This document shows positions 1 to 64,000 of a stretch of 64,000 bases of DNA, piece by piece (the first letter of the stretch is position 1; each line of letters starts with the position of its first letter). The stretch lies in contig JBKAGY010000001.1 of assembly GCA_046290585.1 (NCBI GenBank), forward strand, positions 2,212,686 to 2,276,685, given 5' to 3'. Under the pieces are notes generated by a model. That model did not search any database and was not told the origin of the DNA. It saw only the letters and a program-made list of their open reading frames with translations. This stretch comes from Henriciella sp. GTDB lineage: Bacteria; Pseudomonadota; Alphaproteobacteria; Caulobacterales; Hyphomonadaceae. The translations under genes and the position numbers were made by a program.

Positions 1-218
1 TAGAGTTGGATCAGGTCATCCATACTGGTCGACAGTTCGACCGCGATAATCTCAGCGCGCGGGATCATCACATCCTCGACTCGGGCGCTGGCAAAATCAG
101 CGATCCGCAGGCGCATCTCTTGTTGAGACGGCGCTTCTGGCGTTTCCGATGAGGGCTCGACCGGGTCGTCCGGGGTTTTCTTGAACAGGCCTAGCAAGCC
201 TTTGCGTCCTTCCGACAT
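1..218 (-). CDS. corC: HlyC/CorC family CBS-domain transporter, N-terminal part (runs off window start)
   Basis: Manual translation MSEGRKGLLGLFKK...ADFASARVEDVMIPRAEIIAVELS; the V-x-DVMIPR CBS motif and position after ybeY fit the conserved operon. Confidence 0.85.
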   Translation of the reverse strand, partial: MSEGRKGLLGLFKKTPDDPVEPSSETPEAPSQQEMRLRIADFASARVEDVMIPRAEIIAVELSTSMDDLIQL

Positions 219-257
219 GTCTTTCTTCGGTCCTGTTTGGCGCGTTCGAATCGCAAG

Positions 258-731
258 CTAACTATATGGATCAGGCCAGCCTAGTGACGCAAGCGCCGCA
301 ATCTCTAAGGCCTCCATTTCGGCGGCCTCTGTGTCATCTTTGTGGTCGTGCCCGAGTAAATGCAACACCCCGTGGATTAACAAATGCGATAAGTGTTGGT
401 CGAGTGGAATCCCGCGCATGGTCGCATCGGATTCTGTCACGCCGAGCGCAATCGCAATGTCGCCGAGGAATGGCCGATCCATTGGATCCGCTGGAAACGA
501 TAAGACATCTGTTGGTTTGTCTTTGCCGCGCCAGTCGCGATTGAGCGTTTGGATCTCGTCATTGCTAGTCAGCAAGACCGCGACTTCGCCTTTGACGGCT
601 TTTTGCGTCGCGCCGGCTTCAAGTGCGCGAAGGCAAATGGATTGCGGGTTGGCCAAGCGTTTCGCCCATTCCGGCTCCGCAACGCGTAAATCGAGATCAA
701 TCATCTGAGTCTGATTTAGCGGCTTTGTCAT
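258..731 (-). CDS. ybeY: rRNA maturation endoribonuclease YbeY
   Basis: LNRDWRGKDKPTDVLSF and HGVLHLLGHDH (H3xH5xH) motifs. Confidence 0.97.
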   Translation of the reverse strand: MTKPLNQTQMIDLDLRVAEPEWAKRLANPQSICLRALEAGATQKAVKGEVAVLLTSNDEIQTLNRDWRGKDKPTDVLSFPADPMDRPFLGDIAIALGVTESDATMRGIPLDQHLSHLLIHGVLHLLGHDHKDDTEAAEMEALEIAALASLGWPDPYS

Positions 732-1650
732 AGGCTTCGATGATCCGGCTCACCAAGGCATGGCGGCGGACATCGCGGGCGGTGAACGTCACTCGTCCGA
801 CGCCTTTCACGCCGCGCAGGATCCGCAAGGCATGAGCGAGGCCCGAAGTTTGGCTCTTGGGCAGGTCGACCTGGCCAGGGTCGCCAGTCACGACCATCCG
901 ACTGTCGCGGCCCAAGCGCGTCAGAACCATTTTCATCTGCGCGACCGTGGCGTTTTGTGCCTCATCCATAATCACGAAGGCATTCTTCAAGGTTCGCCCG
1001 CGCATAAAGGCAAGCGGCGCGACTTCGATCACACGTTTCTCGCGCAATCGGCCTGCTTGATCTGCGCCGAGGGTTTCATCGAGCGCATCCCAGATCGGGC
1101 GCAAATAAGGTTCAACTTTTTCTTCGAGATCTCCGGGCAAGAAGCCGAGATTCTCGCCCGCTTCGACCGCGGGGCGGGTGATGATCAGTTTTGACGCGGC
1201 TTTGTTTTTGAGCGCCGCTGCGCCGGCAGCGACGGCCAAAAAGGTCTTCCCTGTCCCGGCCGGGCCAACCCCGAAGATCAGGTCATTCTCAGCGCCCGTC
1301 AGCAGATCGAGATATTTCGCCTGCATGTTGGTTTGCGCTTTGATCGGTACTTTCAGGCCGGTCAGCGTGCGATAGTGCTGGCTGGGTGTGCGGGCCTGTT
1401 CCACCGCGCCTTCGAGCGCCGCGATCCCGGCATTTGGATTTTGCGCCAGCACGGTTTCAAACACGCTTAAAGCCAGCTCAGCCGTTGCCACCGCCTCGGC
1501 AGAGCCTTCGAGTGCGATTCCGCCGCCTTGGCTTTCTGCTTTCAGTGCTCCAGCCCCGAGCTCATTCTCGAGATAGAGCAGGTTCATGTGGTTGGGGCCG
1601 CAAATCACTGGCAGGAGTGACGCGTCCTTTGGGGTCCAGACTTGGCTCAA
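697..1650 (-). CDS. phoH: PhoH family ATPase
   Basis: [38 protein letters not shown] motifs. Confidence 0.96.
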
Positions 1651-3026
1651 GCGGCGACCTCTTTCGATTTGACGGCGAGCTCTCCCGAGAGCGAGTTCAA
1701 GGTCGCGCCATTGATCGAGACATCAATGATCTGCCCAACCAGGTCTGGCTGCGCATCGAAATGCACCGCCTGCAACCACGGCGAGCGCCCGTGCATCTGG
1801 CCATCTTTGCGACCTTTGCCGGTCACCAGGACAGGAATGGTCTGGCCGATCTTGGAGGCGTTGAACGCGGTCTGTTGCTCTTTCAAAAGCGCTTGCAGAG
1901 CCTGCAAGCGCTCATTCTTCACGTCCTCAGGGACTTGGCCGAACATCTCAGCAGCAGGCGTGCCAGGACGTTCGGAATATTTGAACGAATAAGCGATCGC
2001 GTAATTGACCTCGCGTACCAGATCCATCGTGTCTTCAAAGTCTTTATCGCTCTCGCCTGGAAACCCGACAATGAAATCAGACGCGAGCGCCATATCGGGC
2101 CGGGCTTCTTTCATCCGGCGCATAATGTCGAGATAGTGCTCGCGCGTGTGGCCGCGATTCATCGCTTTGAGGATATTGTTCGAGCCAGATTGAACTGGCA
2201 GGTGCAAGAACGGCATCAGCTCTGGCGTATCAGCATGCGCGGCGATCAGATCATCATCCATGTCGCGCGGGTGGCTGGTTGTGTAGCGGATCCGGTCGAG
2301 ACCGCCGACTTTAGCGACATGCCGAACCAAATGAGACAAGGTCCACTCTTCACCGCCTTCAAGCTGCGGGGCCGCGCCGTGATAGGCATTCACGTTCTGA
2401 CCAAGCAGCTGAACCTCGCGCACGCCTTGTCCGGCCAGGTTCCGCGCTTCGAAAATCACATCATCGACGGGGCGAGACAGTTCCGCGCCGCGCGTGTACG
2501 GGACGACGCAAAACGTGCAGAATTTATCGCAGCCTTCTTGCACCGATAGGAAGGCGACCGGGCCGTCGGCCTGGCGAGCCTTGGGCAGCGCATCAAACTT
2601 TTCCAGCGTTTCAAACTCAGTCTCAAGCCGCTCGCCTGTGGAACGATGCACGCGGGCAATCATCTCTGGCAGCTTGTGATAGGCTTGTGGGCCAAGCACC
2701 AAATCGACCGCTGGTTGGCGGCGCATAATCTCAGCGCCCTCAGCTTGGGCCACACAGCCAGCCACAGCGATGGTCATCTTGCCGCCCTGCGCCTGTTTCA
2801 GCTTCTTGATTTTGCCAAGCTCAGAATAGACTTTTTCTGTCGCTTTTTCGCGAATATGGCAGGTGTTGAGGACCACCAAATCAGCGCCATCGGGACTGTC
2901 GACCGGCGCATAGCCGATCTGGGCGAGGACGTCCTTCATACGCTCGCTATCATAGACATTCATCTGGCAGCCATAGGTCTTGATGAAGACCGATTTGCTG
3001 GACTTATCAGGGGTCATTTCACTCAT
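1647..3026 (-). CDS. miaB: tRNA-2-methylthio-N6-dimethylallyladenosine synthase (radical SAM)
   Basis: [20 protein letters not shown] radical-SAM motif, C-terminal TRAM domain. Confidence 0.98.
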
Positions 3027-3085
3027 CGGGCGGCTTATGACTTAAAACCGCCCGAAAAGCTATATGTGGGTTCAGTTTTTGGTGA

Positions 3086-3253
3086 CTAAAAGGCCAGGTA
3101 AACGGCCTTCACGGCGAGCACGAGGACAATCGATCCGATTGCAGTGAGCATTGCCACATAAGTGCCCTCACGCAATTTATCGCGGTCGAGGATTGGGCCG
3201 TTAAATGAGTCTGACTGGTGACCAGCCTTGTTGTGCATGGGAAGTGTGTTCAT
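3086..3253 (-). CDS. Small single-TM hypothetical protein (~55 aa)
   Basis: SD (AAGGGAGA) before ATG at 3253; C-terminal hydrophobic helix; upstream TTGCAT-N16-TAAATA promoter-like sequence. Confidence 0.55.
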   Translation of the reverse strand: MNTLPMHNKAGHQSDSFNGPILDRDKLREGTYVAMLTAIGSIVLVLAVKAVYLAF

Positions 3254-3378
3254 GTTCTTATCTCCCTTCACTTTCTTACGCTAATGAGGCCTCCTATTTA
3301 CCATATGTCTTCAGAAATGCAACGGAACCGGACTAAAAATATGCTGCGATACGGATTAATTATTGTTCGGGTGCCTAC

Positions 3379-3927
3379 ATGACTCGCGTTATTTTGTTCA
3401 ACAAACCCTTCAATGTACTGTCGCAATTTACCGACAAAGGCGTTGCGGGATCGGCGCGGCAAACGCTGTCTGATTTCATAGATGTGCCCGCCGTTTATGC
3501 CGCCGGGCGGCTTGATCGGGACAGTGAAGGCTTGCTGGTTTTGACCGATAATGGACGGCTTCAGGCGCAAATCACCAATCCGCGCAACCGGACGCCAAAA
3601 ACCTATTGGGCGCAAGTTGAAGGCATCCCGGATGAGGCTGCATTGGACAAGCTGCGATCCGGCGTACAGCTCAAAGATGGCCTTAGCTCCGCTGCAGACG
3701 TGATCCGGATGGAGACGCCGGAGGACTTGTGGCCGCGAACGCCGCCGATCCGCGTGCGTAAATCGATCCCAGATTGCTGGATTTCGCTGACCATTTCAGA
3801 AGGCCGAAATCGCCAAGTGCGGCGTATGACGGCGGCGATCGGTCATCCCACACTGCGCCTGATCCGGTATCAGATCGGCAATTGGACGATTGATGGCCTA
3901 AATAGCGGGGAGTGGCGCGATGCTTAG
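3379..3927 (+). CDS. rluE: Pseudouridine synthase, RsuA/RluE family
   Basis: [12 protein letters not shown] catalytic motif; [10 protein letters not shown]. Confidence 0.9.
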
Positions 3928-6359
3928 CTTTTAGCGAGCCGCGCTTTGGTCATCCCAGCATGCGGTTTGGCGGTTTCAGGCTGATCGGGCCAGTCATGTT
4001 TGGGGTACCGCCCGCGCATATCTTTTGCCATGTCGCGATATCCGCCTTGCCAAAAGCCAGGCAGATCCCGGGTTGTGGCCACAGGTTTGCCGCCCGGCGA
4101 TAGAATTTGCAGCGTCACCGGCAAACGCCCTTGCGCCAAGCTGATATGCTGCTGCGCGCCATAGAGTTCCTGGGCTTTGCATTCCACCAGCGGCGCCCGT
4201 TCATCGAGCCAGTCAATCTTTGCGTTTCGCCCAGAGGGGAGCTCAACCGCCAAGGGCGCGTATTGATCCAACTCTTTGGGGAGTGGCCAATCGAGCTGCG
4301 CTTTTAACGCATCCCGAAGCGTGGCGGGTGTCGGCATGGTAAATGATTGGTTACTCAAAATCGGGCCGAGCCAATCTCTGACGGTCTGGGACCGCTCGTC
4401 GAAGCCCCATTCTGGCCAAGGGGCGCCGAATAGGGTGCGGAGATGGGTCAAGCGCGCCAACATGGTCTGCATCGGCACACCCAGACCGGTGGGCGCGAAA
4501 CCGTCTGTCTCGATATGGGCCAAGAACGCGTCGTTCGCGGCTTCTGGACTAGGTTTGGGGAGCGGTTGTTCGCTGAGAATGATGGCGCCGATAGCTTTTA
4601 CGCGGCGGGCCTTGAATGTGCCTTTGGCTGGGTCGAACTCAGCCGTTTCGCGGGTTTCTTCGCGGCCGATGGAGCGGGCCAGCTGCTCATCCAGCGGGGC
4701 AGCGAGCGTAATCCGAGCGGTTTTCGCGCTGCCAACCATGTCGGCGACGACCAACCAGTCTGACTTGGCGAGGGCGGATGTGTCATCGATTTGACCGGCG
4801 CGGCCTGAAGCGAGGACATATTGCGCACTGCTGCCTGGCCGTTTTCGCGCGATCATGTCGGGCCAGCCGCGGGCTAGGATTTCAGCGACATTGCCGGATG
4901 CTTTCCCGCCGCCAGCCCATTGCGCGGCTTGGCGTTTCAATGTCTCAGCACGCCGCCCACGATCGCGTTGGAAGCTCGCCAGTCGTTCATTAAGATGAGC
5001 ATTGTTGCCACCAATCCCCCGCTCGCTGATCAATGCTGCGATTTGCGCGGCGAGTGCGCGATGAGGATCCGTTTCGGCGCGAACAATCAGGGCTGCGAGG
5101 CGCGGCGAAAGCGGCAATTTGGTCATCGCGCGGCCGATATTTGTCAGACCTCCGGCCTCATCGAGGGCGCCGAGCGCGCGCAAATCTTGCTTTGCTGCCT
5201 TTAAGCGGCCAGGGGCTGGCGGGGTCAGCCAGTTCAGGCGCTCCGGCTTTGCTTCCCCCCAATCAGCGAGTGTGAGCAAAAGGCCAGACAGATCGGCATT
5301 TTGGATTTCTGGCTCTGGCGCGGCAGTTAGGCCTCGGCTCTCTGCCTCGTCCCAGAGCCGATAGCAGATACCTGGGCCTAATCGTCCGGCGCGGCCGCGT
5401 CGTTGGTCGACATTGGCGCGGGCGGCGCGCACCGTCTGAAGCTCGGTGGACAATCCGCCTGGGACATAGCGCGGCACCCGGGCATAGCCGCTATCGACCA
5501 CGACAGACACGCCCTCAATGGTCAGTGCACTTTCCGCGATATCGGTTGCCAGCACGACTTTTCTTTGGCCCTCGGGAGAGGGTCGAATGGCAGCGTCTTG
5601 ATCTTGCGGGCTCAGCGCGCCAAACAGCGGAGCGATGAGAACATCATTTAGATGCGACAAGCGTTCTGCGGTCCGGCGAATTTCGCCAGCGCCGGGCAAA
5701 AAGGCGAGAACGGAGCCATCAGTTTCCCGCACAGCCCGCTCGATTGCCCGCGCCATTTGATCTTCAAGCCGGTCTTGTGTGCGCCCGAGATACCGGGTCT
5801 CGACCGGATATTGCCGCCCCTCGCTCTCAATCGCCGGCGCGTCGAGTTTGCCTGCCATCGACGATGTATCGAGCGTTGCTGACATGGCCAGCAGGTGCAC
5901 ATCATCGCGCAAAGCGGACTGGACTTCGAGTGCCAAGGCGAGGCCCAGATCGGCGCTGAGGCTGCGCTCGTGAATCTCGTCAAAGATCACCGCGCTGACG
6001 CCTGAAAGCTCTGGATCTGCGAGCAATCGCCGCGTGAACAAGCCGTCGGTGATCACCTCGACCACAGTGTCTTTGCTGGTCTTGCGATCCACCCGGGTCG
6101 AGAGCCCGATCCGCTTGCCGAGCGGCTCGCCTAGGGTCTGGGCCATGCGTTGCGCGGCCATGCGGGCGGCAATCCGGCGCGGCTCGAGCATGACGATTTT
6201 ACCGGGCAGCGCATCGAAGCCATCGATTAGGCCCGCCAGTGCCAAGGGCACGCGGGTCGTCTTCCCCGCCCCGGGCGGCGCACCAAGGATCAATCGCTGC
6301 CGCGCTTTCAGCGTCGCAGCAATCTCTGGCAGCAAGGGTTCAATGGGAAGATCGCTCAT
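3924..6359 (-). CDS. hrpB: ATP-dependent RNA helicase HrpB (likely start MSDLPI at 6359)
   Basis: [23 protein letters not shown] and HrpB C-terminus (FWQGGY...[11 protein letters not shown]). Confidence 0.96.
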
Positions 6360-6448
6360 AAAAACACTCATGTCCTCAGTCTTGAGGTTTCGCAATCGCT
6401 GGATATCAACTAAAGGCAGGCGGTCTTGTCTTAGTGGAGTGACCCCCT

Positions 6449-7180
6449 GTGACCTCATCCCCAGAATTCTCGATCTGTGTGCCAATGCACAATGAATCCG
6501 GCAATGCGGAACATTTGATTGACGAGATCGCAGCCGCCCTAGCTGGACGCGCTTATGAGATGGTCATCACCGATGACGCCTCGACGGATGATACGCGGGC
6601 AGTTCTGGCCAGTTTGAAAGCCAAATATCCTGAGCTTCGCGTGATTGCGCACCGCTCGAATGCGGGCCAATCGCGGGCTTTGAGGACCGCCATTCAGCAT
6701 GCGCGCGCGCCGATTATTGGCACCCTAGATGGGGACGGTCAGAATGATCCGGCAGATCTTCCCGCCTTGTATCGCAGCCTGACCCGCGCCGATGCGCCAG
6801 AAGGCCTGACTATGGTGATGGGGCGCCGGGCCAGCCGCAAAGACTCGTCTTGGAAAAAGTTTGGCTCTCGCTTTGCCAATGCCTTCCGCAAACGCCTCTT
6901 GCGCGATGAATGCGATGATAGCGGGTGCGGGATCAAAGTGATGAAGCGCGAGGCGTTTCTGGCTTTGCCCTATTTCGATCATATGCACCGCTACATGCCA
7001 GCGTTGATGAATGCTGAAGGCTATGGCGTCGAGTTTATGGATGTGAACCATCGCGAACGCGGCGCAGGGCAATCTAAATACACCAATTTTGGCCGCCTCG
7101 GAGACGCGCTGTCAGATCTGCGCGGCGTGATGTGGCTCATTCGCCGCCGTCGTAATCCAGGTGGATCTGACGAGATCTAG
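6449..7180 (+). CDS. GT2 polyprenol-phosphate glycosyltransferase (ArnC/DPM1-like)
   Basis: DDASTD, NAGQSRAL, DGDGQNDPADLP, DSGCGIK, MHRYMP motifs. Confidence 0.9.
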   Translation: MTSSPEFSICVPMHNESGNAEHLIDEIAAALAGRAYEMVITDDASTDDTRAVLASLKAKYPELRVIAHRSNAGQSRALRTAIQHARAPIIGTLDGDGQNDPADLPALYRSLTRADAPEGLTMVMGRRASRKDSSWKKFGSRFANAFRKRLLRDECDDSGCGIKVMKREAFLALPYFDHMHRYMPALMNAEGYGVEFMDVNHRERGAGQSKYTNFGRLGDALSDLRGVMWLIRRRRNPGGSDEI

Positions 7181-7719
7181 GTCTTTATCTGGTCCAGAAT
7201 AAATGCCGCGCGCGTCTCAAGAGGCCCAATTGGCACATCGACCAAGTCATAGCCGGATTGCTCATAGCCCTGACGAATAAGGTCCCCGAACGCGACAGCG
7301 CCGTTAAAATCGAGCGTGCGCTCTTCGTCATTCTCATAAATCTCTTGCCATCCTGGTAAAAAGAAGACTGTTGATTGGTAGCGGTGCGCGGCGATGGCCT
7401 CGCGAATGTCGCGGTCATCGAGCTGATAAAAGGCTGTAAAGCCAAGCAAATCTGGCAATCCGCGATCGAACACTGAGATGCCCGAGGCGGCCCCATAATC
7501 TCGCACAGCGAGCGCAAGCATTTGGGCCACAAAGGCGGCGGGGTCTTGGTCACCGGTTGCTGTGCCGCCGATCCGCCTTTGCTCTGCCAGCACGCGGCGC
7601 GCCGGTTCAGCGACGGTTTGAACCCGCGACCCGAGTGCTTTGAGCAGGCTCGTCTTTCCTGATCCAGGCGGCCCGCTCAGGACGAAATAGGACGGAGATT
7701 TTGAGGTGATCGCAGACAT
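7177..7719 (-). CDS. AAA_28/NadR-like P-loop ATPase
   Basis: SGPPGSGKTS Walker A, FDRGLPD, YENDEER. Confidence 0.85.
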   Translation of the reverse strand: MSAITSKSPSYFVLSGPPGSGKTSLLKALGSRVQTVAEPARRVLAEQRRIGGTATGDQDPAAFVAQMLALAVRDYGAASGISVFDRGLPDLLGFTAFYQLDDRDIREAIAAHRYQSTVFFLPGWQEIYENDEERTLDFNGAVAFGDLIRQGYEQSGYDLVDVPIGPLETRAAFILDQIKT

Positions 7720-7876
7720 GCTCACTTTGCATTAATCCATATTACGGTTAACTGGTCAGGCGAGGAGGCGCGCCATGACCGTACCATTTCCGGGCGCTGT
7801 TATGGCGGGTCTCGACGAAAAACAGCAAAGGGTGGAGCGCCAGAATGGCCATAGTCCACGGAAAAGGGGAAGTTTG

Positions 7877-8356
7877 ATGCGACTTTTACTTAGCGCATTT
7901 CCGCTATTTGTAATTCCAGTGGGCATTTATTGCCTGATCGCCCTGACCAGCAATGGCGATCCTGCCGTGCTGACGCATGGCAATGAAGTATTGAGCGAGA
8001 AAGTCTCGCCTCTGATGGCCATCTTGGGCCAAAAGTTCTTCTCTATCGGCATGATTGGCGGCGAGATCGAATGGGTGCTGACCAAAGGCGACGCGCTGCT
8101 TCTGCTTTCGATTGGTGTTCTGTTTATGGAAATCCTGAAATCGACCAGCACTGGCACAGCGACGATTATGAACCACGCGCTCTCAATGATCGTGTTCATT
8201 GTCTGCTTGATGCTGTTCCTGCTGCATCCGAACTTCGCGACCTCTGTTTTCTTCATCCTGACCATTATGGCGCTGCTTGATGTGCTTGCAGGGGTCGTGG
8301 TGACGATCGTTTCAGCGCGACGCGATTTTGGCGTTGGCGAAGGGTTTGTGGGATAG
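7877..8356 (+). CDS. Conserved hypothetical membrane protein (~4 TM)
   Basis: SD AGGGGA before ATG 7877; several hydrophobic helices. Confidence 0.75.
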   Translation: MRLLLSAFPLFVIPVGIYCLIALTSNGDPAVLTHGNEVLSEKVSPLMAILGQKFFSIGMIGGEIEWVLTKGDALLLLSIGVLFMEILKSTSTGTATIMNHALSMIVFIVCLMLFLLHPNFATSVFFILTIMALLDVLAGVVVTIVSARRDFGVGEGFVG

Positions 8357-8396
8357 ATTATCCCCATTTGATCAGATATCTGCAAAAACTTGGGAC

Positions 8397-8424
8397 CGGG
8401 CGCTTCACAGCGCCCGTTTCTGTT
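8397..8424 (+). terminator. Intrinsic terminator
   Basis: CGGGCGCT-TCAC-AGCGCCCG followed by TTTCTGTT. Confidence 0.7.
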
Positions 8425-8470
8425 CTAGGGTGGCGACCTGTAGAGAAAAAAGCTTTGCCGGGGAGGCATT

Positions 8471-9943
8471 ATGGAAGCGTTTTACGGATTTGTTGATAAT
8501 CTTAGTGGGTTTATCTGGGGCGGCTCATGGGGCAGCACCCAGGTCTTGCCCTTTGCGCCCTTAGCGGTCTTTCTTTTAGGGTCTGGCCTATATTTCATGA
8601 TCCGCTTGGGCGGTCGCCCTTTGCGCCGGTTTGGTCCGGCCTTGGCGGAATTGTGGGGTAGCCGCAAAGGCGATGGTGACCCAAACACGATCACCGCTTG
8701 GCAAGCCCTGTCCACGGCCCTGTCAGGCCAAGTTGGAACCGGGAACCTGGCTGGGGTTGCAACCGCGATTACACTTGGCGGACCCGGGGCGATCTTCTGG
8801 ATGTGGCTGACCGCGCTGTTCGGTATGGCCTTGGCGTTTGCGGAAAGCTCGCTCGCCATCAAATATCGAGAGCGTGATAAATATGGCCGCATCAATGGTG
8901 GCCCGATGTATTATATCAAAAACGCGCTCGGCAAGAATTGGGGCTGGCTCGCCGTCTTCTTCTGTATCGGCACCTTGTTCTCCGCCACCGCGACTGGCGG
9001 AATGGTTCAGGCCAACTCGATCACCCAAACGGTCGTACGAAGCGGCGCAGAAATCGGCGTTGGTATCCCAACATGGAGCGTCGGCTTGGTGCTTGCGGTG
9101 CTGACTTTTGCGGTCATCATTGGCGGCATCAAATCAATTGGTAGCGTGGCCGGAAAAGTCGTCCCGTTCATGGCGCTCTTCTACGTCGCGGCAGCCTTTG
9201 TCGTGTTGATGATGAATGTCACCGAAATCCCGGCGGCGCTGTCTTTGATCGTCAAATCCGCTTTTGGACTTGAGCAAGCGGCTGGTGGTCTTGCGGGCTA
9301 CGGCATGGCGGCGGCGGTTCGCGCTGGTGTCGCGCGCGGCCTGTTCTCTAACGAGGCTGGCCAAGGGTCTGCACCAATCGCACACGCGGCGGCGCAAACC
9401 CGCAACCCAGTCAAGCAAGGCGAGATCGCAATGATCGGTGTGTTTATCGACACACTGGTGATTTGTACGATGACGGCTTTGGTGATCCTGACCACGACTG
9501 GCACTTGGGTCACTGCTGATGGCGGCGAAACCCAATATATCTGGCTCGCAGCAGACCTTGAAGCCTCTGCGATTACCAATGCCGCTTATGAAGCAGCGTT
9601 TAGCGGTGGCGGCTGGATCGTGACGATTTGTTTGGCGCTGTTTGCCTTCACCACGATTATCGGTTGGTCTTATTATGCCGAACAGGCGTTGACTTATTTG
9701 GTCGGCGAATGGGCGACCAAGCCGTTCCGGTTCCTTTGGGTCGGAGTGATCTTTGTCGGCGCCTTGGCGCAGGTTGAGTTCGTTTGGAAATTTGGTGATC
9801 TCGCCAATGCCTCCATGGCCTTGCCGAACTTGATTGCGATCCTCTTGCTGTCCAGCGTCGTCGTGGCGATGCACAGGAAGAATGGCGATCCAGATACCGA
9901 AGATGGGGATTCCATCATGTTGAAAGGCGAAGGGGTCGAGTAG
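8471..9943 (+). CDS. alsT: Alanine/glycine:cation symporter (AlsT/AGCS family)
   Basis: GQVGTGNLAGVA, GGPGAIFWMW, GLFSNEAGQGSAPIAHA. Confidence 0.95.
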   Translation: MEAFYGFVDNLSGFIWGGSWGSTQVLPFAPLAVFLLGSGLYFMIRLGGRPLRRFGPALAELWGSRKGDGDPNTITAWQALSTALSGQVGTGNLAGVATAITLGGPGAIFWMWLTALFGMALAFAESSLAIKYRERDKYGRINGGPMYYIKNALGKNWGWLAVFFCIGTLFSATATGGMVQANSITQTVVRSGAEIGVGIPTWSVGLVLAVLTFAVIIGGIKSIGSVAGKVVPFMALFYVAAAFVVLMMNVTEIPAALSLIVKSAFGLEQAAGGLAGYGMAAAVRAGVARGLFSNEAGQGSAPIAHAAAQTRNPVKQGEIAMIGVFIDTLVICTMTALVILTTTGTWVTADGGETQYIWLAADLEASAITNAAYEAAFSGGGWIVTICLALFAFTTIIGWSYYAEQALTYLVGEWATKPFRFLWVGVIFVGALAQVEFVWKFGDLANASMALPNLIAILLLSSVVVAMHRKNGDPDTEDGDSIMLKGEGVE

Positions 9944-9968
9944 ACGCGCCTCTTTTAGCAAATCTAAG

Positions 9969-10001
9969 CGGGCGCTCCCATCAGAGCGCCCGTTTTCGTT
10001 T
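9969..10001 (+). terminator. Intrinsic terminator after alsT
   Basis: CGGGCGCTC-CCATCA-GAGCGCCCG-TTTTCGTTT. Confidence 0.8.
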
Positions 10002-10032
10002 GGCGTTAAGGTCTGTCTTTTAGACAGAACGC

Positions 10033-10929
10033 ATGTCTGATCATTCGCGTATTGAAGCTTTCTTGGAAATGATGTCTGCCGAGCGTGGGGCTTCGCCGCA
10101 CACGCTAGACGCCTATGGTCGCGACTTGCTTGAGGCCTCAGGCTATCTTGGCGGGACTTTGTGCGCGGCCGATCCACGAGACCTTTCCGGCTGGATGCAA
10201 TCGCTCGCCAAAGACGGTTTGGCCGCTTCGACCCAAGCGCGCAAACTGTCCTCGCTAAAGCGATTTTTCCGTTTCTTGTTCGAAGAGCGTGATCGCAAGG
10301 ATGATCCAACCTCCAAACTGGATGCGCCGAAAGTTCAGCGCGATGTACCCGATGTATTGTCGCGCGAGGATGTCGATGACTTGCTCCGGGCTTGCGTTGA
10401 TGATCCGCGCATGACCTGCCTTTTAGAACTGCTCTACGGCGCTGGGTTGCGGGTGACCGAATTGGTGAGCTTGCGCCTCGGCGATCTTCCGCGCCGCCGC
10501 CTCGGCCTCTGGGAAACAAGGGAAATGATTATTCGCGGCAAAGGCGGCAAAGAACGCATGTGCCCGTTGGGCGCGCCAGCATTGCTCGCGATCCGCAATT
10601 GGCTCGAACTGCGCGATGATGACAAATATGGGACCGGCAGCGGGGCGTTTCTGTTTCCATCCCGGGGCAAAACCGGCCACCTCACCCGACGCCGTTTGGC
10701 GCAAATGCTAGAAGCGCTGGCAATTAAGGTTGGGCTGTCTCCAACCCGCGTCCATCCGCACGCTCTGCGTCACGCCTATGCGACGCATCTCCTGCAGGGC
10801 GGGGCTGACCTGCGCAGCGTGCAAACGCTTTTGGGGCATGCCGATATCGCGACAACGCAAATCTATACCCACGTGCTGACCGACGAACTTGCCGAACTGT
10901 TAGAGACCGCGCATCCGATGGCGCAATAG
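10033..10929 (+). CDS. xerD: Chromosomal tyrosine recombinase XerD
   Basis: LLYGAGLRVTEL, HPHALRHAYATHLL, LLGHADIATTQIYTHV; alpha-type N-terminus FLEMMSAERGAS. Confidence 0.92.
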   Translation: MSDHSRIEAFLEMMSAERGASPHTLDAYGRDLLEASGYLGGTLCAADPRDLSGWMQSLAKDGLAASTQARKLSSLKRFFRFLFEERDRKDDPTSKLDAPKVQRDVPDVLSREDVDDLLRACVDDPRMTCLLELLYGAGLRVTELVSLRLGDLPRRRLGLWETREMIIRGKGGKERMCPLGAPALLAIRNWLELRDDDKYGTGSGAFLFPSRGKTGHLTRRRLAQMLEALAIKVGLSPTRVHPHALRHAYATHLLQGGADLRSVQTLLGHADIATTQIYTHVLTDELAELLETAHPMAQ

Positions 10930-11000
10930 GCCTGCCCCTAAGTCCCCATTGCCTCCGCTGTTTTGCTCGCTAGGTTGCGCGTCAAATCGGAGGATCATCG

Positions 11001-12032
11001 ATGAGCCAAAAAGCCCCGCGCCAATTTTTTAAACCGCTTGCCGCGGGCGCGCCCGAGCCACTATTAGAGCTGCCTGTCAGAGTCGAGCGGATGATCCAAT
11101 TCGTGCCGCCGCATCTCGACAAAGTGCGCGCGAAAGTGCCCAGCATGGCGGACACGTGTGACGTGGTGCTCGGAAATTTGGAAGACGCGATCCCCGCCGA
11201 TGCGAAAGAATCGGCCCGCGCGGGCGTCATCGAAATGGCCAGCATGCTCGATTGGCAAGCCAAAGGCACGGGCCTGTGGAGCCGGGTGAACTGTCTTAAT
11301 TCGCCGTGGTTCTTGGACGATGTGACCGAGCTGATCACCAAAGCGGGACAGCAAATCGATGTCCTGATGATCCCGAAAGTCGAAGGCCCTTGGGACATTC
11401 ACTATGTCGATCAACTCGTGGCGCAATTGGAAGCGAAAGCTGGGCTCTCGCGTCCGATCCTATTGCACGCCATTTTGGAAACCGCCGAAGGCGTCGCGCG
11501 GGTTGAAGACATCGCGCTCGCCTCGCCGCGTATGCAAGGCATCTCGCTCGGCCCGGCGGATCTTGCTGCCTCTCGCAAGATGAAAACCACACGAGTGGGC
11601 GGTGGTCATCCTTTCTACCGGGTGATTGAAGATCCTAAAGAAGATGGATCTGCTCGCACAGGCGCGCAACAAGATCCTTGGCATTATACGCTCGGTAAAA
11701 TGGTCGATGCGTGCGGAATGGCGGGGATCAAGCCCTTCTATGGCCCGTTCGGCGATATCGCCGATTTGGAAGCCTGCGAACAGCAATTCCGCAATGCCTT
11801 CTTGATGGGATGTGTCGGCACGTGGACGCTGCACCCGAGCCAAATTGAGGTGGCGAAGAAGGTATTCAGTCCAGATCCTGATGAGGTGGCGTTTGCACGG
11901 CGGGTGCTCGAGGCCATCCCGGACGGGGCGGGCGTTGCGATGCTGGACGGTAAAATGCAAGATGACGCGACTTGGAAACAGGCCAAAGTCATCGTCGATC
12001 TTGCCGATCAAATCGCGGCCAAAGACGGCTAA
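11001..12032 (+). CDS. CitE/malyl-CoA lyase family CoA-ester lyase
   Basis: [33 protein letters not shown]. Confidence 0.85.
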
Positions 12033-12110
12033 TCGAACCGTACGGCACGGCATTTGGCTTCACCGATTGCGTTAATGTCCTGATCACCAGGCCTGTGGCA
12101 TATTGATCAG

Positions 12111-13322
12111 ATGCGTCTGAGGCATTCTCGATTCGTGCGCCACCTTCTGGCTTGCACCGCGGTTTTTGCGGCAGCGGCTTTGCCTGTTCAAGGCCAGGAT
12201 GATGTGTCACGCGCCGACTTGGAAGCTTTAGAAGCCGAGCGCGAAGAAACCTTGCGACAGCTGGCGATATTGGAGTCTGCTGGTGGCGTCGTGGCGGGTG
12301 ATCTCGAAAAGCTCGAACGCGATTTGATTTCAGCAGCGATGGAAAGCCAACGTCGGGAAGAACAAGCGATATCGACAGAACTGAAACTGGTCTCGCTCCG
12401 GTCGCGATTGTCCATGGCGCGGACGGATTTGATTGAGGGAGAAGCGGCTCTCGAAGATTTGATGGCCTCGTTAGCGATCTCGGGCCGCCACCGCCCGCCA
12501 GCGCTTTTGACCCAGCCGAAGAATGCCAATCAAGCCATCCGGGCGGCGATCCTAATGGGCGAGGTTGCCCCAGAAGTACGCAGCAAGACCAAGGTTCTCA
12601 CCGAAGAGATTAGCGAGCTCAGAAGCATTGAGCGCCAAGTGTTGCGCGAACAAAAGACTCTGGCCGCCGCCGATGCCGCTTTGGCGCTGAAAAAAGAAGA
12701 GATTATTCAGCTCACAACAGCCAAGCGTGCGGCCTTTGAGGACGTCAATTCAGATGCCCAGATTTTGCGCCAACACGCTGAATCTCTTGGTGAAAAAGCC
12801 GGAACGCTCCGGGACTTGATCCTCGCCCTTGAATCCACCGCTCCGGCGGCGCCGCGCCTGAAACCGCGGCTCGCTTTTGCCGAGCAAACACGACCTCGAC
12901 CCACCCAACGAGCCAACCTGCCGCGCGCGACCGTTTCTCAACCGCTTGGCGTGTTGGCCGTTCCGGCGACCGGCCGCGTGGTCCGCGCCTGGGGCGATAA
13001 AATGCCAGGTGGCGCCAAATCTGAAAGTGTCGCCTTTGCGACCCGTAGCGGCGCTCAAGTTTCTGCCCCAATTAGCGGTACTGTAGAGTTTGCAGGCCCA
13101 TTCAGGAGCTATGGACAATTACTGATCCTCTCGACAAGCGACGGATACCATGTTCTTTTATGGGGAATGTCGTCGAGCTATGTCGCTGTTGGTCAATCGG
13201 TACAACAGGGCGAGCCGGTGGCCCGCATGGCTGAGCGCGCCGCGGGTGAGCCAGAACTATATTTAGAGGTCCGCAAAGGCGGTGAGCCCATGGACCCGGC
13301 AAATTGGATGAAACGCGGCTAA
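12111..13322 (+). CDS. envC: Murein hydrolase activator EnvC (coiled coil + degenerate M23)
   Basis: Signal peptide, long coiled coil, LytM-like C-terminus (FRSYGQLLIL...LYLEVRKGGEPMDP); precedes ctpA. Confidence 0.88.
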   Translation: MRLRHSRFVRHLLACTAVFAAAALPVQGQDDVSRADLEALEAEREETLRQLAILESAGGVVAGDLEKLERDLISAAMESQRREEQAISTELKLVSLRSRLSMARTDLIEGEAALEDLMASLAISGRHRPPALLTQPKNANQAIRAAILMGEVAPEVRSKTKVLTEEISELRSIERQVLREQKTLAAADAALALKKEEIIQLTTAKRAAFEDVNSDAQILRQHAESLGEKAGTLRDLILALESTAPAAPRLKPRLAFAEQTRPRPTQRANLPRATVSQPLGVLAVPATGRVVRAWGDKMPGGAKSESVAFATRSGAQVSAPISGTVEFAGPFRSYGQLLILSTSDGYHVLLWGMSSSYVAVGQSVQQGEPVARMAERAAGEPELYLEVRKGGEPMDPANWMKRG

Positions 13323-13344
13323 GGCCGGAACAGGAGAAACGTCT

Positions 13345-14670
13345 ATGAGAGCTATGCTGACAGGAGCCGCGCTGGGGGTCGTACTTGGAGCGACAGCAGT
13401 TGGGGTTTCAGCCGTCGCATGGCCAGACGCAGAGAATTCGTCGCCGCGTTATGAAGCCGCGTTCGAACAGCTCTCTTTGTTCACCGAAGTGATGGCGCGC
13501 GCCAAAGCCGATTATGTCGAAGAAATTGATGAGGTCGCCGCGCTCGAGGCTGCGATTGACGGCATGCTTGGCTCCCTCGATCCGCATTCTGGCTATATGT
13601 CGCCAGACGAGTTTGAAGCGCTTCAAGTGACCACATCCGGTGAATATGGCGGGCTTGGCATTGAAGTGACCATGGAAGACGGGTTCGTCAAAGTCGTCAC
13701 GCCAATGGATGATACGCCCGCCAGTCGCGCTGGTTTGGAGCCAGGCGACCTGCTCACCCACCTAAACGCAAAAGCGATTGTTGGCTTGAGCCTTGATGAT
13801 GCGGTTCGCGATATGCGCGGCGCGCCGGGCACAGATTTGACGGTCACCGTTTATCGCGACGGGCAAGACCCGTTCGATGTCACGCTAACCCGCGAAGTGA
13901 TCGAACCGAAATATGTTGAGTTCGAAGATAAGGGCGACGGTATCGCCTATATCCGCATCGCGACCTTCAACAATAAAAAGACCACAACCAAGCTGATCGA
14001 AGCGTTTGATCAAATCCGGGATGAGATTGGACGCCGTCCAAACGGGATCATTCTAGATTTACGCAATAATGGTGGCGGCCTGCTCGATGAAGCGGTCTCA
14101 GTCAGCGATCAGTTCCTGTCTGGTGGCGAAGTTGTTTCAACCATTGGCCGACGCCCCGGCGATGTGATGCGGTCAAACGCCCAGCGCGGCGAAGTGTTTA
14201 AGAACGTGCCGCTGGTTGTGTTGATCAATAATGGTTCCGCATCGGCGTCCGAAATTGTCGCTGGCGCCTTGCAAGACCGTGATCGGGCGACGGTGCTCGG
14301 CATGACCAGTTTCGGCAAAGGCTCGGTTCAGACCGTCATGCCACTGGGCGCTGAGCGTGGCGCGATCCGCCTCACCACGGCGCGTTACTACACCCCATCT
14401 GGGCGGTCTATTCAGGCCACGGGCATCGTGCCTGACATTGAAGTTGCCAACCGCCGCGTGAGTGAAGAAGATCTGGCGCGGATCAGACGCTATTCAGAAG
14501 CCGATCTGCCAAACGCGCTCGATAATGAAGACGGCACCGCTCGCGATCTGCCGCATATCCCGGATGATATGCCGCCTGTCGATTATGAGGGCGACTATCA
14601 GCTTGAAAAAGCGATCGAATTTCTAAATTCAGGCGGCATCGTCGCGAGCACAGAAAGCCGCTCCGGCTAA
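13345..14670 (+). CDS. ctpA: S41 carboxyl-terminal processing protease
   Basis: LDPHSGY, PDZ domain, DLRNNGGG, SASASEIVAG, SFGKGSVQ. Confidence 0.95.
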   Translation: MRAMLTGAALGVVLGATAVGVSAVAWPDAENSSPRYEAAFEQLSLFTEVMARAKADYVEEIDEVAALEAAIDGMLGSLDPHSGYMSPDEFEALQVTTSGEYGGLGIEVTMEDGFVKVVTPMDDTPASRAGLEPGDLLTHLNAKAIVGLSLDDAVRDMRGAPGTDLTVTVYRDGQDPFDVTLTREVIEPKYVEFEDKGDGIAYIRIATFNNKKTTTKLIEAFDQIRDEIGRRPNGIILDLRNNGGGLLDEAVSVSDQFLSGGEVVSTIGRRPGDVMRSNAQRGEVFKNVPLVVLINNGSASASEIVAGALQDRDRATVLGMTSFGKGSVQTVMPLGAERGAIRLTTARYYTPSGRSIQATGIVPDIEVANRRVSEEDLARIRRYSEADLPNALDNEDGTARDLPHIPDDMPPVDYEGDYQLEKAIEFLNSGGIVASTESRSG

Positions 14671-14840
14671 GTAGCGGCACGACGCGTTTCTATTTCAGAT
14701 AGTCAGTTGCTGAATTTTAATCGATTCAGGGTCGTGAAGCTGTGCAAATCACTCCAAAGGTTAATTCAAGTTTGCCTCTTCTTAACCATTAGAGCGGCAA
14801 ACTGAATGCTGGTCGAATTAAAGTGTTCTCAGGAGCCTCA

Positions 14841-16079
14841 ATGTCTGCTCGCTCTGCGCGTGATCCATCCCCTTTTCGAAGCGGCGTTGTGCATAGCGCG
14901 CTTGGGGCTTTCACACTGACCTTCGTGCTTGGATCTGCGGCGTCTGCTATGCATTTGCTCGGCAGCCCTGACGCTGGCAGCCCATCTGTACGCATGGCTC
15001 TGTTTAATGAGACACCAAATGACGCGCCGCAGCTAAACCCGCGCTTGCCCGGTTATCAAGGGCCCGCATATGAAGGAACGCTCGGCCTTGCAGCGGCAAC
15101 ACCCGCGGAACAGACCCCACAAGGGGACGAACCTGATCTTGGGGTGGAATATGGTGAAGCCCGTCCGGTTAAAGCCGTCGCACGGACTGACACCAAGCCG
15201 TCTGGCGTGCGGATCAATGGTCGCACAGTTCTGCCTGGACAGACCTATAGTCAGGTCTCGCAAATCCAAATGGCGGACTCTGAGGCCGCGCCAGCGGCGC
15301 CCGTCCTTTCAGAAGACGCGCCGCTGATGCGATATGCGCGGGACTTCACCAATACTGATGGCAAACCCACCGTTTCGATCATTGTTGGCGGACTCGGCAC
15401 CAATCGCACCAGGACCCGAGCAGCGATCAACGAGTTGCCGCCCGAAGTGACACTGTCTTTTGCGCCAACCGCTGACAATTTGCGAGGCTACGTCCGTGAC
15501 GCTCGCCGCGCCGGACATGAAGTCCTGATCGAGCTTCCCATGGAGCCCTATGACTATGGGCGCCAACGTCCGCATCCGCAGGTATTGGAAGCCGACCTGT
15601 CTCCTGACGAAAACCGGCAACGCTTAGCTGCCTTGCTGGCACGCACCCCCGGCTATGTCGGTGTGATGAACTATATGGGCGATAAATACGCCACCAGTAG
15701 CGAGGCGGTTGACCCGGTCGTAGCGGCTTTGAGCGATAAAGGCTTGGCGTTGTTTGACGATGGACGTCTGGGCCGGTCCGAGTTTGGGGTGAGCGCGCGC
15801 AAGTCTGGTCTCGCCTTCGGAAAAGCCACCACTTGGATTGATGCGCGTCCAGGCGCCGATGAGATCTCGCAGCAATTGCTGCTGCTTGAAACCACCGCAC
15901 TGGAACGCGGCGCTGCGCTCGGCACGGGAATGCCCTTCCCGGTGACGTTTGATATTCTCAAAGAATGGCTGCCCACCCTTGAAGCAAAAGGCATCGCTTT
16001 GGCCCCGGCCTCGCACTATGCCAAACAGTCGCTGGGTGCTGGCCAGGTTCAACAGGCTCAGCTAGACCCGCAAGGGTGA
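14841..16079 (+). CDS. Divergent polysaccharide deacetylase (YibQ-like); alternative GTG start at 14823
   Basis: LPPEVTLSFAP, GHEVLIELPMEP, GVMNYMG; conserved position between ctpA and rppH. Confidence 0.88.
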   Translation: MSARSARDPSPFRSGVVHSALGAFTLTFVLGSAASAMHLLGSPDAGSPSVRMALFNETPNDAPQLNPRLPGYQGPAYEGTLGLAAATPAEQTPQGDEPDLGVEYGEARPVKAVARTDTKPSGVRINGRTVLPGQTYSQVSQIQMADSEAAPAAPVLSEDAPLMRYARDFTNTDGKPTVSIIVGGLGTNRTRTRAAINELPPEVTLSFAPTADNLRGYVRDARRAGHEVLIELPMEPYDYGRQRPHPQVLEADLSPDENRQRLAALLARTPGYVGVMNYMGDKYATSSEAVDPVVAALSDKGLALFDDGRLGRSEFGVSARKSGLAFGKATTWIDARPGADEISQQLLLLETTALERGAALGTGMPFPVTFDILKEWLPTLEAKGIALAPASHYAKQSLGAGQVQQAQLDPQG

Positions 16080-16567
16080 GTGAGAAGAAACGGGATCCTG
16101 CGCTTTACCGCGCCAATGTTGGGCTGGCTTTGTTTTCGAAAGCTGGACACGTTTTTGTTGGCCGGCGCGTCAATGGACGCGGCGCGTTTCAATGGCAAAT
16201 GCCGCAGGGCGGGGTCGATAAGGGTGAAGAAGCCGTCGAAGCCGCTTTACGCGAAATGGACGAGGAAATCGGCGTCGCTGCCAAACTGGTCGATATTCTC
16301 GAAGAAACCGAAGACTGGCTGTATTACGATTTTCCGCCAGATCTGTTGCGCCGCATGGGCGGGCCGTATCTCGGGCAGCGTCAGAAATGGTATGCGTTGC
16401 GGTTTAAAGGCTCTGACAGCGACGTTCGCCTCGACAAGCACACGCCTGAATTTGACGCCTGGCGCTGGGCCAAACTCGAAGAGCTTCCCGGCCTGATCGT
16501 TCCGTTTAAACGGCCGGTCTATGAAGAGGTCGCCAAACGGTTCGCGCGATGGGGTGAACCGACCTAG
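16076..16567 (+). CDS. rppH: RNA pyrophosphohydrolase
   Basis: YRANVG, WQMPQGGVD Nudix box REMDEEIG, GQRQKWY. Confidence 0.95.
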   Translation: MSEKKRDPALYRANVGLALFSKAGHVFVGRRVNGRGAFQWQMPQGGVDKGEEAVEAALREMDEEIGVAAKLVDILEETEDWLYYDFPPDLLRRMGGPYLGQRQKWYALRFKGSDSDVRLDKHTPEFDAWRWAKLEELPGLIVPFKRPVYEEVAKRFARWGEPT

Positions 16568-16637
16568 ACCTTTCTTTCCTTTTCCTCAAAACTACGCCTA
16601 TGCTGCAAATGTATGCGGCGCTGGGAGGAAGTTGGCT

Positions 16638-17408
16638 GTGGCGAAAACTCTATTGATGATCCACGGCGTTGGCTGCGGCGGCGAAGTTTGGGAGCGCATG
16701 AAGCGCGATTTCGCCATGGCCGGTTGGACCTGTGAAACGCCAACCTTGTTTCCCGATCTCCGGACCAAAGAGGACCCGCCCGCCGGGCTCGCAGATTTAA
16801 CTCTGAGCGACTATGTGAGCGCCGCCGCTACGATGGCGGACGAGATCAAAGCCAAGACGGGTGAAGCACCTGTTATCATTGGACATTCCATGGGCGGGCT
16901 GATTGCGCAAAAGCTGACCGAAACAGGCGCGGTTCGTGCCGGGATCTTTCTCACACCGGCGCAACCGAAAGGCTGCACGGTCACCGATCTTAGAGTGCTC
17001 AGGACCTTTTGGAGCATTCTTAAAGTTGGTCAAAAAAATGTCCCGGGCGGTGTGTTCAAAGTCGGACCCAAAGGCTTTCGTTGGGGTGTGCTCAACGCGG
17101 TGCCACAAGACCGACATGACGCAATTTATGCCGAAGCACTGTTCGACAGTGGCCGGGTCTATCATGATCTTGCCAATCCCGGCGTCATTGATGAAGCGCA
17201 GATCAATGTCCCGACGCTAACGATTGGCGCTAAGAAAGACCGCGCTACCGTGATCAAAGCGGTGCGCAAGACCGGCGCGAAATACGCGAAGGCGGCGCAT
17301 CCGGGTGACTATATGGAATATGGCAATCACGCGCATTGGATTGTCGATGAGCCAGGCACCGAACAGGTTAGCGCTGATATCTTAGAATGGCTCGATCGCA
17401 GCCTTTAA
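16638..17408 (+). CDS. Alpha/beta hydrolase
   Basis: IHGVG, GHSMGG nucleophile elbow, C-terminal His; SD GGGAGG before GTG 16638. Confidence 0.88.
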   Translation: MAKTLLMIHGVGCGGEVWERMKRDFAMAGWTCETPTLFPDLRTKEDPPAGLADLTLSDYVSAAATMADEIKAKTGEAPVIIGHSMGGLIAQKLTETGAVRAGIFLTPAQPKGCTVTDLRVLRTFWSILKVGQKNVPGGVFKVGPKGFRWGVLNAVPQDRHDAIYAEALFDSGRVYHDLANPGVIDEAQINVPTLTIGAKKDRATVIKAVRKTGAKYAKAAHPGDYMEYGNHAHWIVDEPGTEQVSADILEWLDRSL

Positions 17409-17932
17409 TCGAGCGCGCCAATATAAGGCAGGCCGCGATACAGTCCGGCATCATCCATGCCATAGCCCACCAAGAACCGGCCTGGCGCATCAAACGCGTG
17501 GAAGTCGACATTGGTCTCGCCCTCAGGCGCCCAAGGCTTGCGGGCTAAGGCGCAGGTAATCACCTCGCGCGCGCCTTTGGCGAGCAAATGGTGTTTGGCA
17601 AATTCGAGCGTGCGCCCAGTGTCAAACACATCATCAATGATCAAAACGCCGCGGCCTTTGACCTGGCGCGCAATGTCGGCGCGGACAACCACCCGGCCAG
17701 AGCTCTCGCGGGCATCGCGATAGCTTTCGAGCCAGAGCGCATCGAGAATCGGATGCACGTCTAATCGGGCGAGGGCTTTCATCAGATCGCTGGTAAACGG
17801 AGTGGCGCCGATCAGAATGTTGATCGCGGTCCATTCGCCGGTCAGGCTGGGGGCCAAGCGATGAGCAAGATCATCAATTCGCGCCATCAAATCCGGTTCG
17901 GAAAGGACGGTCTCAATCTCGGGAAGGGCCAT
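17405..17932 (-). CDS. hpt: Hypoxanthine phosphoribosyltransferase
   Basis: IIDDVFDTGRTL PRPP motif, FLVGYGMD, YRGLPYI. Confidence 0.92.
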   Translation of the reverse strand: MALPEIETVLSEPDLMARIDDLAHRLAPSLTGEWTAINILIGATPFTSDLMKALARLDVHPILDALWLESYRDARESSGRVVVRADIARQVKGRGVLIIDDVFDTGRTLEFAKHHLLAKGAREVITCALARKPWAPEGETNVDFHAFDAPGRFLVGYGMDDAGLYRGLPYIGALD

Positions 17933-17937
17933 AAAGT

Positions 17938-18591
17938 TTACCTGTTCTCAGCGAGTGCCGTATCGGCTGGAACGAGGTCGAGTTCAAGTTCGAATGATTC
18001 AAAGGGTGGGTTTTCCACTCTTGCGGCAAAAACAGCCTGGGCGTCAGCCGGTACGGAGGAGGGCGTAATTGGCGCAAAGGCTTGCGCGACTTGTGCGCCT
18101 TGATCATCGAGCAATATCACCCGGACCAGCGGCGCAGAGACCGTCCGCCCGGACGTGTTTTGGACCGCGCCGCGGATTTCTAGGATTGGGGTTGTGCCGT
18201 CAAAGAAGCGCTCCGCTTCGGTGTCTAGAAACTCTAAGCCGAACCGGTTTACCGGCATGCCGATCGCTGCATAAGTTGTTGCCGATTCGGGCCAATGTTT
18301 CACAACCTCGCCGCGGAACAGGACCAATCCGGTGAGAATCACGACAAAGGCGGCGGCTGTTGCCGTCCACGCGCTCATCGCGGCGTTTCGGCTTTTACGC
18401 CGCCGCCGTTCGCGCACTTTTAGTCTGTAAGTCTCATGAGCGCCCAGCGCGTTGGCGCCTTCATTCGCGCCTTCGGGCCCGACAAACCAGGAATGGCCGC
18501 AGGTTGCGCACTTTACCGTTCGGCCGCTTTCGCCAATGGTGGCGTCGTCCGCGAAGTATTGGGTCTCGCATTCCGGGCACGTAAGGATCAT
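17938..18591 (-). CDS. MJ0042-type zinc-ribbon membrane protein (DUF3426-like)
   Basis: CPEC...CATC zinc ribbon, one TM, periplasmic beta domain; divergent from ftsE as in other alphas. Confidence 0.88.
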   Translation of the reverse strand: MILTCPECETQYFADDATIGESGRTVKCATCGHSWFVGPEGANEGANALGAHETYRLKVRERRRRKSRNAAMSAWTATAAAFVVILTGLVLFRGEVVKHWPESATTYAAIGMPVNRFGLEFLDTEAERFFDGTTPILEIRGAVQNTSGRTVSAPLVRVILLDDQGAQVAQAFAPITPSSVPADAQAVFAARVENPPFESFELELDLVPADTALAENR

Positions 18592-18653
18592 GGCTTGGAC
18601 ATTCGCGCAATTTTTAGGAATAGTCGATATGCCCTAAAGCCTATTGCTGAAGG

Positions 18654-19376
18654 ATGAACATGACTCGCTTTCGACCTGATCTTAGCGATGAGCCCGCAGT
18701 CCGCCTGGACGGGGTGAGTTTGACCTATGAACGCACTGGGGAAGTGTTGACCGAGCTCGACTTGGTGTTGCGCCAAGGCAGTTTCACATTTTTGACCGGT
18801 CCGTCTGGGGCAGGGAAGTCGTCCTTGCTGAAGCTGATGTATTTGGCGCATGGGCCGACGCGCGGCGCCATCCGTCTTTTTGGGCGGCAAACCCATGAGC
18901 TGAAACGCAAGCAGTTGGCGGCGATGCGGCGCCGAATTGGGGTCGTGTTCCAAGAATTCCGGCTGCTCAATCATCTGACCGCATTTGAGAATGTTGCCCT
19001 GCCGCTGCGTGTCGCCGGGCAGAAATCTGACCAATACAAAAACGAAGTCATCGACCTGCTTCGCTGGGTTGGTTTGGGCGAACGAGTGGATGCGCCAACG
19101 CCATCGCTCTCAGGCGGTGAACAGCAGCGTGTGGCAATTGCGAGAGCCCTCATCAATAAGCCAGATCTGCTCATCGCGGACGAACCGACCGGCAATGTTG
19201 ATCCTGAAATGGGCCGGAAAATTCTGCGCCTATTTGCGGAGCTGAATAAGCGCGTCGGCACGACCATCTTGATTGCAACACATGATCTAGACCTCATTCG
19301 CGAGTTTGATGTCCCGGTCTTGCGCCTGAATGACGGACTATTGGTGCGGGATGTCGAGTATGGAGCCGCGCAATGA
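18654..19376 (+). CDS. ftsE: Cell division ATP-binding protein FtsE
   Basis: GPSGAGKS, IGVVFQEFRLL, LSGGEQQRVAIARA, ADEPTGNVD. Confidence 0.95.
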   Translation: MNMTRFRPDLSDEPAVRLDGVSLTYERTGEVLTELDLVLRQGSFTFLTGPSGAGKSSLLKLMYLAHGPTRGAIRLFGRQTHELKRKQLAAMRRRIGVVFQEFRLLNHLTAFENVALPLRVAGQKSDQYKNEVIDLLRWVGLGERVDAPTPSLSGGEQQRVAIARALINKPDLLIADEPTGNVDPEMGRKILRLFAELNKRVGTTILIATHDLDLIREFDVPVLRLNDGLLVRDVEYGAAQ

Positions 19377-20248
19377 GCCGCCGCGAGTCACCCCTTCTGC
19401 CCGCCAGCGACGCCCGCGAAGCTGCGCTTTTCTTTGTCATTGGCGCGCTGTGTTTTCTCGCTGCGCTCGCTGCTCTCACCACACGCGGCACCTATAAAGC
19501 CGCCGAAGCGTGGGGGGCGCAGATTGAAGGCGATATTACGGTGGTTATGCGCGACACGGACCGGCGCACAGCGGAACAGCTTGCTGATCGAACCGGCGCG
19601 CTGGCCAATGTTTTTGAAGCGCGCGTTCTAACCCGCGAAGAGGTTGAAACGCTGCTGGAGCCAAGCCTTGGCCCGGGCGGGATGCCAGATGGCTTGCCCA
19701 TCCCGATGCTGATGGTCGTACAAGCGGACATGGCGGTCGGGGATCCCAGTGATGATATAAACCGCCTGCTTGATGAGTTTGGCGTTGATGGCGATGTAGC
19801 AGGCAATGCCGGCTATGCGGATAATGTTCGCGGCGCTTTAGGGGTTTTGCGATTGGTGGCACTCTCGATTGTGGCGCTGCTTTCGGCGACAGCGATCGCG
19901 GTGATCGCCTTTGCCACTCATGCTGCTCTTTTGGCGCGGCGGGATATTGTCGATGTGTTGCACCTGTCAGGGGCAGAGGACCGCTATATTGCGGGCTTGT
20001 TTGAACGCCGGTTCTGGATCTTGGCGCTGCAAGCTGGGCTTGGTGGCGCGGTCGCCGCTTTGATGGTCACCGCCCTGATTGTGTTTACCGGCAGCGGCTC
20101 GCAAGGCGTGGAATCGCAACTTTTACCGCGGCTCAGCTTGGATTTTTGGGACATTGTTATCCTTTTGGTGACCCCGATTATGGCAGGACTTGCCGCTCGA
20201 ATGGCCGCGCGATTGACGGTGCTGGCATCGCTTAAGGAAACACTGTGA
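19373..20248 (+). CDS. ftsX: Cell division permease FtsX
   Basis: 4-TM layout, VLHLSGAEDRYI; overlaps ftsE stop. Confidence 0.9.
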   Translation: MSRRESPLLPASDAREAALFFVIGALCFLAALAALTTRGTYKAAEAWGAQIEGDITVVMRDTDRRTAEQLADRTGALANVFEARVLTREEVETLLEPSLGPGGMPDGLPIPMLMVVQADMAVGDPSDDINRLLDEFGVDGDVAGNAGYADNVRGALGVLRLVALSIVALLSATAIAVIAFATHAALLARRDIVDVLHLSGAEDRYIAGLFERRFWILALQAGLGGAVAALMVTALIVFTGSGSQGVESQLLPRLSLDFWDIVILLVTPIMAGLAARMAARLTVLASLKETL

Positions 20249-20997
20249 ACGCAATCCGGTCGTTTATTTATGTGATTTGGCTGTATGGCTGGATGGCGGT
20301 GCTCGGCATTCTGGCTTTGCCGACTCTATTCCTGCCGCGCGGTGCGATCTTATGGGTCATTCGCCTCTATGCGCGCACGGTCGTGCTCGGCCTGAAGTGG
20401 ATTTGCGGCGTTCACGTCGAATTTCGCGGACTGGAGCATGTATCGGGTGGCCCGCTTCTGATTGCTGGGAAACATCAGGCCATGCTGGATGTGTTTGTTC
20501 CTTTTTTGATTTTTGATGACCCTGTCCTGGTTATGAAACGCGAGCTGCTTTGGTATCCGGCGCTCGGTTGGTATGCGATGAAAACGCGTATGCTGGCGAT
20601 TGACCGGGCGGGCGGCGCGAAGACGATGCGCAAAATGCTCGCCGCCGCGCAGGCTCGTGTGGTCGGGGAAAGCCGGCAAATGCTGATCTATCCGGAAGGT
20701 ACGCGCAGCGATCCTGGGGCCGCGCCGGACTGTAAGCCCGCGGGCGTGCGCGCCTTTTATAAGACACTGGACGTTCCAATGCTGCCACTGGCGACCAATT
20801 CCGGTCTGTGCTGGCCTGCTCATGGCATGGTGCGGACACCGGGTAAGGTTGTTTATGAAGTCCTGCCGCCGATCACGCCAGGCATGAACCCCAAAGCGAT
20901 GCTGGCTGAGCTAGAAGCGCGATTGGAAGCGGGCAGCGACCGGTTGCTTGATGAGGGGCTCGCCGCTCAAGGCCGGACACGCGCGGACCTTAAATGA
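20245..20997 (+). CDS. plsC: Lysophospholipid acyltransferase (PlsC family)
   Basis: KHQAMLD (HxxxxD), YPEGTRS. Confidence 0.9.
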   Translation: MNAIRSFIYVIWLYGWMAVLGILALPTLFLPRGAILWVIRLYARTVVLGLKWICGVHVEFRGLEHVSGGPLLIAGKHQAMLDVFVPFLIFDDPVLVMKRELLWYPALGWYAMKTRMLAIDRAGGAKTMRKMLAAAQARVVGESRQMLIYPEGTRSDPGAAPDCKPAGVRAFYKTLDVPMLPLATNSGLCWPAHGMVRTPGKVVYEVLPPITPGMNPKAMLAELEARLEAGSDRLLDEGLAAQGRTRADLK

Positions 20998-21614
20998 CGG
21001 CGCCCCGCGAAGCAGTGTTGCGCGCGGCGTGTGAAGCGCTCGCGGCAACCGATCCAGAATTAAAACAGGCCTATGGCAAGGTGGATTTGCCGAACTGGCG
21101 TGGCCGTCCCGCTAATTATCAAAGCCTCGCGCAAATTGTCGTCTATCAACTGATCTCGACCAAAGCGGCCGATGCGATTTGGGGACGGGTGTGCGCCCGC
21201 CACACAGAGCTAACGCCGCGCGCGGTGCTTGCAGATGATCCAGAGCGCTTGTTGGCCTGCGGTCTGTCCCGACCGAAACTCGGCCATCTGATTGCAATCG
21301 CCGAAGCGGTCCAATCGGGCGTGCTCGATTTTGACGTGCTGGCGCAGATCCCGATTGATGCGGCCCGGAAAAGGCTGGTCTCTGTTCGCGGGATAGGGCC
21401 TTGGACGGCGGAGACCTTTTTAATGACGGCGCTTGGCCATTTGGACGCGTTTCCGCATGGCGATGTCGGCTTGATGGAAGCGCATAAACGTTTGTCAGGT
21501 GCGGAAGCGCGGCTGTCTGCGAAGGCGTTTTCCGAGCTCGCAGACGGCTGGCGTCCGCATCGCGCCGTGGCGGCGCACCTCCTATATGATTGGCTCCACT
21601 CGGTCCGCGATTGA
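20994..21614 (+). CDS. alkA: DNA-3-methyladenine glycosylase II (AlkA family)
   Basis: QLISTKAA, HhH motif VRGIGPWTA, FPHGDVGL. Confidence 0.9.
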   Translation: MTAPREAVLRAACEALAATDPELKQAYGKVDLPNWRGRPANYQSLAQIVVYQLISTKAADAIWGRVCARHTELTPRAVLADDPERLLACGLSRPKLGHLIAIAEAVQSGVLDFDVLAQIPIDAARKRLVSVRGIGPWTAETFLMTALGHLDAFPHGDVGLMEAHKRLSGAEARLSAKAFSELADGWRPHRAVAAHLLYDWLHSVRD

Positions 21615-21793
21615 GCGATTTTGGCCGTGTGCTGCCCAAAGAAATTCGCGTTTTGATTTGACCTGGACGGCCAAAGCGGCTGTCATATGATCGTTACAGC
21701 GAATCAGTAAGGCTGTGCACACACTAAAAGGAGCGCCCGCTTTCAAGACGAAGGTTCGATACCCGACCGCCCTCATGACAGAGAGATTTTGTC

Positions 21794-22357
21794 ATGGCTG
21801 AGGTTCTTTCCGCCCCGCCGAATGGCCGCCCAGCTCTTGTTTTGAACGCGGACTACCGTCCACTATCCTATTATCCGCTCTCGCTCTGGCCGTGGCAGGA
21901 CGTTGTAAAAGCTGTGTTTCTCGACCGGGTCGATATCATTGCTGAATATGATCATTATGTCCGCAGCCCGAGCTTTGAAATGCGCTTGCCATCGGTCATC
22001 GCTTTGCGGGAATTTGTCCGGCAGGACCGGGTGCCAGCTTTCACGCGTTTCAATGTGTTTCTGCGTGACGGGTTTAAGTGCGTCTATTGCGGTTCGCCAG
22101 ATGATTTGACCTTTGATCACGTGATCCCGCGCTCGAAAGGTGGCCAGACCACTTGGGAGAATATTGTCGCGGCATGCTCGCCCTGTAATCTCAAAAAAGG
22201 CGGGCGGATGCCAAAGGATTGCGCGATGCATCCAAACCGCAAGCCAGAGCGCCCCAGCAATTATTATTTGCAGGAAATGGGACGTAAATTCCCACCGCAT
22301 CACCTACACGAGACGTGGATGGACTATCTCTATTGGGATATCGAACTCGACCGCTAA
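21794..22357 (+). CDS. HNH endonuclease (conserved alphaproteobacterial McrA-like family)
   Basis: LVLNADYRPL, CVYCG, TFDHVIPRSKGG, ACSPCNLKKG. Confidence 0.93.
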   Translation: MAEVLSAPPNGRPALVLNADYRPLSYYPLSLWPWQDVVKAVFLDRVDIIAEYDHYVRSPSFEMRLPSVIALREFVRQDRVPAFTRFNVFLRDGFKCVYCGSPDDLTFDHVIPRSKGGQTTWENIVAACSPCNLKKGGRMPKDCAMHPNRKPERPSNYYLQEMGRKFPPHHLHETWMDYLYWDIELDR

Positions 22358-22432
22358 AAAGCCTGATCACCGCTTGCTTGTGAAGTTTCATTAAGTTTGC
22401 CAAACTCCACCTCGGAGAGAGGGATTGGTTTT

Positions 22433-23173
22433 ATGTGGCAAGTGCTGCGATCCATATCGGATACGCTTGGCGTTGGGTTTTTGATCATGCAATTGATCAA
22501 GCTGATCGGCATGGTGTTCACACTGATTGGTCCGCTAAAGTTTATCTCTAGCTTGTTTGCGGGCATCTTTCCGCTGATTGCGAATTTCTTCAAAATCTCG
22601 TTCGGTTGGACAATTAACGGGCTCGACGTGATGGCCATTGCCATCGCGGTGTCAGGAACGCTTATCGTCTGGTCCTCCGTCGCCCGTGAAGAGGCGATGG
22701 GCACCAAATATATCTTTCGATTCTTCCTGATTCCGTATGCGTTTTTGGTGATCTTGTTCGCAATTGCGGTGCAGGTCATCACACCGATTGTTGAGATCAA
22801 TCACTTCAATTCCCAGTGCAAATCAGGCGTCGAGAACGTCTCCTTCTATGGCAGCTCATGCGCAGAAATGACGGGCCAACTGATGATGTGGGATGATACT
22901 TTTGGTGAAGGGACTGAGCCGCCGCCTACTGTGGATCCAGCTGCTCCCGATACATCAACCGTGCCGCCAGAGGTCGAAAGTGGTGACGAAGCAGGGCTGA
23001 GCTTCTTTCTCGCTATCGCGTATCTGGCGGGAATCCTGCCTTTGATCGCGCTATTTGTGTTCTTTTTCAAACGTTTGTCGGTGAACAAATTGCTGAAACG
23101 CGTGGTGATTGCCGGGGGGTCTGCCGCCGGATTGGCGATCGCCTCAGCTGCCTATGCGTCGGTGTTTGGCTAG
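22433..23173 (+). CDS. Hypothetical multi-pass membrane protein
   Basis: Open 246-codon frame with about 6 hydrophobic segments and one hydrophilic loop. Confidence 0.7.
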   Translation: MWQVLRSISDTLGVGFLIMQLIKLIGMVFTLIGPLKFISSLFAGIFPLIANFFKISFGWTINGLDVMAIAIAVSGTLIVWSSVAREEAMGTKYIFRFFLIPYAFLVILFAIAVQVITPIVEINHFNSQCKSGVENVSFYGSSCAEMTGQLMMWDDTFGEGTEPPPTVDPAAPDTSTVPPEVESGDEAGLSFFLAIAYLAGILPLIALFVFFFKRLSVNKLLKRVVIAGGSAAGLAIASAAYASVFG

Positions 23174-23373
23174 GCCTCGCCGCGGGCGCGAAGCCAAATC
23201 AACAAGAGCGGAATCCAGATCAATGATAGGGTCAGCATGCCTTTGACGGCTTGATAGCCGACCCACCACCAAAAAAATTGTTTCTTGTTCGCATTGAGCC
23301 AAGCGATTCCCGCGCGTAGGCGCGTGATAGGGCCATTGCCCATCTTGGGTTCCGGCGTTTGATCAGTCGACAT
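23170..23373 (-). CDS. Small hypothetical membrane protein (67 aa)
   Basis: Start overlaps suhB stop; Trp-rich hydrophobic C-terminal half. Confidence 0.6.
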   Translation of the reverse strand: MSTDQTPEPKMGNGPITRLRAGIAWLNANKKQFFWWWVGYQAVKGMLTLSLIWIPLLLIWLRARGEA

Positions 23374-24184
23374 TTGGGGGTCTGGCCCCAGCTTGGCGTA
23401 AGCGCTTTTCGAGCAGCGGCAACAGATCGGAATTACTCGCAAGCACCGATCCTGAAACCAATGGATCACCTTTGCCGTTTAGTTCGGTGACTGCGCCACC
23501 CGCCTCTCTGACCAAGACCATTCCAGCGGCGATATCCCAGGCCTTAAGATGACTTTCCCAAAACCCGTCAAACCGGCCAGCCGCCACCCACGCCAAGTCC
23601 AAGGCCGCCGAACCATAGCGACGGATGCCTGCGACGCTGCGGGTCATGACTTGGATCTCACGCGCGAAGCGATCGTGATATTCCTCAGATTTACCAACCC
23701 ACGGCGTTCCTGTGGCGATCACCGCTTCCTCCAGTTTGTTTCGCCCGCCGACGCGAAGTTTGCGCTGGCCAAGCCAAGCGCCGCGTCCGGTTTCGCCCCA
23801 GAAGATTTCATTCTTAGCGACATCATAAACGACGCCAGAAAACAGTTTTCCTTCGCGTTCCAGCGCAATCGACACAGCGTAGTGCGGCTGCCCGTGAAGA
23901 AAGTTCAAAGTCCCATCCAGAGGGTCGACAATGAATTTATTGGTCTTGTCACTTCCCTCAACAATGCCACGTTCCTCCATCACGAAGCCATAACCAGGAC
24001 GGGCCTTGGTTAGATGCTCATAGATGATGTCTTCGGCGCGGTGATCGGCATTTGAGACAAAATCCGCCGGGCCTTTTTTGGACACTTGCAGAAACTCGAC
24101 TTCACCGAAATCGCGGGCCAGCGAACGCCCCGCTTTGCGAGCCGCTTCAATGATCACATTGCCGAGCGCTGAGGGTTTAGACAT
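23363..24184 (-). CDS. suhB: Inositol monophosphatase family / Nus factor SuhB
   Basis: DFVSNAD, IVDPLDGTLNFLHG, WDIAAG; follows efp. Confidence 0.95.
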   Translation of the reverse strand: MSKPSALGNVIIEAARKAGRSLARDFGEVEFLQVSKKGPADFVSNADHRAEDIIYEHLTKARPGYGFVMEERGIVEGSDKTNKFIVDPLDGTLNFLHGQPHYAVSIALEREGKLFSGVVYDVAKNEIFWGETGRGAWLGQRKLRVGGRNKLEEAVIATGTPWVGKSEEYHDRFAREIQVMTRSVAGIRRYGSAALDLAWVAAGRFDGFWESHLKAWDIAAGMVLVREAGGAVTELNGKGDPLVSGSVLASNSDLLPLLEKRLRQAGARPPNVD

Positions 24185-24196
24185 GTCTGAAGGGCC

Positions 24197-24763
24197 TTAA
24201 TCAGCGCGGCGCAAATATGTGCGGTCTTCGGTCTGCACGACAATCCGCTCGCCAACACCGATGAAAGGGGGGACGGTGACGCGCACGCCATTGTCGCAAG
24301 TGGCTGGTTTAAAGCTATTTGCTGCTGTCTGGCCTTTGACGACGGGTTCAGTGTCTTCAACTGTCAGCGTGACCTGCTGCGGCAGCGCGACGCCAATTGG
24401 CGTGTCGCCATAGAATTCGATTTCGACGGTCATCCCGTCCTGTAGAAAATCGCCATCATCACCGACAAAGTCTTTTTGAAGCTCGATTTGCTCGAATGAT
24501 TCCTGATCCATGAAGGCATAGGCTTCGCCAGCATCATAGAGGAATTGAAAGTCTTTTTGCTCGAGGCGAACGCGCTCGACGGTTTCATTGGCTCGGAACC
24601 GTTCATTGGCTTTCGAGCCATTGAACAGATTGCGCATTTCAACCTGATTGAACGCGCCGCCTTTGCCTGGCTTCACGTGGCTGCACTTCATCGCGCGCCA
24701 GACGCTGCCATTATACTCAATCACCATATTGGGTTTGATTTCGTTGCCGTTGATTTTGGCCAT
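24197..24763 (-). CDS. efp: Elongation factor P
   Basis: [27 protein letters not shown]. Confidence 0.97.
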
Positions 24764-24884
24764 GTGACGTCCTCATCAGTAGAGCGCGCGGGGTAGCGGT
24801 GACGGGCGCTTTGGTCAAGTTTTGTGGACAGACCGCTCCGCTTGAGGTTGAATATGCTAAATTGCTCAATACGGAGGGGTAATC

Positions 24885-25190
24885 ATGGGCATGATTTCTG
24901 GTTTTCTGAGTTTTGAAAAATCCATGGGCGAGACGTTGACGCGGATCCTCTATTATCTTGGGATTGTTGGCATCCTGTGGCATGCGGTTCGCCGGTTTTG
25001 GTTCTGGCTGACCTATCTCGACAATGATTGGGATACAGCGCTCTGGGGCATGATTAAAACGCCGATAGGCGCCATCATTGCGATCTTGGTGCTGCGCGTT
25101 GTGGCTGAATTTGTTCTTGCGCATTTCCGCATGGACAAATCGCTGCACGACCAAGTGACGGGCCGCGCCGCGCCTTCAAAATCGGACTAG
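24885..25190 (+). CDS. DUF4282-like small membrane protein
   Basis: FLSFEK...LTRILYYLG...LRVVAEFVLAHFRM pattern; 2-3 TM. Confidence 0.7.
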   Translation: MGMISGFLSFEKSMGETLTRILYYLGIVGILWHAVRRFWFWLTYLDNDWDTALWGMIKTPIGAIIAILVLRVVAEFVLAHFRMDKSLHDQVTGRAAPSKSD

Positions 25191-25858
25191 ATTTTCGAAG
25201 CGGCCATCGCATCATCAATCACGCGATTGAACATTGCGACCGCGGCGGCGGGACCATCTTGGTGGTCCCACACGCCGCTGGAAACCGCCAAGAAATCTGC
25301 GCCCGCTGAAACCAGCGGCCCAGCATTGTCCAATGTGATCCCGCCAATCGCCACACAAGGCAGGGTCAGGAACATCTGGCACCAGGTTAGAATTTCAGGG
25401 TCGGCCGGCGTCGTATCGGCCTTAGTTTGGCTGGGGTAAAATGCTCCAAACGCGACATAATCGGCCCCAGCTTCACCAACGATCATCGCGTGGTGACGGG
25501 AGTTTTTGCAGGTCGCCCCGATGATCATGTCTTCGCCGACAATGCTGCGGGCCTCAGAAATCTCCATATCATTCATACCGAGATGGACGCCGTCAGCTTC
25601 GAGCGCCCGGGCCAATTGCGGGCTGTCATTGATGATCAGCGCAATATGCTCGGCGAGGCAAATGCGTTTGACCGCTTGCGCCAGTTCGCGCGTCGCTGCG
25701 GTATCAATCTCATCGCCTTGTTTCAGTCTGATCTGTAGGCTGGCTATGTCGCCGCCTTGTATAGCGGCGCGGAACTGATCCACAAATGCCGGAATGTCCG
25801 CAATCTGCGGCGGCGTGATCAAATAGAGGCGCGGGCGTTCGCGTTGCGGATCGGACAT
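25187..25858 (-). CDS. thiE: Thiamine phosphate synthase
   Basis: LYLITP, QIRLK, ADGVHLG, ADYVAFGAFYPSQTK, VAIGGIT. Confidence 0.92.
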   Translation of the reverse strand: MSDPQRERPRLYLITPPQIADIPAFVDQFRAAIQGGDIASLQIRLKQGDEIDTAATRELAQAVKRICLAEHIALIINDSPQLARALEADGVHLGMNDMEISEARSIVGEDMIIGATCKNSRHHAMIVGEAGADYVAFGAFYPSQTKADTTPADPEILTWCQMFLTLPCVAIGGITLDNAGPLVSAGADFLAVSSGVWDHQDGPAAAVAMFNRVIDDAMAASKI

Positions 25859-25892
25859 GATGGCTGGGTTTGCGCTCAACTTGACCTATTCG

Positions 25893-26138
25893 TCAAGATT
25901 TTCGGTCGGTTCCGGTCAACCAATTGGTGAGTTTTCGTGCGCTCGGCCCCCAAATCAGGGCGGCGAACCAGGCAACTGGATAGGCCAGGCTCCAAGCAAT
26001 AAGCCAACGCTCCCCAAGCCCGGAATCGATTCCAGTGTTCACCATGGTCACAATCAGCGCCACCAAAGCGCTCATCCCGCCCGAGAGGAGACCGGTGTGG
26101 ATTAGCCGCCAGATGAGAGATTTTGGTTCGCTACGCAT
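25893..26138 (-). CDS. DUF2798-like small membrane protein
   Basis: LSGGMSALVALIVT...WLIAWSLAYPVA pattern. Confidence 0.75.
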   Translation of the reverse strand: MRSEPKSLIWRLIHTGLLSGGMSALVALIVTMVNTGIDSGLGERWLIAWSLAYPVAWFAALIWGPSARKLTNWLTGTDRKS

Positions 26139-26358
26139 CGCGGATCAACTTTTGCCTAATTTTTTTAATGCTTTAGGTTACCATGACAGGGCGTGTTGAA
26201 TACCGAAAACACCCGGCACATGGTTTGCAAACTTCTGACTTGTAAACGTGCGGCGTTGGTTTTTGATCGCGGTGTGGGAATTGAGTTCCAGGATCTCGGC
26301 ATGCCTTGCGAGCTGCCGCGTTTTATCGTTCTGGAGGCTCCAACTTTGGGGATATAAG

Positions 26359-27633
26359 TTGAACAAGTTGAAAAAAGCCAGTGAAAGCAGGGGCCTCGAC
26401 GGAGGTTACACGCACGCAGCTGCGCCGAAAATCAGGCTGTTCAATGCTAAATTTAGCCCGAATTTAGGCGACGGATTGCTTTCTGAGTGCTTGGAAGAGG
26501 GACTCATCAACTTGGGCGCAGATCGGGACACTTGGTCGATCGATCTCGCTCAAAGGCTAGCCTATGGCGATGAGATGGCGGGCCGAGCACTAATCATGTC
26601 GGTGCTTGAAAAAATGCCCACGCGGGTGCGCCGCAACGCCATTCGCATCCCTTTAGCGATTAAATCCGCGCAAAGCTGGCGTCCTCACTATGCTAGCTCA
26701 TTGCACGGCGCCAATGCGGTTGTGATTGGTGGCGGAAACTTATTGTCTGACATCGACCTCAATTTTCCCACCAAACTGTCACTCGCGGTTGAGGAAGCGG
26801 AGAAACTTGGTCTGCCAAGCTTTATCTATGCTGCTGGGGTTGCCAGCGATTGGAGCCCTCGCGGCGAAGCGATGATCAGAGCGGCATTTCGCAAGCCGAA
26901 CGTGAAAGGGGTTTTTGTTCGCGACGTTGAGTCAAAAGAACAATGGGACACCCGGTTTGGAGAAGCGACAGGTCATCAAGCGCTGGTCGTACGGGATCCT
27001 GGCCTACTGGCGCAGCAAGTCTATGACTTGCCCGTCCGGTCTCAATCTAAACCGGCGACCGGGCCGCGCCCTGTGCTCGGGCTGGGGATTATGAGCCATG
27101 TGGCGATCAAGTATCACTCCGCGCTTACCCCATCACGTGACTATCTTGACCAATGGTATGTTGATGTCGCGCGGGAAGCGATCAAGCAAGGTTTCCATTT
27201 GAAAGTGTTCACAAATGGAAGCCCCGAAGATCGAACGTATGCGGCTGATTTGTATGATCGTATCCGAGCGCTGGGTGATGAAACCGTCCTCTCCTTCCCG
27301 ACCGCAAGCAATCCAAAAGAGCTGAGCGGCATCATTTCGGAGCTTGATGTGTTAATCGCGTATCGCATGCACGCCGTGATTGCTGCCTATTCACTGGGAG
27401 TGCCGGCGATTGCCTTGGCATGGGACCGAAAACTCTCCTCGTTTATGAAATCTGTTAACCGAGAAGAATGGCTATACGATGTGCAATCCATTCCGGCGGC
27501 AGAATGCGTTTCGCTGGCGCTGAAAGCGAGCGAAGACGGAATACCGGACGAACACAGGCTGAAAGTGCTAAGCGACGCGCGCGATGGGATCAAACAACTC
27601 TATTCCAGCATCACAGCCAGCCTTCAGAACTAA
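26359..27633 (+). CDS. Polysaccharide pyruvyl transferase family protein (start uncertain; TTG 26359)
   Basis: SPNLGDGLL, VIGGGNL, FVRDVES, AYRMHAVIAAYSLGVP, LAWDRKL. Confidence 0.88.
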   Translation: MNKLKKASESRGLDGGYTHAAAPKIRLFNAKFSPNLGDGLLSECLEEGLINLGADRDTWSIDLAQRLAYGDEMAGRALIMSVLEKMPTRVRRNAIRIPLAIKSAQSWRPHYASSLHGANAVVIGGGNLLSDIDLNFPTKLSLAVEEAEKLGLPSFIYAAGVASDWSPRGEAMIRAAFRKPNVKGVFVRDVESKEQWDTRFGEATGHQALVVRDPGLLAQQVYDLPVRSQSKPATGPRPVLGLGIMSHVAIKYHSALTPSRDYLDQWYVDVAREAIKQGFHLKVFTNGSPEDRTYAADLYDRIRALGDETVLSFPTASNPKELSGIISELDVLIAYRMHAVIAAYSLGVPAIALAWDRKLSSFMKSVNREEWLYDVQSIPAAECVSLALKASEDGIPDEHRLKVLSDARDGIKQLYSSITASLQN

Positions 27634-27646
27634 CCGCCAGCCAAGA

Positions 27647-27677
27647 AAAAGGCGGCCCGAGGGAAGAGCCGCCTTTT
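27647..27677. terminator. Bidirectional intrinsic terminator
   Basis: AAAAGGCGGC-N11-GCCGCCTTTT between convergent genes. Confidence 0.8.
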
Positions 27678-27699
27678 CCAAACATGTCTTGATTGGGCG

Positions 27700-28593
27700 T
27701 TAGCCGGCGCAAGACGCGTCATAGATGCTGTCAATTGTGCCCGCCAGCAGAGAATCGAAATCGCTGTCGCTTTGTTTGGCTGACAATCCTTCGGTAAGCG
27801 CGCGGGAGAAGCTTGCAATCATGCCGGTATTCTCACAGAGGCGGCGATTGGCTTCGTCGCGGCTATATCCACCAGACAGTGCAACGACGCGCATTACGCG
27901 CGGATGGTCGACGAGGGTTTTGTATTGGTTGCTTTTTTCCGGCAGGGACAGTTTCAGCATGACCTGTTTGTCAGCCGGCACGGTGTCGAGCTGTTTGGTA
28001 ATCTCCGCCAAGAGCAGATCTTCGGCGGCCGCTTTGTCAGCGATCGTGATATTGATCTCTGGCTCAATAATCGGGACCAGGCCGTGGCTGAGGATCTGTA
28101 GACCCACTTGGAATTGCTGGGCAACATTCGCCGCAATGCCTTCGGCGTTGGCAGCATGGATAACTGAACGCATCTTGGTGCCAAAGATGCCGTTTGCGAC
28201 TGCGCGTTCGAGCAGCGCATCAAGCTCTGGCATCGGGTTCATGAGTTGAACCCCGTTTTCTTCAGGCGCGAGGCCTTTGTCGACTTTCAAGAACGGAACA
28301 ACGCCGCGCTTTTCCCAAAGGAATTTGGCCGTCGGCATGCCGTCAATCTGACCGTCCATTGTGCGCTCAAACAGAATAGCGCCCATGACTTTGTCGCCAG
28401 TAAAAGCCGGTGATTTGACGATGCGGGCGCGCATTTCGTGAATGAGGCCGAACATTTCTTCATCATTCGACCACGCGTCATCTTCGATGCCGTAAAGCTT
28501 AAGCGCTTTTGGCGTCGATCCACCCGATTGATCAAGCGCAGCAACAAAGCCGTCTTTCTGAGCCGCTTGCTGCGTCATGTGTTGATTCACCAT
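27700..28593 (-). CDS. fda: Fructose-bisphosphate aldolase class I
   Basis: [46 protein letters not shown]. Confidence 0.93.
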
Positions 28594-28672
28594 CTTAAAG
28601 GTCCCTTTCAAGATAGAAAAAAGGCTGGCAGCGTTTTGCGACCAGCCCGGATTGGTTAGTTGTGTATGAAAC

Positions 28673-28686
28673 TGACACCGCTGTCT
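28673..28686. promoter_or_regulatory. Putative LacI-family operator upstream of fba
   Basis: TGACACCGCTGTCT, 12/14 match to palindrome TGACAGCGCTGTCA. Confidence 0.5.
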
Positions 28687-28747
28687 TTTTGGCGGCCTCT
28701 GCTTCCGTGAACATATCGGTCCAGCGGAAGAAGAATTTTGACGTCAT

Positions 28748-29935
28748 TTAGTTGCCTTTGAGCGCCTCGACACCAGGAAGAGGCTTGCCCTCCATCCATT
28801 CAAGAAACGCGCCACCTGCAGTGGAAATATGTGTAAAGTCCTGTGCCACATTGGCGTGATTAAGAGCGGCCACTGTGTCACCGCCGCCAGCAACAGCGAT
28901 GAGACTGCCAGATTTGCACCGCGTGCCAGCGGCTTGGGCCGCTTGAACGGTAGCTTTGTCGAATGGCGTCAGTTCGAATGCGCCGAGGGGGCCGTTCCAT
29001 ACTAATGTCTTAGCGGCATCGAGGGCGGAGGCCAGGATTGCGACAGTTTGCGGACCTGCATCCAGGATCATCTCATCATCAGCGACCTCATCGAGGCCGC
29101 AGGTTCGGTGGGGCGCGTTGGCGGCAAAGTCTTTCGCCACAACCACATCCATTGGCAGGAGAATATCGCAGCCCGCGGCTTTTGCGTTGGCTTCGATCTG
29201 CTTCGCGGTGTCGGTCAGATCATGCTCGCAGAGCGACTTGCCGACACTGTAACCGCGAGCGGCCAAGAAAGTGTTGGCCATACCGCCGCCAATCGCAAGG
29301 GCATCTACTTTCGACACGAGGTTTTTAAGCAGATCGATCTTGGAGCTGACTTTTGCGCCGCCGACGACGGCTAGGACGGGCCGTGTCGGCGTTCCCAGAG
29401 CTGCATCAAGCGCTTTCAGCTCGGCTTCCATCAGCAGACCAGCACAAGACGGTAAGAGACGAGCAATGCCTTCGGTTGAGGCATGGGCCCGGTGCGCTGC
29501 GGAGAACGCGTCATTGCAATAGACATCGCCCAGGCTGGCTAAGAAGCCGGCCATTTTCGGGTCATTGGCTTCTTCCATCGCGCTGAATCGTGTGTTCTCG
29601 ACCAGAATGACAGCATCTGCGGGCGTGGCATCGATCGCAGCGCGGTCTGGACGTTCTACGAAAGTGACTGGCTTTCCCAGAGCTGCTTCCAGCGCGGGAA
29701 CCGTTACGCGTAGCGACATGTCCGGGTTTGGCTGCCCTTTTGGGCGCCCGAAATGGGCTAGCAAGACGGGCTTGCCGCCCTTTTCCAGGATCTTCAGGAT
29801 GGTTGGTGCGACTTTGTCGATCCGGGTGGTATCGGTCACGCGCCCATCCTCGACGGGCACGTTGATATCGATCCGGGTGACGACGACTTTCTCAACTAGG
29901 TCGAGATCGTCGAGGGTCTTAAAGTCTGCCATCAA
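28748..29935 (-). CDS. pgk: Phosphoglycerate kinase
   Basis: [49 protein letters not shown]. Confidence 0.98.
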
Positions 29936-29944
29936 TCGCGATCC

Positions 29945-30952
29945 TTACAGGAATTTCGCCATAGCGAGGGCGGTGTCGCTCATCCGCGTGGCAAAGCCCC
30001 ACTCATTGTCGTACCAAGACAAGACCCGAACCAAAGTGCCTTCGGTGACATTGGTACCGTCGGCTGCGAAGGTTGAGCTGTGAGCGTCATGATTGAAGTC
30101 AGCGCTGACCAGTGGCGCGTCTGAATATCCAAGGACACCCTTCATTGGGCCGTCAGCTGCAGCTTTAATCGCGGCGTTGACTTCTTCGACGCTGGTTTCG
30201 CGACCCGCATCAAAGACGAGGTCGATCATCGACACGTTCGGGGTCGGTACGCGAACCGCAGAGCCGTTCAGCTTGCCAGCAAGTTCTGGCAGGACCAGGC
30301 CAACCGCTTTCGCGGCGCCGGTTGAGGTTGGGATCATTGAGCTGGCTGCAGCGCGCGCCCGATACAGATCCTTATGCATCCGATCGAGGGTCGGCTGGTC
30401 GCCGGTATAAGCATGAACCGTGGTCATGTAACCGCGCTCGATACCGACTGTGTCGTTTAGAACTTTTGCGACCGGCGACAGGCAGTTGGTGGTACAAGAT
30501 GCGTTCGAGACGACCAGGTCGTCAGCTGAGAGCGTGTCATCATTGACGCCGAACACGATTGTCTTGTCGGCGCCGCCTGCTGGGGCAGATACGAGAACAC
30601 GTTTAGCGCCAGCTTCGAGGTGCGCCGCTGCTTTTTCTTTAGACGCAAAGATGCCGGTACACTCAAAAGCGATATCAATGCCCATGTCGCCATGCGGTAG
30701 CTCAGCCGGGTTGCGGATGGCTGTGCACTTAAAAGCGCGATCGCCAACGCGAATCATATCGCCGTCAACCGTGACCTCTTGGTTCAGTTTGCCGTGCACC
30801 GTATCATACTGAAGCAAGTGCGCATTGGTTTCGACAGGACCGAGATCGTTGATCGCAACAACTTCGATATCCTTACGATCGTGTTCGATGATAGAGCGCA
30901 GGACCAAACGACCGATACGGCCAAAGCCATTGATTGCGACGCGAAGAGCCAT
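29945..30952 (-). CDS. gap: Glyceraldehyde-3-phosphate dehydrogenase type I
   Basis: [25 protein letters not shown]. Confidence 0.98.
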
Positions 30953-31044
30953 AGTGAAACCTCTTTTGCCAAGATGCTGAATTTGTGGGGTCTTTAGACG
31001 CAAGATCGGCGCCAGTCTAGCGTGTCAGACGGGCGCATCTCACC

Positions 31045-31058
31045 TGATTACGCTGTCA
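31045..31058. promoter_or_regulatory. Putative LacI-family operator upstream of gap
   Basis: TGATTACGCTGTCA, shares TGA...CGCTGTC with the fba site. Confidence 0.35.
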
Positions 31059-31098
31059 CAATAGCGTCGCTATCAAGTCGAGGAGATTCCCTCTTCGA

Positions 31099-31542
31099 TC
31101 AGCGCTCTTCGAGCATAAACCCATGGCCGGTCGCAAACCGCAATATTGCATAGAGAAGCAAGCCAACCGGTCCGAAGACATAAGACCCTAAAATGCACGG
31201 AATGGTTTGCCAATGCGCGATGCCGCGGCGCTGCGCATCGCGCGCGATCCATGCACCGACAAAGAGATCAAACACCAAATAATGCGACCAGCCGACCAAA
31301 ACGCCATTCGGGTGATCGAAGAGTGCCTGGACGCCGCTGAAAGAGAACCCAGCGTCCGGATCAGACAGTCCGAACGCCATCGCCCCAATTAAAAGCGTCG
31401 CATAGATGGCGCCAATTAGCACCGGCCACAGCATAGAGTGGACGGCCGCTTTTGTGATTTTCGCTCGCGGCAGAAAGATCAACAGAGCCCATGCCGGCAT
31501 TACCAGAACATTGATTGCTGAAAATCCGGTTTCCCAGGTCAT
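31099..31542 (-). CDS. ABA4-like (DUF4281) membrane protein
   Basis: WALLIFLPR, GWSHYLVFDLFVGAWI, FGPVGLLLY. Confidence 0.88.
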   Translation of the reverse strand: MTWETGFSAINVLVMPAWALLIFLPRAKITKAAVHSMLWPVLIGAIYATLLIGAMAFGLSDPDAGFSFSGVQALFDHPNGVLVGWSHYLVFDLFVGAWIARDAQRRGIAHWQTIPCILGSYVFGPVGLLLYAILRFATGHGFMLEER

Positions 31543-31555
31543 TCCTTAAGCCCTC

Positions 31556-32707
31556 TTATTTTTCTTTCTTCTGAGATTCATCGGGGGTGTTCATCCAATC
31601 CGTGAACTGTTCCCAATCGATCCATGTTTTCTTTTTGCGTCTGAGCTTTTGCCAAAAGCGGCGGCGTTCGGGCGTCGGAAGCGGTTGCAGGTTTTCCAAG
31701 AAGGCGAGGGCAACTGAGCGCCAGCTATAACCCTCTGCATAGGTGCGGCAGGTCTCGCGGTCCAATTCGAGACAAGCCTTCGCGCCCGACGCGAGGTCGC
31801 CGCCAACCGGGGTAATTGTTCCTGCATTTGAACCTGGAATGACGTCTTTCGGACCGGTGGCTTCAAAAGCGGCGACCGGTGTGCCAGAGGCCATAGCTTC
31901 GAGGACAACCAGGCCGAACGTATCGGTGAGGCTTGGAAAAACGAACACATCGGCGCTGGCATAATATTTCGCGAGATCTTCGCCAAACCGGGCGCCCAGG
32001 AAGGTGACTTCTGGATATTTCTTTTTCAGGCTGTCCAGCGCTGGGCCGTCTCCGATCACGACTTTCGATCCCGGCAGGTCCAACTCAACAAAAGCTTCGA
32101 TATTTTTTTCGACGGCGACGCGTCCAACATTTAGGAAGATCGGACGCGGCAGGTTGTTAAATGGATCATCCGTCGTGCCTGCCTCGATCCGGCGCGACGG
32201 GTGGAACAGCTCGGTATCAACGCCGCGGGTCCAAGCGACCAGATTGATGAAACGTTTCTCGCGGAGCTCTTCGACCATGCTCGGCGTCGGCACCATGACT
32301 TTGCCAGAATATTTGTGAAACCAGCGCACAAAGCTGTAACCCGTCGCGGTCGGGATCGGCATCCTGGCCGACACATATTCTGGAAACCGCGTATGATAAG
32401 CGGTCGAGAAGGGGTGTTTGATTTTCAAACACATTTTCCGGCCCGCCATGCCGAGCGTGCCTTCAGTGACAATATGGATGGCATCCGGCTCGAAAGCCTC
32501 AAACCGTTCTTTGATGCGACGCTCAGCAAACAAAGCGAGCTTGATCTCGGGATAGGTCGGCAGGGGCATGGTCTGAAAGCCCTCGCCGGGATGGATCACA
32601 TCAAACTCATGACCTTCGGCTTCCAGCTCAGCGATCACGCGCTGCATGGTGCGAACCACGCCATTCACCTGCGGCTCCCAGGCGTCCGTGACGATCATTA
32701 TGCGCAT
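31556..32707 (-). CDS. GT4 glycosyltransferase, Agt-like glycolipid synthase candidate
   Basis: IVTDAWEPQVNGVVRT, VGRVAVEKNI, FPSLTDTFGLVVLEAMASG. Confidence 0.9.
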   Translation of the reverse strand: MRIMIVTDAWEPQVNGVVRTMQRVIAELEAEGHEFDVIHPGEGFQTMPLPTYPEIKLALFAERRIKERFEAFEPDAIHIVTEGTLGMAGRKMCLKIKHPFSTAYHTRFPEYVSARMPIPTATGYSFVRWFHKYSGKVMVPTPSMVEELREKRFINLVAWTRGVDTELFHPSRRIEAGTTDDPFNNLPRPIFLNVGRVAVEKNIEAFVELDLPGSKVVIGDGPALDSLKKKYPEVTFLGARFGEDLAKYYASADVFVFPSLTDTFGLVVLEAMASGTPVAAFEATGPKDVIPGSNAGTITPVGGDLASGAKACLELDRETCRTYAEGYSWRSVALAFLENLQPLPTPERRRFWQKLRRKKKTWIDWEQFTDWMNTPDESQKKEK

Positions 32708-32809
32708 GTAGCAGCTCCTCGTCGCCCCGTTGACGATTGCATAGAAGTTCTAGGGAGCCGCGCTCGCGGCGTAAAGGCGAGGATGGTCGGGAACTGCATT
32801 CGCTGAGGG

Positions 32810-33259
32810 TTACTCGCTGCTGCAAGGTCGAAAGGCGAAGTCACGAGGCTTACTATCATCGATCTTGGAGATCCTAGCGCGCAGATGAGCGCCGTCTCGA
32901 TAATAGTGAATCTTTTGCGGATAATCGTGCGCGGCATTGGCGAAGGTTACGGATTGAACTTCGATCTCGATGGCCGGAAAAGCGGACGGTCCGGTGCCGC
33001 GCGGATAGGCGTTGAAAGTGGGCGTCTCGCCGGGATCAACGCGCATCTGTTCAAAGAAGACCGCGTGGCCTTCATGATACACAACAGAATAGCCAAACAG
33101 GTAGCCGCCTTCAGACACCGACCAGATCTCTCGCGTGTCCCCTTCTTCACTTTGCCAGCACCCTGTCAGCCAATCCAGTTGATTCGCGTTTTGTGGAGTT
33201 GCGGCGGGCGCCGAGAGGCAAGCCGACAGCAGAAACAAACTTATAGTTGAACGAATCAC
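32810..33259 (-). CDS. Exported DUF6265-like protein
   Basis: Signal peptide; LDWLTGCW, FANAAHDYPQKIHY; GTG 33259 with GGAG upstream. Confidence 0.75.
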   Translation of the reverse strand: MIRSTISLFLLSACLSAPAATPQNANQLDWLTGCWQSEEGDTREIWSVSEGGYLFGYSVVYHEGHAVFFEQMRVDPGETPTFNAYPRGTGPSAFPAIEIEVQSVTFANAAHDYPQKIHYYRDGAHLRARISKIDDSKPRDFAFRPCSSE

Positions 33260-33353
33260 TTGGCGGCCGCTCCTGTCTAAATCCGAGGGTCTCCGCAGAG
33301 TATTCAGGGCGCCGACCAGTGCAATCGCTATATGCCGGGCCTTCGAACCGTGC

Positions 33354-33373
33354 ACCTACTAGATGTAGTAGGT
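33354..33373. promoter_or_regulatory. 20-bp palindrome, NrdR-box-like core
   Basis: ACCTACTA-GATG-TAGTAGGT; core is 10/16 to acaCwAtATaTwGtgt. Confidence 0.4.
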
Positions 33374-33524
33374 GGTGGTTTCGTCTTCGTCTGATTGTGT
33401 CGTGAATCCCAAGATCGCTACACGCGTGGTTCGTTAAAAAATTCAAGCCGTTTGGTAAGGAATTTTTTTTCAAAGAAAGCAGTGCCCTTGCAGCCCCAAT
33501 TGGGACGGGCGTGGGGGCGATGAA

Positions 33525-33540
33525 TTAACTTCTCATTAAC
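33525..33540 (+). promoter_or_regulatory. CtrA-type binding site
   Basis: Exact TTAA-N7-TTAAC (TTAACTTCTCATTAAC); second near-site TTGA-N7-TTAAC at 33583-33598. Confidence 0.6.
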
Positions 33541-33543
33541 CAC

Positions 33544-33552
33544 TTATCCACC
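33544..33552 (+). promoter_or_regulatory. DnaA-box-like site
   Basis: TTATCCACC, 8/9 to TTATCCACA. Confidence 0.4.
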
Positions 33553-33605
33553 GCCAAAATGACGTTTTTGAGACGCCCGCTGTTGACCTCTCATTAACCT
33601 TGGAG

Positions 33606-33652
33606 GCACAATATGTTGTGTGAGGGCTGATTTGAAACACCGTATATGGCGG
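33606..33652 (+). promoter_or_regulatory. Tandem NrdR boxes upstream of nrdA
   Basis: GCACAATATGTTGTGT (14/16) at 33606 and ACACCGTATATGGCGG (11/16) at 33637; 31-bp offset. Confidence 0.75.
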
Positions 33653-33704
33653 TTTTCTGATTAATACCTATATGTGACGGGCCTTATGCAAGGGGTAAGA
33701 GACT

Positions 33705-35567
33705 ATGGCAGGCACTAATAACGCGACGATCGCAAAACAGGCTAAATCTAAGGACGTGCAATCCGGCGCGCCAGAATTGCGAGTCGTACCGAGCGTTAAG
33801 ATCGACCGGTCTCGCGACGCGCTGCTCACCGAGTTCGGAAAAGTTACCCTTGAGGACCGCTATTTGCTGCCTGGAGAATCTTATCAGGACATGTTTGCAC
33901 GTGTGTCTGAGGCCTTCGCGGACGACGCTGATCATGCCCAACGTCTCTATGATTATATGTCGAAACTTTGGTTCATGCCGGCGACGCCTGTCCTGTCAAA
34001 TGGCGGCGCAGACCGCGGCCTGCCCATCTCTTGCTTCCTGAACCAAGTCGGCGACAGCTTGGACGATATTGTCGGCACTTGGACTGAGAATGTTTGGCTC
34101 GCGTCTAATGGCGGCGGCATCGGCACCTATTGGGGCAATGTTCGCTCGATCGGTGAGAAAGTCGGCAATAGCGGCCAAACCAGCGGCATCATTCCCTTCA
34201 TTCGCGTGATGGACTCTTTGACCCTGGCGATTAGCCAAGGCTCACTGCGCCGCGGTTCCGCGGCGTGCTATTTGGACGTCCACCACCCGGAAATCGAAGA
34301 GTTCCTGGAAGTCCGTAAGCCCTCTGGCGACTTCAACCGGAAATCTCTGAACCTGCACCACGGCATCAATATCACCGATGCGTTCATGGAAGCGGTGAAG
34401 AATGATGAAGAGTTTGAGCTCTTGTCTCCGAAATCAGGTGAGCCGCTGCGCAAAGTGAATGCGCGTAAGATTTGGCAGAAAATTCTCGAGCTGCGTATTC
34501 AAACCGGCGAGCCATACTTGCTGTTCACTGACACCGTGAACAATGCGATGCCGGCCCACCAGCGCCAGCTTGGCCTGAAAGTGACGCAATCTAATCTCTG
34601 CTCCGAGATTACGCTGCCAACTGGCGTCGATCATCATGGTGAAGATCGTACAGCGGTTTGCTGCCTGTCTTCGATTAATGCAGAGAAATTCTTTGAGTGG
34701 AGCAAAGACGAGCTCTTCCTCGAAGACGTTTATCGCTTCCTGGATAATGTGCTTCAAGACTTTATCGATCGCGCGCCACCAGAAATGGCCCGCGCGGTAT
34801 ATTCTGCAAAGCGCGAACGTTCTGTCGGGCTCGGCCTAATGGGCTTCCACTCTTTCCTCCAATCGCTCAATCTCCCGATGGAGAGCGCGATGGCGAAAGT
34901 TTGGAATGAGAAACTGTTCAAACATATTCGCCAAGGCGCTGATGCGGCGTCGGTCAAGCTCGCCAAAGAGCGCGGGCCTTGTGAAGATGCTGCCGAAGCT
35001 GGCATGATGGCGCGTTTCAGCCACAAAATGGCGGTCGCGCCGACGGCCTCAATCTCGATCATTTGTGGCGGCACCAGCGCCGGCATCGAGCCAATCCCGG
35101 CCAATGTTTACACGCATAAGACGCTGTCCGGGTCGTTCACGGTCAAGAATAAGTATCTTGAGCAAATGCTAGAGGAAAAAGGTCAGAACACAGATGAGGT
35201 GTGGACCTCTATTCTCGAACATGAAGGATCGGTTCAGCACTTGGATTGCTTGGACGAGCACGAGAAATCGACATTTAAGACCGCGTTTGAAATTGATCAG
35301 CGCTGGATCATTGAACATGCGGCCGATCGCACGCCTTATATTTGTCAGGCGCAGTCGCTGAACGTATTCCTTCCGGCCGACATCAATAAGTGGGACCTGC
35401 ACATGCTGCACTGGACAGCTTGGGAGCGTGGTGTGAAGTCGCTTTATTATTGTCGCTCTAAGTCCGTGCAGCGCGCGAGTTTCGCCGGGGCGGACGAAAA
35501 AGAAGCCAGTATGAGCGGGATGGATGTTCCGAATACCGACTATGACGAGTGCCTCGCCTGTCAGTAA
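33705..35567 (+). CDS. nrdA: Class I ribonucleotide reductase alpha subunit (620 aa, no evident ATP cone)
   Basis: MPATPVLSNGG, PISCFL, QSNLCSEI, AVAPTASIS, C-terminal ECLACQ. Confidence 0.97.
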   Translation: MAGTNNATIAKQAKSKDVQSGAPELRVVPSVKIDRSRDALLTEFGKVTLEDRYLLPGESYQDMFARVSEAFADDADHAQRLYDYMSKLWFMPATPVLSNGGADRGLPISCFLNQVGDSLDDIVGTWTENVWLASNGGGIGTYWGNVRSIGEKVGNSGQTSGIIPFIRVMDSLTLAISQGSLRRGSAACYLDVHHPEIEEFLEVRKPSGDFNRKSLNLHHGINITDAFMEAVKNDEEFELLSPKSGEPLRKVNARKIWQKILELRIQTGEPYLLFTDTVNNAMPAHQRQLGLKVTQSNLCSEITLPTGVDHHGEDRTAVCCLSSINAEKFFEWSKDELFLEDVYRFLDNVLQDFIDRAPPEMARAVYSAKRERSVGLGLMGFHSFLQSLNLPMESAMAKVWNEKLFKHIRQGADAASVKLAKERGPCEDAAEAGMMARFSHKMAVAPTASISIICGGTSAGIEPIPANVYTHKTLSGSFTVKNKYLEQMLEEKGQNTDEVWTSILEHEGSVQHLDCLDEHEKSTFKTAFEIDQRWIIEHAADRTPYICQAQSLNVFLPADINKWDLHMLHWTAWERGVKSLYYCRSKSVQRASFAGADEKEASMSGMDVPNTDYDECLACQ

Positions 35568-35587
35568 ACGAGCTCAATTAATCAATC

Positions 35588-35616
35588 AAAACCCCGTCAA
35601 TTTGGCGGGGTTTTTT
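35588..35616 (+). terminator. Intrinsic terminator after nrdA
   Basis: AAAACCCCGTCA-ATT-TGGCGGGGTTTTTT. Confidence 0.85.
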
Positions 35617-35920
35617 CGTTTTAGGCGCCTACTTGAGACGAAAACAGCTCTGTTTTCGCTCTCCAATAATGTGTTCTTCGGGCGACTTTAGCCCAAAAAC
35701 GCGCAAATTTTCGGCAAAAATGAAGATTAAACTGGCCTGAGTTAACATTGTTTCACGGGTCAAGTTGGACCCAGATGGCTAATAAATACGGGCATGATCA
35801 CGTTTCTGTGATCCGCAAAAGCTTAATAGAGAGGCGCGCAATCGGATTTTGGGACGTCAAACGTTCATGTTAAGGTAAGGATGATCAGTCAGCTTCTTAG
35901 GGGACCACGGAGCTGACACG

Positions 35921-36721
35921 ATGAGAGGCTTGAGAAGAATGATTATTGCAGGCACATCTTTGATGGCCGCGATGGCATGTCAGACCTGTATTCACGCGCA
36001 AGTGAATTCGGGACCTCAAATCGATGATGAAACTATTCTGGCCGCCAGTCGCGCCCTCGGACAACGCTCTCAGACTCGCGTCAATCTCGTCTATTCGGGA
36101 ACCTTCGCAAAAACCGAAACGACGCGGCATTTCGGCTTTCAACTGCCAAAAGACACTGATCTCGGATTTAAGTTTGATAGTAGCAAACCTTTGAACTCGC
36201 GGCGGCTCTACTCTGGGGCTATTATGACGGACGTGGCGGCTGATCGGGCAGAGGCTAATCTCTCGCCTGTGCCGCGCGAACAGAGACGTTTGACCGCGGA
36301 AATCGCGCTGTCTGCGTCCTCTGAACAAACGGGCCTGGGCTTTGACGTTGGCATCGCGCCACGTGTCGAAATCACGCGTGATGGACAGTTTGCGTCTCGC
36401 CGGTTCGGGGGTGAGGTGCGCATCGGTCAGAACTTCGACAAGCGCGGCGAGCCAACCAATTCAAGCTGGTATCTGTTCGCAGGCGCCGATGGCGAAGCGT
36501 TGGTCTGGGAGCCGGATGAGCAGGGGCTTGTGGCTGTTGGAGCTATGGCGCTTCGGGACAAGGTGACCGTCGGCGATGTTCAAGCCGGCGTGACGATTGA
36601 GCGAGGCTTGGGCCAGATTTCTTTCAGCTATATTCGGCGTGAAGTCGAATATCGGGAGCGAAATCTCGGCGCCAATGAAAATCAGGACTTCGCGGGAGTG
36701 AGCTTTACCATTAAGCGCTGA
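35921..36721 (+). CDS. Exported/outer-membrane protein with LpxR-like C-terminal beta strands
   Basis: Signal peptide; WYLFAGADG, VGDVQAGV, ISFSYIRRE, final amphipathic strand FAGVSFTIKR. Confidence 0.7.
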   Translation: MRGLRRMIIAGTSLMAAMACQTCIHAQVNSGPQIDDETILAASRALGQRSQTRVNLVYSGTFAKTETTRHFGFQLPKDTDLGFKFDSSKPLNSRRLYSGAIMTDVAADRAEANLSPVPREQRRLTAEIALSASSEQTGLGFDVGIAPRVEITRDGQFASRRFGGEVRIGQNFDKRGEPTNSSWYLFAGADGEALVWEPDEQGLVAVGAMALRDKVTVGDVQAGVTIERGLGQISFSYIRREVEYRERNLGANENQDFAGVSFTIKR

Positions 36722-36725
36722 GCGC

Positions 36726-37760
36726 ATGGTTGCTCAAAGATGTATAGGAGCCGCCAGTCTGGCGGCTTTTTTTATGACCGCCGCTGGCGCGCAAGAGACA
36801 GTTAATCCGGCTTTAGAGCCGCCGCAGCCGGTTGGCGTTTGGTCTCTGACCTCTGAAAACGATCTGTTCGGCGGTACCGATCGAAACTATTCCAATGGGC
36901 TTCGCATAGAGCGCGTGCGACCGGCCAATAAAGTAACCCCGGGTTTGAATTGGGTCGCCAATCGCATTCCCTTCTTAGATCTCGACCGAACCGAATTGCG
37001 GCAAGGCTTCGCGCTCTCACACACGATTTTTACGCCCGAAGATATTGAAGCGCCGGTGCCAGATCCGGAAGACCGGCCTTATGCGGCGTGGCTCTATGCG
37101 TCTGGAACGGTGGTCGGCACGACACGACTGGGGCCGGGCGAGATGGTACAGGATGTCTTGCAGGTCAATCTCGGCGTGGTCGGCCCCTCTGCTGGCGGGC
37201 AATTTGTGCAAGAGAATTGGCATGATTTGATCCAGGCGGTCGAACCGCGAGGCTGGGACTCGCAACTCAAAGACGAGTTTGGGATCGAGATTACGGCCCA
37301 GCGGATGCGGCAGTTTGAGGGGCCAGATCTGCCTTTAGGACTAGAAACAGATTACGCTCTGCATGGCGGGGCCACGCTGGGCAATGTTCGCACCTATGCC
37401 TCGATTGGCGGAATGGCTCGGGTGGGTTGGGATCTGTCCTCTGATTTTGGACCTCCGCGCATTCGGCCCGCGCTTGCCGGGGCCGGTGTGTTTCGTCCGG
37501 GCCGACCCTTCGGCGGATATGTCTTTGCGGGCGTTGAAGGTCGCGCCATTGCCCGCGATATGTTCCTAGATGGCAATCTCTTCCGCGACAGTGCGCGGGT
37601 CGAAGACCGAAGAGACTATGGCGCCGATCTGCAATTTGGTGTCGCGCTACATCAAGGCGATGTGCAGCTCGCCTTCACCTATGTTCACCGAACCGAAGAG
37701 TTCGTCGCGCAAAGCGGACCTCAACGTTTCGGGGCTGTGTCGGTATCGATTGCGCGTTGA
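36726..37760 (+). CDS. Lipid A deacylase LpxR family (DUF2219) outer-membrane protein
   Basis: SENDLFGGTDRNYSNG, HTIFTP, DRPYAAWLY, LGVVGPSAGG, GWDSQL, FLDGN. Confidence 0.9.
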   Translation: MVAQRCIGAASLAAFFMTAAGAQETVNPALEPPQPVGVWSLTSENDLFGGTDRNYSNGLRIERVRPANKVTPGLNWVANRIPFLDLDRTELRQGFALSHTIFTPEDIEAPVPDPEDRPYAAWLYASGTVVGTTRLGPGEMVQDVLQVNLGVVGPSAGGQFVQENWHDLIQAVEPRGWDSQLKDEFGIEITAQRMRQFEGPDLPLGLETDYALHGGATLGNVRTYASIGGMARVGWDLSSDFGPPRIRPALAGAGVFRPGRPFGGYVFAGVEGRAIARDMFLDGNLFRDSARVEDRRDYGADLQFGVALHQGDVQLAFTYVHRTEEFVAQSGPQRFGAVSVSIAR

Positions 37761-37762
37761 AT

Positions 37763-38965
37763 TCAACGGCCCATTTTGAGGTTCTGCTTGAGGGCTGATT
37801 TCCTCCAAAACGGTTCGCCGTTGAAAGCGAAGGTCAGCAGCTTTGACCGGGCGATAAGCCAGGCTGCAACAAAGCTCAGTGCATATGTGAGCAATACCGC
37901 TAGGAGAAACTCGATCGTCGGGTCCCAAGATACGAAAATGAGATAGTATCCGAGCAGGTTGCAAATGGGATAGTGCACCAGATAGACGGTATAAGAGTAT
38001 TTTGAGATGGCTTTTACGGTGGGATTAGGTTTGCCGATTTTATCGGCCAAATATCCGAATAAGAACAGCGCGATACCCGTTCCCAAACCACTTGATATGA
38101 GTTTTCGAACGATCCCCCAAACGGAATTATCAATACCCGCGCCGAGGACAAACACGGTAAACATTGTCGCCAAGACCCATACGCGCAGCGGGGTCGCGCG
38201 AAACAGGGTTGATCTTAGCTCTTCGCTGGCACCGAGCAGCAAGCCCAACATGAAAATTGGGAAGTAGGAAAATAGTGTATCTGCGTTGAGGAGAGCGATA
38301 ATGGTGGGTTCAAATCCTAAGAATGATTTGAATAGATAGAAGGCTGCTTTGACGCCAAAGCTCCACAAGCTGATGGTGACCACAACCGTCCACCAGGTCG
38401 ACACTTTTCTATCTAAGTCGACCAGCATTTTCGCAGTGTTGTTCAGCCACGGCATCAAAACGCCCTTGGCAAAACCCCACCACGCGATCAGCGTAAAAAT
38501 TCCGAGTGTTGATAAGAACCAAAGGTGTCCGATCCAACGGCGATCAACAATGGAAAAGTCTCTGCTCAGATCCCCCAAAAATGAGGTTGTCTCAGTTGCT
38601 TTTGCCGCCGCAGCCAAGCTGGCCGCGTAAATCGTAATCGGGCTCAGGATCAAAATCCCAAAGAAAAGAGGAACGGCGATCCTAAGAAGCCGTCCGCGCG
38701 CCCAATCGTCATAACTTCTTTTGCGCAGGAGGAAGATTGAAAGGATCGAGGAGATCATGAAGAAACCAGGCATCGAAAAGACTGGAATCGCCGATAGAAT
38801 CGGCGCCAGCCAGCTCGACTCCGGCGATGAGACAATCCAATCTGCCACGGGATTGTAGACATGCGCGATGTGCACCAAGACAATCAGCAGCAGCATGACT
38901 GCTCTTAATAAATCAAAATGATGGAGCCGTTGAGTGGCCGTGTTTGCTGTCGTCAAAGTGTTCAT
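37763..38965 (-). CDS. Acyltransferase-3 family (OpgC/MdoC-like) membrane acyltransferase
   Basis: FDLLRA, FSMPGFFMIS, RLLRIAVPL, GHLWFL, SYTVYLVHYP; about 10 TM. Confidence 0.88.
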   Translation of the reverse strand: MNTLTTANTATQRLHHFDLLRAVMLLLIVLVHIAHVYNPVADWIVSSPESSWLAPILSAIPVFSMPGFFMISSILSIFLLRKRSYDDWARGRLLRIAVPLFFGILILSPITIYAASLAAAAKATETTSFLGDLSRDFSIVDRRWIGHLWFLSTLGIFTLIAWWGFAKGVLMPWLNNTAKMLVDLDRKVSTWWTVVVTISLWSFGVKAAFYLFKSFLGFEPTIIALLNADTLFSYFPIFMLGLLLGASEELRSTLFRATPLRVWVLATMFTVFVLGAGIDNSVWGIVRKLISSGLGTGIALFLFGYLADKIGKPNPTVKAISKYSYTVYLVHYPICNLLGYYLIFVSWDPTIEFLLAVLLTYALSFVAAWLIARSKLLTFAFNGEPFWRKSALKQNLKMGR

Positions 38966-39087
38966 CCCCGTCCTGCAGACGCCGGATCGACTCGCAAACA
39001 CCATGCCATTGCTCATGGAACAGGCCTGATTCGAGGTTAACATTCACTTTCTTGTGGGCAGGCTGTGGAGAAGTGCCGCAGATCATC

Positions 39088-39135
39088 AGGATACATCTTG
39101 CGTGCGGTAACGGATTTAGACACTATATGTAGTGT
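39088..39135 (+). promoter_or_regulatory. Tandem NrdR boxes upstream of nrdB
   Basis: ACACTATATGTAGTGT (15/16) at 39120; weaker AGGATACATCTTGCGT (10/16) at 39088, 32-bp offset. Confidence 0.75.
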
Positions 39136-39159
39136 GATAGACATTTAAGGGGTTTGAGC

Positions 39160-40188
39160 ATGGCCGATGGTATGGCGAAACTTCCGGGACTTTTAACACC
39201 GTCCCATTCTTACAAGCCGTTCCGCTATGCGTGGGCGTATGATTTTTGGAAATTGCAGCAACAGGTGCACTGGCTGCCCGAAGAGGTGCCGCTCGGCGAA
39301 GATTGCAAAGACTGGGTCAACAAGCTCAATGATAAAGAGCGCAATCTGCTGACTCAGATTTTCCGCTTCTTCACCCAGTCAGACGTCGAAGTCGGCGCCA
39401 ATTATATGGAAAACTATATGCCGCTATTTAAGCCGGTAGAGGTCCGTATGATGCTGGCAGCGTTCTCCAATATGGAGACCGTGCACATCGCCGCTTATGC
39501 GCTTTTACTTGAGACGATCGGCATGCCAGATTCTGAGTTCTCGGCCTTCATGGAATATGAGGAAATGGCCGCGAAGCATGATTATCTCGGCCAGTTCGGC
39601 ACCGAGACCGAGGAAGACATCCTCACCTCTATGGCGGTGTTTGGCGGCTTTACAGAAGGCCTGCAATTGTTCGCCTCCTTCGCGATGCTGATGAACTTCC
39701 CACGCTTCAATAAAATGAAGGGGATGGGCCAAATCGTGTCTTGGTCAGTGCGCGATGAGTCGCTGCATTGTGAGGGCATGATGAAAATGTTCCACACATT
39801 CGCCGCAGAAACGGGCGCGCTGAACACACGCGTGAAAAACCGCATCCGCGAAGCCTGCGAAACTGTGGTGCAGCTAGAAGATAAGTTCATCGAACTGGCT
39901 TTCGAAGCCGGCGAAGTTGAAGGCATGACGCCAACCGATATTCAGCAATATATCCGCTACATCGCCGATTGGCGTATGGGCCAGCTAAAGCTCGATCCGA
40001 TTTATGGCGTCGAGAAACACCCGATTCCGTGGCTGACTGAGATCCTCAACGGCGTCGAGCATGCCAACTTCTTCGAAGCCCGCGCGACGGAATATTCAAA
40101 AGGCGCCACGCAAGGCGACTGGCATGGCGATAGCGGCGTTTGGTCAATGTTCGACAAGCGCAAGCCGCAGACAGTGCTGACAGGCTAG
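39160..40188 (+). CDS. nrdB: Class Ia ribonucleotide reductase beta subunit
   Basis: HWLPEEV, FFTQSDVEV, METVHIAAY (radical Tyr), FTEG, RDESLH, NFFE. Confidence 0.97.
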   Translation: MADGMAKLPGLLTPSHSYKPFRYAWAYDFWKLQQQVHWLPEEVPLGEDCKDWVNKLNDKERNLLTQIFRFFTQSDVEVGANYMENYMPLFKPVEVRMMLAAFSNMETVHIAAYALLLETIGMPDSEFSAFMEYEEMAAKHDYLGQFGTETEEDILTSMAVFGGFTEGLQLFASFAMLMNFPRFNKMKGMGQIVSWSVRDESLHCEGMMKMFHTFAAETGALNTRVKNRIREACETVVQLEDKFIELAFEAGEVEGMTPTDIQQYIRYIADWRMGQLKLDPIYGVEKHPIPWLTEILNGVEHANFFEARATEYSKGATQGDWHGDSGVWSMFDKRKPQTVLTG

Positions 40189-40212
40189 CCGGAAAGGCAA
40201 CCGCAAACTTCC

Positions 40213-40241
40213 AAAGGCGCGGCTGGACAGTCGCGCCTTTT
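40213..40241 (+). terminator. Intrinsic terminator after nrdB
   Basis: AAAGGCGCGGCTG-GA-CAGTCGCGCCTTTT. Confidence 0.75.
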
Positions 40242-40276
40242 CTGTGTCTGCTACGCCCCAGATGAGGGAGACGAAA

Positions 40277-40696
40277 ATGCGTAAAATTCTGATTGGAGCA
40301 GCCGGCTTTTTGGTTCTGACCGCGTGTGGCGATAGCGCCGAAGTATCGCTCAATAAGACCTGCAATGCGGTGATGGCTGATCCGGATGTGCAGCGGGATA
40401 TTTTGGAAGCGAGCATCTCAGCTGAAGACTATTGTGCCTGCACAAGCAAGCAAATCTTAGCCTTACCAGACACGGCCCGCGACACCGCCATTTCCACTTT
40501 AGAGTCGATGGAAACACTAATGGCGGAGCATAATGGATCTGCAGAAGCCGCGTTCCGAGCACTATCTGAGGCGCGACGCGCGGATGATGCGACGCCTGAA
40601 GCCGAGGCGGCTTATAAGAGAATGGATGATCTCGGCGAACAGCTCGAAGACTATCTCGATCTTATGCGCGCCGCGGGCGGCGCCTGTCCCATTTAG
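40277..40696 (+). CDS. Hypothetical lipoprotein
   Basis: [17 protein letters not shown] lipobox; SD GAGGGAG. Confidence 0.75.
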
Positions 40697-41343
40697 ACTT
40701 TTACGCCGCCTTTTTCCGCGTCTGCCAGGAAGGCTGCGAGGCCTTTATCGGTTAGCGGGTGATTGGCGAGGCCCTTGAGCACATTTGGCGGCACGGTCGC
40801 GACATCGGCGCCCGCCAAAGCGGAGAGTTTGACATGGTTCGCGCTGCGAATAGAGGCGGCGAGAATTTCGGTCTCGAACATGTAATTGTCATAGATGACG
40901 CGAATTTCTTCGATCAGCTCCATGCCATCAATATTGATATCGTCGAGACGCCCGATGAAGGGTGAGATATAAGTCGCGCCGGCTTTCGCTGCGAGCAGAG
41001 CCTGATTGGCGGAGAAGCAGAGCGTGACATTTACCGCCGTGCCCATATTGGCGAGCTCACGGCAGGCCCGCAGACCATCCATAGTGAGCGGCAATTTCAC
41101 AGCAACATTCTCGGCAATCGCTTGAAGTTTCTTGCCTTCCGCGACCATCTCCTGCCATTCGGTGGCGACCACTTCAGCGCTGACATGGCCGTTTGTCAGG
41201 TCACAAATCTCGGCGATGACTTCTTTGAAATCGCGGCCAGATTTTGTGATCAGGGACGGATTGGTTGTGACGCCATCGATCAGGCCCGTGGCCGCCAGCT
41301 CCTTAATCTCAGTCGTGTCTGCGGTATCGACGAAGAATTTCAT
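40693..41343 (-). CDS. tal: Transaldolase (FSA/TalC-type, class 3)
   Basis: [42 protein letters not shown]. Confidence 0.93.
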
Positions 41344-41370
41344 AGCTCAGCCTCCAAAGCCTCTTAGCAA

Positions 41371-42678
41371 TTAGTCAGGGCGTCCGATTGAGGTGTATGA
41401 GAACCCGCGTTTGGACATGTCTTCAGGTGCGTAAATGTTGCGCAAGTCGACAACAACATCGCCGTTCAAGGATGCCTTGATTCGCGCTAAATCCAGCGCC
41501 CGGAACTGATCCCATTCGGTTAGGATCACCATCGCATCGGCGCCATCGACCGCAGCATAAGCATTGTCGGCATAGTCGATACCATCCAGCAAGTGTTTGG
41601 CCTCTTCCATCGCTTCTGGATCGAAAGCTTTGATCTTGGCGCCCGCCTCGACCAGTGCTGGAATAATATCCAGGCTTGGCGCGTCGCGCATATCATCAGT
41701 GTTCTGCTTAAAGGCGAGGCCCAACACGCCGATCGTTTTCCCGGAAACATCGCCGCCCATGGCTTTGATGATTTTGCCCGCCATGGCTTTTTTCCGCGAA
41801 GCGTTGACCTCAACCACCGTGTCGACAATGCGGACGGGCGAGTTGTGATCGTTCGCCGTCTTGGTCAAAGCCAGCGTGTCTTTCGGGAAGCAAGAGCCGC
41901 CATAGCCGGGGCCTGCATTCAAGAATTTTTTACCAATCCGCCCATCGAGACCGATGCCGCGCGAGACTTCTTGGACATTGGCGCCAACCGCTTCGCACAG
42001 ATCCGCCATTTCATTGATGAAAGTGATCTTCACAGCCAGGAACGCATTCGCCGCATATTTGATCAGTTCAGAGGTCCGGCGCGCGGTAAACACGATCGGG
42101 GTCTGATTGAGGAAGAGCGGACGATAGAGCTCTTCCATCACTTCTTTGGCGCGATCGTCTTCAGTGCCGACCACGACGCGATCAGGGATCTTAAAGTCTT
42201 TGATCGCCGCGCCTTCGCGCAAGAATTCTGGGTTAGAGACAACAGCGAAATCGGCATTGGGGTTTTTCTTACGGATAATTTCTTCGACTTCGTCGCCGGT
42301 GCCGACAGGAACTGTAGATTTGGTCACAACAACCGTGAATCCAGTCATCAGCTCAGCAATCTCTTCGGCGGCGGCATAGACATAAGACAAGTCCGCATGG
42401 CCATCGCCGCGACGTGACGGCGTGCCCACCGCGATAAAGACAGCATCCGCATCGGCGATCGCGTCTTTGGCTTCGGTGGTGAAGAAGAGACGTTCTTCTT
42501 TGACGTTGCTTTCAACCAGATCATCGAGACCCGGCTCATAAATCGGCATAATGTTTTGATGCAAACGGTCGATCTTGCTGGCATCCTTATCGACGCACGT
42601 CACAACGTGTCCGAAATCAGCAAAACAGGCCCCACTTACCAGGCCGACATAGCCCGTCCCGATCATCGCTACACGCAT
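41371..42678 (-). CDS. ugd: UDP-glucose 6-dehydrogenase
   Basis: IGTGYVGL, KSTVPVG, NPEFLREG, GYGGSCFPKD. Confidence 0.96.
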   Translation of the reverse strand: MRVAMIGTGYVGLVSGACFADFGHVVTCVDKDASKIDRLHQNIMPIYEPGLDDLVESNVKEERLFFTTEAKDAIADADAVFIAVGTPSRRGDGHADLSYVYAAAEEIAELMTGFTVVVTKSTVPVGTGDEVEEIIRKKNPNADFAVVSNPEFLREGAAIKDFKIPDRVVVGTEDDRAKEVMEELYRPLFLNQTPIVFTARRTSELIKYAANAFLAVKITFINEMADLCEAVGANVQEVSRGIGLDGRIGKKFLNAGPGYGGSCFPKDTLALTKTANDHNSPVRIVDTVVEVNASRKKAMAGKIIKAMGGDVSGKTIGVLGLAFKQNTDDMRDAPSLDIIPALVEAGAKIKAFDPEAMEEAKHLLDGIDYADNAYAAVDGADAMVILTEWDQFRALDLARIKASLNGDVVVDLRNIYAPEDMSKRGFSYTSIGRPD

Positions 42679-42766
42679 ACTAAACCCTCACAATTTGTGC
42701 CGACTCGCGCTCAGCCGGACAGGTGCATTTTTTGACTGACGCGGTCAAGCCTAGCCGTCAGCCTGG

Positions 42767-43723
42767 TTAGAGTTGAAAAACTTTTCGAGGTTGGAACCGT
42801 CCGGCCCGAACTTCGCCTAAGGCAACGGCTTGTTGATCCGTCATTGCGAGCGCCAAGCGATCATCAGACTCGAGATCGGCTTCGGCACGCCATTGTTCAA
42901 TAATGTGCGGCAGCAGCACCACTTCGCGCCCTAGCTTCAGCGCATCGGCATCGCCGCGATCAATCTCAATCTTCGGTATATCATCCAAGATTGTCTCGAG
43001 CGGTTTCAGCGTCGCGATCAGCGCCTCTTTGTCTTCGGCCAGGGCTTCGAGGTCTGCGAGTTTAATACTGGACGGTTCGTCTAAAGCGCCAACCCGGGTA
43101 CGGCGCAGCGCGCTGACATGGCCTTCGGTGCCTAACATGGCGGCAAGATCGCGGGCCATGGCGCGCACATAAAACCCTTTGCCCGAAACGACCCGCAGCG
43201 TCGCATGATCCGGATCAGGAGTGTCGACGAGCTCGGCTTCATAGACGGTGACTTGCCGGGACGGGATCTCAAACTCTTCACCGTCGCGCACCAAATCATA
43301 AGCGCGTGCGCCTTGGATTTTGATGGCGGAGTATTTTGGCGGTACTTGCTCGATGTCGCCGACAAAGCTCGGCAATGCCGCCTCGATCTGGTCGCGACTT
43401 GGACGAACATCAGACGAGGCAATGACCTCGCCTTCTTTGTCTTGGCTGGCGGTTGAGGTGCCCCACTCAATCGTGAAGACGTATTCCTTATCGCAATCCA
43501 TCGCCCATTGGGCCGTCTTGGTCGCTTCCCCGAATGCAATCGGTAGAATGCCATCGGCAAGCGGATCAAGCGTACCGCCATGACCAGCCTTTTGGGCATT
43601 ATAGAGGCGTTTTAAAATGCCGACGACTTGCGTTGATGTGACCTCTACAGGCTTATCAATCGCGAGCCAGCCATGCACTGGATCGCCTTTACGTTTTCTT
43701 TGGCGTCCCATCAGGGTCTCCAC
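42767..43723 (-). CDS. truB: tRNA pseudouridine(55) synthase
   Basis: KAGHGGTLDPLADG, QVPPKYSAIK, GFYVRAMARDL. Confidence 0.96.
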   Translation of the reverse strand: METLMGRQRKRKGDPVHGWLAIDKPVEVTSTQVVGILKRLYNAQKAGHGGTLDPLADGILPIAFGEATKTAQWAMDCDKEYVFTIEWGTSTASQDKEGEVIASSDVRPSRDQIEAALPSFVGDIEQVPPKYSAIKIQGARAYDLVRDGEEFEIPSRQVTVYEAELVDTPDPDHATLRVVSGKGFYVRAMARDLAAMLGTEGHVSALRRTRVGALDEPSSIKLADLEALAEDKEALIATLKPLETILDDIPKIEIDRGDADALKLGREVVLLPHIIEQWRAEADLESDDRLALAMTDQQAVALGEVRAGRFQPRKVFQL

Positions 43724-43750
43724 GCATTCTAGCTGCGGAAAGGGGCGTTC

Positions 43751-44428
43751 TTAGTCTTTGAACGCGCTGAAGACGTCGTCAGCGGACGGCTCGTCTGCGG
43801 CAGGTGCAACCGGCTCGCTGAAATCGACCGTTTGCTCAACCTCGTCCGCAGGTGCGAGACCTGGACCTTCCTCTTGCGCCGCGCGCTCAGCATCCATTTT
43901 CTTGCGCCGGCTCGAGGCTTTCATGATCACTTCGTCCAGCTCGATTTGAGAGCAGAGGCCAAGCGTCACCGGGTCGACCGGCTTGATGTTCTGGCTGTTC
44001 CAATGGGTCTTGTCGCGCACATTGGTGATCGTCGCTTTGGTCGTTCCGATCAGTTTCGAGATTTGCGGATCGGTCACCTCAGGGTGATTGCGGATGAACC
44101 AAGCGATGGCGTCTGGCTTATCGCCGCGGCGGGCGACTGGCGTGTAACGCGCGCCTTTACGCTTTGGTTGCGGGATATGAGCAATCTTAGAAGGCGCTGT
44201 TTTCAGACGGTAATCAGGATCTTCTTCGCCCTTTTGGATTTCTTCGCGGGTGAGCTCGCCGCCAGAGATGGGATCAACACCGCGCATATTTTCAGCGACA
44301 TCGCCGTCGGCAATGCCTTTGACCTCAAGGTGGTGCAGACCGCAGAGATCAGCAATCTGATCAAAGGTCAGTGTAGTATTGTCGATCAACCAGACCGCGG
44401 TTGCCTTGGGCATCAAAATATCGGCCAT
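43751..44428 (-). CDS. trcR: DUF1013 protein (TrcR-like cell-cycle transcription factor)
   Basis: LMPKATAVWLIDNT, RYTPVARRGDKPDAIAWF, HWNSQNIKPVDPVTLGLC. Confidence 0.9.
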   Translation of the reverse strand: MADILMPKATAVWLIDNTTLTFDQIADLCGLHHLEVKGIADGDVAENMRGVDPISGGELTREEIQKGEEDPDYRLKTAPSKIAHIPQPKRKGARYTPVARRGDKPDAIAWFIRNHPEVTDPQISKLIGTTKATITNVRDKTHWNSQNIKPVDPVTLGLCSQIELDEVIMKASSRRKKMDAERAAQEEGPGLAPADEVEQTVDFSEPVAPAADEPSADDVFSAFKD

Positions 44429-44461
44429 GGAAAGCTCCTTGAAATGGGCGCCAGAAATGCA

Positions 44462-44489
44462 GCCGCCCGAGACTCGGGTCTCGGGCGGT
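44462..44489 (-). promoter_or_regulatory. Strong hairpin in the DUF1013 gene leader
   Basis: CCGCCCGAGAC-TCGG-GTCTCGGGCGG, 11-bp perfect stem. Confidence 0.6.
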
Positions 44490-44591
44490 CAGGTTTCAGG
44501 CGAGAAATTACCTAACCCTCTGCCTATAGCGGGATACGGACGATTTTGAAACCCTAACTCTGCTGCGATTCGTCAATTCTGCTGGTGCGCC

Positions 44592-45575
44592 CTAGCTGTT
44601 CTGGCGCGACAGCAAGATTTTTCCGATATGACCGCCTTTCGCCATATGCGCTTGCGCCGCTTCGGCTTGATCGAAAGGGTAGGTTGTATCGATCACGGGC
44701 TTGATCCCGCCGGTCAGCACAGCGGGCCAGAAACCCGCCAGGATCGCATCACGGATGCGCTGCTTATCCGCATTCGGGCGCGCGCGCAGCGTGGTTCCCG
44801 TGAGAACGAGCCGTTTCAACATAAGCGGCATCAAGTTCACTTGCACCTGGGAGCCTTGCATATAGGCGATATTGACGATCCGCCCGCCAACCTTGGCTGC
44901 GGAGATATTCTTCTGAACATAATCGCCGCCAACCATATCCAGGATGATATCGGCGCCGCCAGCATCCCGCACTACCTGCTCAAAGTCTTCGTCGCGATAA
45001 TTGATCGCGATATCGGCGCCGAGCGCTTTGGCTCTCTCGCATTTTTCAGCGCTGCCCGCGGTGATCATGATCTTCGAAGCGCCGGCGGTTTTCAGCATTT
45101 GGATCGCCATCGTGCCGATGCCGCTGGTGCCGCCGTGGATCAGGACCGCTTCACCGGATTTGAACTGGCAGCGGTCGAAAATATTCGCCCAAACCGTCAT
45201 CATCACTTCTGGAAGGGCTCCGGCTTCGTCAAAGCTCATGCCGTCTGGGATCTTGAACAAAGAGCCTTGGTCGACGATTGCGAATTCCGCATAGCCGCCG
45301 CCGGCCATCAACCCGCAGACGCGGTCGCCAATCGACCAGCTCGAAACATCTGATCCAATCGCGACGATCGTGCCAGCACATTCCAGCCCCATAATCTCTG
45401 ATGCGCCGGGTGGCGGCGGATACAGCCCGCGTCTTTGGACCAGATCGGCCCGATTCAATCCGGCGGTGACAATTTCGACCAAAACATCATTCGGGCCGCA
45501 ACTGGGCTTTTCAACGTCGCCCAGCTTGAGCGGTTGATCCTCTTCAACCACCACAGCCCACATCTTCTCGCCCAT
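44592..45575 (-). CDS. NAD(P)H-quinone oxidoreductase, PIG3 family
   Basis: GLNRADL, YPPPPGAS, GGGYAE, IHGGTSGIGT, GTTLRAR. Confidence 0.92.
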   Translation of the reverse strand: MGEKMWAVVVEEDQPLKLGDVEKPSCGPNDVLVEIVTAGLNRADLVQRRGLYPPPPGASEIMGLECAGTIVAIGSDVSSWSIGDRVCGLMAGGGYAEFAIVDQGSLFKIPDGMSFDEAGALPEVMMTVWANIFDRCQFKSGEAVLIHGGTSGIGTMAIQMLKTAGASKIMITAGSAEKCERAKALGADIAINYRDEDFEQVVRDAGGADIILDMVGGDYVQKNISAAKVGGRIVNIAYMQGSQVQVNLMPLMLKRLVLTGTTLRARPNADKQRIRDAILAGFWPAVLTGGIKPVIDTTYPFDQAEAAQAHMAKGGHIGKILLSRQNS

Positions 45576-45646
45576 TTGACACTCCTGTTTGTTTTCGTCT
45601 TCTTGCCTACATAGAGGTGAGCCAACCAAGTGGGAAAGAGCAAACC

Positions 45647-45823
45647 ATGTTTGAAGATGAGCCAATCCCAGAAAAGAAACTCGATTTAGAGCGTCTTTCT
45701 GTCGAAGAATTACAAGAGCGGATCGAGGAATTGCAGGCCGAAATCGCTGCCTGCGAAGCCGAACTCAATAAAAAGCAGTCACATAAATCTGCAGCTGATG
45801 CGCTTTTTGGCGCGAGTGATTAA
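45647..45823 (+). CDS. DUF1192 small coiled-coil protein
   Basis: DLERLSVEELQERI...KSAADALF; upstream of rcdA as in other alphas. Confidence 0.88.
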   Translation: MFEDEPIPEKKLDLERLSVEELQERIEELQAEIAACEAELNKKQSHKSAADALFGASD

Positions 45824-45888
45824 GGTCTTCTAAGGAAGCGCCGGGGTAGAGTCCGCGCGTATGTGTCATTTCTGGAAGTTGCTTGAGC

Positions 45889-46434
45889 ATGGTTGATCAA
45901 TCAAAGTCTCCGCCGTCAGAGCTCACTGATCTGTCTTTCACGGATGGAAAAGTGTTTGAAAAAGTCTTTGTCGACGGCATGGCTTTGGTCGAGGAAACCG
46001 CGTCTTACCTGGACGGTCCGGGCCGCAAACTATCATCGACTTTGCCGCGTGAGGCCAGCCTCACCTATGCCGCTTGGAGTATGGAACTGACTACGCGCCT
46101 AATGCAGGCGGCGAGTTGGCTGGTCATGCAGAAGGCTGTTCGGGATGGGGATATGCATCCGAATGATGCGATGCAGACCAAATATCGAATCAGCCGTGAA
46201 GACCCTGCTCTAGACGCCAGTGCCCAGCGCGGCCGCGGACTTCCTGATGTGTTCCTCGACCTGGTTGAACGGTCTGAGAACCTGTTTGAGCGGATTTGCC
46301 GCCTCGATCAGGCCTTGTATGGGCGCGGCGTGCTGGAAAGCGGCAGCCCGGTTGGAGACCAGCTGGCACAATTGCAGAAAGCGGCTGAGACCGGCGCCTT
46401 CGATCCACTCCGCGTTTGGGGCAAAGCCCGCTAG
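45889..46434 (+). CDS. rcdA: Regulator of CtrA degradation RcdA (DUF1465)
   Basis: GMALVEETASYLDGPGR, SMELTTRLMQAASWLVMQKAVRDGDM. Confidence 0.9.
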   Translation: MVDQSKSPPSELTDLSFTDGKVFEKVFVDGMALVEETASYLDGPGRKLSSTLPREASLTYAAWSMELTTRLMQAASWLVMQKAVRDGDMHPNDAMQTKYRISREDPALDASAQRGRGLPDVFLDLVERSENLFERICRLDQALYGRGVLESGSPVGDQLAQLQKAAETGAFDPLRVWGKAR

Positions 46435-46889
46435 CGCCGCAGCGAAACCCGCGTCTGCGACATTGGCGTTTCACGCCCATCTTCATCCACAAAAGCAGGC
46501 CGGACTTTTTGGCGGCTTTTGGCGTGCGTAAATGTGATCGGTGGGACAGCGCCATCGCTGGCAAACTCGTCACCCCATTGGGTGAGCGCCATGAGCACCG
46601 GCCGCAAGCCTTCGCCCGCTTCTGTCAAAACATATTCCGGACGGGCGCGTTTGCCGTCTTCCTTATAAGCGCGTTTTTCGAGCACGCCATTGTCCACGAG
46701 TTTAGATAAACGGCCCGATAGTACGGTCCGCGGAATGCCCAATTCCTTTTGAAAATCGTCGAAACGGCGCACGCCAAAAAGAGAGGCTCGTAAGATGAGC
46801 AATGTCCATCGATCGCCAATCATTTCGATGGCTTTCGCCAAATGGCAGGCGTCGAGCGGGACAGGAGATTTTCGCGCACGAGGTATCAT
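46431..46889 (-). CDS. HxlR-family transcriptional regulator
   Basis: IGDRWTLLILR, RRFDDFQ, LSGRL, EYVLT. Confidence 0.92.
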   Translation of the reverse strand: MIPRARKSPVPLDACHLAKAIEMIGDRWTLLILRASLFGVRRFDDFQKELGIPRTVLSGRLSKLVDNGVLEKRAYKEDGKRARPEYVLTEAGEGLRPVLMALTQWGDEFASDGAVPPITFTHAKSRQKVRPAFVDEDGRETPMSQTRVSLRR

Positions 46890-47013
46890 TAGCCCTCTGT
46901 TGTCCGATTTCGCGCTTCAAATCCAGCCCAAAATTTGCCCCTGCGACCAAGGTTACATTGCGCGAGTGACTTGGCTCGGCTAGGGGAAGCGCCAAATGGT
47001 TCAATTTCTATAG

Positions 47014-47988
<975 letters not shown>

Positions 47989-48012
47989 GCTTGACCTGAA
48001 ATCAAATTGCAG

Positions 48013-48045
48013 AAACCCTTCGCTGTCTTCAGCGGAGGGTTTTTT
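48013..48045 (+). terminator. Intrinsic terminator after mdh
   Basis: AAACCCTTCGCTG-TCTT-CAGCGGAGGGTTTTTT. Confidence 0.85.
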
Positions 48046-48046
48046 A

Positions 48047-48589
48047 GTGCGCGAAGGACCAATTCTCGAAACAGATCGCCTCATACTGAGGCCGCCTCAA
48101 AAGGAAGACTTTGACCCTTGGGTGGCCTTCCACGCCGATGCGGACGTGATGAAATATTTAGGCGGCGTACAAGGCCCGGAGCTCACCTGGCGTTCTGTGT
48201 GTGCGATGACTGGGGCTTGGACGATTGAAGGGTTTTCGATGTTCTCGATCATCGAAAAAGCCACAGGCAATTGGATTGGACGGCTCGGTCCTTGGCGCCC
48301 GAACGGCTGGCCAGGTACTGAAATTGGTTGGGGGCTCGCGCGATCCGCTTGGGGAAATGGTTATGCGACCGAAGGCGCGACGGCGGCGATGGACTATGCG
48401 GTCGATCATCTTGGCTGGACCGAAATCATTCATACAATCTTGCCCGAAAACACCGGATCGGTTCGTGTCGCCGAGAGACTCGGCAGCCGATATTTACGAA
48501 AAGCGCCGACTCCGCCGCCTTTCGAAGGCATGATGTGGGATGTCTATGGCCAAAGCGCGGATGAGTGGCGCGCCCGCCGACAGGCCTAA
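48047..48589 (+). CDS. GNAT acetyltransferase (RimJ/RimL family)
   Basis: LETDRLILRP, EIGWGL, WGNGYATE. Confidence 0.9.
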   Translation: MREGPILETDRLILRPPQKEDFDPWVAFHADADVMKYLGGVQGPELTWRSVCAMTGAWTIEGFSMFSIIEKATGNWIGRLGPWRPNGWPGTEIGWGLARSAWGNGYATEGATAAMDYAVDHLGWTEIIHTILPENTGSVRVAERLGSRYLRKAPTPPPFEGMMWDVYGQSADEWRARRQA

Positions 48590-48697
48590 TTCCTAGACCA
48601 GGTCACACATGCATCACACCGCTGTGAGCCCCCTATCCACGGGCGCGTTGGCCCTGTAAGGACAACGGCAAGATGGACTAAAAGGAGGGTCGCTTTG

Positions 48698-49291
48698 ATG
48701 TTTCGATCTTTAATCGCAGCGTCGGCACTCATGATGACAGGGGCTGCCGCATTTGCGGATAATACCGGCGTCGAGACCAGCAACATGATTTGCGTCGAAG
48801 CTGGCACAACAGCCCCAACCGTGGCAGCGGTGACGGCGGCGGGCGATGCTGTCGATCTCGCGACGATCACGGGCGAAAACGGCGCGGTGTTGGTGTTCAG
48901 CCGCTCGCTCGATTGGTGCCCTTATTGCAAAGCCCAAGCTTTGGAGCTTGAAACCGTGAAGGCGGATCTCGAAGCGGTTGGCTGGTCTTTGAACCTGATC
49001 ACTTATGACGCGCCAGAAACGCTAGCAGAATTCGCAGCCGATAAATCGCTGTCCTACACCTTCCTGTCTGACACAGGATCGGCGACGATTGATGCATTTG
49101 GTCTGCGCAACACCGACGTTGCGGCTGGCAGCCGTTTCGATGGCATCCCCCACCCAGCGATTGTCTATATTCGGGCAAATGGCGAAGTGGCCGGGGTCCA
49201 AAAAGAAGAGGGCTACAAAGATCGCCCGCCAACCGAGGGTATTCCGCAATTGGTATCCCTCATCAATCAGGGCGCACCTGTCGCCCCATAA
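48698..49291 (+). CDS. Exported peroxiredoxin/redoxin-like protein
   Basis: Signal peptide; DWCPYC, ITYD, FLSD, GIPHPA. Confidence 0.85.
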   Translation: MFRSLIAASALMMTGAAAFADNTGVETSNMICVEAGTTAPTVAAVTAAGDAVDLATITGENGAVLVFSRSLDWCPYCKAQALELETVKADLEAVGWSLNLITYDAPETLAEFAADKSLSYTFLSDTGSATIDAFGLRNTDVAAGSRFDGIPHPAIVYIRANGEVAGVQKEEGYKDRPPTEGIPQLVSLINQGAPVAP

Positions 49292-49339
49292 TTATACGAT
49301 AATGGCATAACAGAATGCCGAAAATGAGCTCTGTCCGGT

Positions 49340-49537
49340 TGCGGGCCAAAGACCCACCTTGTTTGCGTTGCAAATAATGGAGGCATCTTTGGCCCGCACG
49401 CTTTTACACTTAGACGCATCTGCCCGGTCTGAAGGATCGGTCAGCCGCACTCGCGGCCTAATCTGACGCGCCTATTAACTCTGGACGCTGTTGCAAATCC
49501 AATTAATCTCTCCCTCAAGACTTGGGAGAGATTAACG
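49340..49537 (+). promoter_or_regulatory. Candidate structured 5' leader of the M28 peptidase gene
   Basis: 13-bp stem 49340-49352/49386-49398, two small stems, and 12-bp stem 49503-49514/49524-49535 covering the SD. Confidence 0.5.
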
Positions 49538-50959
49538 ATGATCAAACGCATGATTGCGGCGAGTGTAGCAACTTGCGCCTTGCCACTTACCGGAATGGCG
49601 CAAGAAGCTGCGGAGCTGTCTCCCGAGATCGCCGAGACAGTTGGCTTCCTTATCGAACAAGCCGAATTTGACGATGTCGGCCTGGCCTTTGTCGAAGATC
49701 TGACCACTGAAGTTGGTCAGCGTTTGGCCGGGTCAGACGCCGAGGCGCGTGCCCGCGATTGGGCAGTCGCTGAGCTGACCGAGTTGCAGTTTGACCAAGT
49801 CCGGATCGAACCTTTTGAGATCCCATTTTGGTCGCGAAAATCAGAATCAGTCGCGGTCCTCTCACCCAGCCCCCAACCTTTGGTCGCGACCGCGCTCGGC
49901 GGATCTGCGGCAACTCCGAAAGGTGGGGTCGCGGGACAAGTCGTGCGCTTCGAAAGCCTTGCAGATTTGCAATCGGCTCCGATCTCAAAAGTCGATGGCA
50001 AAATCGTCTTCATTGACGAGACGATGATCAAATCCATGGATGGTTCTGGCTATGGCATGGCGGTGCGCAAACGCAGCCAATGTGCAGAAGCCGCCTCTAG
50101 CAAAGGCGCGCTTGCTTGCTTGATCCGCTCAGTAGGAACCCAGCCCCATCGCATGCCCCATACCGGCATCATGGCGCGCGACGGGGCGGAAGGCGCAGGG
50201 CCGGTTGCTGCGGTCTCGGGTCCAGATGCAGATCAGCTGACCCGCCTTTTGGAACGCGGCCCGGTGACGGTGTCTGTGAACATCCAAACCGAGATTAAAA
50301 CCAATGCCCCCTCCGGCAATGTCATTGCAGAGATAACCGGAACCGATCTTGCCGATGAGATCGTATTGATCGGATGTCATTTAGACAGTTGGGATCTAGG
50401 CACTGGCGCGCTGGATGATGGCGCAGGCTGCGGCATTGTCGTTGGTGCGGCCATGTTGATCGCGGACCTGCCTGAGCGTCCTCGGCGGACCATTCGCGTT
50501 GTGCTCTATGGCGCCGAAGAGGTCGGCCTGTTCGGCGCGACGGCGTATGCACGTGAGCATGGCGATGATCTCGATAAACATATCTTGGCAGCAGAAAGCG
50601 ATTTCGGCGCGGGGCCTATCTGGCGCTTTCAAACGCGCTTTGGCGAGGCGGCGTTGCCCTATGCGCGCACGCTTCAAAACTTGCTGATGCCGCTGGGCGT
50701 GACACCAGGCGACAATCGCGCCTCTGGCGGACCAGATATTGGCATCTTGGCGCGCGCTGGGGTTCCCGTTGTCACGCCCGGTCAGAACGGGATGGACTAT
50801 TTCGACTATCACCACACACCGGATGATACGTTTGACAAGATTGACCCGGCTGAGTTTCGCCAGAACGTCGCGGTCTATGCCGCCTTTACCTATATCGCGG
50901 CTGAAACCGGCTGGGACTTCCGCAAACAGCCCGAGCTCGAGGCGTCTGGCACCGAATGA
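49538..50959 (+). CDS. Secreted M28 family metallopeptidase (carboxypeptidase Q-like, PA domain)
   Basis: GQRLAGS, IGCHLDSWDLGTGALDDGAG, GAEEVGL, ESDFG, YHHT. Confidence 0.93.
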   Translation: MIKRMIAASVATCALPLTGMAQEAAELSPEIAETVGFLIEQAEFDDVGLAFVEDLTTEVGQRLAGSDAEARARDWAVAELTELQFDQVRIEPFEIPFWSRKSESVAVLSPSPQPLVATALGGSAATPKGGVAGQVVRFESLADLQSAPISKVDGKIVFIDETMIKSMDGSGYGMAVRKRSQCAEAASSKGALACLIRSVGTQPHRMPHTGIMARDGAEGAGPVAAVSGPDADQLTRLLERGPVTVSVNIQTEIKTNAPSGNVIAEITGTDLADEIVLIGCHLDSWDLGTGALDDGAGCGIVVGAAMLIADLPERPRRTIRVVLYGAEEVGLFGATAYAREHGDDLDKHILAAESDFGAGPIWRFQTRFGEAALPYARTLQNLLMPLGVTPGDNRASGGPDIGILARAGVPVVTPGQNGMDYFDYHHTPDDTFDKIDPAEFRQNVAVYAAFTYIAAETGWDFRKQPELEASGTE

Positions 50960-51465
50960 CCCCAGAAACCGCGCTTTGTGAGACGGTCGAGTTCACGGCG
51001 CAGCGGCTCGAACTCTATGTAACGCAGCAGGTCGAGGACCCGTGGATGGTCACGGGCGGAGTTTTGATGGCACAACAAGCCGCTGCGATCGCTTTGCGCG
51101 CGGCGGGCGACTCTATTCCAGGCCAAGCGGGCGCGACCGAGCTTCTATTGCGCGCGGCGTCGAAAGATCGATTGCCAGCGCCGTTTACGCTGCCCTTTGG
51201 CATGGCAGCGCGGCAGAGTTTTGATCGGCTGGTTGAGGCGCGGAACAATTTTATGCATCCGCGCGGCGCGTTGTGGCATCTCAGTCAAGATACATTGGTG
51301 CGCGGCTTACCGATCGCGGCGCGCGTGGTTCGGCATTTGATCTTAACCCAGCCGGTCTTGGATGATCTAGTCACCCCCGCGCAACAAGCCCAGCTCAAGA
51401 CTGCGCTCGGCGATATCGAAACCGGGGCGGAGTTTTTGCAGAGCGCCGACGAAGCAGCCCAATAA
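50956..51465 (+). CDS. Hypothetical helical protein with RNxxxH (HEPN-like) motif
   Basis: ATGA overlap with upstream gene; RNNFMH at 51241-51258. Confidence 0.7.
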   Translation: MTPETALCETVEFTAQRLELYVTQQVEDPWMVTGGVLMAQQAAAIALRAAGDSIPGQAGATELLLRAASKDRLPAPFTLPFGMAARQSFDRLVEARNNFMHPRGALWHLSQDTLVRGLPIAARVVRHLILTQPVLDDLVTPAQQAQLKTALGDIETGAEFLQSADEAAQ

Positions 51466-51495
51466 AAAACCCCGACCACAAGGATCGGGGGTCTC
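51464..51495. terminator. Terminator between convergent genes
   Basis: AAAAAA-CCCCGA-CCACAAGGA-TCGGGG; gives a U-tail on the minus strand after rpsP. Confidence 0.7.
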
Positions 51496-51520
51496 TACTA
51501 TTCGTATCGAAGCGTGGATC

Positions 51521-52051
51521 TTATTCAGACTTCTCTTCTTCAGCAGCCGCTTCTTCGGCTGGAGCTTCTTCCGTAGGTGCCTCTTCAGCAGGGGCTTCTG
51601 CTTCGGCTGCTTCAGCTTCAGCTTTCGCCGCTTTTGCAGCTTCTTTTTCAGCTTTGGCAGCAGCCTTAGCTTCTTTCTCGGCTTCTTTGCGAGCGGCTTC
51701 TTTTTCAGCCTTCTCTTCGATGCGCTCTTTCGCTTTCGCGCCGGGCTCACCTTTTTGCGGGTTGTTGCTGGCGGTCCAGCCATAGACCGGCGCTTTTTCG
51801 CCTTCGAGTGTGATTTGGCTCAGGAAGCGGGCAACGCGATCGGTTGGCTTGGCGCCTTTCTTGATCCAGTCAGCAGCTTTCTGGCCGTCGATTTTGACAC
51901 GGCTTTCGCTGTCTTTTGGCAGACGCGGATCATAGGTGCCGATCTTCTCAATGAAGCGGCCGTCGCGCGGCATGCGGCTGTCAGCAACGACAACACTATA
52001 GAAAGGGCGTTTTTTGGACCCGCCGCGGGCGAGTCGGATCTTGAGGGCCAT
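51521..52051 (-). CDS. rpsP: 30S ribosomal protein S16 with acidic C-terminal extension
   Basis: [32 protein letters not shown]. Confidence 0.98.
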
Positions 52052-52099
52052 GGTTTACTCCTAGAATTTGGGCATCTCTTTAGGTTTGTTCGTCCCGTT

Positions 52100-52190
52100 G
52101 ATCCCTGCGCAGGCAGGGATCCATGGCCAGGCATTTGCCAAAAGCGCATGGGGAAATTCGGGGCCATGGACACCTGCCTTCGCAGGTGTC
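52100..52190. repeat. Composite REP/RPE-like palindromic element (two inverted hairpin units)
   Basis: GATCCCTGC-GCAG-GCAGGGATC-CATGGCC ... GGCCATG-GACACCTGC-CTTC-GCAGGTGTC. Confidence 0.8.
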
Positions 52191-52215
52191 GCCGGTAGGG
52201 TTGGGGAAGAAAACA

Positions 52216-52506
52216 CTATTTCTCCTCCCGCAATTTTTCGTGGTGGCGGATGACTTCCGCGACGATGAAATTCAAAAACTTTTCAGCAAAAACCGGGTCG
52301 AGCCCGCTCTCTTGAGCGAGCTTTTGCAGGCGCTCAATCTGACGCGCTTCCCGCGCTTTATCAGAGGGCGGCATGTCATTCTCAGCTTTCAGCTTGCCCA
52401 CGGCTTGAGTGACTTTAAATCGCTCTGCCAATGTGTGCAGCAGGATGGCATCGAGATTGTCGATACTGGCGCGGTATTGGGTGAGTTGGTCGACAGGAGA
52501 GTTCAT
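52216..52506 (-). CDS. Chorismate mutase (AroQ type)
   Basis: RASIDNLDAILLHTLAERF, VGKLKA; typical ffh-CM-rpsP order. Confidence 0.92.
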   Translation of the reverse strand: MNSPVDQLTQYRASIDNLDAILLHTLAERFKVTQAVGKLKAENDMPPSDKAREARQIERLQKLAQESGLDPVFAEKFLNFIVAEVIRHHEKLREEK

Positions 52507-53960
52507 TTTTTAGCCCCCCCGAGCCCAGGAATATTTGGCAAGCCGCCTGCGCCAGGCATCCCGCCGGGCATCGCTGCGCCGCCGCCCATTTTGGCGAGAT
52601 CGGCAGGTGAGACACCCGCTTGGCCCATCATATTCATCATGCCCTTCATGCCGCCTTTGGACATCTTCTTCATCATCCCGGCCATCTGCTTATGCATTTT
52701 CAGGACACGATTGACGTCTTGGACGGTGACGCCAGCGCCAGCAGCAATCCGTTTGCGGCGCGAGGCATTGAGGAGAGCAGGTTTGGCGCGCTCTTTCTTG
52801 GTCATTGAGGAAATGATCGCCGCCTGGCGCAGAATGACCTTGTCATCCATGCCGGAGGCATCGAGCGCTTGTTTGGCTTTCTTAGCGCCTGGCAAAAGCC
52901 CCATAATGCCGCCTAGACCGCCCATTTTCTGCATTTGCTGAAGCTGCTGAGCCAGGTCGTCCAGATCGAACTGCCCCTTGGCCATTTTCTTGGCCATCTT
53001 CTCAGCTTTTTCGGCGTCCATCTGGTCGCCAGCTTTTTCAACCAGCGAGACAATGTCGCCTTGGCCAAGAATTCGACCTGCCAGGCGTTTGGCATCAAAC
53101 GCATCGAGTCCATCCAGCTTTTCACCGGTACCGAGGAATTTGATCGGAAGGCCCGTGACCGCGCGCATGGACAGCGCCGCACCGCCGCGGCCATCACCAT
53201 CCATCCGGGTGAGGATCAAGCCGGTCAGCGGCAGGCGCTCGTGGAACCGGCTGGCGGTCTCCACCGCATCTTGTCCGGTCAGCGAGTCGGCGACCAGAAG
53301 CGTTTCATTCGGCGTCGCGATTTTGGCGATCTCGCTCGCCTCAGCCATCATCTGTTCGTCGATTGAGGTCCGGCCGGCGGTATCGAGGAAGACGACATCA
53401 TAGCCGCCGAGCTTGGCGGCTTGCAGGGCGCGCCGGGCAATCTCTGCCGGGCTTTGGCCTTCGATAATTGGGAGCGAGGAGACGTTCTCACCGCACTGAT
53501 CGGCCAAAATGGCAAGCTGTTCCATCGCCGCTGGACGGCGCGTATCGAGCGAGGCGAGGAGGACCTTTTTCTTGTCGCGATCAGCGAGGCGCTTGGCGAG
53601 TTTCCCGGTTGTGGTCGTTTTACCTGAGCCCTGCAGACCTGCCATCATCACGACGGCTGGCGGATTGTCGACGCGTAGGCCGGTTTCAGCCTCGTCGCCG
53701 CCAAGGAGGTCAATGAGCCCATCATGAACGATTTTAACGACTTGCTGGCCGGGCTTTACTGAACGGATGACGTCTTCGCCGACGGCTTTGTCTTTGATCG
53801 AGCTGATAAAGTCTTTGACGACGGGCAGGGCGACGTCGGCTTCGAGCAGCGCCACGCGAATTTCGCGCAGGGCAGCGGTCACGTCTTTCTCGGTCAGCGC
53901 ACCGCGCCCGAGCAATCCGTCAAATACCCCGCCTAGGCGGTCTGTTAGCGCGTCAAACAT
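52503..53960 (-). CDS. ffh: Signal recognition particle protein
   Basis: GLQGSGKTTT, DTAGR, TRMDGDGRGG, Met-rich M domain SRRKRIAAG. Confidence 0.98.
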   Translation of the reverse strand: MFDALTDRLGGVFDGLLGRGALTEKDVTAALREIRVALLEADVALPVVKDFISSIKDKAVGEDVIRSVKPGQQVVKIVHDGLIDLLGGDEAETGLRVDNPPAVVMMAGLQGSGKTTTTGKLAKRLADRDKKKVLLASLDTRRPAAMEQLAILADQCGENVSSLPIIEGQSPAEIARRALQAAKLGGYDVVFLDTAGRTSIDEQMMAEASEIAKIATPNETLLVADSLTGQDAVETASRFHERLPLTGLILTRMDGDGRGGAALSMRAVTGLPIKFLGTGEKLDGLDAFDAKRLAGRILGQGDIVSLVEKAGDQMDAEKAEKMAKKMAKGQFDLDDLAQQLQQMQKMGGLGGIMGLLPGAKKAKQALDASGMDDKVILRQAAIISSMTKKERAKPALLNASRRKRIAAGAGVTVQDVNRVLKMHKQMAGMMKKMSKGGMKGMMNMMGQAGVSPADLAKMGGGAAMPGGMPGAGGLPNIPGLGGAKK

Positions 53961-54030
53961 CGCGTCACTCCTTTTGCCGATCTGGTTCCACAGAACAGAT
54001 AAGCGCTCTCATCGCCAACACAAAGCAGTA

Positions 54031-54130
54031 GCGCCCCACTGAGCGAGCCTTCGCCGAGTGGGGGACATCGCCGGGCTCAAGTCCCGGTCAACGCGCACGT
54101 ACTGTCAGTGCGGTGATTGTTGCGCGCGTA
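54031..54130 (-). ncRNA. ffh leader RNA motif (alphaproteobacterial ffh upstream element)
   Basis: Minus strand GCGCGTTGACCGGG...CCCGGCGATGTCCCCCACTCGGCGAAGGCTCGCTCAGTGGGGCGC upstream of ffh; matches my recollection of the Rfam ffh motif, no search run. Confidence 0.7.
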
Positions 54131-54151
54131 AAGCACGGGTGAGGCTAAGAA

Positions 54152-54742
54152 TCAAGCCTCAGACTCTGCCATGATCAAATCGAGGCGCCGGATCGCTTCT
54201 TTCGCTTCGTCCCGGACCATGGACAGGACGACGACATTGACCCATTCGCCCGCCGCAAATTTCTCATATTGGCGCAAGACCCCTTCTTGAATCGCGCCGA
54301 GCGATTGAATGGCGCGGATGGCCCGCGTGTTCGGTTCTTCGACAAACCACTCAATACGTTTGGCGCCCCATTCGAGCGCCCGCTCGATCAACAGCTTTTG
54401 CGTCGCTGCATAAATGCCCCGGCCGCGCAAATGCGGCTCCAGCCATGTATAGCCTAAGCGGACCCGGCGATGCATCTTGTTGGGATTGACCAGCGCCGTG
54501 ACGCCGACAAATCGGTCCTCATCATTCGGGTCGAGCAGGGCGAATGCATACATCTCACCCGTTTCCGCTTGGCGCTGCACATGATCATAATAGGCATCAA
54601 ATCCGGCACCGCGCTGGATCGCCGGTAAGGATGACCACATATGCTCAGCGGTATCGCTCGATCGTAAGGCCTCGCGAAACTGTTCGTCCAATTGCGCGAG
54701 TTTGATCAGGTCGTTTTGAAGGCCAGGTGCTGTAAGGTCCAT
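54152..54742 (-). CDS. GNAT acetyltransferase (RimJ/RimL-like)
   Basis: FVGVT, RLGYTWLEPHLRGRG, NTRAIRAIQSLGAIQEGVLR. Confidence 0.88.
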   Translation of the reverse strand: MDLTAPGLQNDLIKLAQLDEQFREALRSSDTAEHMWSSLPAIQRGAGFDAYYDHVQRQAETGEMYAFALLDPNDEDRFVGVTALVNPNKMHRRVRLGYTWLEPHLRGRGIYAATQKLLIERALEWGAKRIEWFVEEPNTRAIRAIQSLGAIQEGVLRQYEKFAAGEWVNVVVLSMVRDEAKEAIRRLDLIMAESEA

Positions 54743-54824
54743 GAGTGCATAGCATGCCTGTATGGGTGGGCTTAGCAAGTCAAAACTTAGTCACGTGGTT
54801 TTGTAATCGGCCTGTTAAGGCGTT

Positions 54825-54985
54825 GGTCCTGCCGGAGAACCTTGTAAGGGGGAGGGAAAGGGTCCGGCAGGACCGCGCTTTCCGGCGGCATGAGGGATTG
54901 GGGATCGGTAGCCACCGGTGCGATTTTGAGCGAGGCGAAAACTGTCCTCGTGATGGGAATGAAATGGCGTTTTGGAGGACTTATT
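54825..54985 (-). ncRNA. Candidate sRNA or regulatory leader divergent from oxyR
   Basis: 12-bp perfect stem 54825-54836/54863-54874 with pyrimidine-rich minus-strand loop; further stems at 54906-54917 and 54944-54980. Confidence 0.4.
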
Positions 54986-55074
54986 CAAGCGGCCCAGGAA
55001 CGTTTTTCAATCAACTAAGTGTGAACATAGGGCAGGCGGTGCTGTTTGGATAATTGATAATTCGAGTTGATGAG

Positions 55075-55089
55075 ATAGAAAGAACCTAT
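55075..55089. promoter_or_regulatory. OxyR/LysR autoregulatory site
   Basis: ATAG-N7-CTAT (T-N11-A) overlapping the oxyR start codon. Confidence 0.65.
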
Positions 55090-55981
55090 GCATCTTCCAA
55101 CGCTCCGCCAACTCGAATTCTTGTGTGCTGTTGCCGACAATGGGTCTTTTTCAAAGGCGGCTGAGGCCTGTCACGTGACCCAGCCCACTTTGTCTGCCGC
55201 AATCAAAGAGATTGAGGGCCTGTTGAACGTTCAACTGATCGAACGGGAAGCTCGCGGCGCGTCTTTAACTCAAGCCGGTACGGCGGCGGTGGAACGGGCG
55301 CGGAGCATCTTGTCAGACACTGCAGATCTCGTCTCCGCGGCGCAGCAAGCCGGTGCGCCTTTGAGTGGTGCGTTCCGATTGGGGGCCATTCCAACCATCG
55401 CGCCCTTCCTACTGCCGAAGACTTTGAAAGCGCTGCGCGCGGCGCATCCGAGTTTGAAACTCTATTTACGCGAAGACCAGACCGATCGATTGCTCGAGGC
55501 TTTGCGGGCCCGAAAGCTTGACGCCGCTTTAATTGCCTTGCCTTGGGAGGCTTCTGGGGTCGAGACGATGGATCTCGGGGAAGACGAATTTCTGCTGGTG
55601 GCGCCGACGGGACATGACCTGGCTGAACGCAGCGACCTGAAATCTTCCGATCTATTGGACGAAGACATCTTGCTCTTAGAAGACGGCCATTGTTTGCGCG
55701 ATCATGCGCTGTCGATTTGTCGTCTTCCTAGCAAACGGGACGGCGCCGACGTCACCGCAACGAGCCTCCCGACCTTGGTGCATATGGTGGCTGGCGGACT
55801 TGGCGTGTCTTTATTGCCAAGGCTCGCGATTGATGCCGGTGTGACGTCTGGGGCCGATGTTGAATTGCAGGCCTTTGAGACACCCTTGATTGGACGCCGG
55901 ATCGGCATTGCGTGGCGCACCGGGTCGCCGCGCGCCGCTGAAGCAAAGATGATCGGTGAGATTGTCCGCGGCGCGATCTAA
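55088..55981 (+). CDS. oxyR: H2O2-sensing LysR regulator OxyR
   Basis: AAEACHVTQPTLS, GAIPTIAPFLLP, LLEDGHCLRDHALSIC (two redox Cys). Confidence 0.93.
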   Translation: MHLPTLRQLEFLCAVADNGSFSKAAEACHVTQPTLSAAIKEIEGLLNVQLIEREARGASLTQAGTAAVERARSILSDTADLVSAAQQAGAPLSGAFRLGAIPTIAPFLLPKTLKALRAAHPSLKLYLREDQTDRLLEALRARKLDAALIALPWEASGVETMDLGEDEFLLVAPTGHDLAERSDLKSSDLLDEDILLLEDGHCLRDHALSICRLPSKRDGADVTATSLPTLVHMVAGGLGVSLLPRLAIDAGVTSGADVELQAFETPLIGRRIGIAWRTGSPRAAEAKMIGEIVRGAI

Positions 55982-57321
55982 GCCAGTTGCGCGGGTTCCC
56001 GGTCATCAATGTGAGCGGACAGATTATCCGCGGCGCGGAAGACGTCCTCATCCAACTCGCCTTCCCACTTTGCCACTGCTGTCGCGACGGCCGTATCGCC
56101 AGTGACATTGGTCAGCGTTCGCATCATGTCGAGGAGGCGATCAAAGGGTAGAATGAAGCCAATGATCAAAAAGGCTTGTTCTTCCGGGATGCCGACTTGC
56201 GCGAGTGCGAGCCCTGATAGGAACAGTCCAGCACTTGGAATACCAGCGGCGCCAATCGAAACCAAAGTCGCCATGACTGCGACCAGGACATATTGCGTGA
56301 GCGAGACTTCAACGCCCATGGCCTGAGCGCCAAACAGGGCGACCATGCCGATATAGATGGCGGTGCCATCCATATTGATGGTTGCGCCGAGGGGCAGAAC
56401 AGAGCCCGCCACAGCCTTATCAATCCCAAGATTTTCTTCCGCGCAGGTGATGGTCACAGGCAATGTGGCTGACGAACTCGCAGTCGAATAGGCCACCGCT
56501 TGCGCATCCGTGATGCCCCGCATGAACGGGATGAACGGCAAACCCAACACGCCTTTGATAATGATCCCGCCATAGGTCACGAGGATATGGATAGCGCAGG
56601 CCAAATAGAGCGCGATGGCGAGGGTTCCGAGGCTCTGCAACACGCCAAGGCCTTGGGTCGCCATCACCGTTGCCATCAGAGCAAACACGCCAATCGGTGC
56701 CGTTTCCATGACAATGATGGTGACTTTCATCATCGCTTCTGAGGCGCCATCGAACCATTTCGCGACCGGCTCGCCGATCTTACCCGCCATCAAAATGCCG
56801 ACACCGAACATGATGGCGAAGAAAATGATTTGTAAGATATTGCCAGTGGCCAGCGCCTGCACCGGATTGGTCGGAACAATGGCTAGTAATCGGTCGACAA
56901 TGCCGCCCGCTTGCGCGGCGCTTTCGGCCACCGATTGCATTCGGCTTGTATCCGCCCCTGCGAACGTTTCAGGCGAAAGACTAGCGCCCGGCTGAAAAAT
57001 CGTCGCCATAATCAGGCCCAGCGTCACCGCGATCGCTGTGGTGAAGAAATAGGTGGCGATCGTTCGGACCCCGAGGCTGCCAAGCCGTTTCGGGTCGCCC
57101 ATCGCGATGATGCCCGAGACGAGCGTGAAGAAGATCAAAGGCACGATCAGCATTCGGATCAGACGCAGGAACAGATCTCCTGCCCAACTGATCCAGTCTT
57201 GGGCAAAAGCGCCGCCCGCTTCTGCGCCCATGCCGTATCTTAGCCCGAGGCCACACGCGAGCCCGAGAATGAGCGCACCGATGACGCGCTTCCACAGATC
57301 AATCTTGAACCACCAGGACAT
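55978..57321 (-). CDS. Dicarboxylate/amino acid:cation symporter (DAACS)
   Basis: FLRLIRMLIVPL, AYSTASSSATLP, LGATINMDG, DRLLDMMRT. Confidence 0.95.
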   Translation of the reverse strand: MSWWFKIDLWKRVIGALILGLACGLGLRYGMGAEAGGAFAQDWISWAGDLFLRLIRMLIVPLIFFTLVSGIIAMGDPKRLGSLGVRTIATYFFTTAIAVTLGLIMATIFQPGASLSPETFAGADTSRMQSVAESAAQAGGIVDRLLAIVPTNPVQALATGNILQIIFFAIMFGVGILMAGKIGEPVAKWFDGASEAMMKVTIIVMETAPIGVFALMATVMATQGLGVLQSLGTLAIALYLACAIHILVTYGGIIIKGVLGLPFIPFMRGITDAQAVAYSTASSSATLPVTITCAEENLGIDKAVAGSVLPLGATINMDGTAIYIGMVALFGAQAMGVEVSLTQYVLVAVMATLVSIGAAGIPSAGLFLSGLALAQVGIPEEQAFLIIGFILPFDRLLDMMRTLTNVTGDTAVATAVAKWEGELDEDVFRAADNLSAHIDDREPAQLA

Positions 57322-57407
57322 GCCCACTCCCATTTTTCCACATTTCGAGGACGCTAGTCCGCATTGCTAATCTATTCAACGGCGAAGGCTCAGGATAAGA
57401 GCGAGCT

Positions 57408-59453
57408 ATGAATATGCTTGATCGTCTTTCGTCCGGTTGGAAAGCTTGGATTCTGCTGTTTGCGATTACGCTGACGGCGGCCGCGCCGGGTGTGTTTAAC
57501 ATGCCTGCCTTGGATCGCGACGAGAGCCGGTTCGCGCAAGCGTCTAAGCAATATATCGAAACCGGCGACTATCTGATCATTCGCTATCAGGACGAGTACC
57601 GGAACAAAAAACCGGCGGGCATTCATTGGCTGCAGGCCGGTGCGACCCAGGTTCTAGGCGACGAAGACAAGCTCGATATTTGGACCTATCGCGTGCCGAG
57701 CTGGATTGGCGCGGCGCTGGCAACTTTGGCGACCTTCTGGTGCGGGATGGTGCTGATTGGACGGCGGGCTGCGTTTTTAGGAGCAGCCCTGTTTGGCGCC
57801 ACGCTGTTGCTGACCAGTGAAGCCCATATTTCCAAAACCGATGGCATGCTGGTCTTTCTCACGACCTGGGGAATTGGCGCGCTAGCGCGGCTCTATATGG
57901 GGCAGGCTGAGAACCCCAAGCGTATCGCGCTGATATTCTGGTTCGCCATGGGCTGCGGCTTGCTGATCAAAGGCCCTGTCACGCCAATGGTCGCTGCTTA
58001 TGCCGGGTTTGGGGCGTGGGTCTGGGCAAAGGCTGGCGAAGGCAAAGGCGGCGACTGGTGGCGCCCTCTGATCTGGTGGCCAGGTCCGGTTCTGGCTGCT
58101 GCGATGTTCCTGCCTTGGTTGATCGCTATCCAATTCGCAACCGATGGCACCTTCTTAGAAGGCGCGATCGGGAAAGACCTAAAGGACAAATTTGCCGGAG
58201 CCTCAGAAGGGCATGCTGGCTGGCCGCTCTACCATTTGAGCCATATCCCGGTTTGGTTCTTCCCGGCTGTCTTGTTGCTCGTCCCGGGCATGGTGCTGGC
58301 TTGGAAACATTTGCGAGGATCGAGTGATCTAGCTCGCAAGCGAGGCACCGATGCGATTTTCTTTGTCTTGGCATTGGGGGCGTTAACAACGCTCGTCACT
58401 TGGATCGTGCCTGGCGAGATCGGCAATGGCGCGCCGTCTGCCTTTGCGGGCCTGATCATTGCGGGATTTTGGTGGCTCAGCACGCGGCCTGAATGGCAGA
58501 CGCGTTGGTCGATGGCAGAGGCCGCCCCCGTCACCGAGGAGATCCGGGCGATCCGGTTCCTGGTCGCTTGGGCGCTGCTCACAACCATCTTCTTTGAGCT
58601 GATGCCGACGCGGCTCAGCCACTATATTCTACCGGCCTATCCAGCCATCGGTCTGCTCTGCGGCTGGGCGGGGGTAAAAATGGTCGAAGGCGCAGGGCTG
58701 CCTGTGTCGAAATGGATGAGCTTTGCGATCTATGCGTTTGGCGGCGCTCTTTTGCTATTCGTCAGCTCGCCCTGGGCGGCGCGCCTGATCAAGACGGAAG
58801 CGGCAGGTGATTTCAAAACCGTGTCGCCGGAACTCGTGATCGAGCAATGGGCGGCTTATGCAAACTTCCCGCTTTGGCTATGGGGGCTTGGGGCGGCAGC
58901 TCTGATCGCGTCTTTGGTTGCGGTCTTTGTCCGCAAAATCGGGGTCGCAGCCGCTTTTGGCGTTTTGGTGAGCCTATTCTTGGGCTGGCACGCGCGGACG
59001 TTTGTCCTGCCAACCCAGCTCTGGGCGCAACCAACCGAAAGCGCCCGTCTGGCGCTGCAAGATGTTTGCGGGGTTCCGAGCGAGACGTGTGAGACCGGCT
59101 GGACCAGCCCCGAGCGCGTTTTGGCGGTCGGTTATGCCGAGCCCTCCTATGTGATGACATTCGGGACACAGAACCTGCACCCCCCAGAAACGCCTTTGAC
59201 CCTTCCTGCGGATGAGAGCGCGTATCCTGTGGTCTATTTGATCAATTTAGAGGGGCGCGGCAGCCCAGCGCGCCGTTGCGAGGCTTTGGGTGATGACTGC
59301 ATCCCGCCCGCAGCGCAAATTCGAGACGATTTGCTCGAGCAGGCGAATGGCACATCTCTATGTGTCCAGGAATCAGACCCGGTCTACGCGCTCAACTATT
59401 CGAACGGCGACCCAGTGCATTTTGTCGCCTACCGGTTCGACGCTGACTGCTAG
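57408..59453 (+). CDS. arnT: ArnT/GT83-like membrane glycosyltransferase
   Basis: DRDESRFAQAS, KKPAGIHW, YRVPS, LIKGPV, HYILPAYP. Confidence 0.85.
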   Translation: MNMLDRLSSGWKAWILLFAITLTAAAPGVFNMPALDRDESRFAQASKQYIETGDYLIIRYQDEYRNKKPAGIHWLQAGATQVLGDEDKLDIWTYRVPSWIGAALATLATFWCGMVLIGRRAAFLGAALFGATLLLTSEAHISKTDGMLVFLTTWGIGALARLYMGQAENPKRIALIFWFAMGCGLLIKGPVTPMVAAYAGFGAWVWAKAGEGKGGDWWRPLIWWPGPVLAAAMFLPWLIAIQFATDGTFLEGAIGKDLKDKFAGASEGHAGWPLYHLSHIPVWFFPAVLLLVPGMVLAWKHLRGSSDLARKRGTDAIFFVLALGALTTLVTWIVPGEIGNGAPSAFAGLIIAGFWWLSTRPEWQTRWSMAEAAPVTEEIRAIRFLVAWALLTTIFFELMPTRLSHYILPAYPAIGLLCGWAGVKMVEGAGLPVSKWMSFAIYAFGGALLLFVSSPWAARLIKTEAAGDFKTVSPELVIEQWAAYANFPLWLWGLGAAALIASLVAVFVRKIGVAAAFGVLVSLFLGWHARTFVLPTQLWAQPTESARLALQDVCGVPSETCETGWTSPERVLAVGYAEPSYVMTFGTQNLHPPETPLTLPADESAYPVVYLINLEGRGSPARRCEALGDDCIPPAAQIRDDLLEQANGTSLCVQESDPVYALNYSNGDPVHFVAYRFDADC

Positions 59454-59546
59454 CCAAACCTGGCACATTCTGTCGCGCGGCAATTGAGCAACTCATGCCG
59501 AGCATAAGGGCGATTACCTAAGGCTGAGATGCCAAGGAGATCGCAA

Positions 59547-60209
59547 ATGAGCTATATTGAACCCCACAGAAAACCCGAAGGCCTTCGCGACCGGATCGCG
59601 TTTGTTTTTGTGAAATTCTTGCGTTTCTTCGCCGATCTGTTTTTCCGCAAACGCTATGGCCACCGGGCGGTTGTGCTCGAAACCGTTGCTGCGGTGCCGG
59701 GCATGGTGGCCGGATTGCTCCAGCATCTGCGCGCCATTCGCCGGATGCGCGACGATCAAGGCTGGGTCAAAGAACTGCTCGACGAGGCAGAGAATGAACG
59801 CATGCACTTGATGACGTTCATTCAAGTGGCGCAGCCGACTTTGTTCGAGCGCGGTTTGATCATGATCGCGCAGGCCATTTTCTATAATTTCTATTTCTTC
59901 CTCTATCTGTTTGCGCCGAAAACCGCGCACCGCGTCATCGGCTATTTCGAAGAAGAAGCGGTGACCAGCTATACCCATTATCTGCAAGAAATTGATGCGG
60001 GTCGATTAGAGAACGGGCCAGCACCTCAGATCGCCATCGATTATTGGACCCTCCCCGCCACCGCGCGCCTAAGAGATGTTGTCATCGCTGTCCGCGAAGA
60101 CGAAGCCGGGCATCGCGACCGAAACCATTATTTCGCTGACGTTTTGATTGCGGGCGACGAACCTAAAGGCGATGTGGATTTAAACGATTACGCTTGGCGC
60201 AATACATAG
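59547..60209 (+). CDS. aox: Alternative oxidase (ubiquinol oxidase)
   Basis: LETVAAVPGMV, EAENERMHL, FEEEAVTSY, REDEAGH di-iron motifs. Confidence 0.95.
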   Translation: MSYIEPHRKPEGLRDRIAFVFVKFLRFFADLFFRKRYGHRAVVLETVAAVPGMVAGLLQHLRAIRRMRDDQGWVKELLDEAENERMHLMTFIQVAQPTLFERGLIMIAQAIFYNFYFFLYLFAPKTAHRVIGYFEEEAVTSYTHYLQEIDAGRLENGPAPQIAIDYWTLPATARLRDVVIAVREDEAGHRDRNHYFADVLIAGDEPKGDVDLNDYAWRNT

Positions 60210-61135
60210 CCGACGCGCGGAAAGTGAATGTGCAAATTATCTGCACGCTCGTCCTGCCGGGCAATGATCACCCGCTCTGAATTGGCAATCACGAGGTCGC
60301 CTTCAACCCTGTCTTTGGCATAATCATCTGGGGCGATGGCGACCCGGTCCCCGGGTTCGAAATCGCGCAAATCGCCAGCTGTGGAGGCCGGTTTTAGGCG
60401 CGGCGCTGCGGCATTGGCGATTTCCACCGCGTCGGCACCGCTAATTTCTTCCGGGGCTTGGCCTTTGAAGTCTTTGAGGCGGTGATACCAATCTTTGGTC
60501 AACGGCGCGCTCTCAAAACAGGTTTCAAGGAAGTCTGGAACGTTATTTTCCACAAACCAGGGATTCATATAGGCGTGCACATCGACCATGCCGGGCTTTG
60601 TACCGACCAGCCAATCACCGGTGCCAGCCAAGCGTCCGCCGGCGAGCCGTTCTTCAATCCACATCAATTGGCTGCGCCACTGATCTCGCATAAAGGGCGC
60701 GGCGGCTTTCATCGCATCAACATCGAAGGCGCGGCCTGACATTTTGGTGCGGTCATCGATAAACTCTTGCGGCATATGCTCGCCAATCGCGCCAAAAATC
60801 ACGGCGACGCTGGTCTGAAACCATTTTCCATCGGTCCAACCCGATACCATCCGTCCGAGACCTTCATGACCTGGCAAATTGAGCGCCGGGATCTGAAAGC
60901 GCTTTTCTAATTCGACAAGCATGATCGAAGTGTCGCAAAAAATATCTGCACCGATTTGCATCACTGGCGTTCGGCGATAGCCGCCGGTGAGCGGCATCAG
61001 ATCGGGCTTTGGCATGATGGACGGAATTTCCACTGACGCCCAGCCGAGATTCTTCATTCTCAGTGCCAATCGGATCTTCTCTGAATAAGGTGATCGATCA
61101 AACTGATGAAGAATAATGCTTTGGGCGTTTGCCAT
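60188..61135 (-). CDS. Glutathione S-transferase family protein
   Basis: SPYSEKIR, PLTGGYRRTPVMQIGADIFCDT, VHIHFPRVG-like C-terminus. Confidence 0.9.
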   Translation of the reverse strand: MANAQSIILHQFDRSPYSEKIRLALRMKNLGWASVEIPSIMPKPDLMPLTGGYRRTPVMQIGADIFCDTSIMLVELEKRFQIPALNLPGHEGLGRMVSGWTDGKWFQTSVAVIFGAIGEHMPQEFIDDRTKMSGRAFDVDAMKAAAPFMRDQWRSQLMWIEERLAGGRLAGTGDWLVGTKPGMVDVHAYMNPWFVENNVPDFLETCFESAPLTKDWYHRLKDFKGQAPEEISGADAVEIANAAAPRLKPASTAGDLRDFEPGDRVAIAPDDYAKDRVEGDLVIANSERVIIARQDERADNLHIHFPRVGYVLRQA

Positions 61136-61251
61136 GCTTGTTTGCCTCCCCAGACGTCTCGACCAGACTAAGCCTGTTTGATTGGGCTTTCCAAGTCTCC
61201 AATGTTGCCTAAAACAAATGAAAACACAAAAGACCTGGGAGGTGGTTCGAC

Positions 61252-62823
61252 ATGCTCGACACGAAAACGATGCCGCATGTGGCGGATATTCCGCGCGTTC
61301 AAGCCGAGTTGCGAGGCGGTGAAGTCGCTTTCTGGTGCAATGAGGAAGAAACCACATTTGGCGAGCTAGATAAGCGTGCCAATCAAGTGAGCCATGGGCT
61401 GACGGGCTTAGGGGTCGAGGTCAATCAGCGAGTGGGCTATCTCGCGAAGAATACCGCGCTTTATTACGAAATGCTCTATGGCTGCGCGAAAATCCGGGCG
61501 GTGATGAATGCCGTCAACACGCGTCTGGCCGCGCCGGAGGTTCAATTCATTCTCTCTGACGCCCAGGTCTCAGTGCTATTTGTCGGGCCCGAATGGTTCG
61601 ACATGATCGACCAAATCAAAGATGAGTGTCCGCATCTGCAGCACATAATCACCGTCGATGGCAGCCGCGAGGGGTGGCCTGAATACACAGCCTGGCGAGA
61701 CAGCCAAGACGGCGCGGCGCCAGCGGTCAAAACGCTTGATGATGACGATGTGATCCAGCTCTACACGTCCGGAACGACGGGTTTGCCAAAGGGCGTGATG
61801 CTGACCAATGCGAACTATGAATCTTTCATGGAACAGGCGGGCGCATTGCAATGGGCAGGCTATGAAGCCGGCGAAGTGGTGATGAATGCCATGCCGCTCT
61901 TCCACGTAGCGGGTGTGAATGCGGGTGTGCTCGCGACCGCGCAGGGGGCCAAAACGGTCGTCCTGCCTGAGATTAATCCGGCACAAATTTTGGATTTGAT
62001 CGAAACTCAGAAGATCAATCATGCATTCTGGGTGCCCGCCGTTATTCTGATGTTGTCGCAAATGCCGGATTTCCGTGAGCGCGATTATTCGACGCTGAAA
62101 CAGGTCTTTTATGGCGCCTCGCCGATCACTGAAGACCTGTTGAAAACGGCCGTCGAAGTGATGGGCGCGCAGTTTACGCAGCTCTACGGCCTCACCGAAA
62201 CGGTTGGCGGCGGTACTTATTTGCCGCCCGAAGCGCATAATCCAAGCTGGGGCAAGCTCCGCTCTTGCGGGGTGCCGTATCCGTCGACCATCGTTCGCTG
62301 TGTTGATGCAGATGGCAATTCCGTCCCGATCGGCGAAGTGGGTGAGATTGTGATCCAGTCCGGCTTCGTCATGAAAGGGTATTGGAACCGCCCAGAGGCC
62401 ACCGAAGACTCAATTCGCAATGGTTTCTTCCATACTGGCGATGCGGGTTATTTTGACGAAGATGGGTTCTTGTTCATCCATGACCGCGTCAAAGACATGA
62501 TCGTGTCAGGCGGTGAGAACGTTTATCCAGCCGAGGTCGAGAATGCGATCTTTGGGCATCCGGACGTGGCCGATGTCGCTGTGATCGGCGTACCAGATGA
62601 GAAATGGGGCGAGTCCGTCAAAGCGATTATCGTTCCGAAAGATGGCGCAAATCCAACGCCTGAAAGCATCATTGCTTGGGCAAGAGAGAAGATTGCTGGC
62701 TATAAATGCCCGAAATCGGTCGACTATATTGAAGCCTTGCCGCGCAACCCGTCGGGTAAAATTCTGCGCAAAGATCTGCGTGAGCCTTATTGGGCGGGAC
62801 AAGAACGACGCGTTGGGGGCTAA
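61252..62823 (+). CDS. fadD: Long-chain fatty-acid--CoA ligase family (adenylate-forming)
   Basis: YTSGTTGLPKG, YGLTE, HTGD, RVKDMIVSGGENVYP, NPSGKIL. Confidence 0.92.
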   Translation: MLDTKTMPHVADIPRVQAELRGGEVAFWCNEEETTFGELDKRANQVSHGLTGLGVEVNQRVGYLAKNTALYYEMLYGCAKIRAVMNAVNTRLAAPEVQFILSDAQVSVLFVGPEWFDMIDQIKDECPHLQHIITVDGSREGWPEYTAWRDSQDGAAPAVKTLDDDDVIQLYTSGTTGLPKGVMLTNANYESFMEQAGALQWAGYEAGEVVMNAMPLFHVAGVNAGVLATAQGAKTVVLPEINPAQILDLIETQKINHAFWVPAVILMLSQMPDFRERDYSTLKQVFYGASPITEDLLKTAVEVMGAQFTQLYGLTETVGGGTYLPPEAHNPSWGKLRSCGVPYPSTIVRCVDADGNSVPIGEVGEIVIQSGFVMKGYWNRPEATEDSIRNGFFHTGDAGYFDEDGFLFIHDRVKDMIVSGGENVYPAEVENAIFGHPDVADVAVIGVPDEKWGESVKAIIVPKDGANPTPESIIAWAREKIAGYKCPKSVDYIEALPRNPSGKILRKDLREPYWAGQERRVGG

Positions 62824-62825
62824 TC

Positions 62826-63749
62826 ATGGATGATGCGCACGGCGTTCACGATTATGTCTATGATGAGCGCAATGCCGACATTCAGGTCTCCATAAATGGC
62901 GAGCTGAAACATCGCGATCAGGCCACGGTCTCGGTCTTTGAAAGCGGTTATTTGCTTGGCGACGGCGTTTGGGAAGGGATGCGCGTCCATGGCGGCGGAG
63001 TCGCGTTCTTAGATGAGCATTTGAAGCGGCTTTATGCCGGCGCCAAGACGATTGATATCGATATCGGTCTGAGCCCCGAAGCTCTTACCCAGCAGCTGTT
63101 TGATTGTCTCAAAGCCCAGGGCATGACGGAGGGCGTTCATATCCGCTTGATGGTCACGCGCGGGGTGAAGAAGACGCCTTATCAAGGGCCTCGCTTCACG
63201 ATCAAACCGCCGACCATCGTGATCATTCCGGAATTTAAATCGCCCGTGCCAGAGATCCAAGCCAAAGGCGTGTCGCTCTTTACGGCTCATGTGCGGCGGA
63301 CAGGGCCAGCGGAGCAGGACCAAAAGCTCAATTCGCATTCCAAGCTGAATTGTATCTTGGCCTGTATCCAAGCTGACAAAGCCGGTGCTGACGAAGCGCT
63401 CATGCTTGATCCAGATGGCTTTGTCGCGACCTGCAATTCGACGCATTTCTTCATTGTTCGCGATGGCGAGGTTTGGACCAGTCCGCCGGAATATTGCCTC
63501 GGCGGAATTACCCGCGGAAACATCATTCGAGTTTGCCGCGAGAGCGACATTCCGGTGCGTGAGAAGCGCTTCTCACTGTTTGATGTCTATTCGGCCGATG
63601 AGGCGTTCATCACGGGCACCTTTGCTGGCGCGACACCCGTACGCGAAGTAGATGGCCGGGTGATCGCGCAGCTTAACGGCCCGATGACGCAGAAACTGTC
63701 GGGGCTGTACAAAGCGCTGATCGAAACGAACTTGACGCCGATCACATGA
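62826..63749 (+). CDS. PLP fold-type-IV (BCAT/DAAT-like) protein, non-canonical active site
   Basis: GYLLGDGVWEG, HLKRL, LGGITR, FITGT...PVREVDG retained; canonical Lys and Glu positions appear to be Asn and Thr. Confidence 0.85.
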   Translation: MDDAHGVHDYVYDERNADIQVSINGELKHRDQATVSVFESGYLLGDGVWEGMRVHGGGVAFLDEHLKRLYAGAKTIDIDIGLSPEALTQQLFDCLKAQGMTEGVHIRLMVTRGVKKTPYQGPRFTIKPPTIVIIPEFKSPVPEIQAKGVSLFTAHVRRTGPAEQDQKLNSHSKLNCILACIQADKAGADEALMLDPDGFVATCNSTHFFIVRDGEVWTSPPEYCLGGITRGNIIRVCRESDIPVREKRFSLFDVYSADEAFITGTFAGATPVREVDGRVIAQLNGPMTQKLSGLYKALIETNLTPIT

Positions 63750-64000
63750 CGACCAAGCCGCTTCGCATCGCCATGTGGTCTGGGCCGCGAAACATGTCGA
63801 CGACAATGATGCGCAGCTTCGGCGCGCGGCCCGATACGGTCTGTTTCGATGAACCCTTCTACGCGGCTTATTTGAAACAGACCGAGTTGAACCATCCGAT
63901 GTCAGACGAGATCTTTGCCAGTCAAAGCGTTGACCCTGACGCGGTCATATCAGACCTGATCGCTGTCCCAAGTCTAGATCGTCCGGTGGTCTATCAAAAA
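63746..64000 (+). CDS. Sulfotransferase-like P-loop protein, N-terminal part (runs off window end)
   Basis: Manual translation MTTKPLRIAMWSGPRNMSTTMMRSFGARPDTVCFDEPFYAAYL...HP; ATGA overlap with upstream stop. Confidence 0.8.
   Translation, partial: MTTKPLRIAMWSGPRNMSTTMMRSFGARPDTVCFDEPFYAAYLKQTELNHPMSDEIFASQSVDPDAVISDLIAVPSLDRPVVYQK

Follow-up and report, generated by a model that had tools for sequence, protein, structure and literature searches.

The closest described relative of the protein analysed here is the 'aminotransferase-like protein' of Variovorax paradoxus (PDB 7z79), a member of the same Lys-less clade of fold type IV. A second structure, PDB 9j32, is the N174K mutant of the Variovorax homologue, changed at the position equivalent to Asn169 of our protein. 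The title 'aminotransferase-like', taken together with this mutant, suggests that the wild type is devoid of normal PLP chemistry; a literature search covering 7Z79, Lys-less fold-IV proteins and Variovorax found no functional study. The second group of relevant systems comprises the sulfotransferase (ST) domains of CurM and of olefin synthase (OLS), which are domains of polyketide synthases. These domains, whose substrates are ACP-bound 3-hydroxyacyl chains, precede a thioesterase; sulfation serves as leaving-group activation, and elimination follows. Finally, single eukaryotic polypeptides combine domains of both kinds, and we take them to be the plant 'branched-chain-amino-acid aminotransferase-like proteins' (e.g. 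Arabidopsis At5g27410 and At3g05190). A literature search for these plant 'BCAT-like' proteins found no functional study, their names appearing in omics lists only.

Organization of the locus and conservation of the gene pair

The window, i.e. the whole stretch of 64,000 nucleotides of Henriciella sp. that was analysed, ends with three genes placed head-to-tail on the plus strand, in the order acyl-CoA ligase, fold-type-IV 'aminotransferase' and Sulfotransfer_5 (Table 1). The start of the ligase gene is supported by the preceding GGAGG motif. The TAA stop codon of this gene (62821-62823) is separated by 2 bp from the ATG of the fold-IV gene, whose own TGA (63747-63749) overlaps the ATG of the Sulfotransfer_5 gene as ATGA; the tight coupling of the three genes noticed in the preliminary description was thereby confirmed. 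The last gene could be read beyond the window on a Logan contig (L001), whose sequence is identical to that of the window across 301 nt: the complete gene (L001:10921-11661) encodes 246 aa and would end 486 nt past the window. The next gene on this contig, encoding a hydrolase, is convergent, so the co-directional run stops after Sulfotransfer_5.

Table 1. Positions of the genes and active-site codons of the locus within the window
Feature	Position	Strand	Basis
GGAGG, Shine-Dalgarno-like, before the ligase start	61238-61242	+	read from sequence
ANL-family acyl-CoA ligase, 523 aa (ATG at 61252)	61252-62823	+	Pfam, NCBIfam
Lys-less fold-type-IV 'aminotransferase-like' protein, 307 aa (ATG at 62826)	62826-63749	+	Pfam Aminotran_4, AF2, Foldseek
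Asn169 codon, Schiff-base lysine column	63330-63332	+	alignments
His171-Ser172-Lys173; Lys173 in the BCAT Tyr column	63336-63344	+	alignment to BCATs
Thr202-Cys203-Asn204-Ser205-Thr206, in place of canonical Glu-Gly-x-x-x	63429-63443	+	alignments
Sulfotransfer_5 gene, 5' part, 85 codons, cut by the window end (ATG at 63746)	63746-64000	+	Pfam PF19798

An Rfam scan of the entire window gave no match, and the promoter and terminator scans performed no better than shuffles. A search for RNA-seq runs containing the locus sequence found none; the sequence was present in DNA metagenomes only, mostly those of algae and biofilms. A role in anti-phage defence was dropped, since PADLOC returned no match.

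The ligase carries the domains AMP-binding (PF00501, E = 4e-80) and AMP-binding_C (PF13193, E = 9e-24) and scores above the cut-off of NCBIfam PRK06187 (NF004837; 555 bits vs 476). Its nearest solved structures, Mtb FadD13 and a feruloyl-CoA synthetase, were uninformative with respect to the substrate. The ligase gene adjoins the pair formed by the two downstream genes in 36 of the 80 close genome loci, all of the Henriciella clade, and in none of the 80 metagenome loci; among the genome loci it is absent beside the pair in Hyphomonas, Ponticaulis and sphingomonads. In other Henriciella species (locus L035) the gap between ligase and pair is approximately 110 bp, and throughout the genome loci a divergent GST-like gene is found with the ligase in nearly every case. 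The Hyphomonas pair is instead preceded by an M23/S41/deacetylase/NUDIX/hydrolase block. In the window a block of this type is located at 12273-17402, at a distance of 45 kb from the pair, and the adjacency of ligase and pair therefore results from rearrangement and is not common to Hyphomonas.

In contrast to the ligase gene, Sulfotransfer_5 adjoins the fold-IV gene in 77/80 genome loci (three loci are without it) and in 73/80 metagenome loci, where five of the seven exceptions leave less than 200 nt of room. The 4-bp overlap is also present in a 59%-identical relative, and one bacterial member of the His group (described below) has Sulfotransfer_5 immediately upstream. All-against-all clustering of the neighbours in 80 genome and 38 long metagenome loci revealed no recurrent third gene, only clade-level synteny. 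The candidates from Hyphomonas (M23/S41/deacetylase/NUDIX) and sphingomonads (CobS) were thus not accepted as module components, and the metagenomic candidates Lpd (9/38 loci), E2 (5/38) and amidohydrolase (4/38) were likewise rejected.

Judged from gene order and spacing, the functional unit is the fold-IV/Sulfotransfer_5 pair, predicted to be translationally coupled, and not a three-gene operon; the ligase appears to be a Henriciella-specific local neighbour, unnecessary for the two-gene module. The 2-bp spacing suggests that ligase and pair are co-transcribed in this genome, and within this lineage the ligase may feed the pair or share its regulation. The three-gene pathway of acyl activation put forward in the preliminary description is contradicted by the lack of conserved fadD linkage, and the suggested link of the pair to fatty-acid activation should not spread further.

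The Lys-less fold-type-IV protein

The product of the second gene matches Pfam Aminotran_4 (PF01063, E = 3e-45), and the pLDDT of its AF2 model is 94.8. In a Foldseek search the model matched 7z79 with a TM of 0.94-0.96 (rmsd 1.3 Å, E = 1.5e-45), whereas the best BCAT reached a TM of about 0.89 (E = 1e-35). Our protein falls within a large Lys-less clade of which 7z79 is a solved member. HMMER alignment with archaeal BCATs matched KLNSHSKLNCILA of the query with NIKSLNYLNNILA, which places Asn169 in the column of the Schiff-base lysine, and GFVATCNSTHFF with GYISEGSGDNIF, which places Thr202 in the Glu column, presumably the contact to pyridine N1 that keeps this atom protonated; MAFFT likewise put Asn169 in the Lys column. 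The phosphate cup is retained (R68, T229-R230, T263-G-T265), and so are R107 and the motifs HLKRL, LGGITR and TGT.

No variation was seen at N169, H171, S172, K173, T202, C203, N204, T206 or in the phosphate cup across 161 related loci (56-94% identity), and S205 differed in a single locus. The substitutions at positions 169 and 202 are thus due neither to chance nor to sequencing error. Among 150 representatives, the residue in the Lys column is of the Asn type in 68 (with the motif L-N-x-H-S-(K/R)), of the His type in 26 and of the Lys type in 27. The protein also has an N-terminal extension, H-x4-D-x-R-N, in which D13, R15 and N16 are common to the Asn and His groups and missing in the Lys group. 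All 18 matches to the NCBIfam BCAT/DAAT/PabC models fell below cut-off, including the top match, PRK08320 (237 bits vs 363), and ilvE_I (196 vs 245.55).

In the alignments the Schiff-base Lys and the Glu are truly absent. The earlier assignment by eye of Asn and Thr to these columns is thus borne out in all 161 loci, as are the preserved phosphate-binding elements and the view that the protein is no standard transaminase. Of the lysines that had been described as shifted by -2 and +4 from the Schiff-base column, the former proved variable. The latter, K173, is invariant within the Sulfotransfer_5-coupled subgroup (161 loci); in the aligned BCATs its column is occupied by Tyr, which we take to be the residue that contacts PLP O3' beside the cofactor. 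In the wider Asn group position 173 is K or R, with Arg in the 7z79 subgroup and many Asn-group representatives. As this Arg indicates, what the alignments point to across the clade is a conserved positive charge and not a conserved Schiff-base Lys. The family itself is not new, since a crystal structure exists.

Thousands of fold-IV proteins of this kind are labelled in databases as 'branched-chain amino acid aminotransferase' or 'aminotransferase class IV', a label which is wrong for catalysis because the Schiff-base Lys is missing. Their partners are labelled 'HAD family hydrolase' or 'sulfotransferase', and the former name is unsupported here. Within the same loci the fold-IV protein is much better conserved than its partner (79-94% vs 52-75% identity). 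Close Asn-type relatives lacking Sulfotransfer_5, including the 7z79 subgroup, were found in contexts of amino-acid transport and catabolism, which indicates that the fold-IV protein is able to function without the sulfotransferase.

The sulfotransferase-like partner and the proposed function

The match of the partner to Sulfotransfer_5 (PF19798) is significant for the fragment of 84 aa in the window (E = 7e-24) and more so for the full-length protein (E = 2.8e-65, residues 7-239). AF2 modelled P0311, an 89%-identical proxy, with a pLDDT of 94, and the top Foldseek matches of this model are TPST1/2, the OLS ST, the CurM ST and other PAPS enzymes (TM 0.5-0.6, E down to 1e-7). A profile search against the PDB was significant for the CurM ST (3e-8) and the olefin-synthase ST (2e-6) only. 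The residues invariant among the Sulfotransfer_5 proteins include (i) S12-G13-P14-R15-N16-x-S18-T19, part of a WSGPRNxST loop, (ii) R110-x-P112...S118 (IRHPARVxxS), aligned with 'VRHPYSVIES' of the CurM ST, (iii) K85, aligned with the Lys of CurM ST 'DKSPTY', and (iv) D35-E36. From general knowledge of the family, we assume that SGPRNxSTT is 5'-phosphosulfate-loop-like and IRHPARVxxS 3'-phosphate-motif-like. On the strength of the family match and the modelled fold of the proxy, the partner is PAPS-type sulfotransferase-like, as had been proposed from its first residues. No characterised PF19798 member was found in the literature search, and neither a carrier protein nor a thioesterase is a conserved neighbour of the pair.

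We propose, with a probability of about 0.6, that the pair consists of a PAPS-dependent sulfotransferase and a repurposed, non-transaminating fold-IV partner, acting on an anionic small molecule. The Sulfotransfer_5 protein would use PAPS to sulfonate a small anionic, probably amino-acid-like metabolite. Its partner, presumably incapable of transamination, would use the former PLP pocket, now remodelled and more cationic, to bind either the acceptor or the sulfated product; the retained cup would take up the sulfate or phosphate, and the protein would either present the acceptor or convert the product further. Since the nearest solved sequence relatives are the CurM and olefin-synthase ST domains, we prefer the version in which sulfation would serve as leaving-group activation, to be followed by elimination or substitution; by this analogy, and from the residue pattern, the fold-IV protein may act on the sulfate ester. 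It is possible, though doubtful, that the Lys-less protein is active with a chemistry new for the fold, with no Schiff base, perhaps cofactor-free and using His171/Lys173/Cys203. Together with the PAPS sulfotransferase it would then convert a common metabolite activated by sulfation, in a two-protein pathway whose conservation would extend from Alphaproteobacteria and bacteria of soil metagenomes to algae and plants.

The intact phosphate cup and R107 would also suit a protein that is still a PLP enzyme, with non-covalent PLP/PMP or with Lys173 as a relocated lysine, catalysing for example the beta/gamma-elimination of an O-sulfo amino acid. A regular feature of other PLP fold types is a Ser or Thr at the pyridine N1, and the invariant K173 lies in the Tyr column, presumably beside the cofactor. 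However, position 173 is not restricted to Lys in the clade, the Glu column is lost, and the title of 7z79 and the N174K mutant suggest, without proving it, abnormal PLP chemistry; we consider this explanation unlikely. Still less likely is a dead pseudoenzyme that serves the sulfotransferase as a structural or regulatory subunit, e.g. as a ligand sensor or an oligomerisation scaffold. Loss of both hallmark catalytic residues and the obligate pairing or fusion with a sulfotransferase domain argue for such a subunit, but the active site is not degenerate: it has acquired a new invariant set (H171, S172, K173, C203, N204, T206). Together with the high conservation relative to the partner and the Asn-type relatives standing alone in catabolic contexts, this is better explained by an active site, either ligand-binding or catalytic.

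The least probable explanation is a pathway of three steps, with the ligase making an acyl-CoA thioester that the fold-IV protein and the sulfotransferase modify, e.g. by sulfation of a hydroxyacyl thioester. The 2-bp gap and the ATGA overlap agree with it, as do the collinearity of the three genes in the 36 Henriciella-clade loci and the 3-hydroxyacyl thioester substrates of the CurM and olefin-synthase STs; moreover, a gut bacterial sulfotransferase of another Pfam family sulfonates hydroxy fatty acids (PMC13449962). Against these points stand the absence of the ligase beside the pair in the other lineages and in 80/80 metagenome loci, the wider gap in other Henriciella, the GST-like gene as its near-constant companion, the origin of the adjacency by rearrangement, and the examined eukaryotic fusions, whose only Pfam domains are the other two.

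The reading that we favour, a sulfotransferase with a repurposed fold-IV partner, describes a clean self-contained module with a wide bacterial distribution, a eukaryotic fusion and one solved relative, and hence a well-defined target for function discovery; the pair in the window is one ordinary member of this widespread family. A catalytic role of the fold-IV partner would widen the range of PLP-fold chemistry; a role as binding subunit would make it a clear example of how a sulfotransferase has recruited a pseudo-transaminase.

Comparison with known systems

The query shares with the canonical transaminases, i.e. BCAT of archaea and bacteria (5e25, 5cm0, 5mqz) and DAAT (1daa), the overall fold, the phosphate-binding residues and the equivalent of Arg107 (TM 0.82-0.90, 28-37% identity). 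Unlike canonical BCAT, DAAT or ADC lyase, it is without the Schiff-base Lys, the Glu column and the Tyr column, and it has the additional N-terminal motif and a K115 insertion. Much greater similarity was observed to 7z79: Asn is in the Lys column of both proteins (LNSHSK in the query, LNSHSR in 7z79), their Glu columns (ATCNST and SSCNST) share the motif (T/S)-C-N-S-T, and the alignment begins within the common N-terminal extension, R-N included. Sequence identity is approximately 55%, and 7z79 falls in a sister subgroup, with 67% identity to P0123/P0287. This subgroup differs in having Arg at 173 and Ser at 202, where the query has Lys and Thr, and its genomic context, known from one locus, contains an enolase-superfamily gene and an AsnC regulator without Sulfotransfer_5.

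The second gene of the pair has the PAPS-sulfotransferase fold of the CurM and OLS ST domains (PDB 4gbm, 4gox) and of the tyrosylprotein sulfotransferases, at 13-18% identity and a TM of about 0.5-0.6. The stretch aligned with CurM/OLS covers the Lys of the active-site region and the 'VRHP...S' 3'-phosphate motif. In contrast to these polyketide synthase domains, the partner is encoded by a separate gene beside that of the fold-IV protein.

On eukaryotic contigs, Sulfotransfer_5 and Aminotran_4 form a single polypeptide, and these were the only Pfam domains of the fusions examined. The fusion of both domains claimed in the preliminary description, there for plant 'BCAT-like' proteins, was thus found in eukaryotic proteins. 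The Asn group and the His group each include fusions; like the query pair, these are without the Schiff-base Lys, but the order is different: Sulfotransfer_5 is N-terminal in the fusions, whereas the fold-IV gene comes first in the query. One class (559 aa), probably the plant type, combines His in the Lys column with a retained Glu, while the other carries Asn and Thr, as does the query.

Organization of the gene trio and its surroundings

The three genes of the trio lie on the same strand (see table), and the second and third ORFs overlap as ATGA. The rest of the last gene, which runs beyond the window, was read from a Logan contig (L001) identical to the window over the overlap: the complete protein has 246 aa, and its PF19798 match reaches E = 2.8e-65. 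In this contig a convergent alpha/beta-hydrolase gene lies 3' of the Sulfotransfer_5 gene, and the co-directional run therefore stops there. The hydrolase gene (479 aa) and the Sulfotransfer_5 gene share four bases at their 3' ends (L001 11658-11661), and no terminator-like site was found between them.

The best-named relatives belong to Henriciella (Hyphomonadaceae), and the runs with exactly this sequence are algae-associated metagenomes. In Henriciella loci of the genome set, the alternative oxidase (AOX) gene, the GST-like gene and the ligase gene keep company (tblastn). Elsewhere in the window, a tandem pair of LpxR-like outer-membrane genes and an Acyl_transf_3 gene on the opposite strand sit between the ribonucleotide reductase genes for the large and small subunits.

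Features of the trio and of other parts of the window
Feature	Position	Strand	Remarks
Counterpart of the Hyphomonas five-gene block	12273-17402	+	45 kb from the pair
Split ribonucleotide reductase genes	33705-40188		
Two tandem LpxR-like genes	35921-37760		
AOX gene	59529-60209	+	Pfam E = 1.5e-84; adjoins GST-like gene
GST-like gene, 315 aa	60188-61135	-	Upstream of trio; divergent from ligase
GGAGG	61238-61242	+	5' of ATG at 61252
First ORF, ligase (AMP-binding + AMP-binding_C)	ATG 61252 to TAA 62821-62823	+	Pfam
Second ORF, fold-type-IV protein (Aminotran_4)	ATG 62826 to TGA 63747-63749	+	Pfam E = 3e-45; 2 bases after first ORF
Asn169 codon	63330-63332		Schiff-base Lys column
Thr202 codon	63429-63431		Glu column
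Third ORF, Sulfotransfer_5 (PF19798)	ATG 63746 past window end	+	Pfam E = 7e-24 over 84 visible residues

The fold-type-IV protein and its Lys-less relatives

HMMER alignment of the fold-type-IV (fold-IV) protein with solved archaeal BCATs (KLNSHSKLNCILA aligned to NIKSLNYLNNILA, GFVATCNSTHFF to GYISEGSGDNIF) placed Asn169 in the column of the Schiff-base Lys and Thr202 in that of the Glu which binds pyridine N1, exactly the residues and positions named in the preliminary description. Lys173 occupies the column of the BCAT Tyr that contacts PLP O3', while the phosphate cup (R68, T229-R230, T263-G-T265) and R107 are retained. Against all NCBIfam models for BCAT, DAAT and PabC, the score of the protein stays below the curated cut-off. 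The earlier view that it is probably not a standard transaminase was thus upheld: it has the fold of type IV and fails as a transaminase on Lys, on Glu and on the curated cut-offs.

The top PDB matches (HMMER, E about 1e-98) were 7z79, 'Crystal structure of aminotransferase-like protein from Variovorax paradoxus', and 9j32, the same protein as 'mutant N174K'. Foldseek comparison of the AF2 model (pLDDT 94.8) with 7z79 gave a TM of 0.94-0.96 and an rmsd of 1.3 A, versus a TM of about 0.89 for true BCATs. HMMER was run over 1.84 billion cluster representatives, and alignment of the best 150 split them into three classes: (i) an Asn type (68/150), with LN(S/A)HS(K/R)LN at the Lys column and (T/S)CNST at the Glu column, (ii) a His type (26/150), with KIHHNNLLNN and AETNAT, in which the Glu is kept, and (iii) a canonical type (27/150) with both Lys and Glu. 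The Asn and His types have in common derived features that are not found in the Lys type (W49, H105, K115 and a D-x-R-N extension at the N-terminus), and they thus form a single Lys-less lineage. The window protein is a member of this 'aminotransferase-like' clade, typified by 7z79. Residues N169, H171, S172, K173, T202, C203, N204 and T206, together with the phosphate cup, are unchanged in 161 loci (56-94% identity), only one of which differs at S205.

The Sulfotransfer_5 partner and conservation of the pair

In an alignment of 48 homologues of the Sulfotransfer_5 protein, the residues W11-S12-G13-P14-R15-N16-x-S18-T19, D35-E36-P37, K85 and R110-x-P112...S118 are invariant, and the W11-to-T19 motif resembles a 5'-phosphosulfate loop. 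That motif includes the WSGPRNMST of the preliminary description, whose view of the partner as sulfotransferase-like is supported by the invariant residues, by the PF19798 match and by the modelled structure of a proxy, P0311, which is 89% identical to the window protein. Searched against the PDB with Foldseek, the AF2 model of P0311 (pLDDT 94) retrieved PAPS enzymes at E values reaching 1e-7 and TM 0.5-0.6, among them tyrosylprotein sulfotransferases with PAP and the sulfotransferase (ST) domains of olefin synthase (OLS) and CurM. A profile search of PDB sequences gave two hits only, the STs of CurM (3e-8) and of olefin synthase (2e-6); K85 aligns there with 'DKSPTY' and IRHPARV..S with 'VRHPYSVIES'. 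Judged by its sequence, the partner appears to have every hallmark of a PAPS sulfotransferase. Homologues frequently bear the NCBI name 'HAD family hydrolase' (P0314, P0318, P0323 and others); Pfam detects only the sulfotransferase domain in them and NCBIfam nothing, and the name looks like a propagated misannotation.

The fold-IV and Sulfotransfer_5 genes form a translationally coupled, evolutionarily obligate pair. Scanning one genome per species yielded 80 loci (78-94% identity), and in 77 of these the Sulfotransfer_5 gene lies directly downstream of the fold-IV gene (tblastn). Distant Asn-type members served as seeds for 80 further loci from metagenomes (56-69% identity to the window protein); 73 have a same-strand Sulfotransfer_5 gene downstream, and in five of the other seven the available sequence stops less than 200 nt on. 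A relative at 59% identity, from a cluster of 1414 sequences, shows the same 4-bp overlap without a ligase. A few loci (L033, L038, L051, L163, L168) have room downstream of the fold-IV gene yet lack a Sulfotransfer_5 gene there, and the next gene is a fatty-acid hydroxylase, flavodoxin-like or convergent gene. In one MAG (L032 6001-7027), the match to the fold-IV protein covers 1027 nt in place of 921, with a best segment of only 280 residues, and may contain an insertion or frameshift.

Conserved linkage of the pair to fadD was not found: the ligase precedes the pair in 36 of the 80 genome loci, all of the Henriciella clade (nearly all with the divergent GST-like gene as well), and the flanks of the 80 metagenome loci contain neither an AMP-binding ligase nor a further gene that recurs beyond clade-level synteny. 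In Hyphomonas (L034, L039) the pair is preceded by genes for an M23 peptidase, an S41 (CtpA-like) protease, a divergent polysaccharide deacetylase, a NUDIX protein and a small alpha/beta hydrolase. The same five-gene block lies far from the pair in the window; ligase adjacency is therefore not common to Hyphomonas, and one of the two lineages has been rearranged. CobS precedes the pair in sphingomonads, CTP synthase lies about 1.6 kb upstream of it in another Henriciella MAG (L060), and the genes upstream of it in Ponticaulis run divergently and fall in no recurrent cluster. Within a soil-metagenome subset (L146 57-4247; L127, L164, L170, L122, L152), metabolic genes stand beside the pair: dihydrolipoamide dehydrogenase just upstream in 9/38 loci, 2-oxoacid dehydrogenase E2 in 5/38, and an amidohydrolase nearby in 4/38, overlapping the Sulfotransfer_5 stop in L146. 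This association probably reflects clade synteny, yet is the sole hint of a metabolic neighbourhood.

Asn- and His-type proteins also occur fused, with Sulfotransfer_5 N-terminal and Aminotran_4 C-terminal. Such fusions were confirmed on contigs with eukaryotic genes. This pairing underlies the plant 'BCAT-like' annotation cited in the preliminary description, and the fusions may correspond to the named Arabidopsis genes. A bacterial His-type gene (L089 2-1366; Lys to His, Glu kept) has Sulfotransfer_5 immediately upstream, which is the order of the eukaryotic fusions and the reverse of that in Asn-type bacterial loci. Sulfotransfer_5 is missing around two subgroups, that of 7z79 and one at 47% identity, which lie beside amino-acid-binding/transport and enolase-superfamily genes; a fungal member stands alone. 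The Asn-type relatives nearest 7z79 (L084 7288-9403, L082 7156-8903) lack Sulfotransfer_5 and have amino-acid-related contexts; one overlaps an enolase-superfamily (MR_MLE_C) gene at its start, with an AsnC regulator next and fragments of an ABC amino-acid transporter and proline dehydrogenase nearby, and the other overlaps a solute-binding-protein gene.

Proposed function and alternative readings

We favour, with a probability of about 0.6, a two-protein sulfotransferase module that is not a transaminase and that leaves the ligase outside. The fold-IV protein is BCAT-shaped, its residues for PLP chemistry swapped for a new invariant set and its anion cup kept. Such a protein would not transaminate. 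As the pocket has lost an acidic residue and gained a basic one, the ligand is probably more anionic and not a pyridinium; its sulfate or phosphate group would sit in the preserved cup, and the contexts of the sister subgroups suggest that the ligand is amino-acid-like.

The preliminary description had asked whether a shifted Lys might replace the missing one. The -2 residue, K167, is variable; K173 is invariant in the subgroup of the pair but is Arg in 7z79 and many other Asn-type proteins, and what is conserved clade-wide is therefore a positive charge and not a nucleophile. A subgroup-specific Schiff-base role for K173 is unlikely, and residual PLP chemistry in general, via K173 or a non-covalent cofactor, appears improbable. 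Less probable still is a pure pseudoenzyme subunit, which the lost Lys and Glu might suggest: across the same genome loci fold-IV identity is 79-94% versus 52-75% for the partner (tblastn), and a 'dead' enzyme would not usually be so well conserved. The fold-IV protein is also much more conserved than the ligase (L002-L081), and in L039, from Hyphomonas johnsonii, its identity is 82% versus 58% for Sulfotransfer_5. We give least credence to the three-gene acyl-activating pathway initially proposed, even as one specific to Henriciella; the ligase does adjoin the pair in that clade, but its linkage is confined there and the fatty-acyl connection is not supported.

No functional characterization of any member of the clade or the pair was found in the literature searched. 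The locus is a further case of a known but uncharacterized module, worth pursuing to discover what such proteins do but, taken singly, unremarkable. Within the two-protein sulfotransferase module, the Sulfotransfer_5 protein would sulfonate a substrate, and the fold-IV partner would bind the sulfate ester and convert it by elimination or substitution. This specific sulfate-activation step, drawn by analogy, is tentative and on balance rather doubtful. Sulfonation followed by conversion is preferred because the nearest sequence relatives of the Sulfotransfer_5 protein with solved structures are the CurM and OLS STs, 'activating' enzymes whose added sulfate serves as a leaving group.
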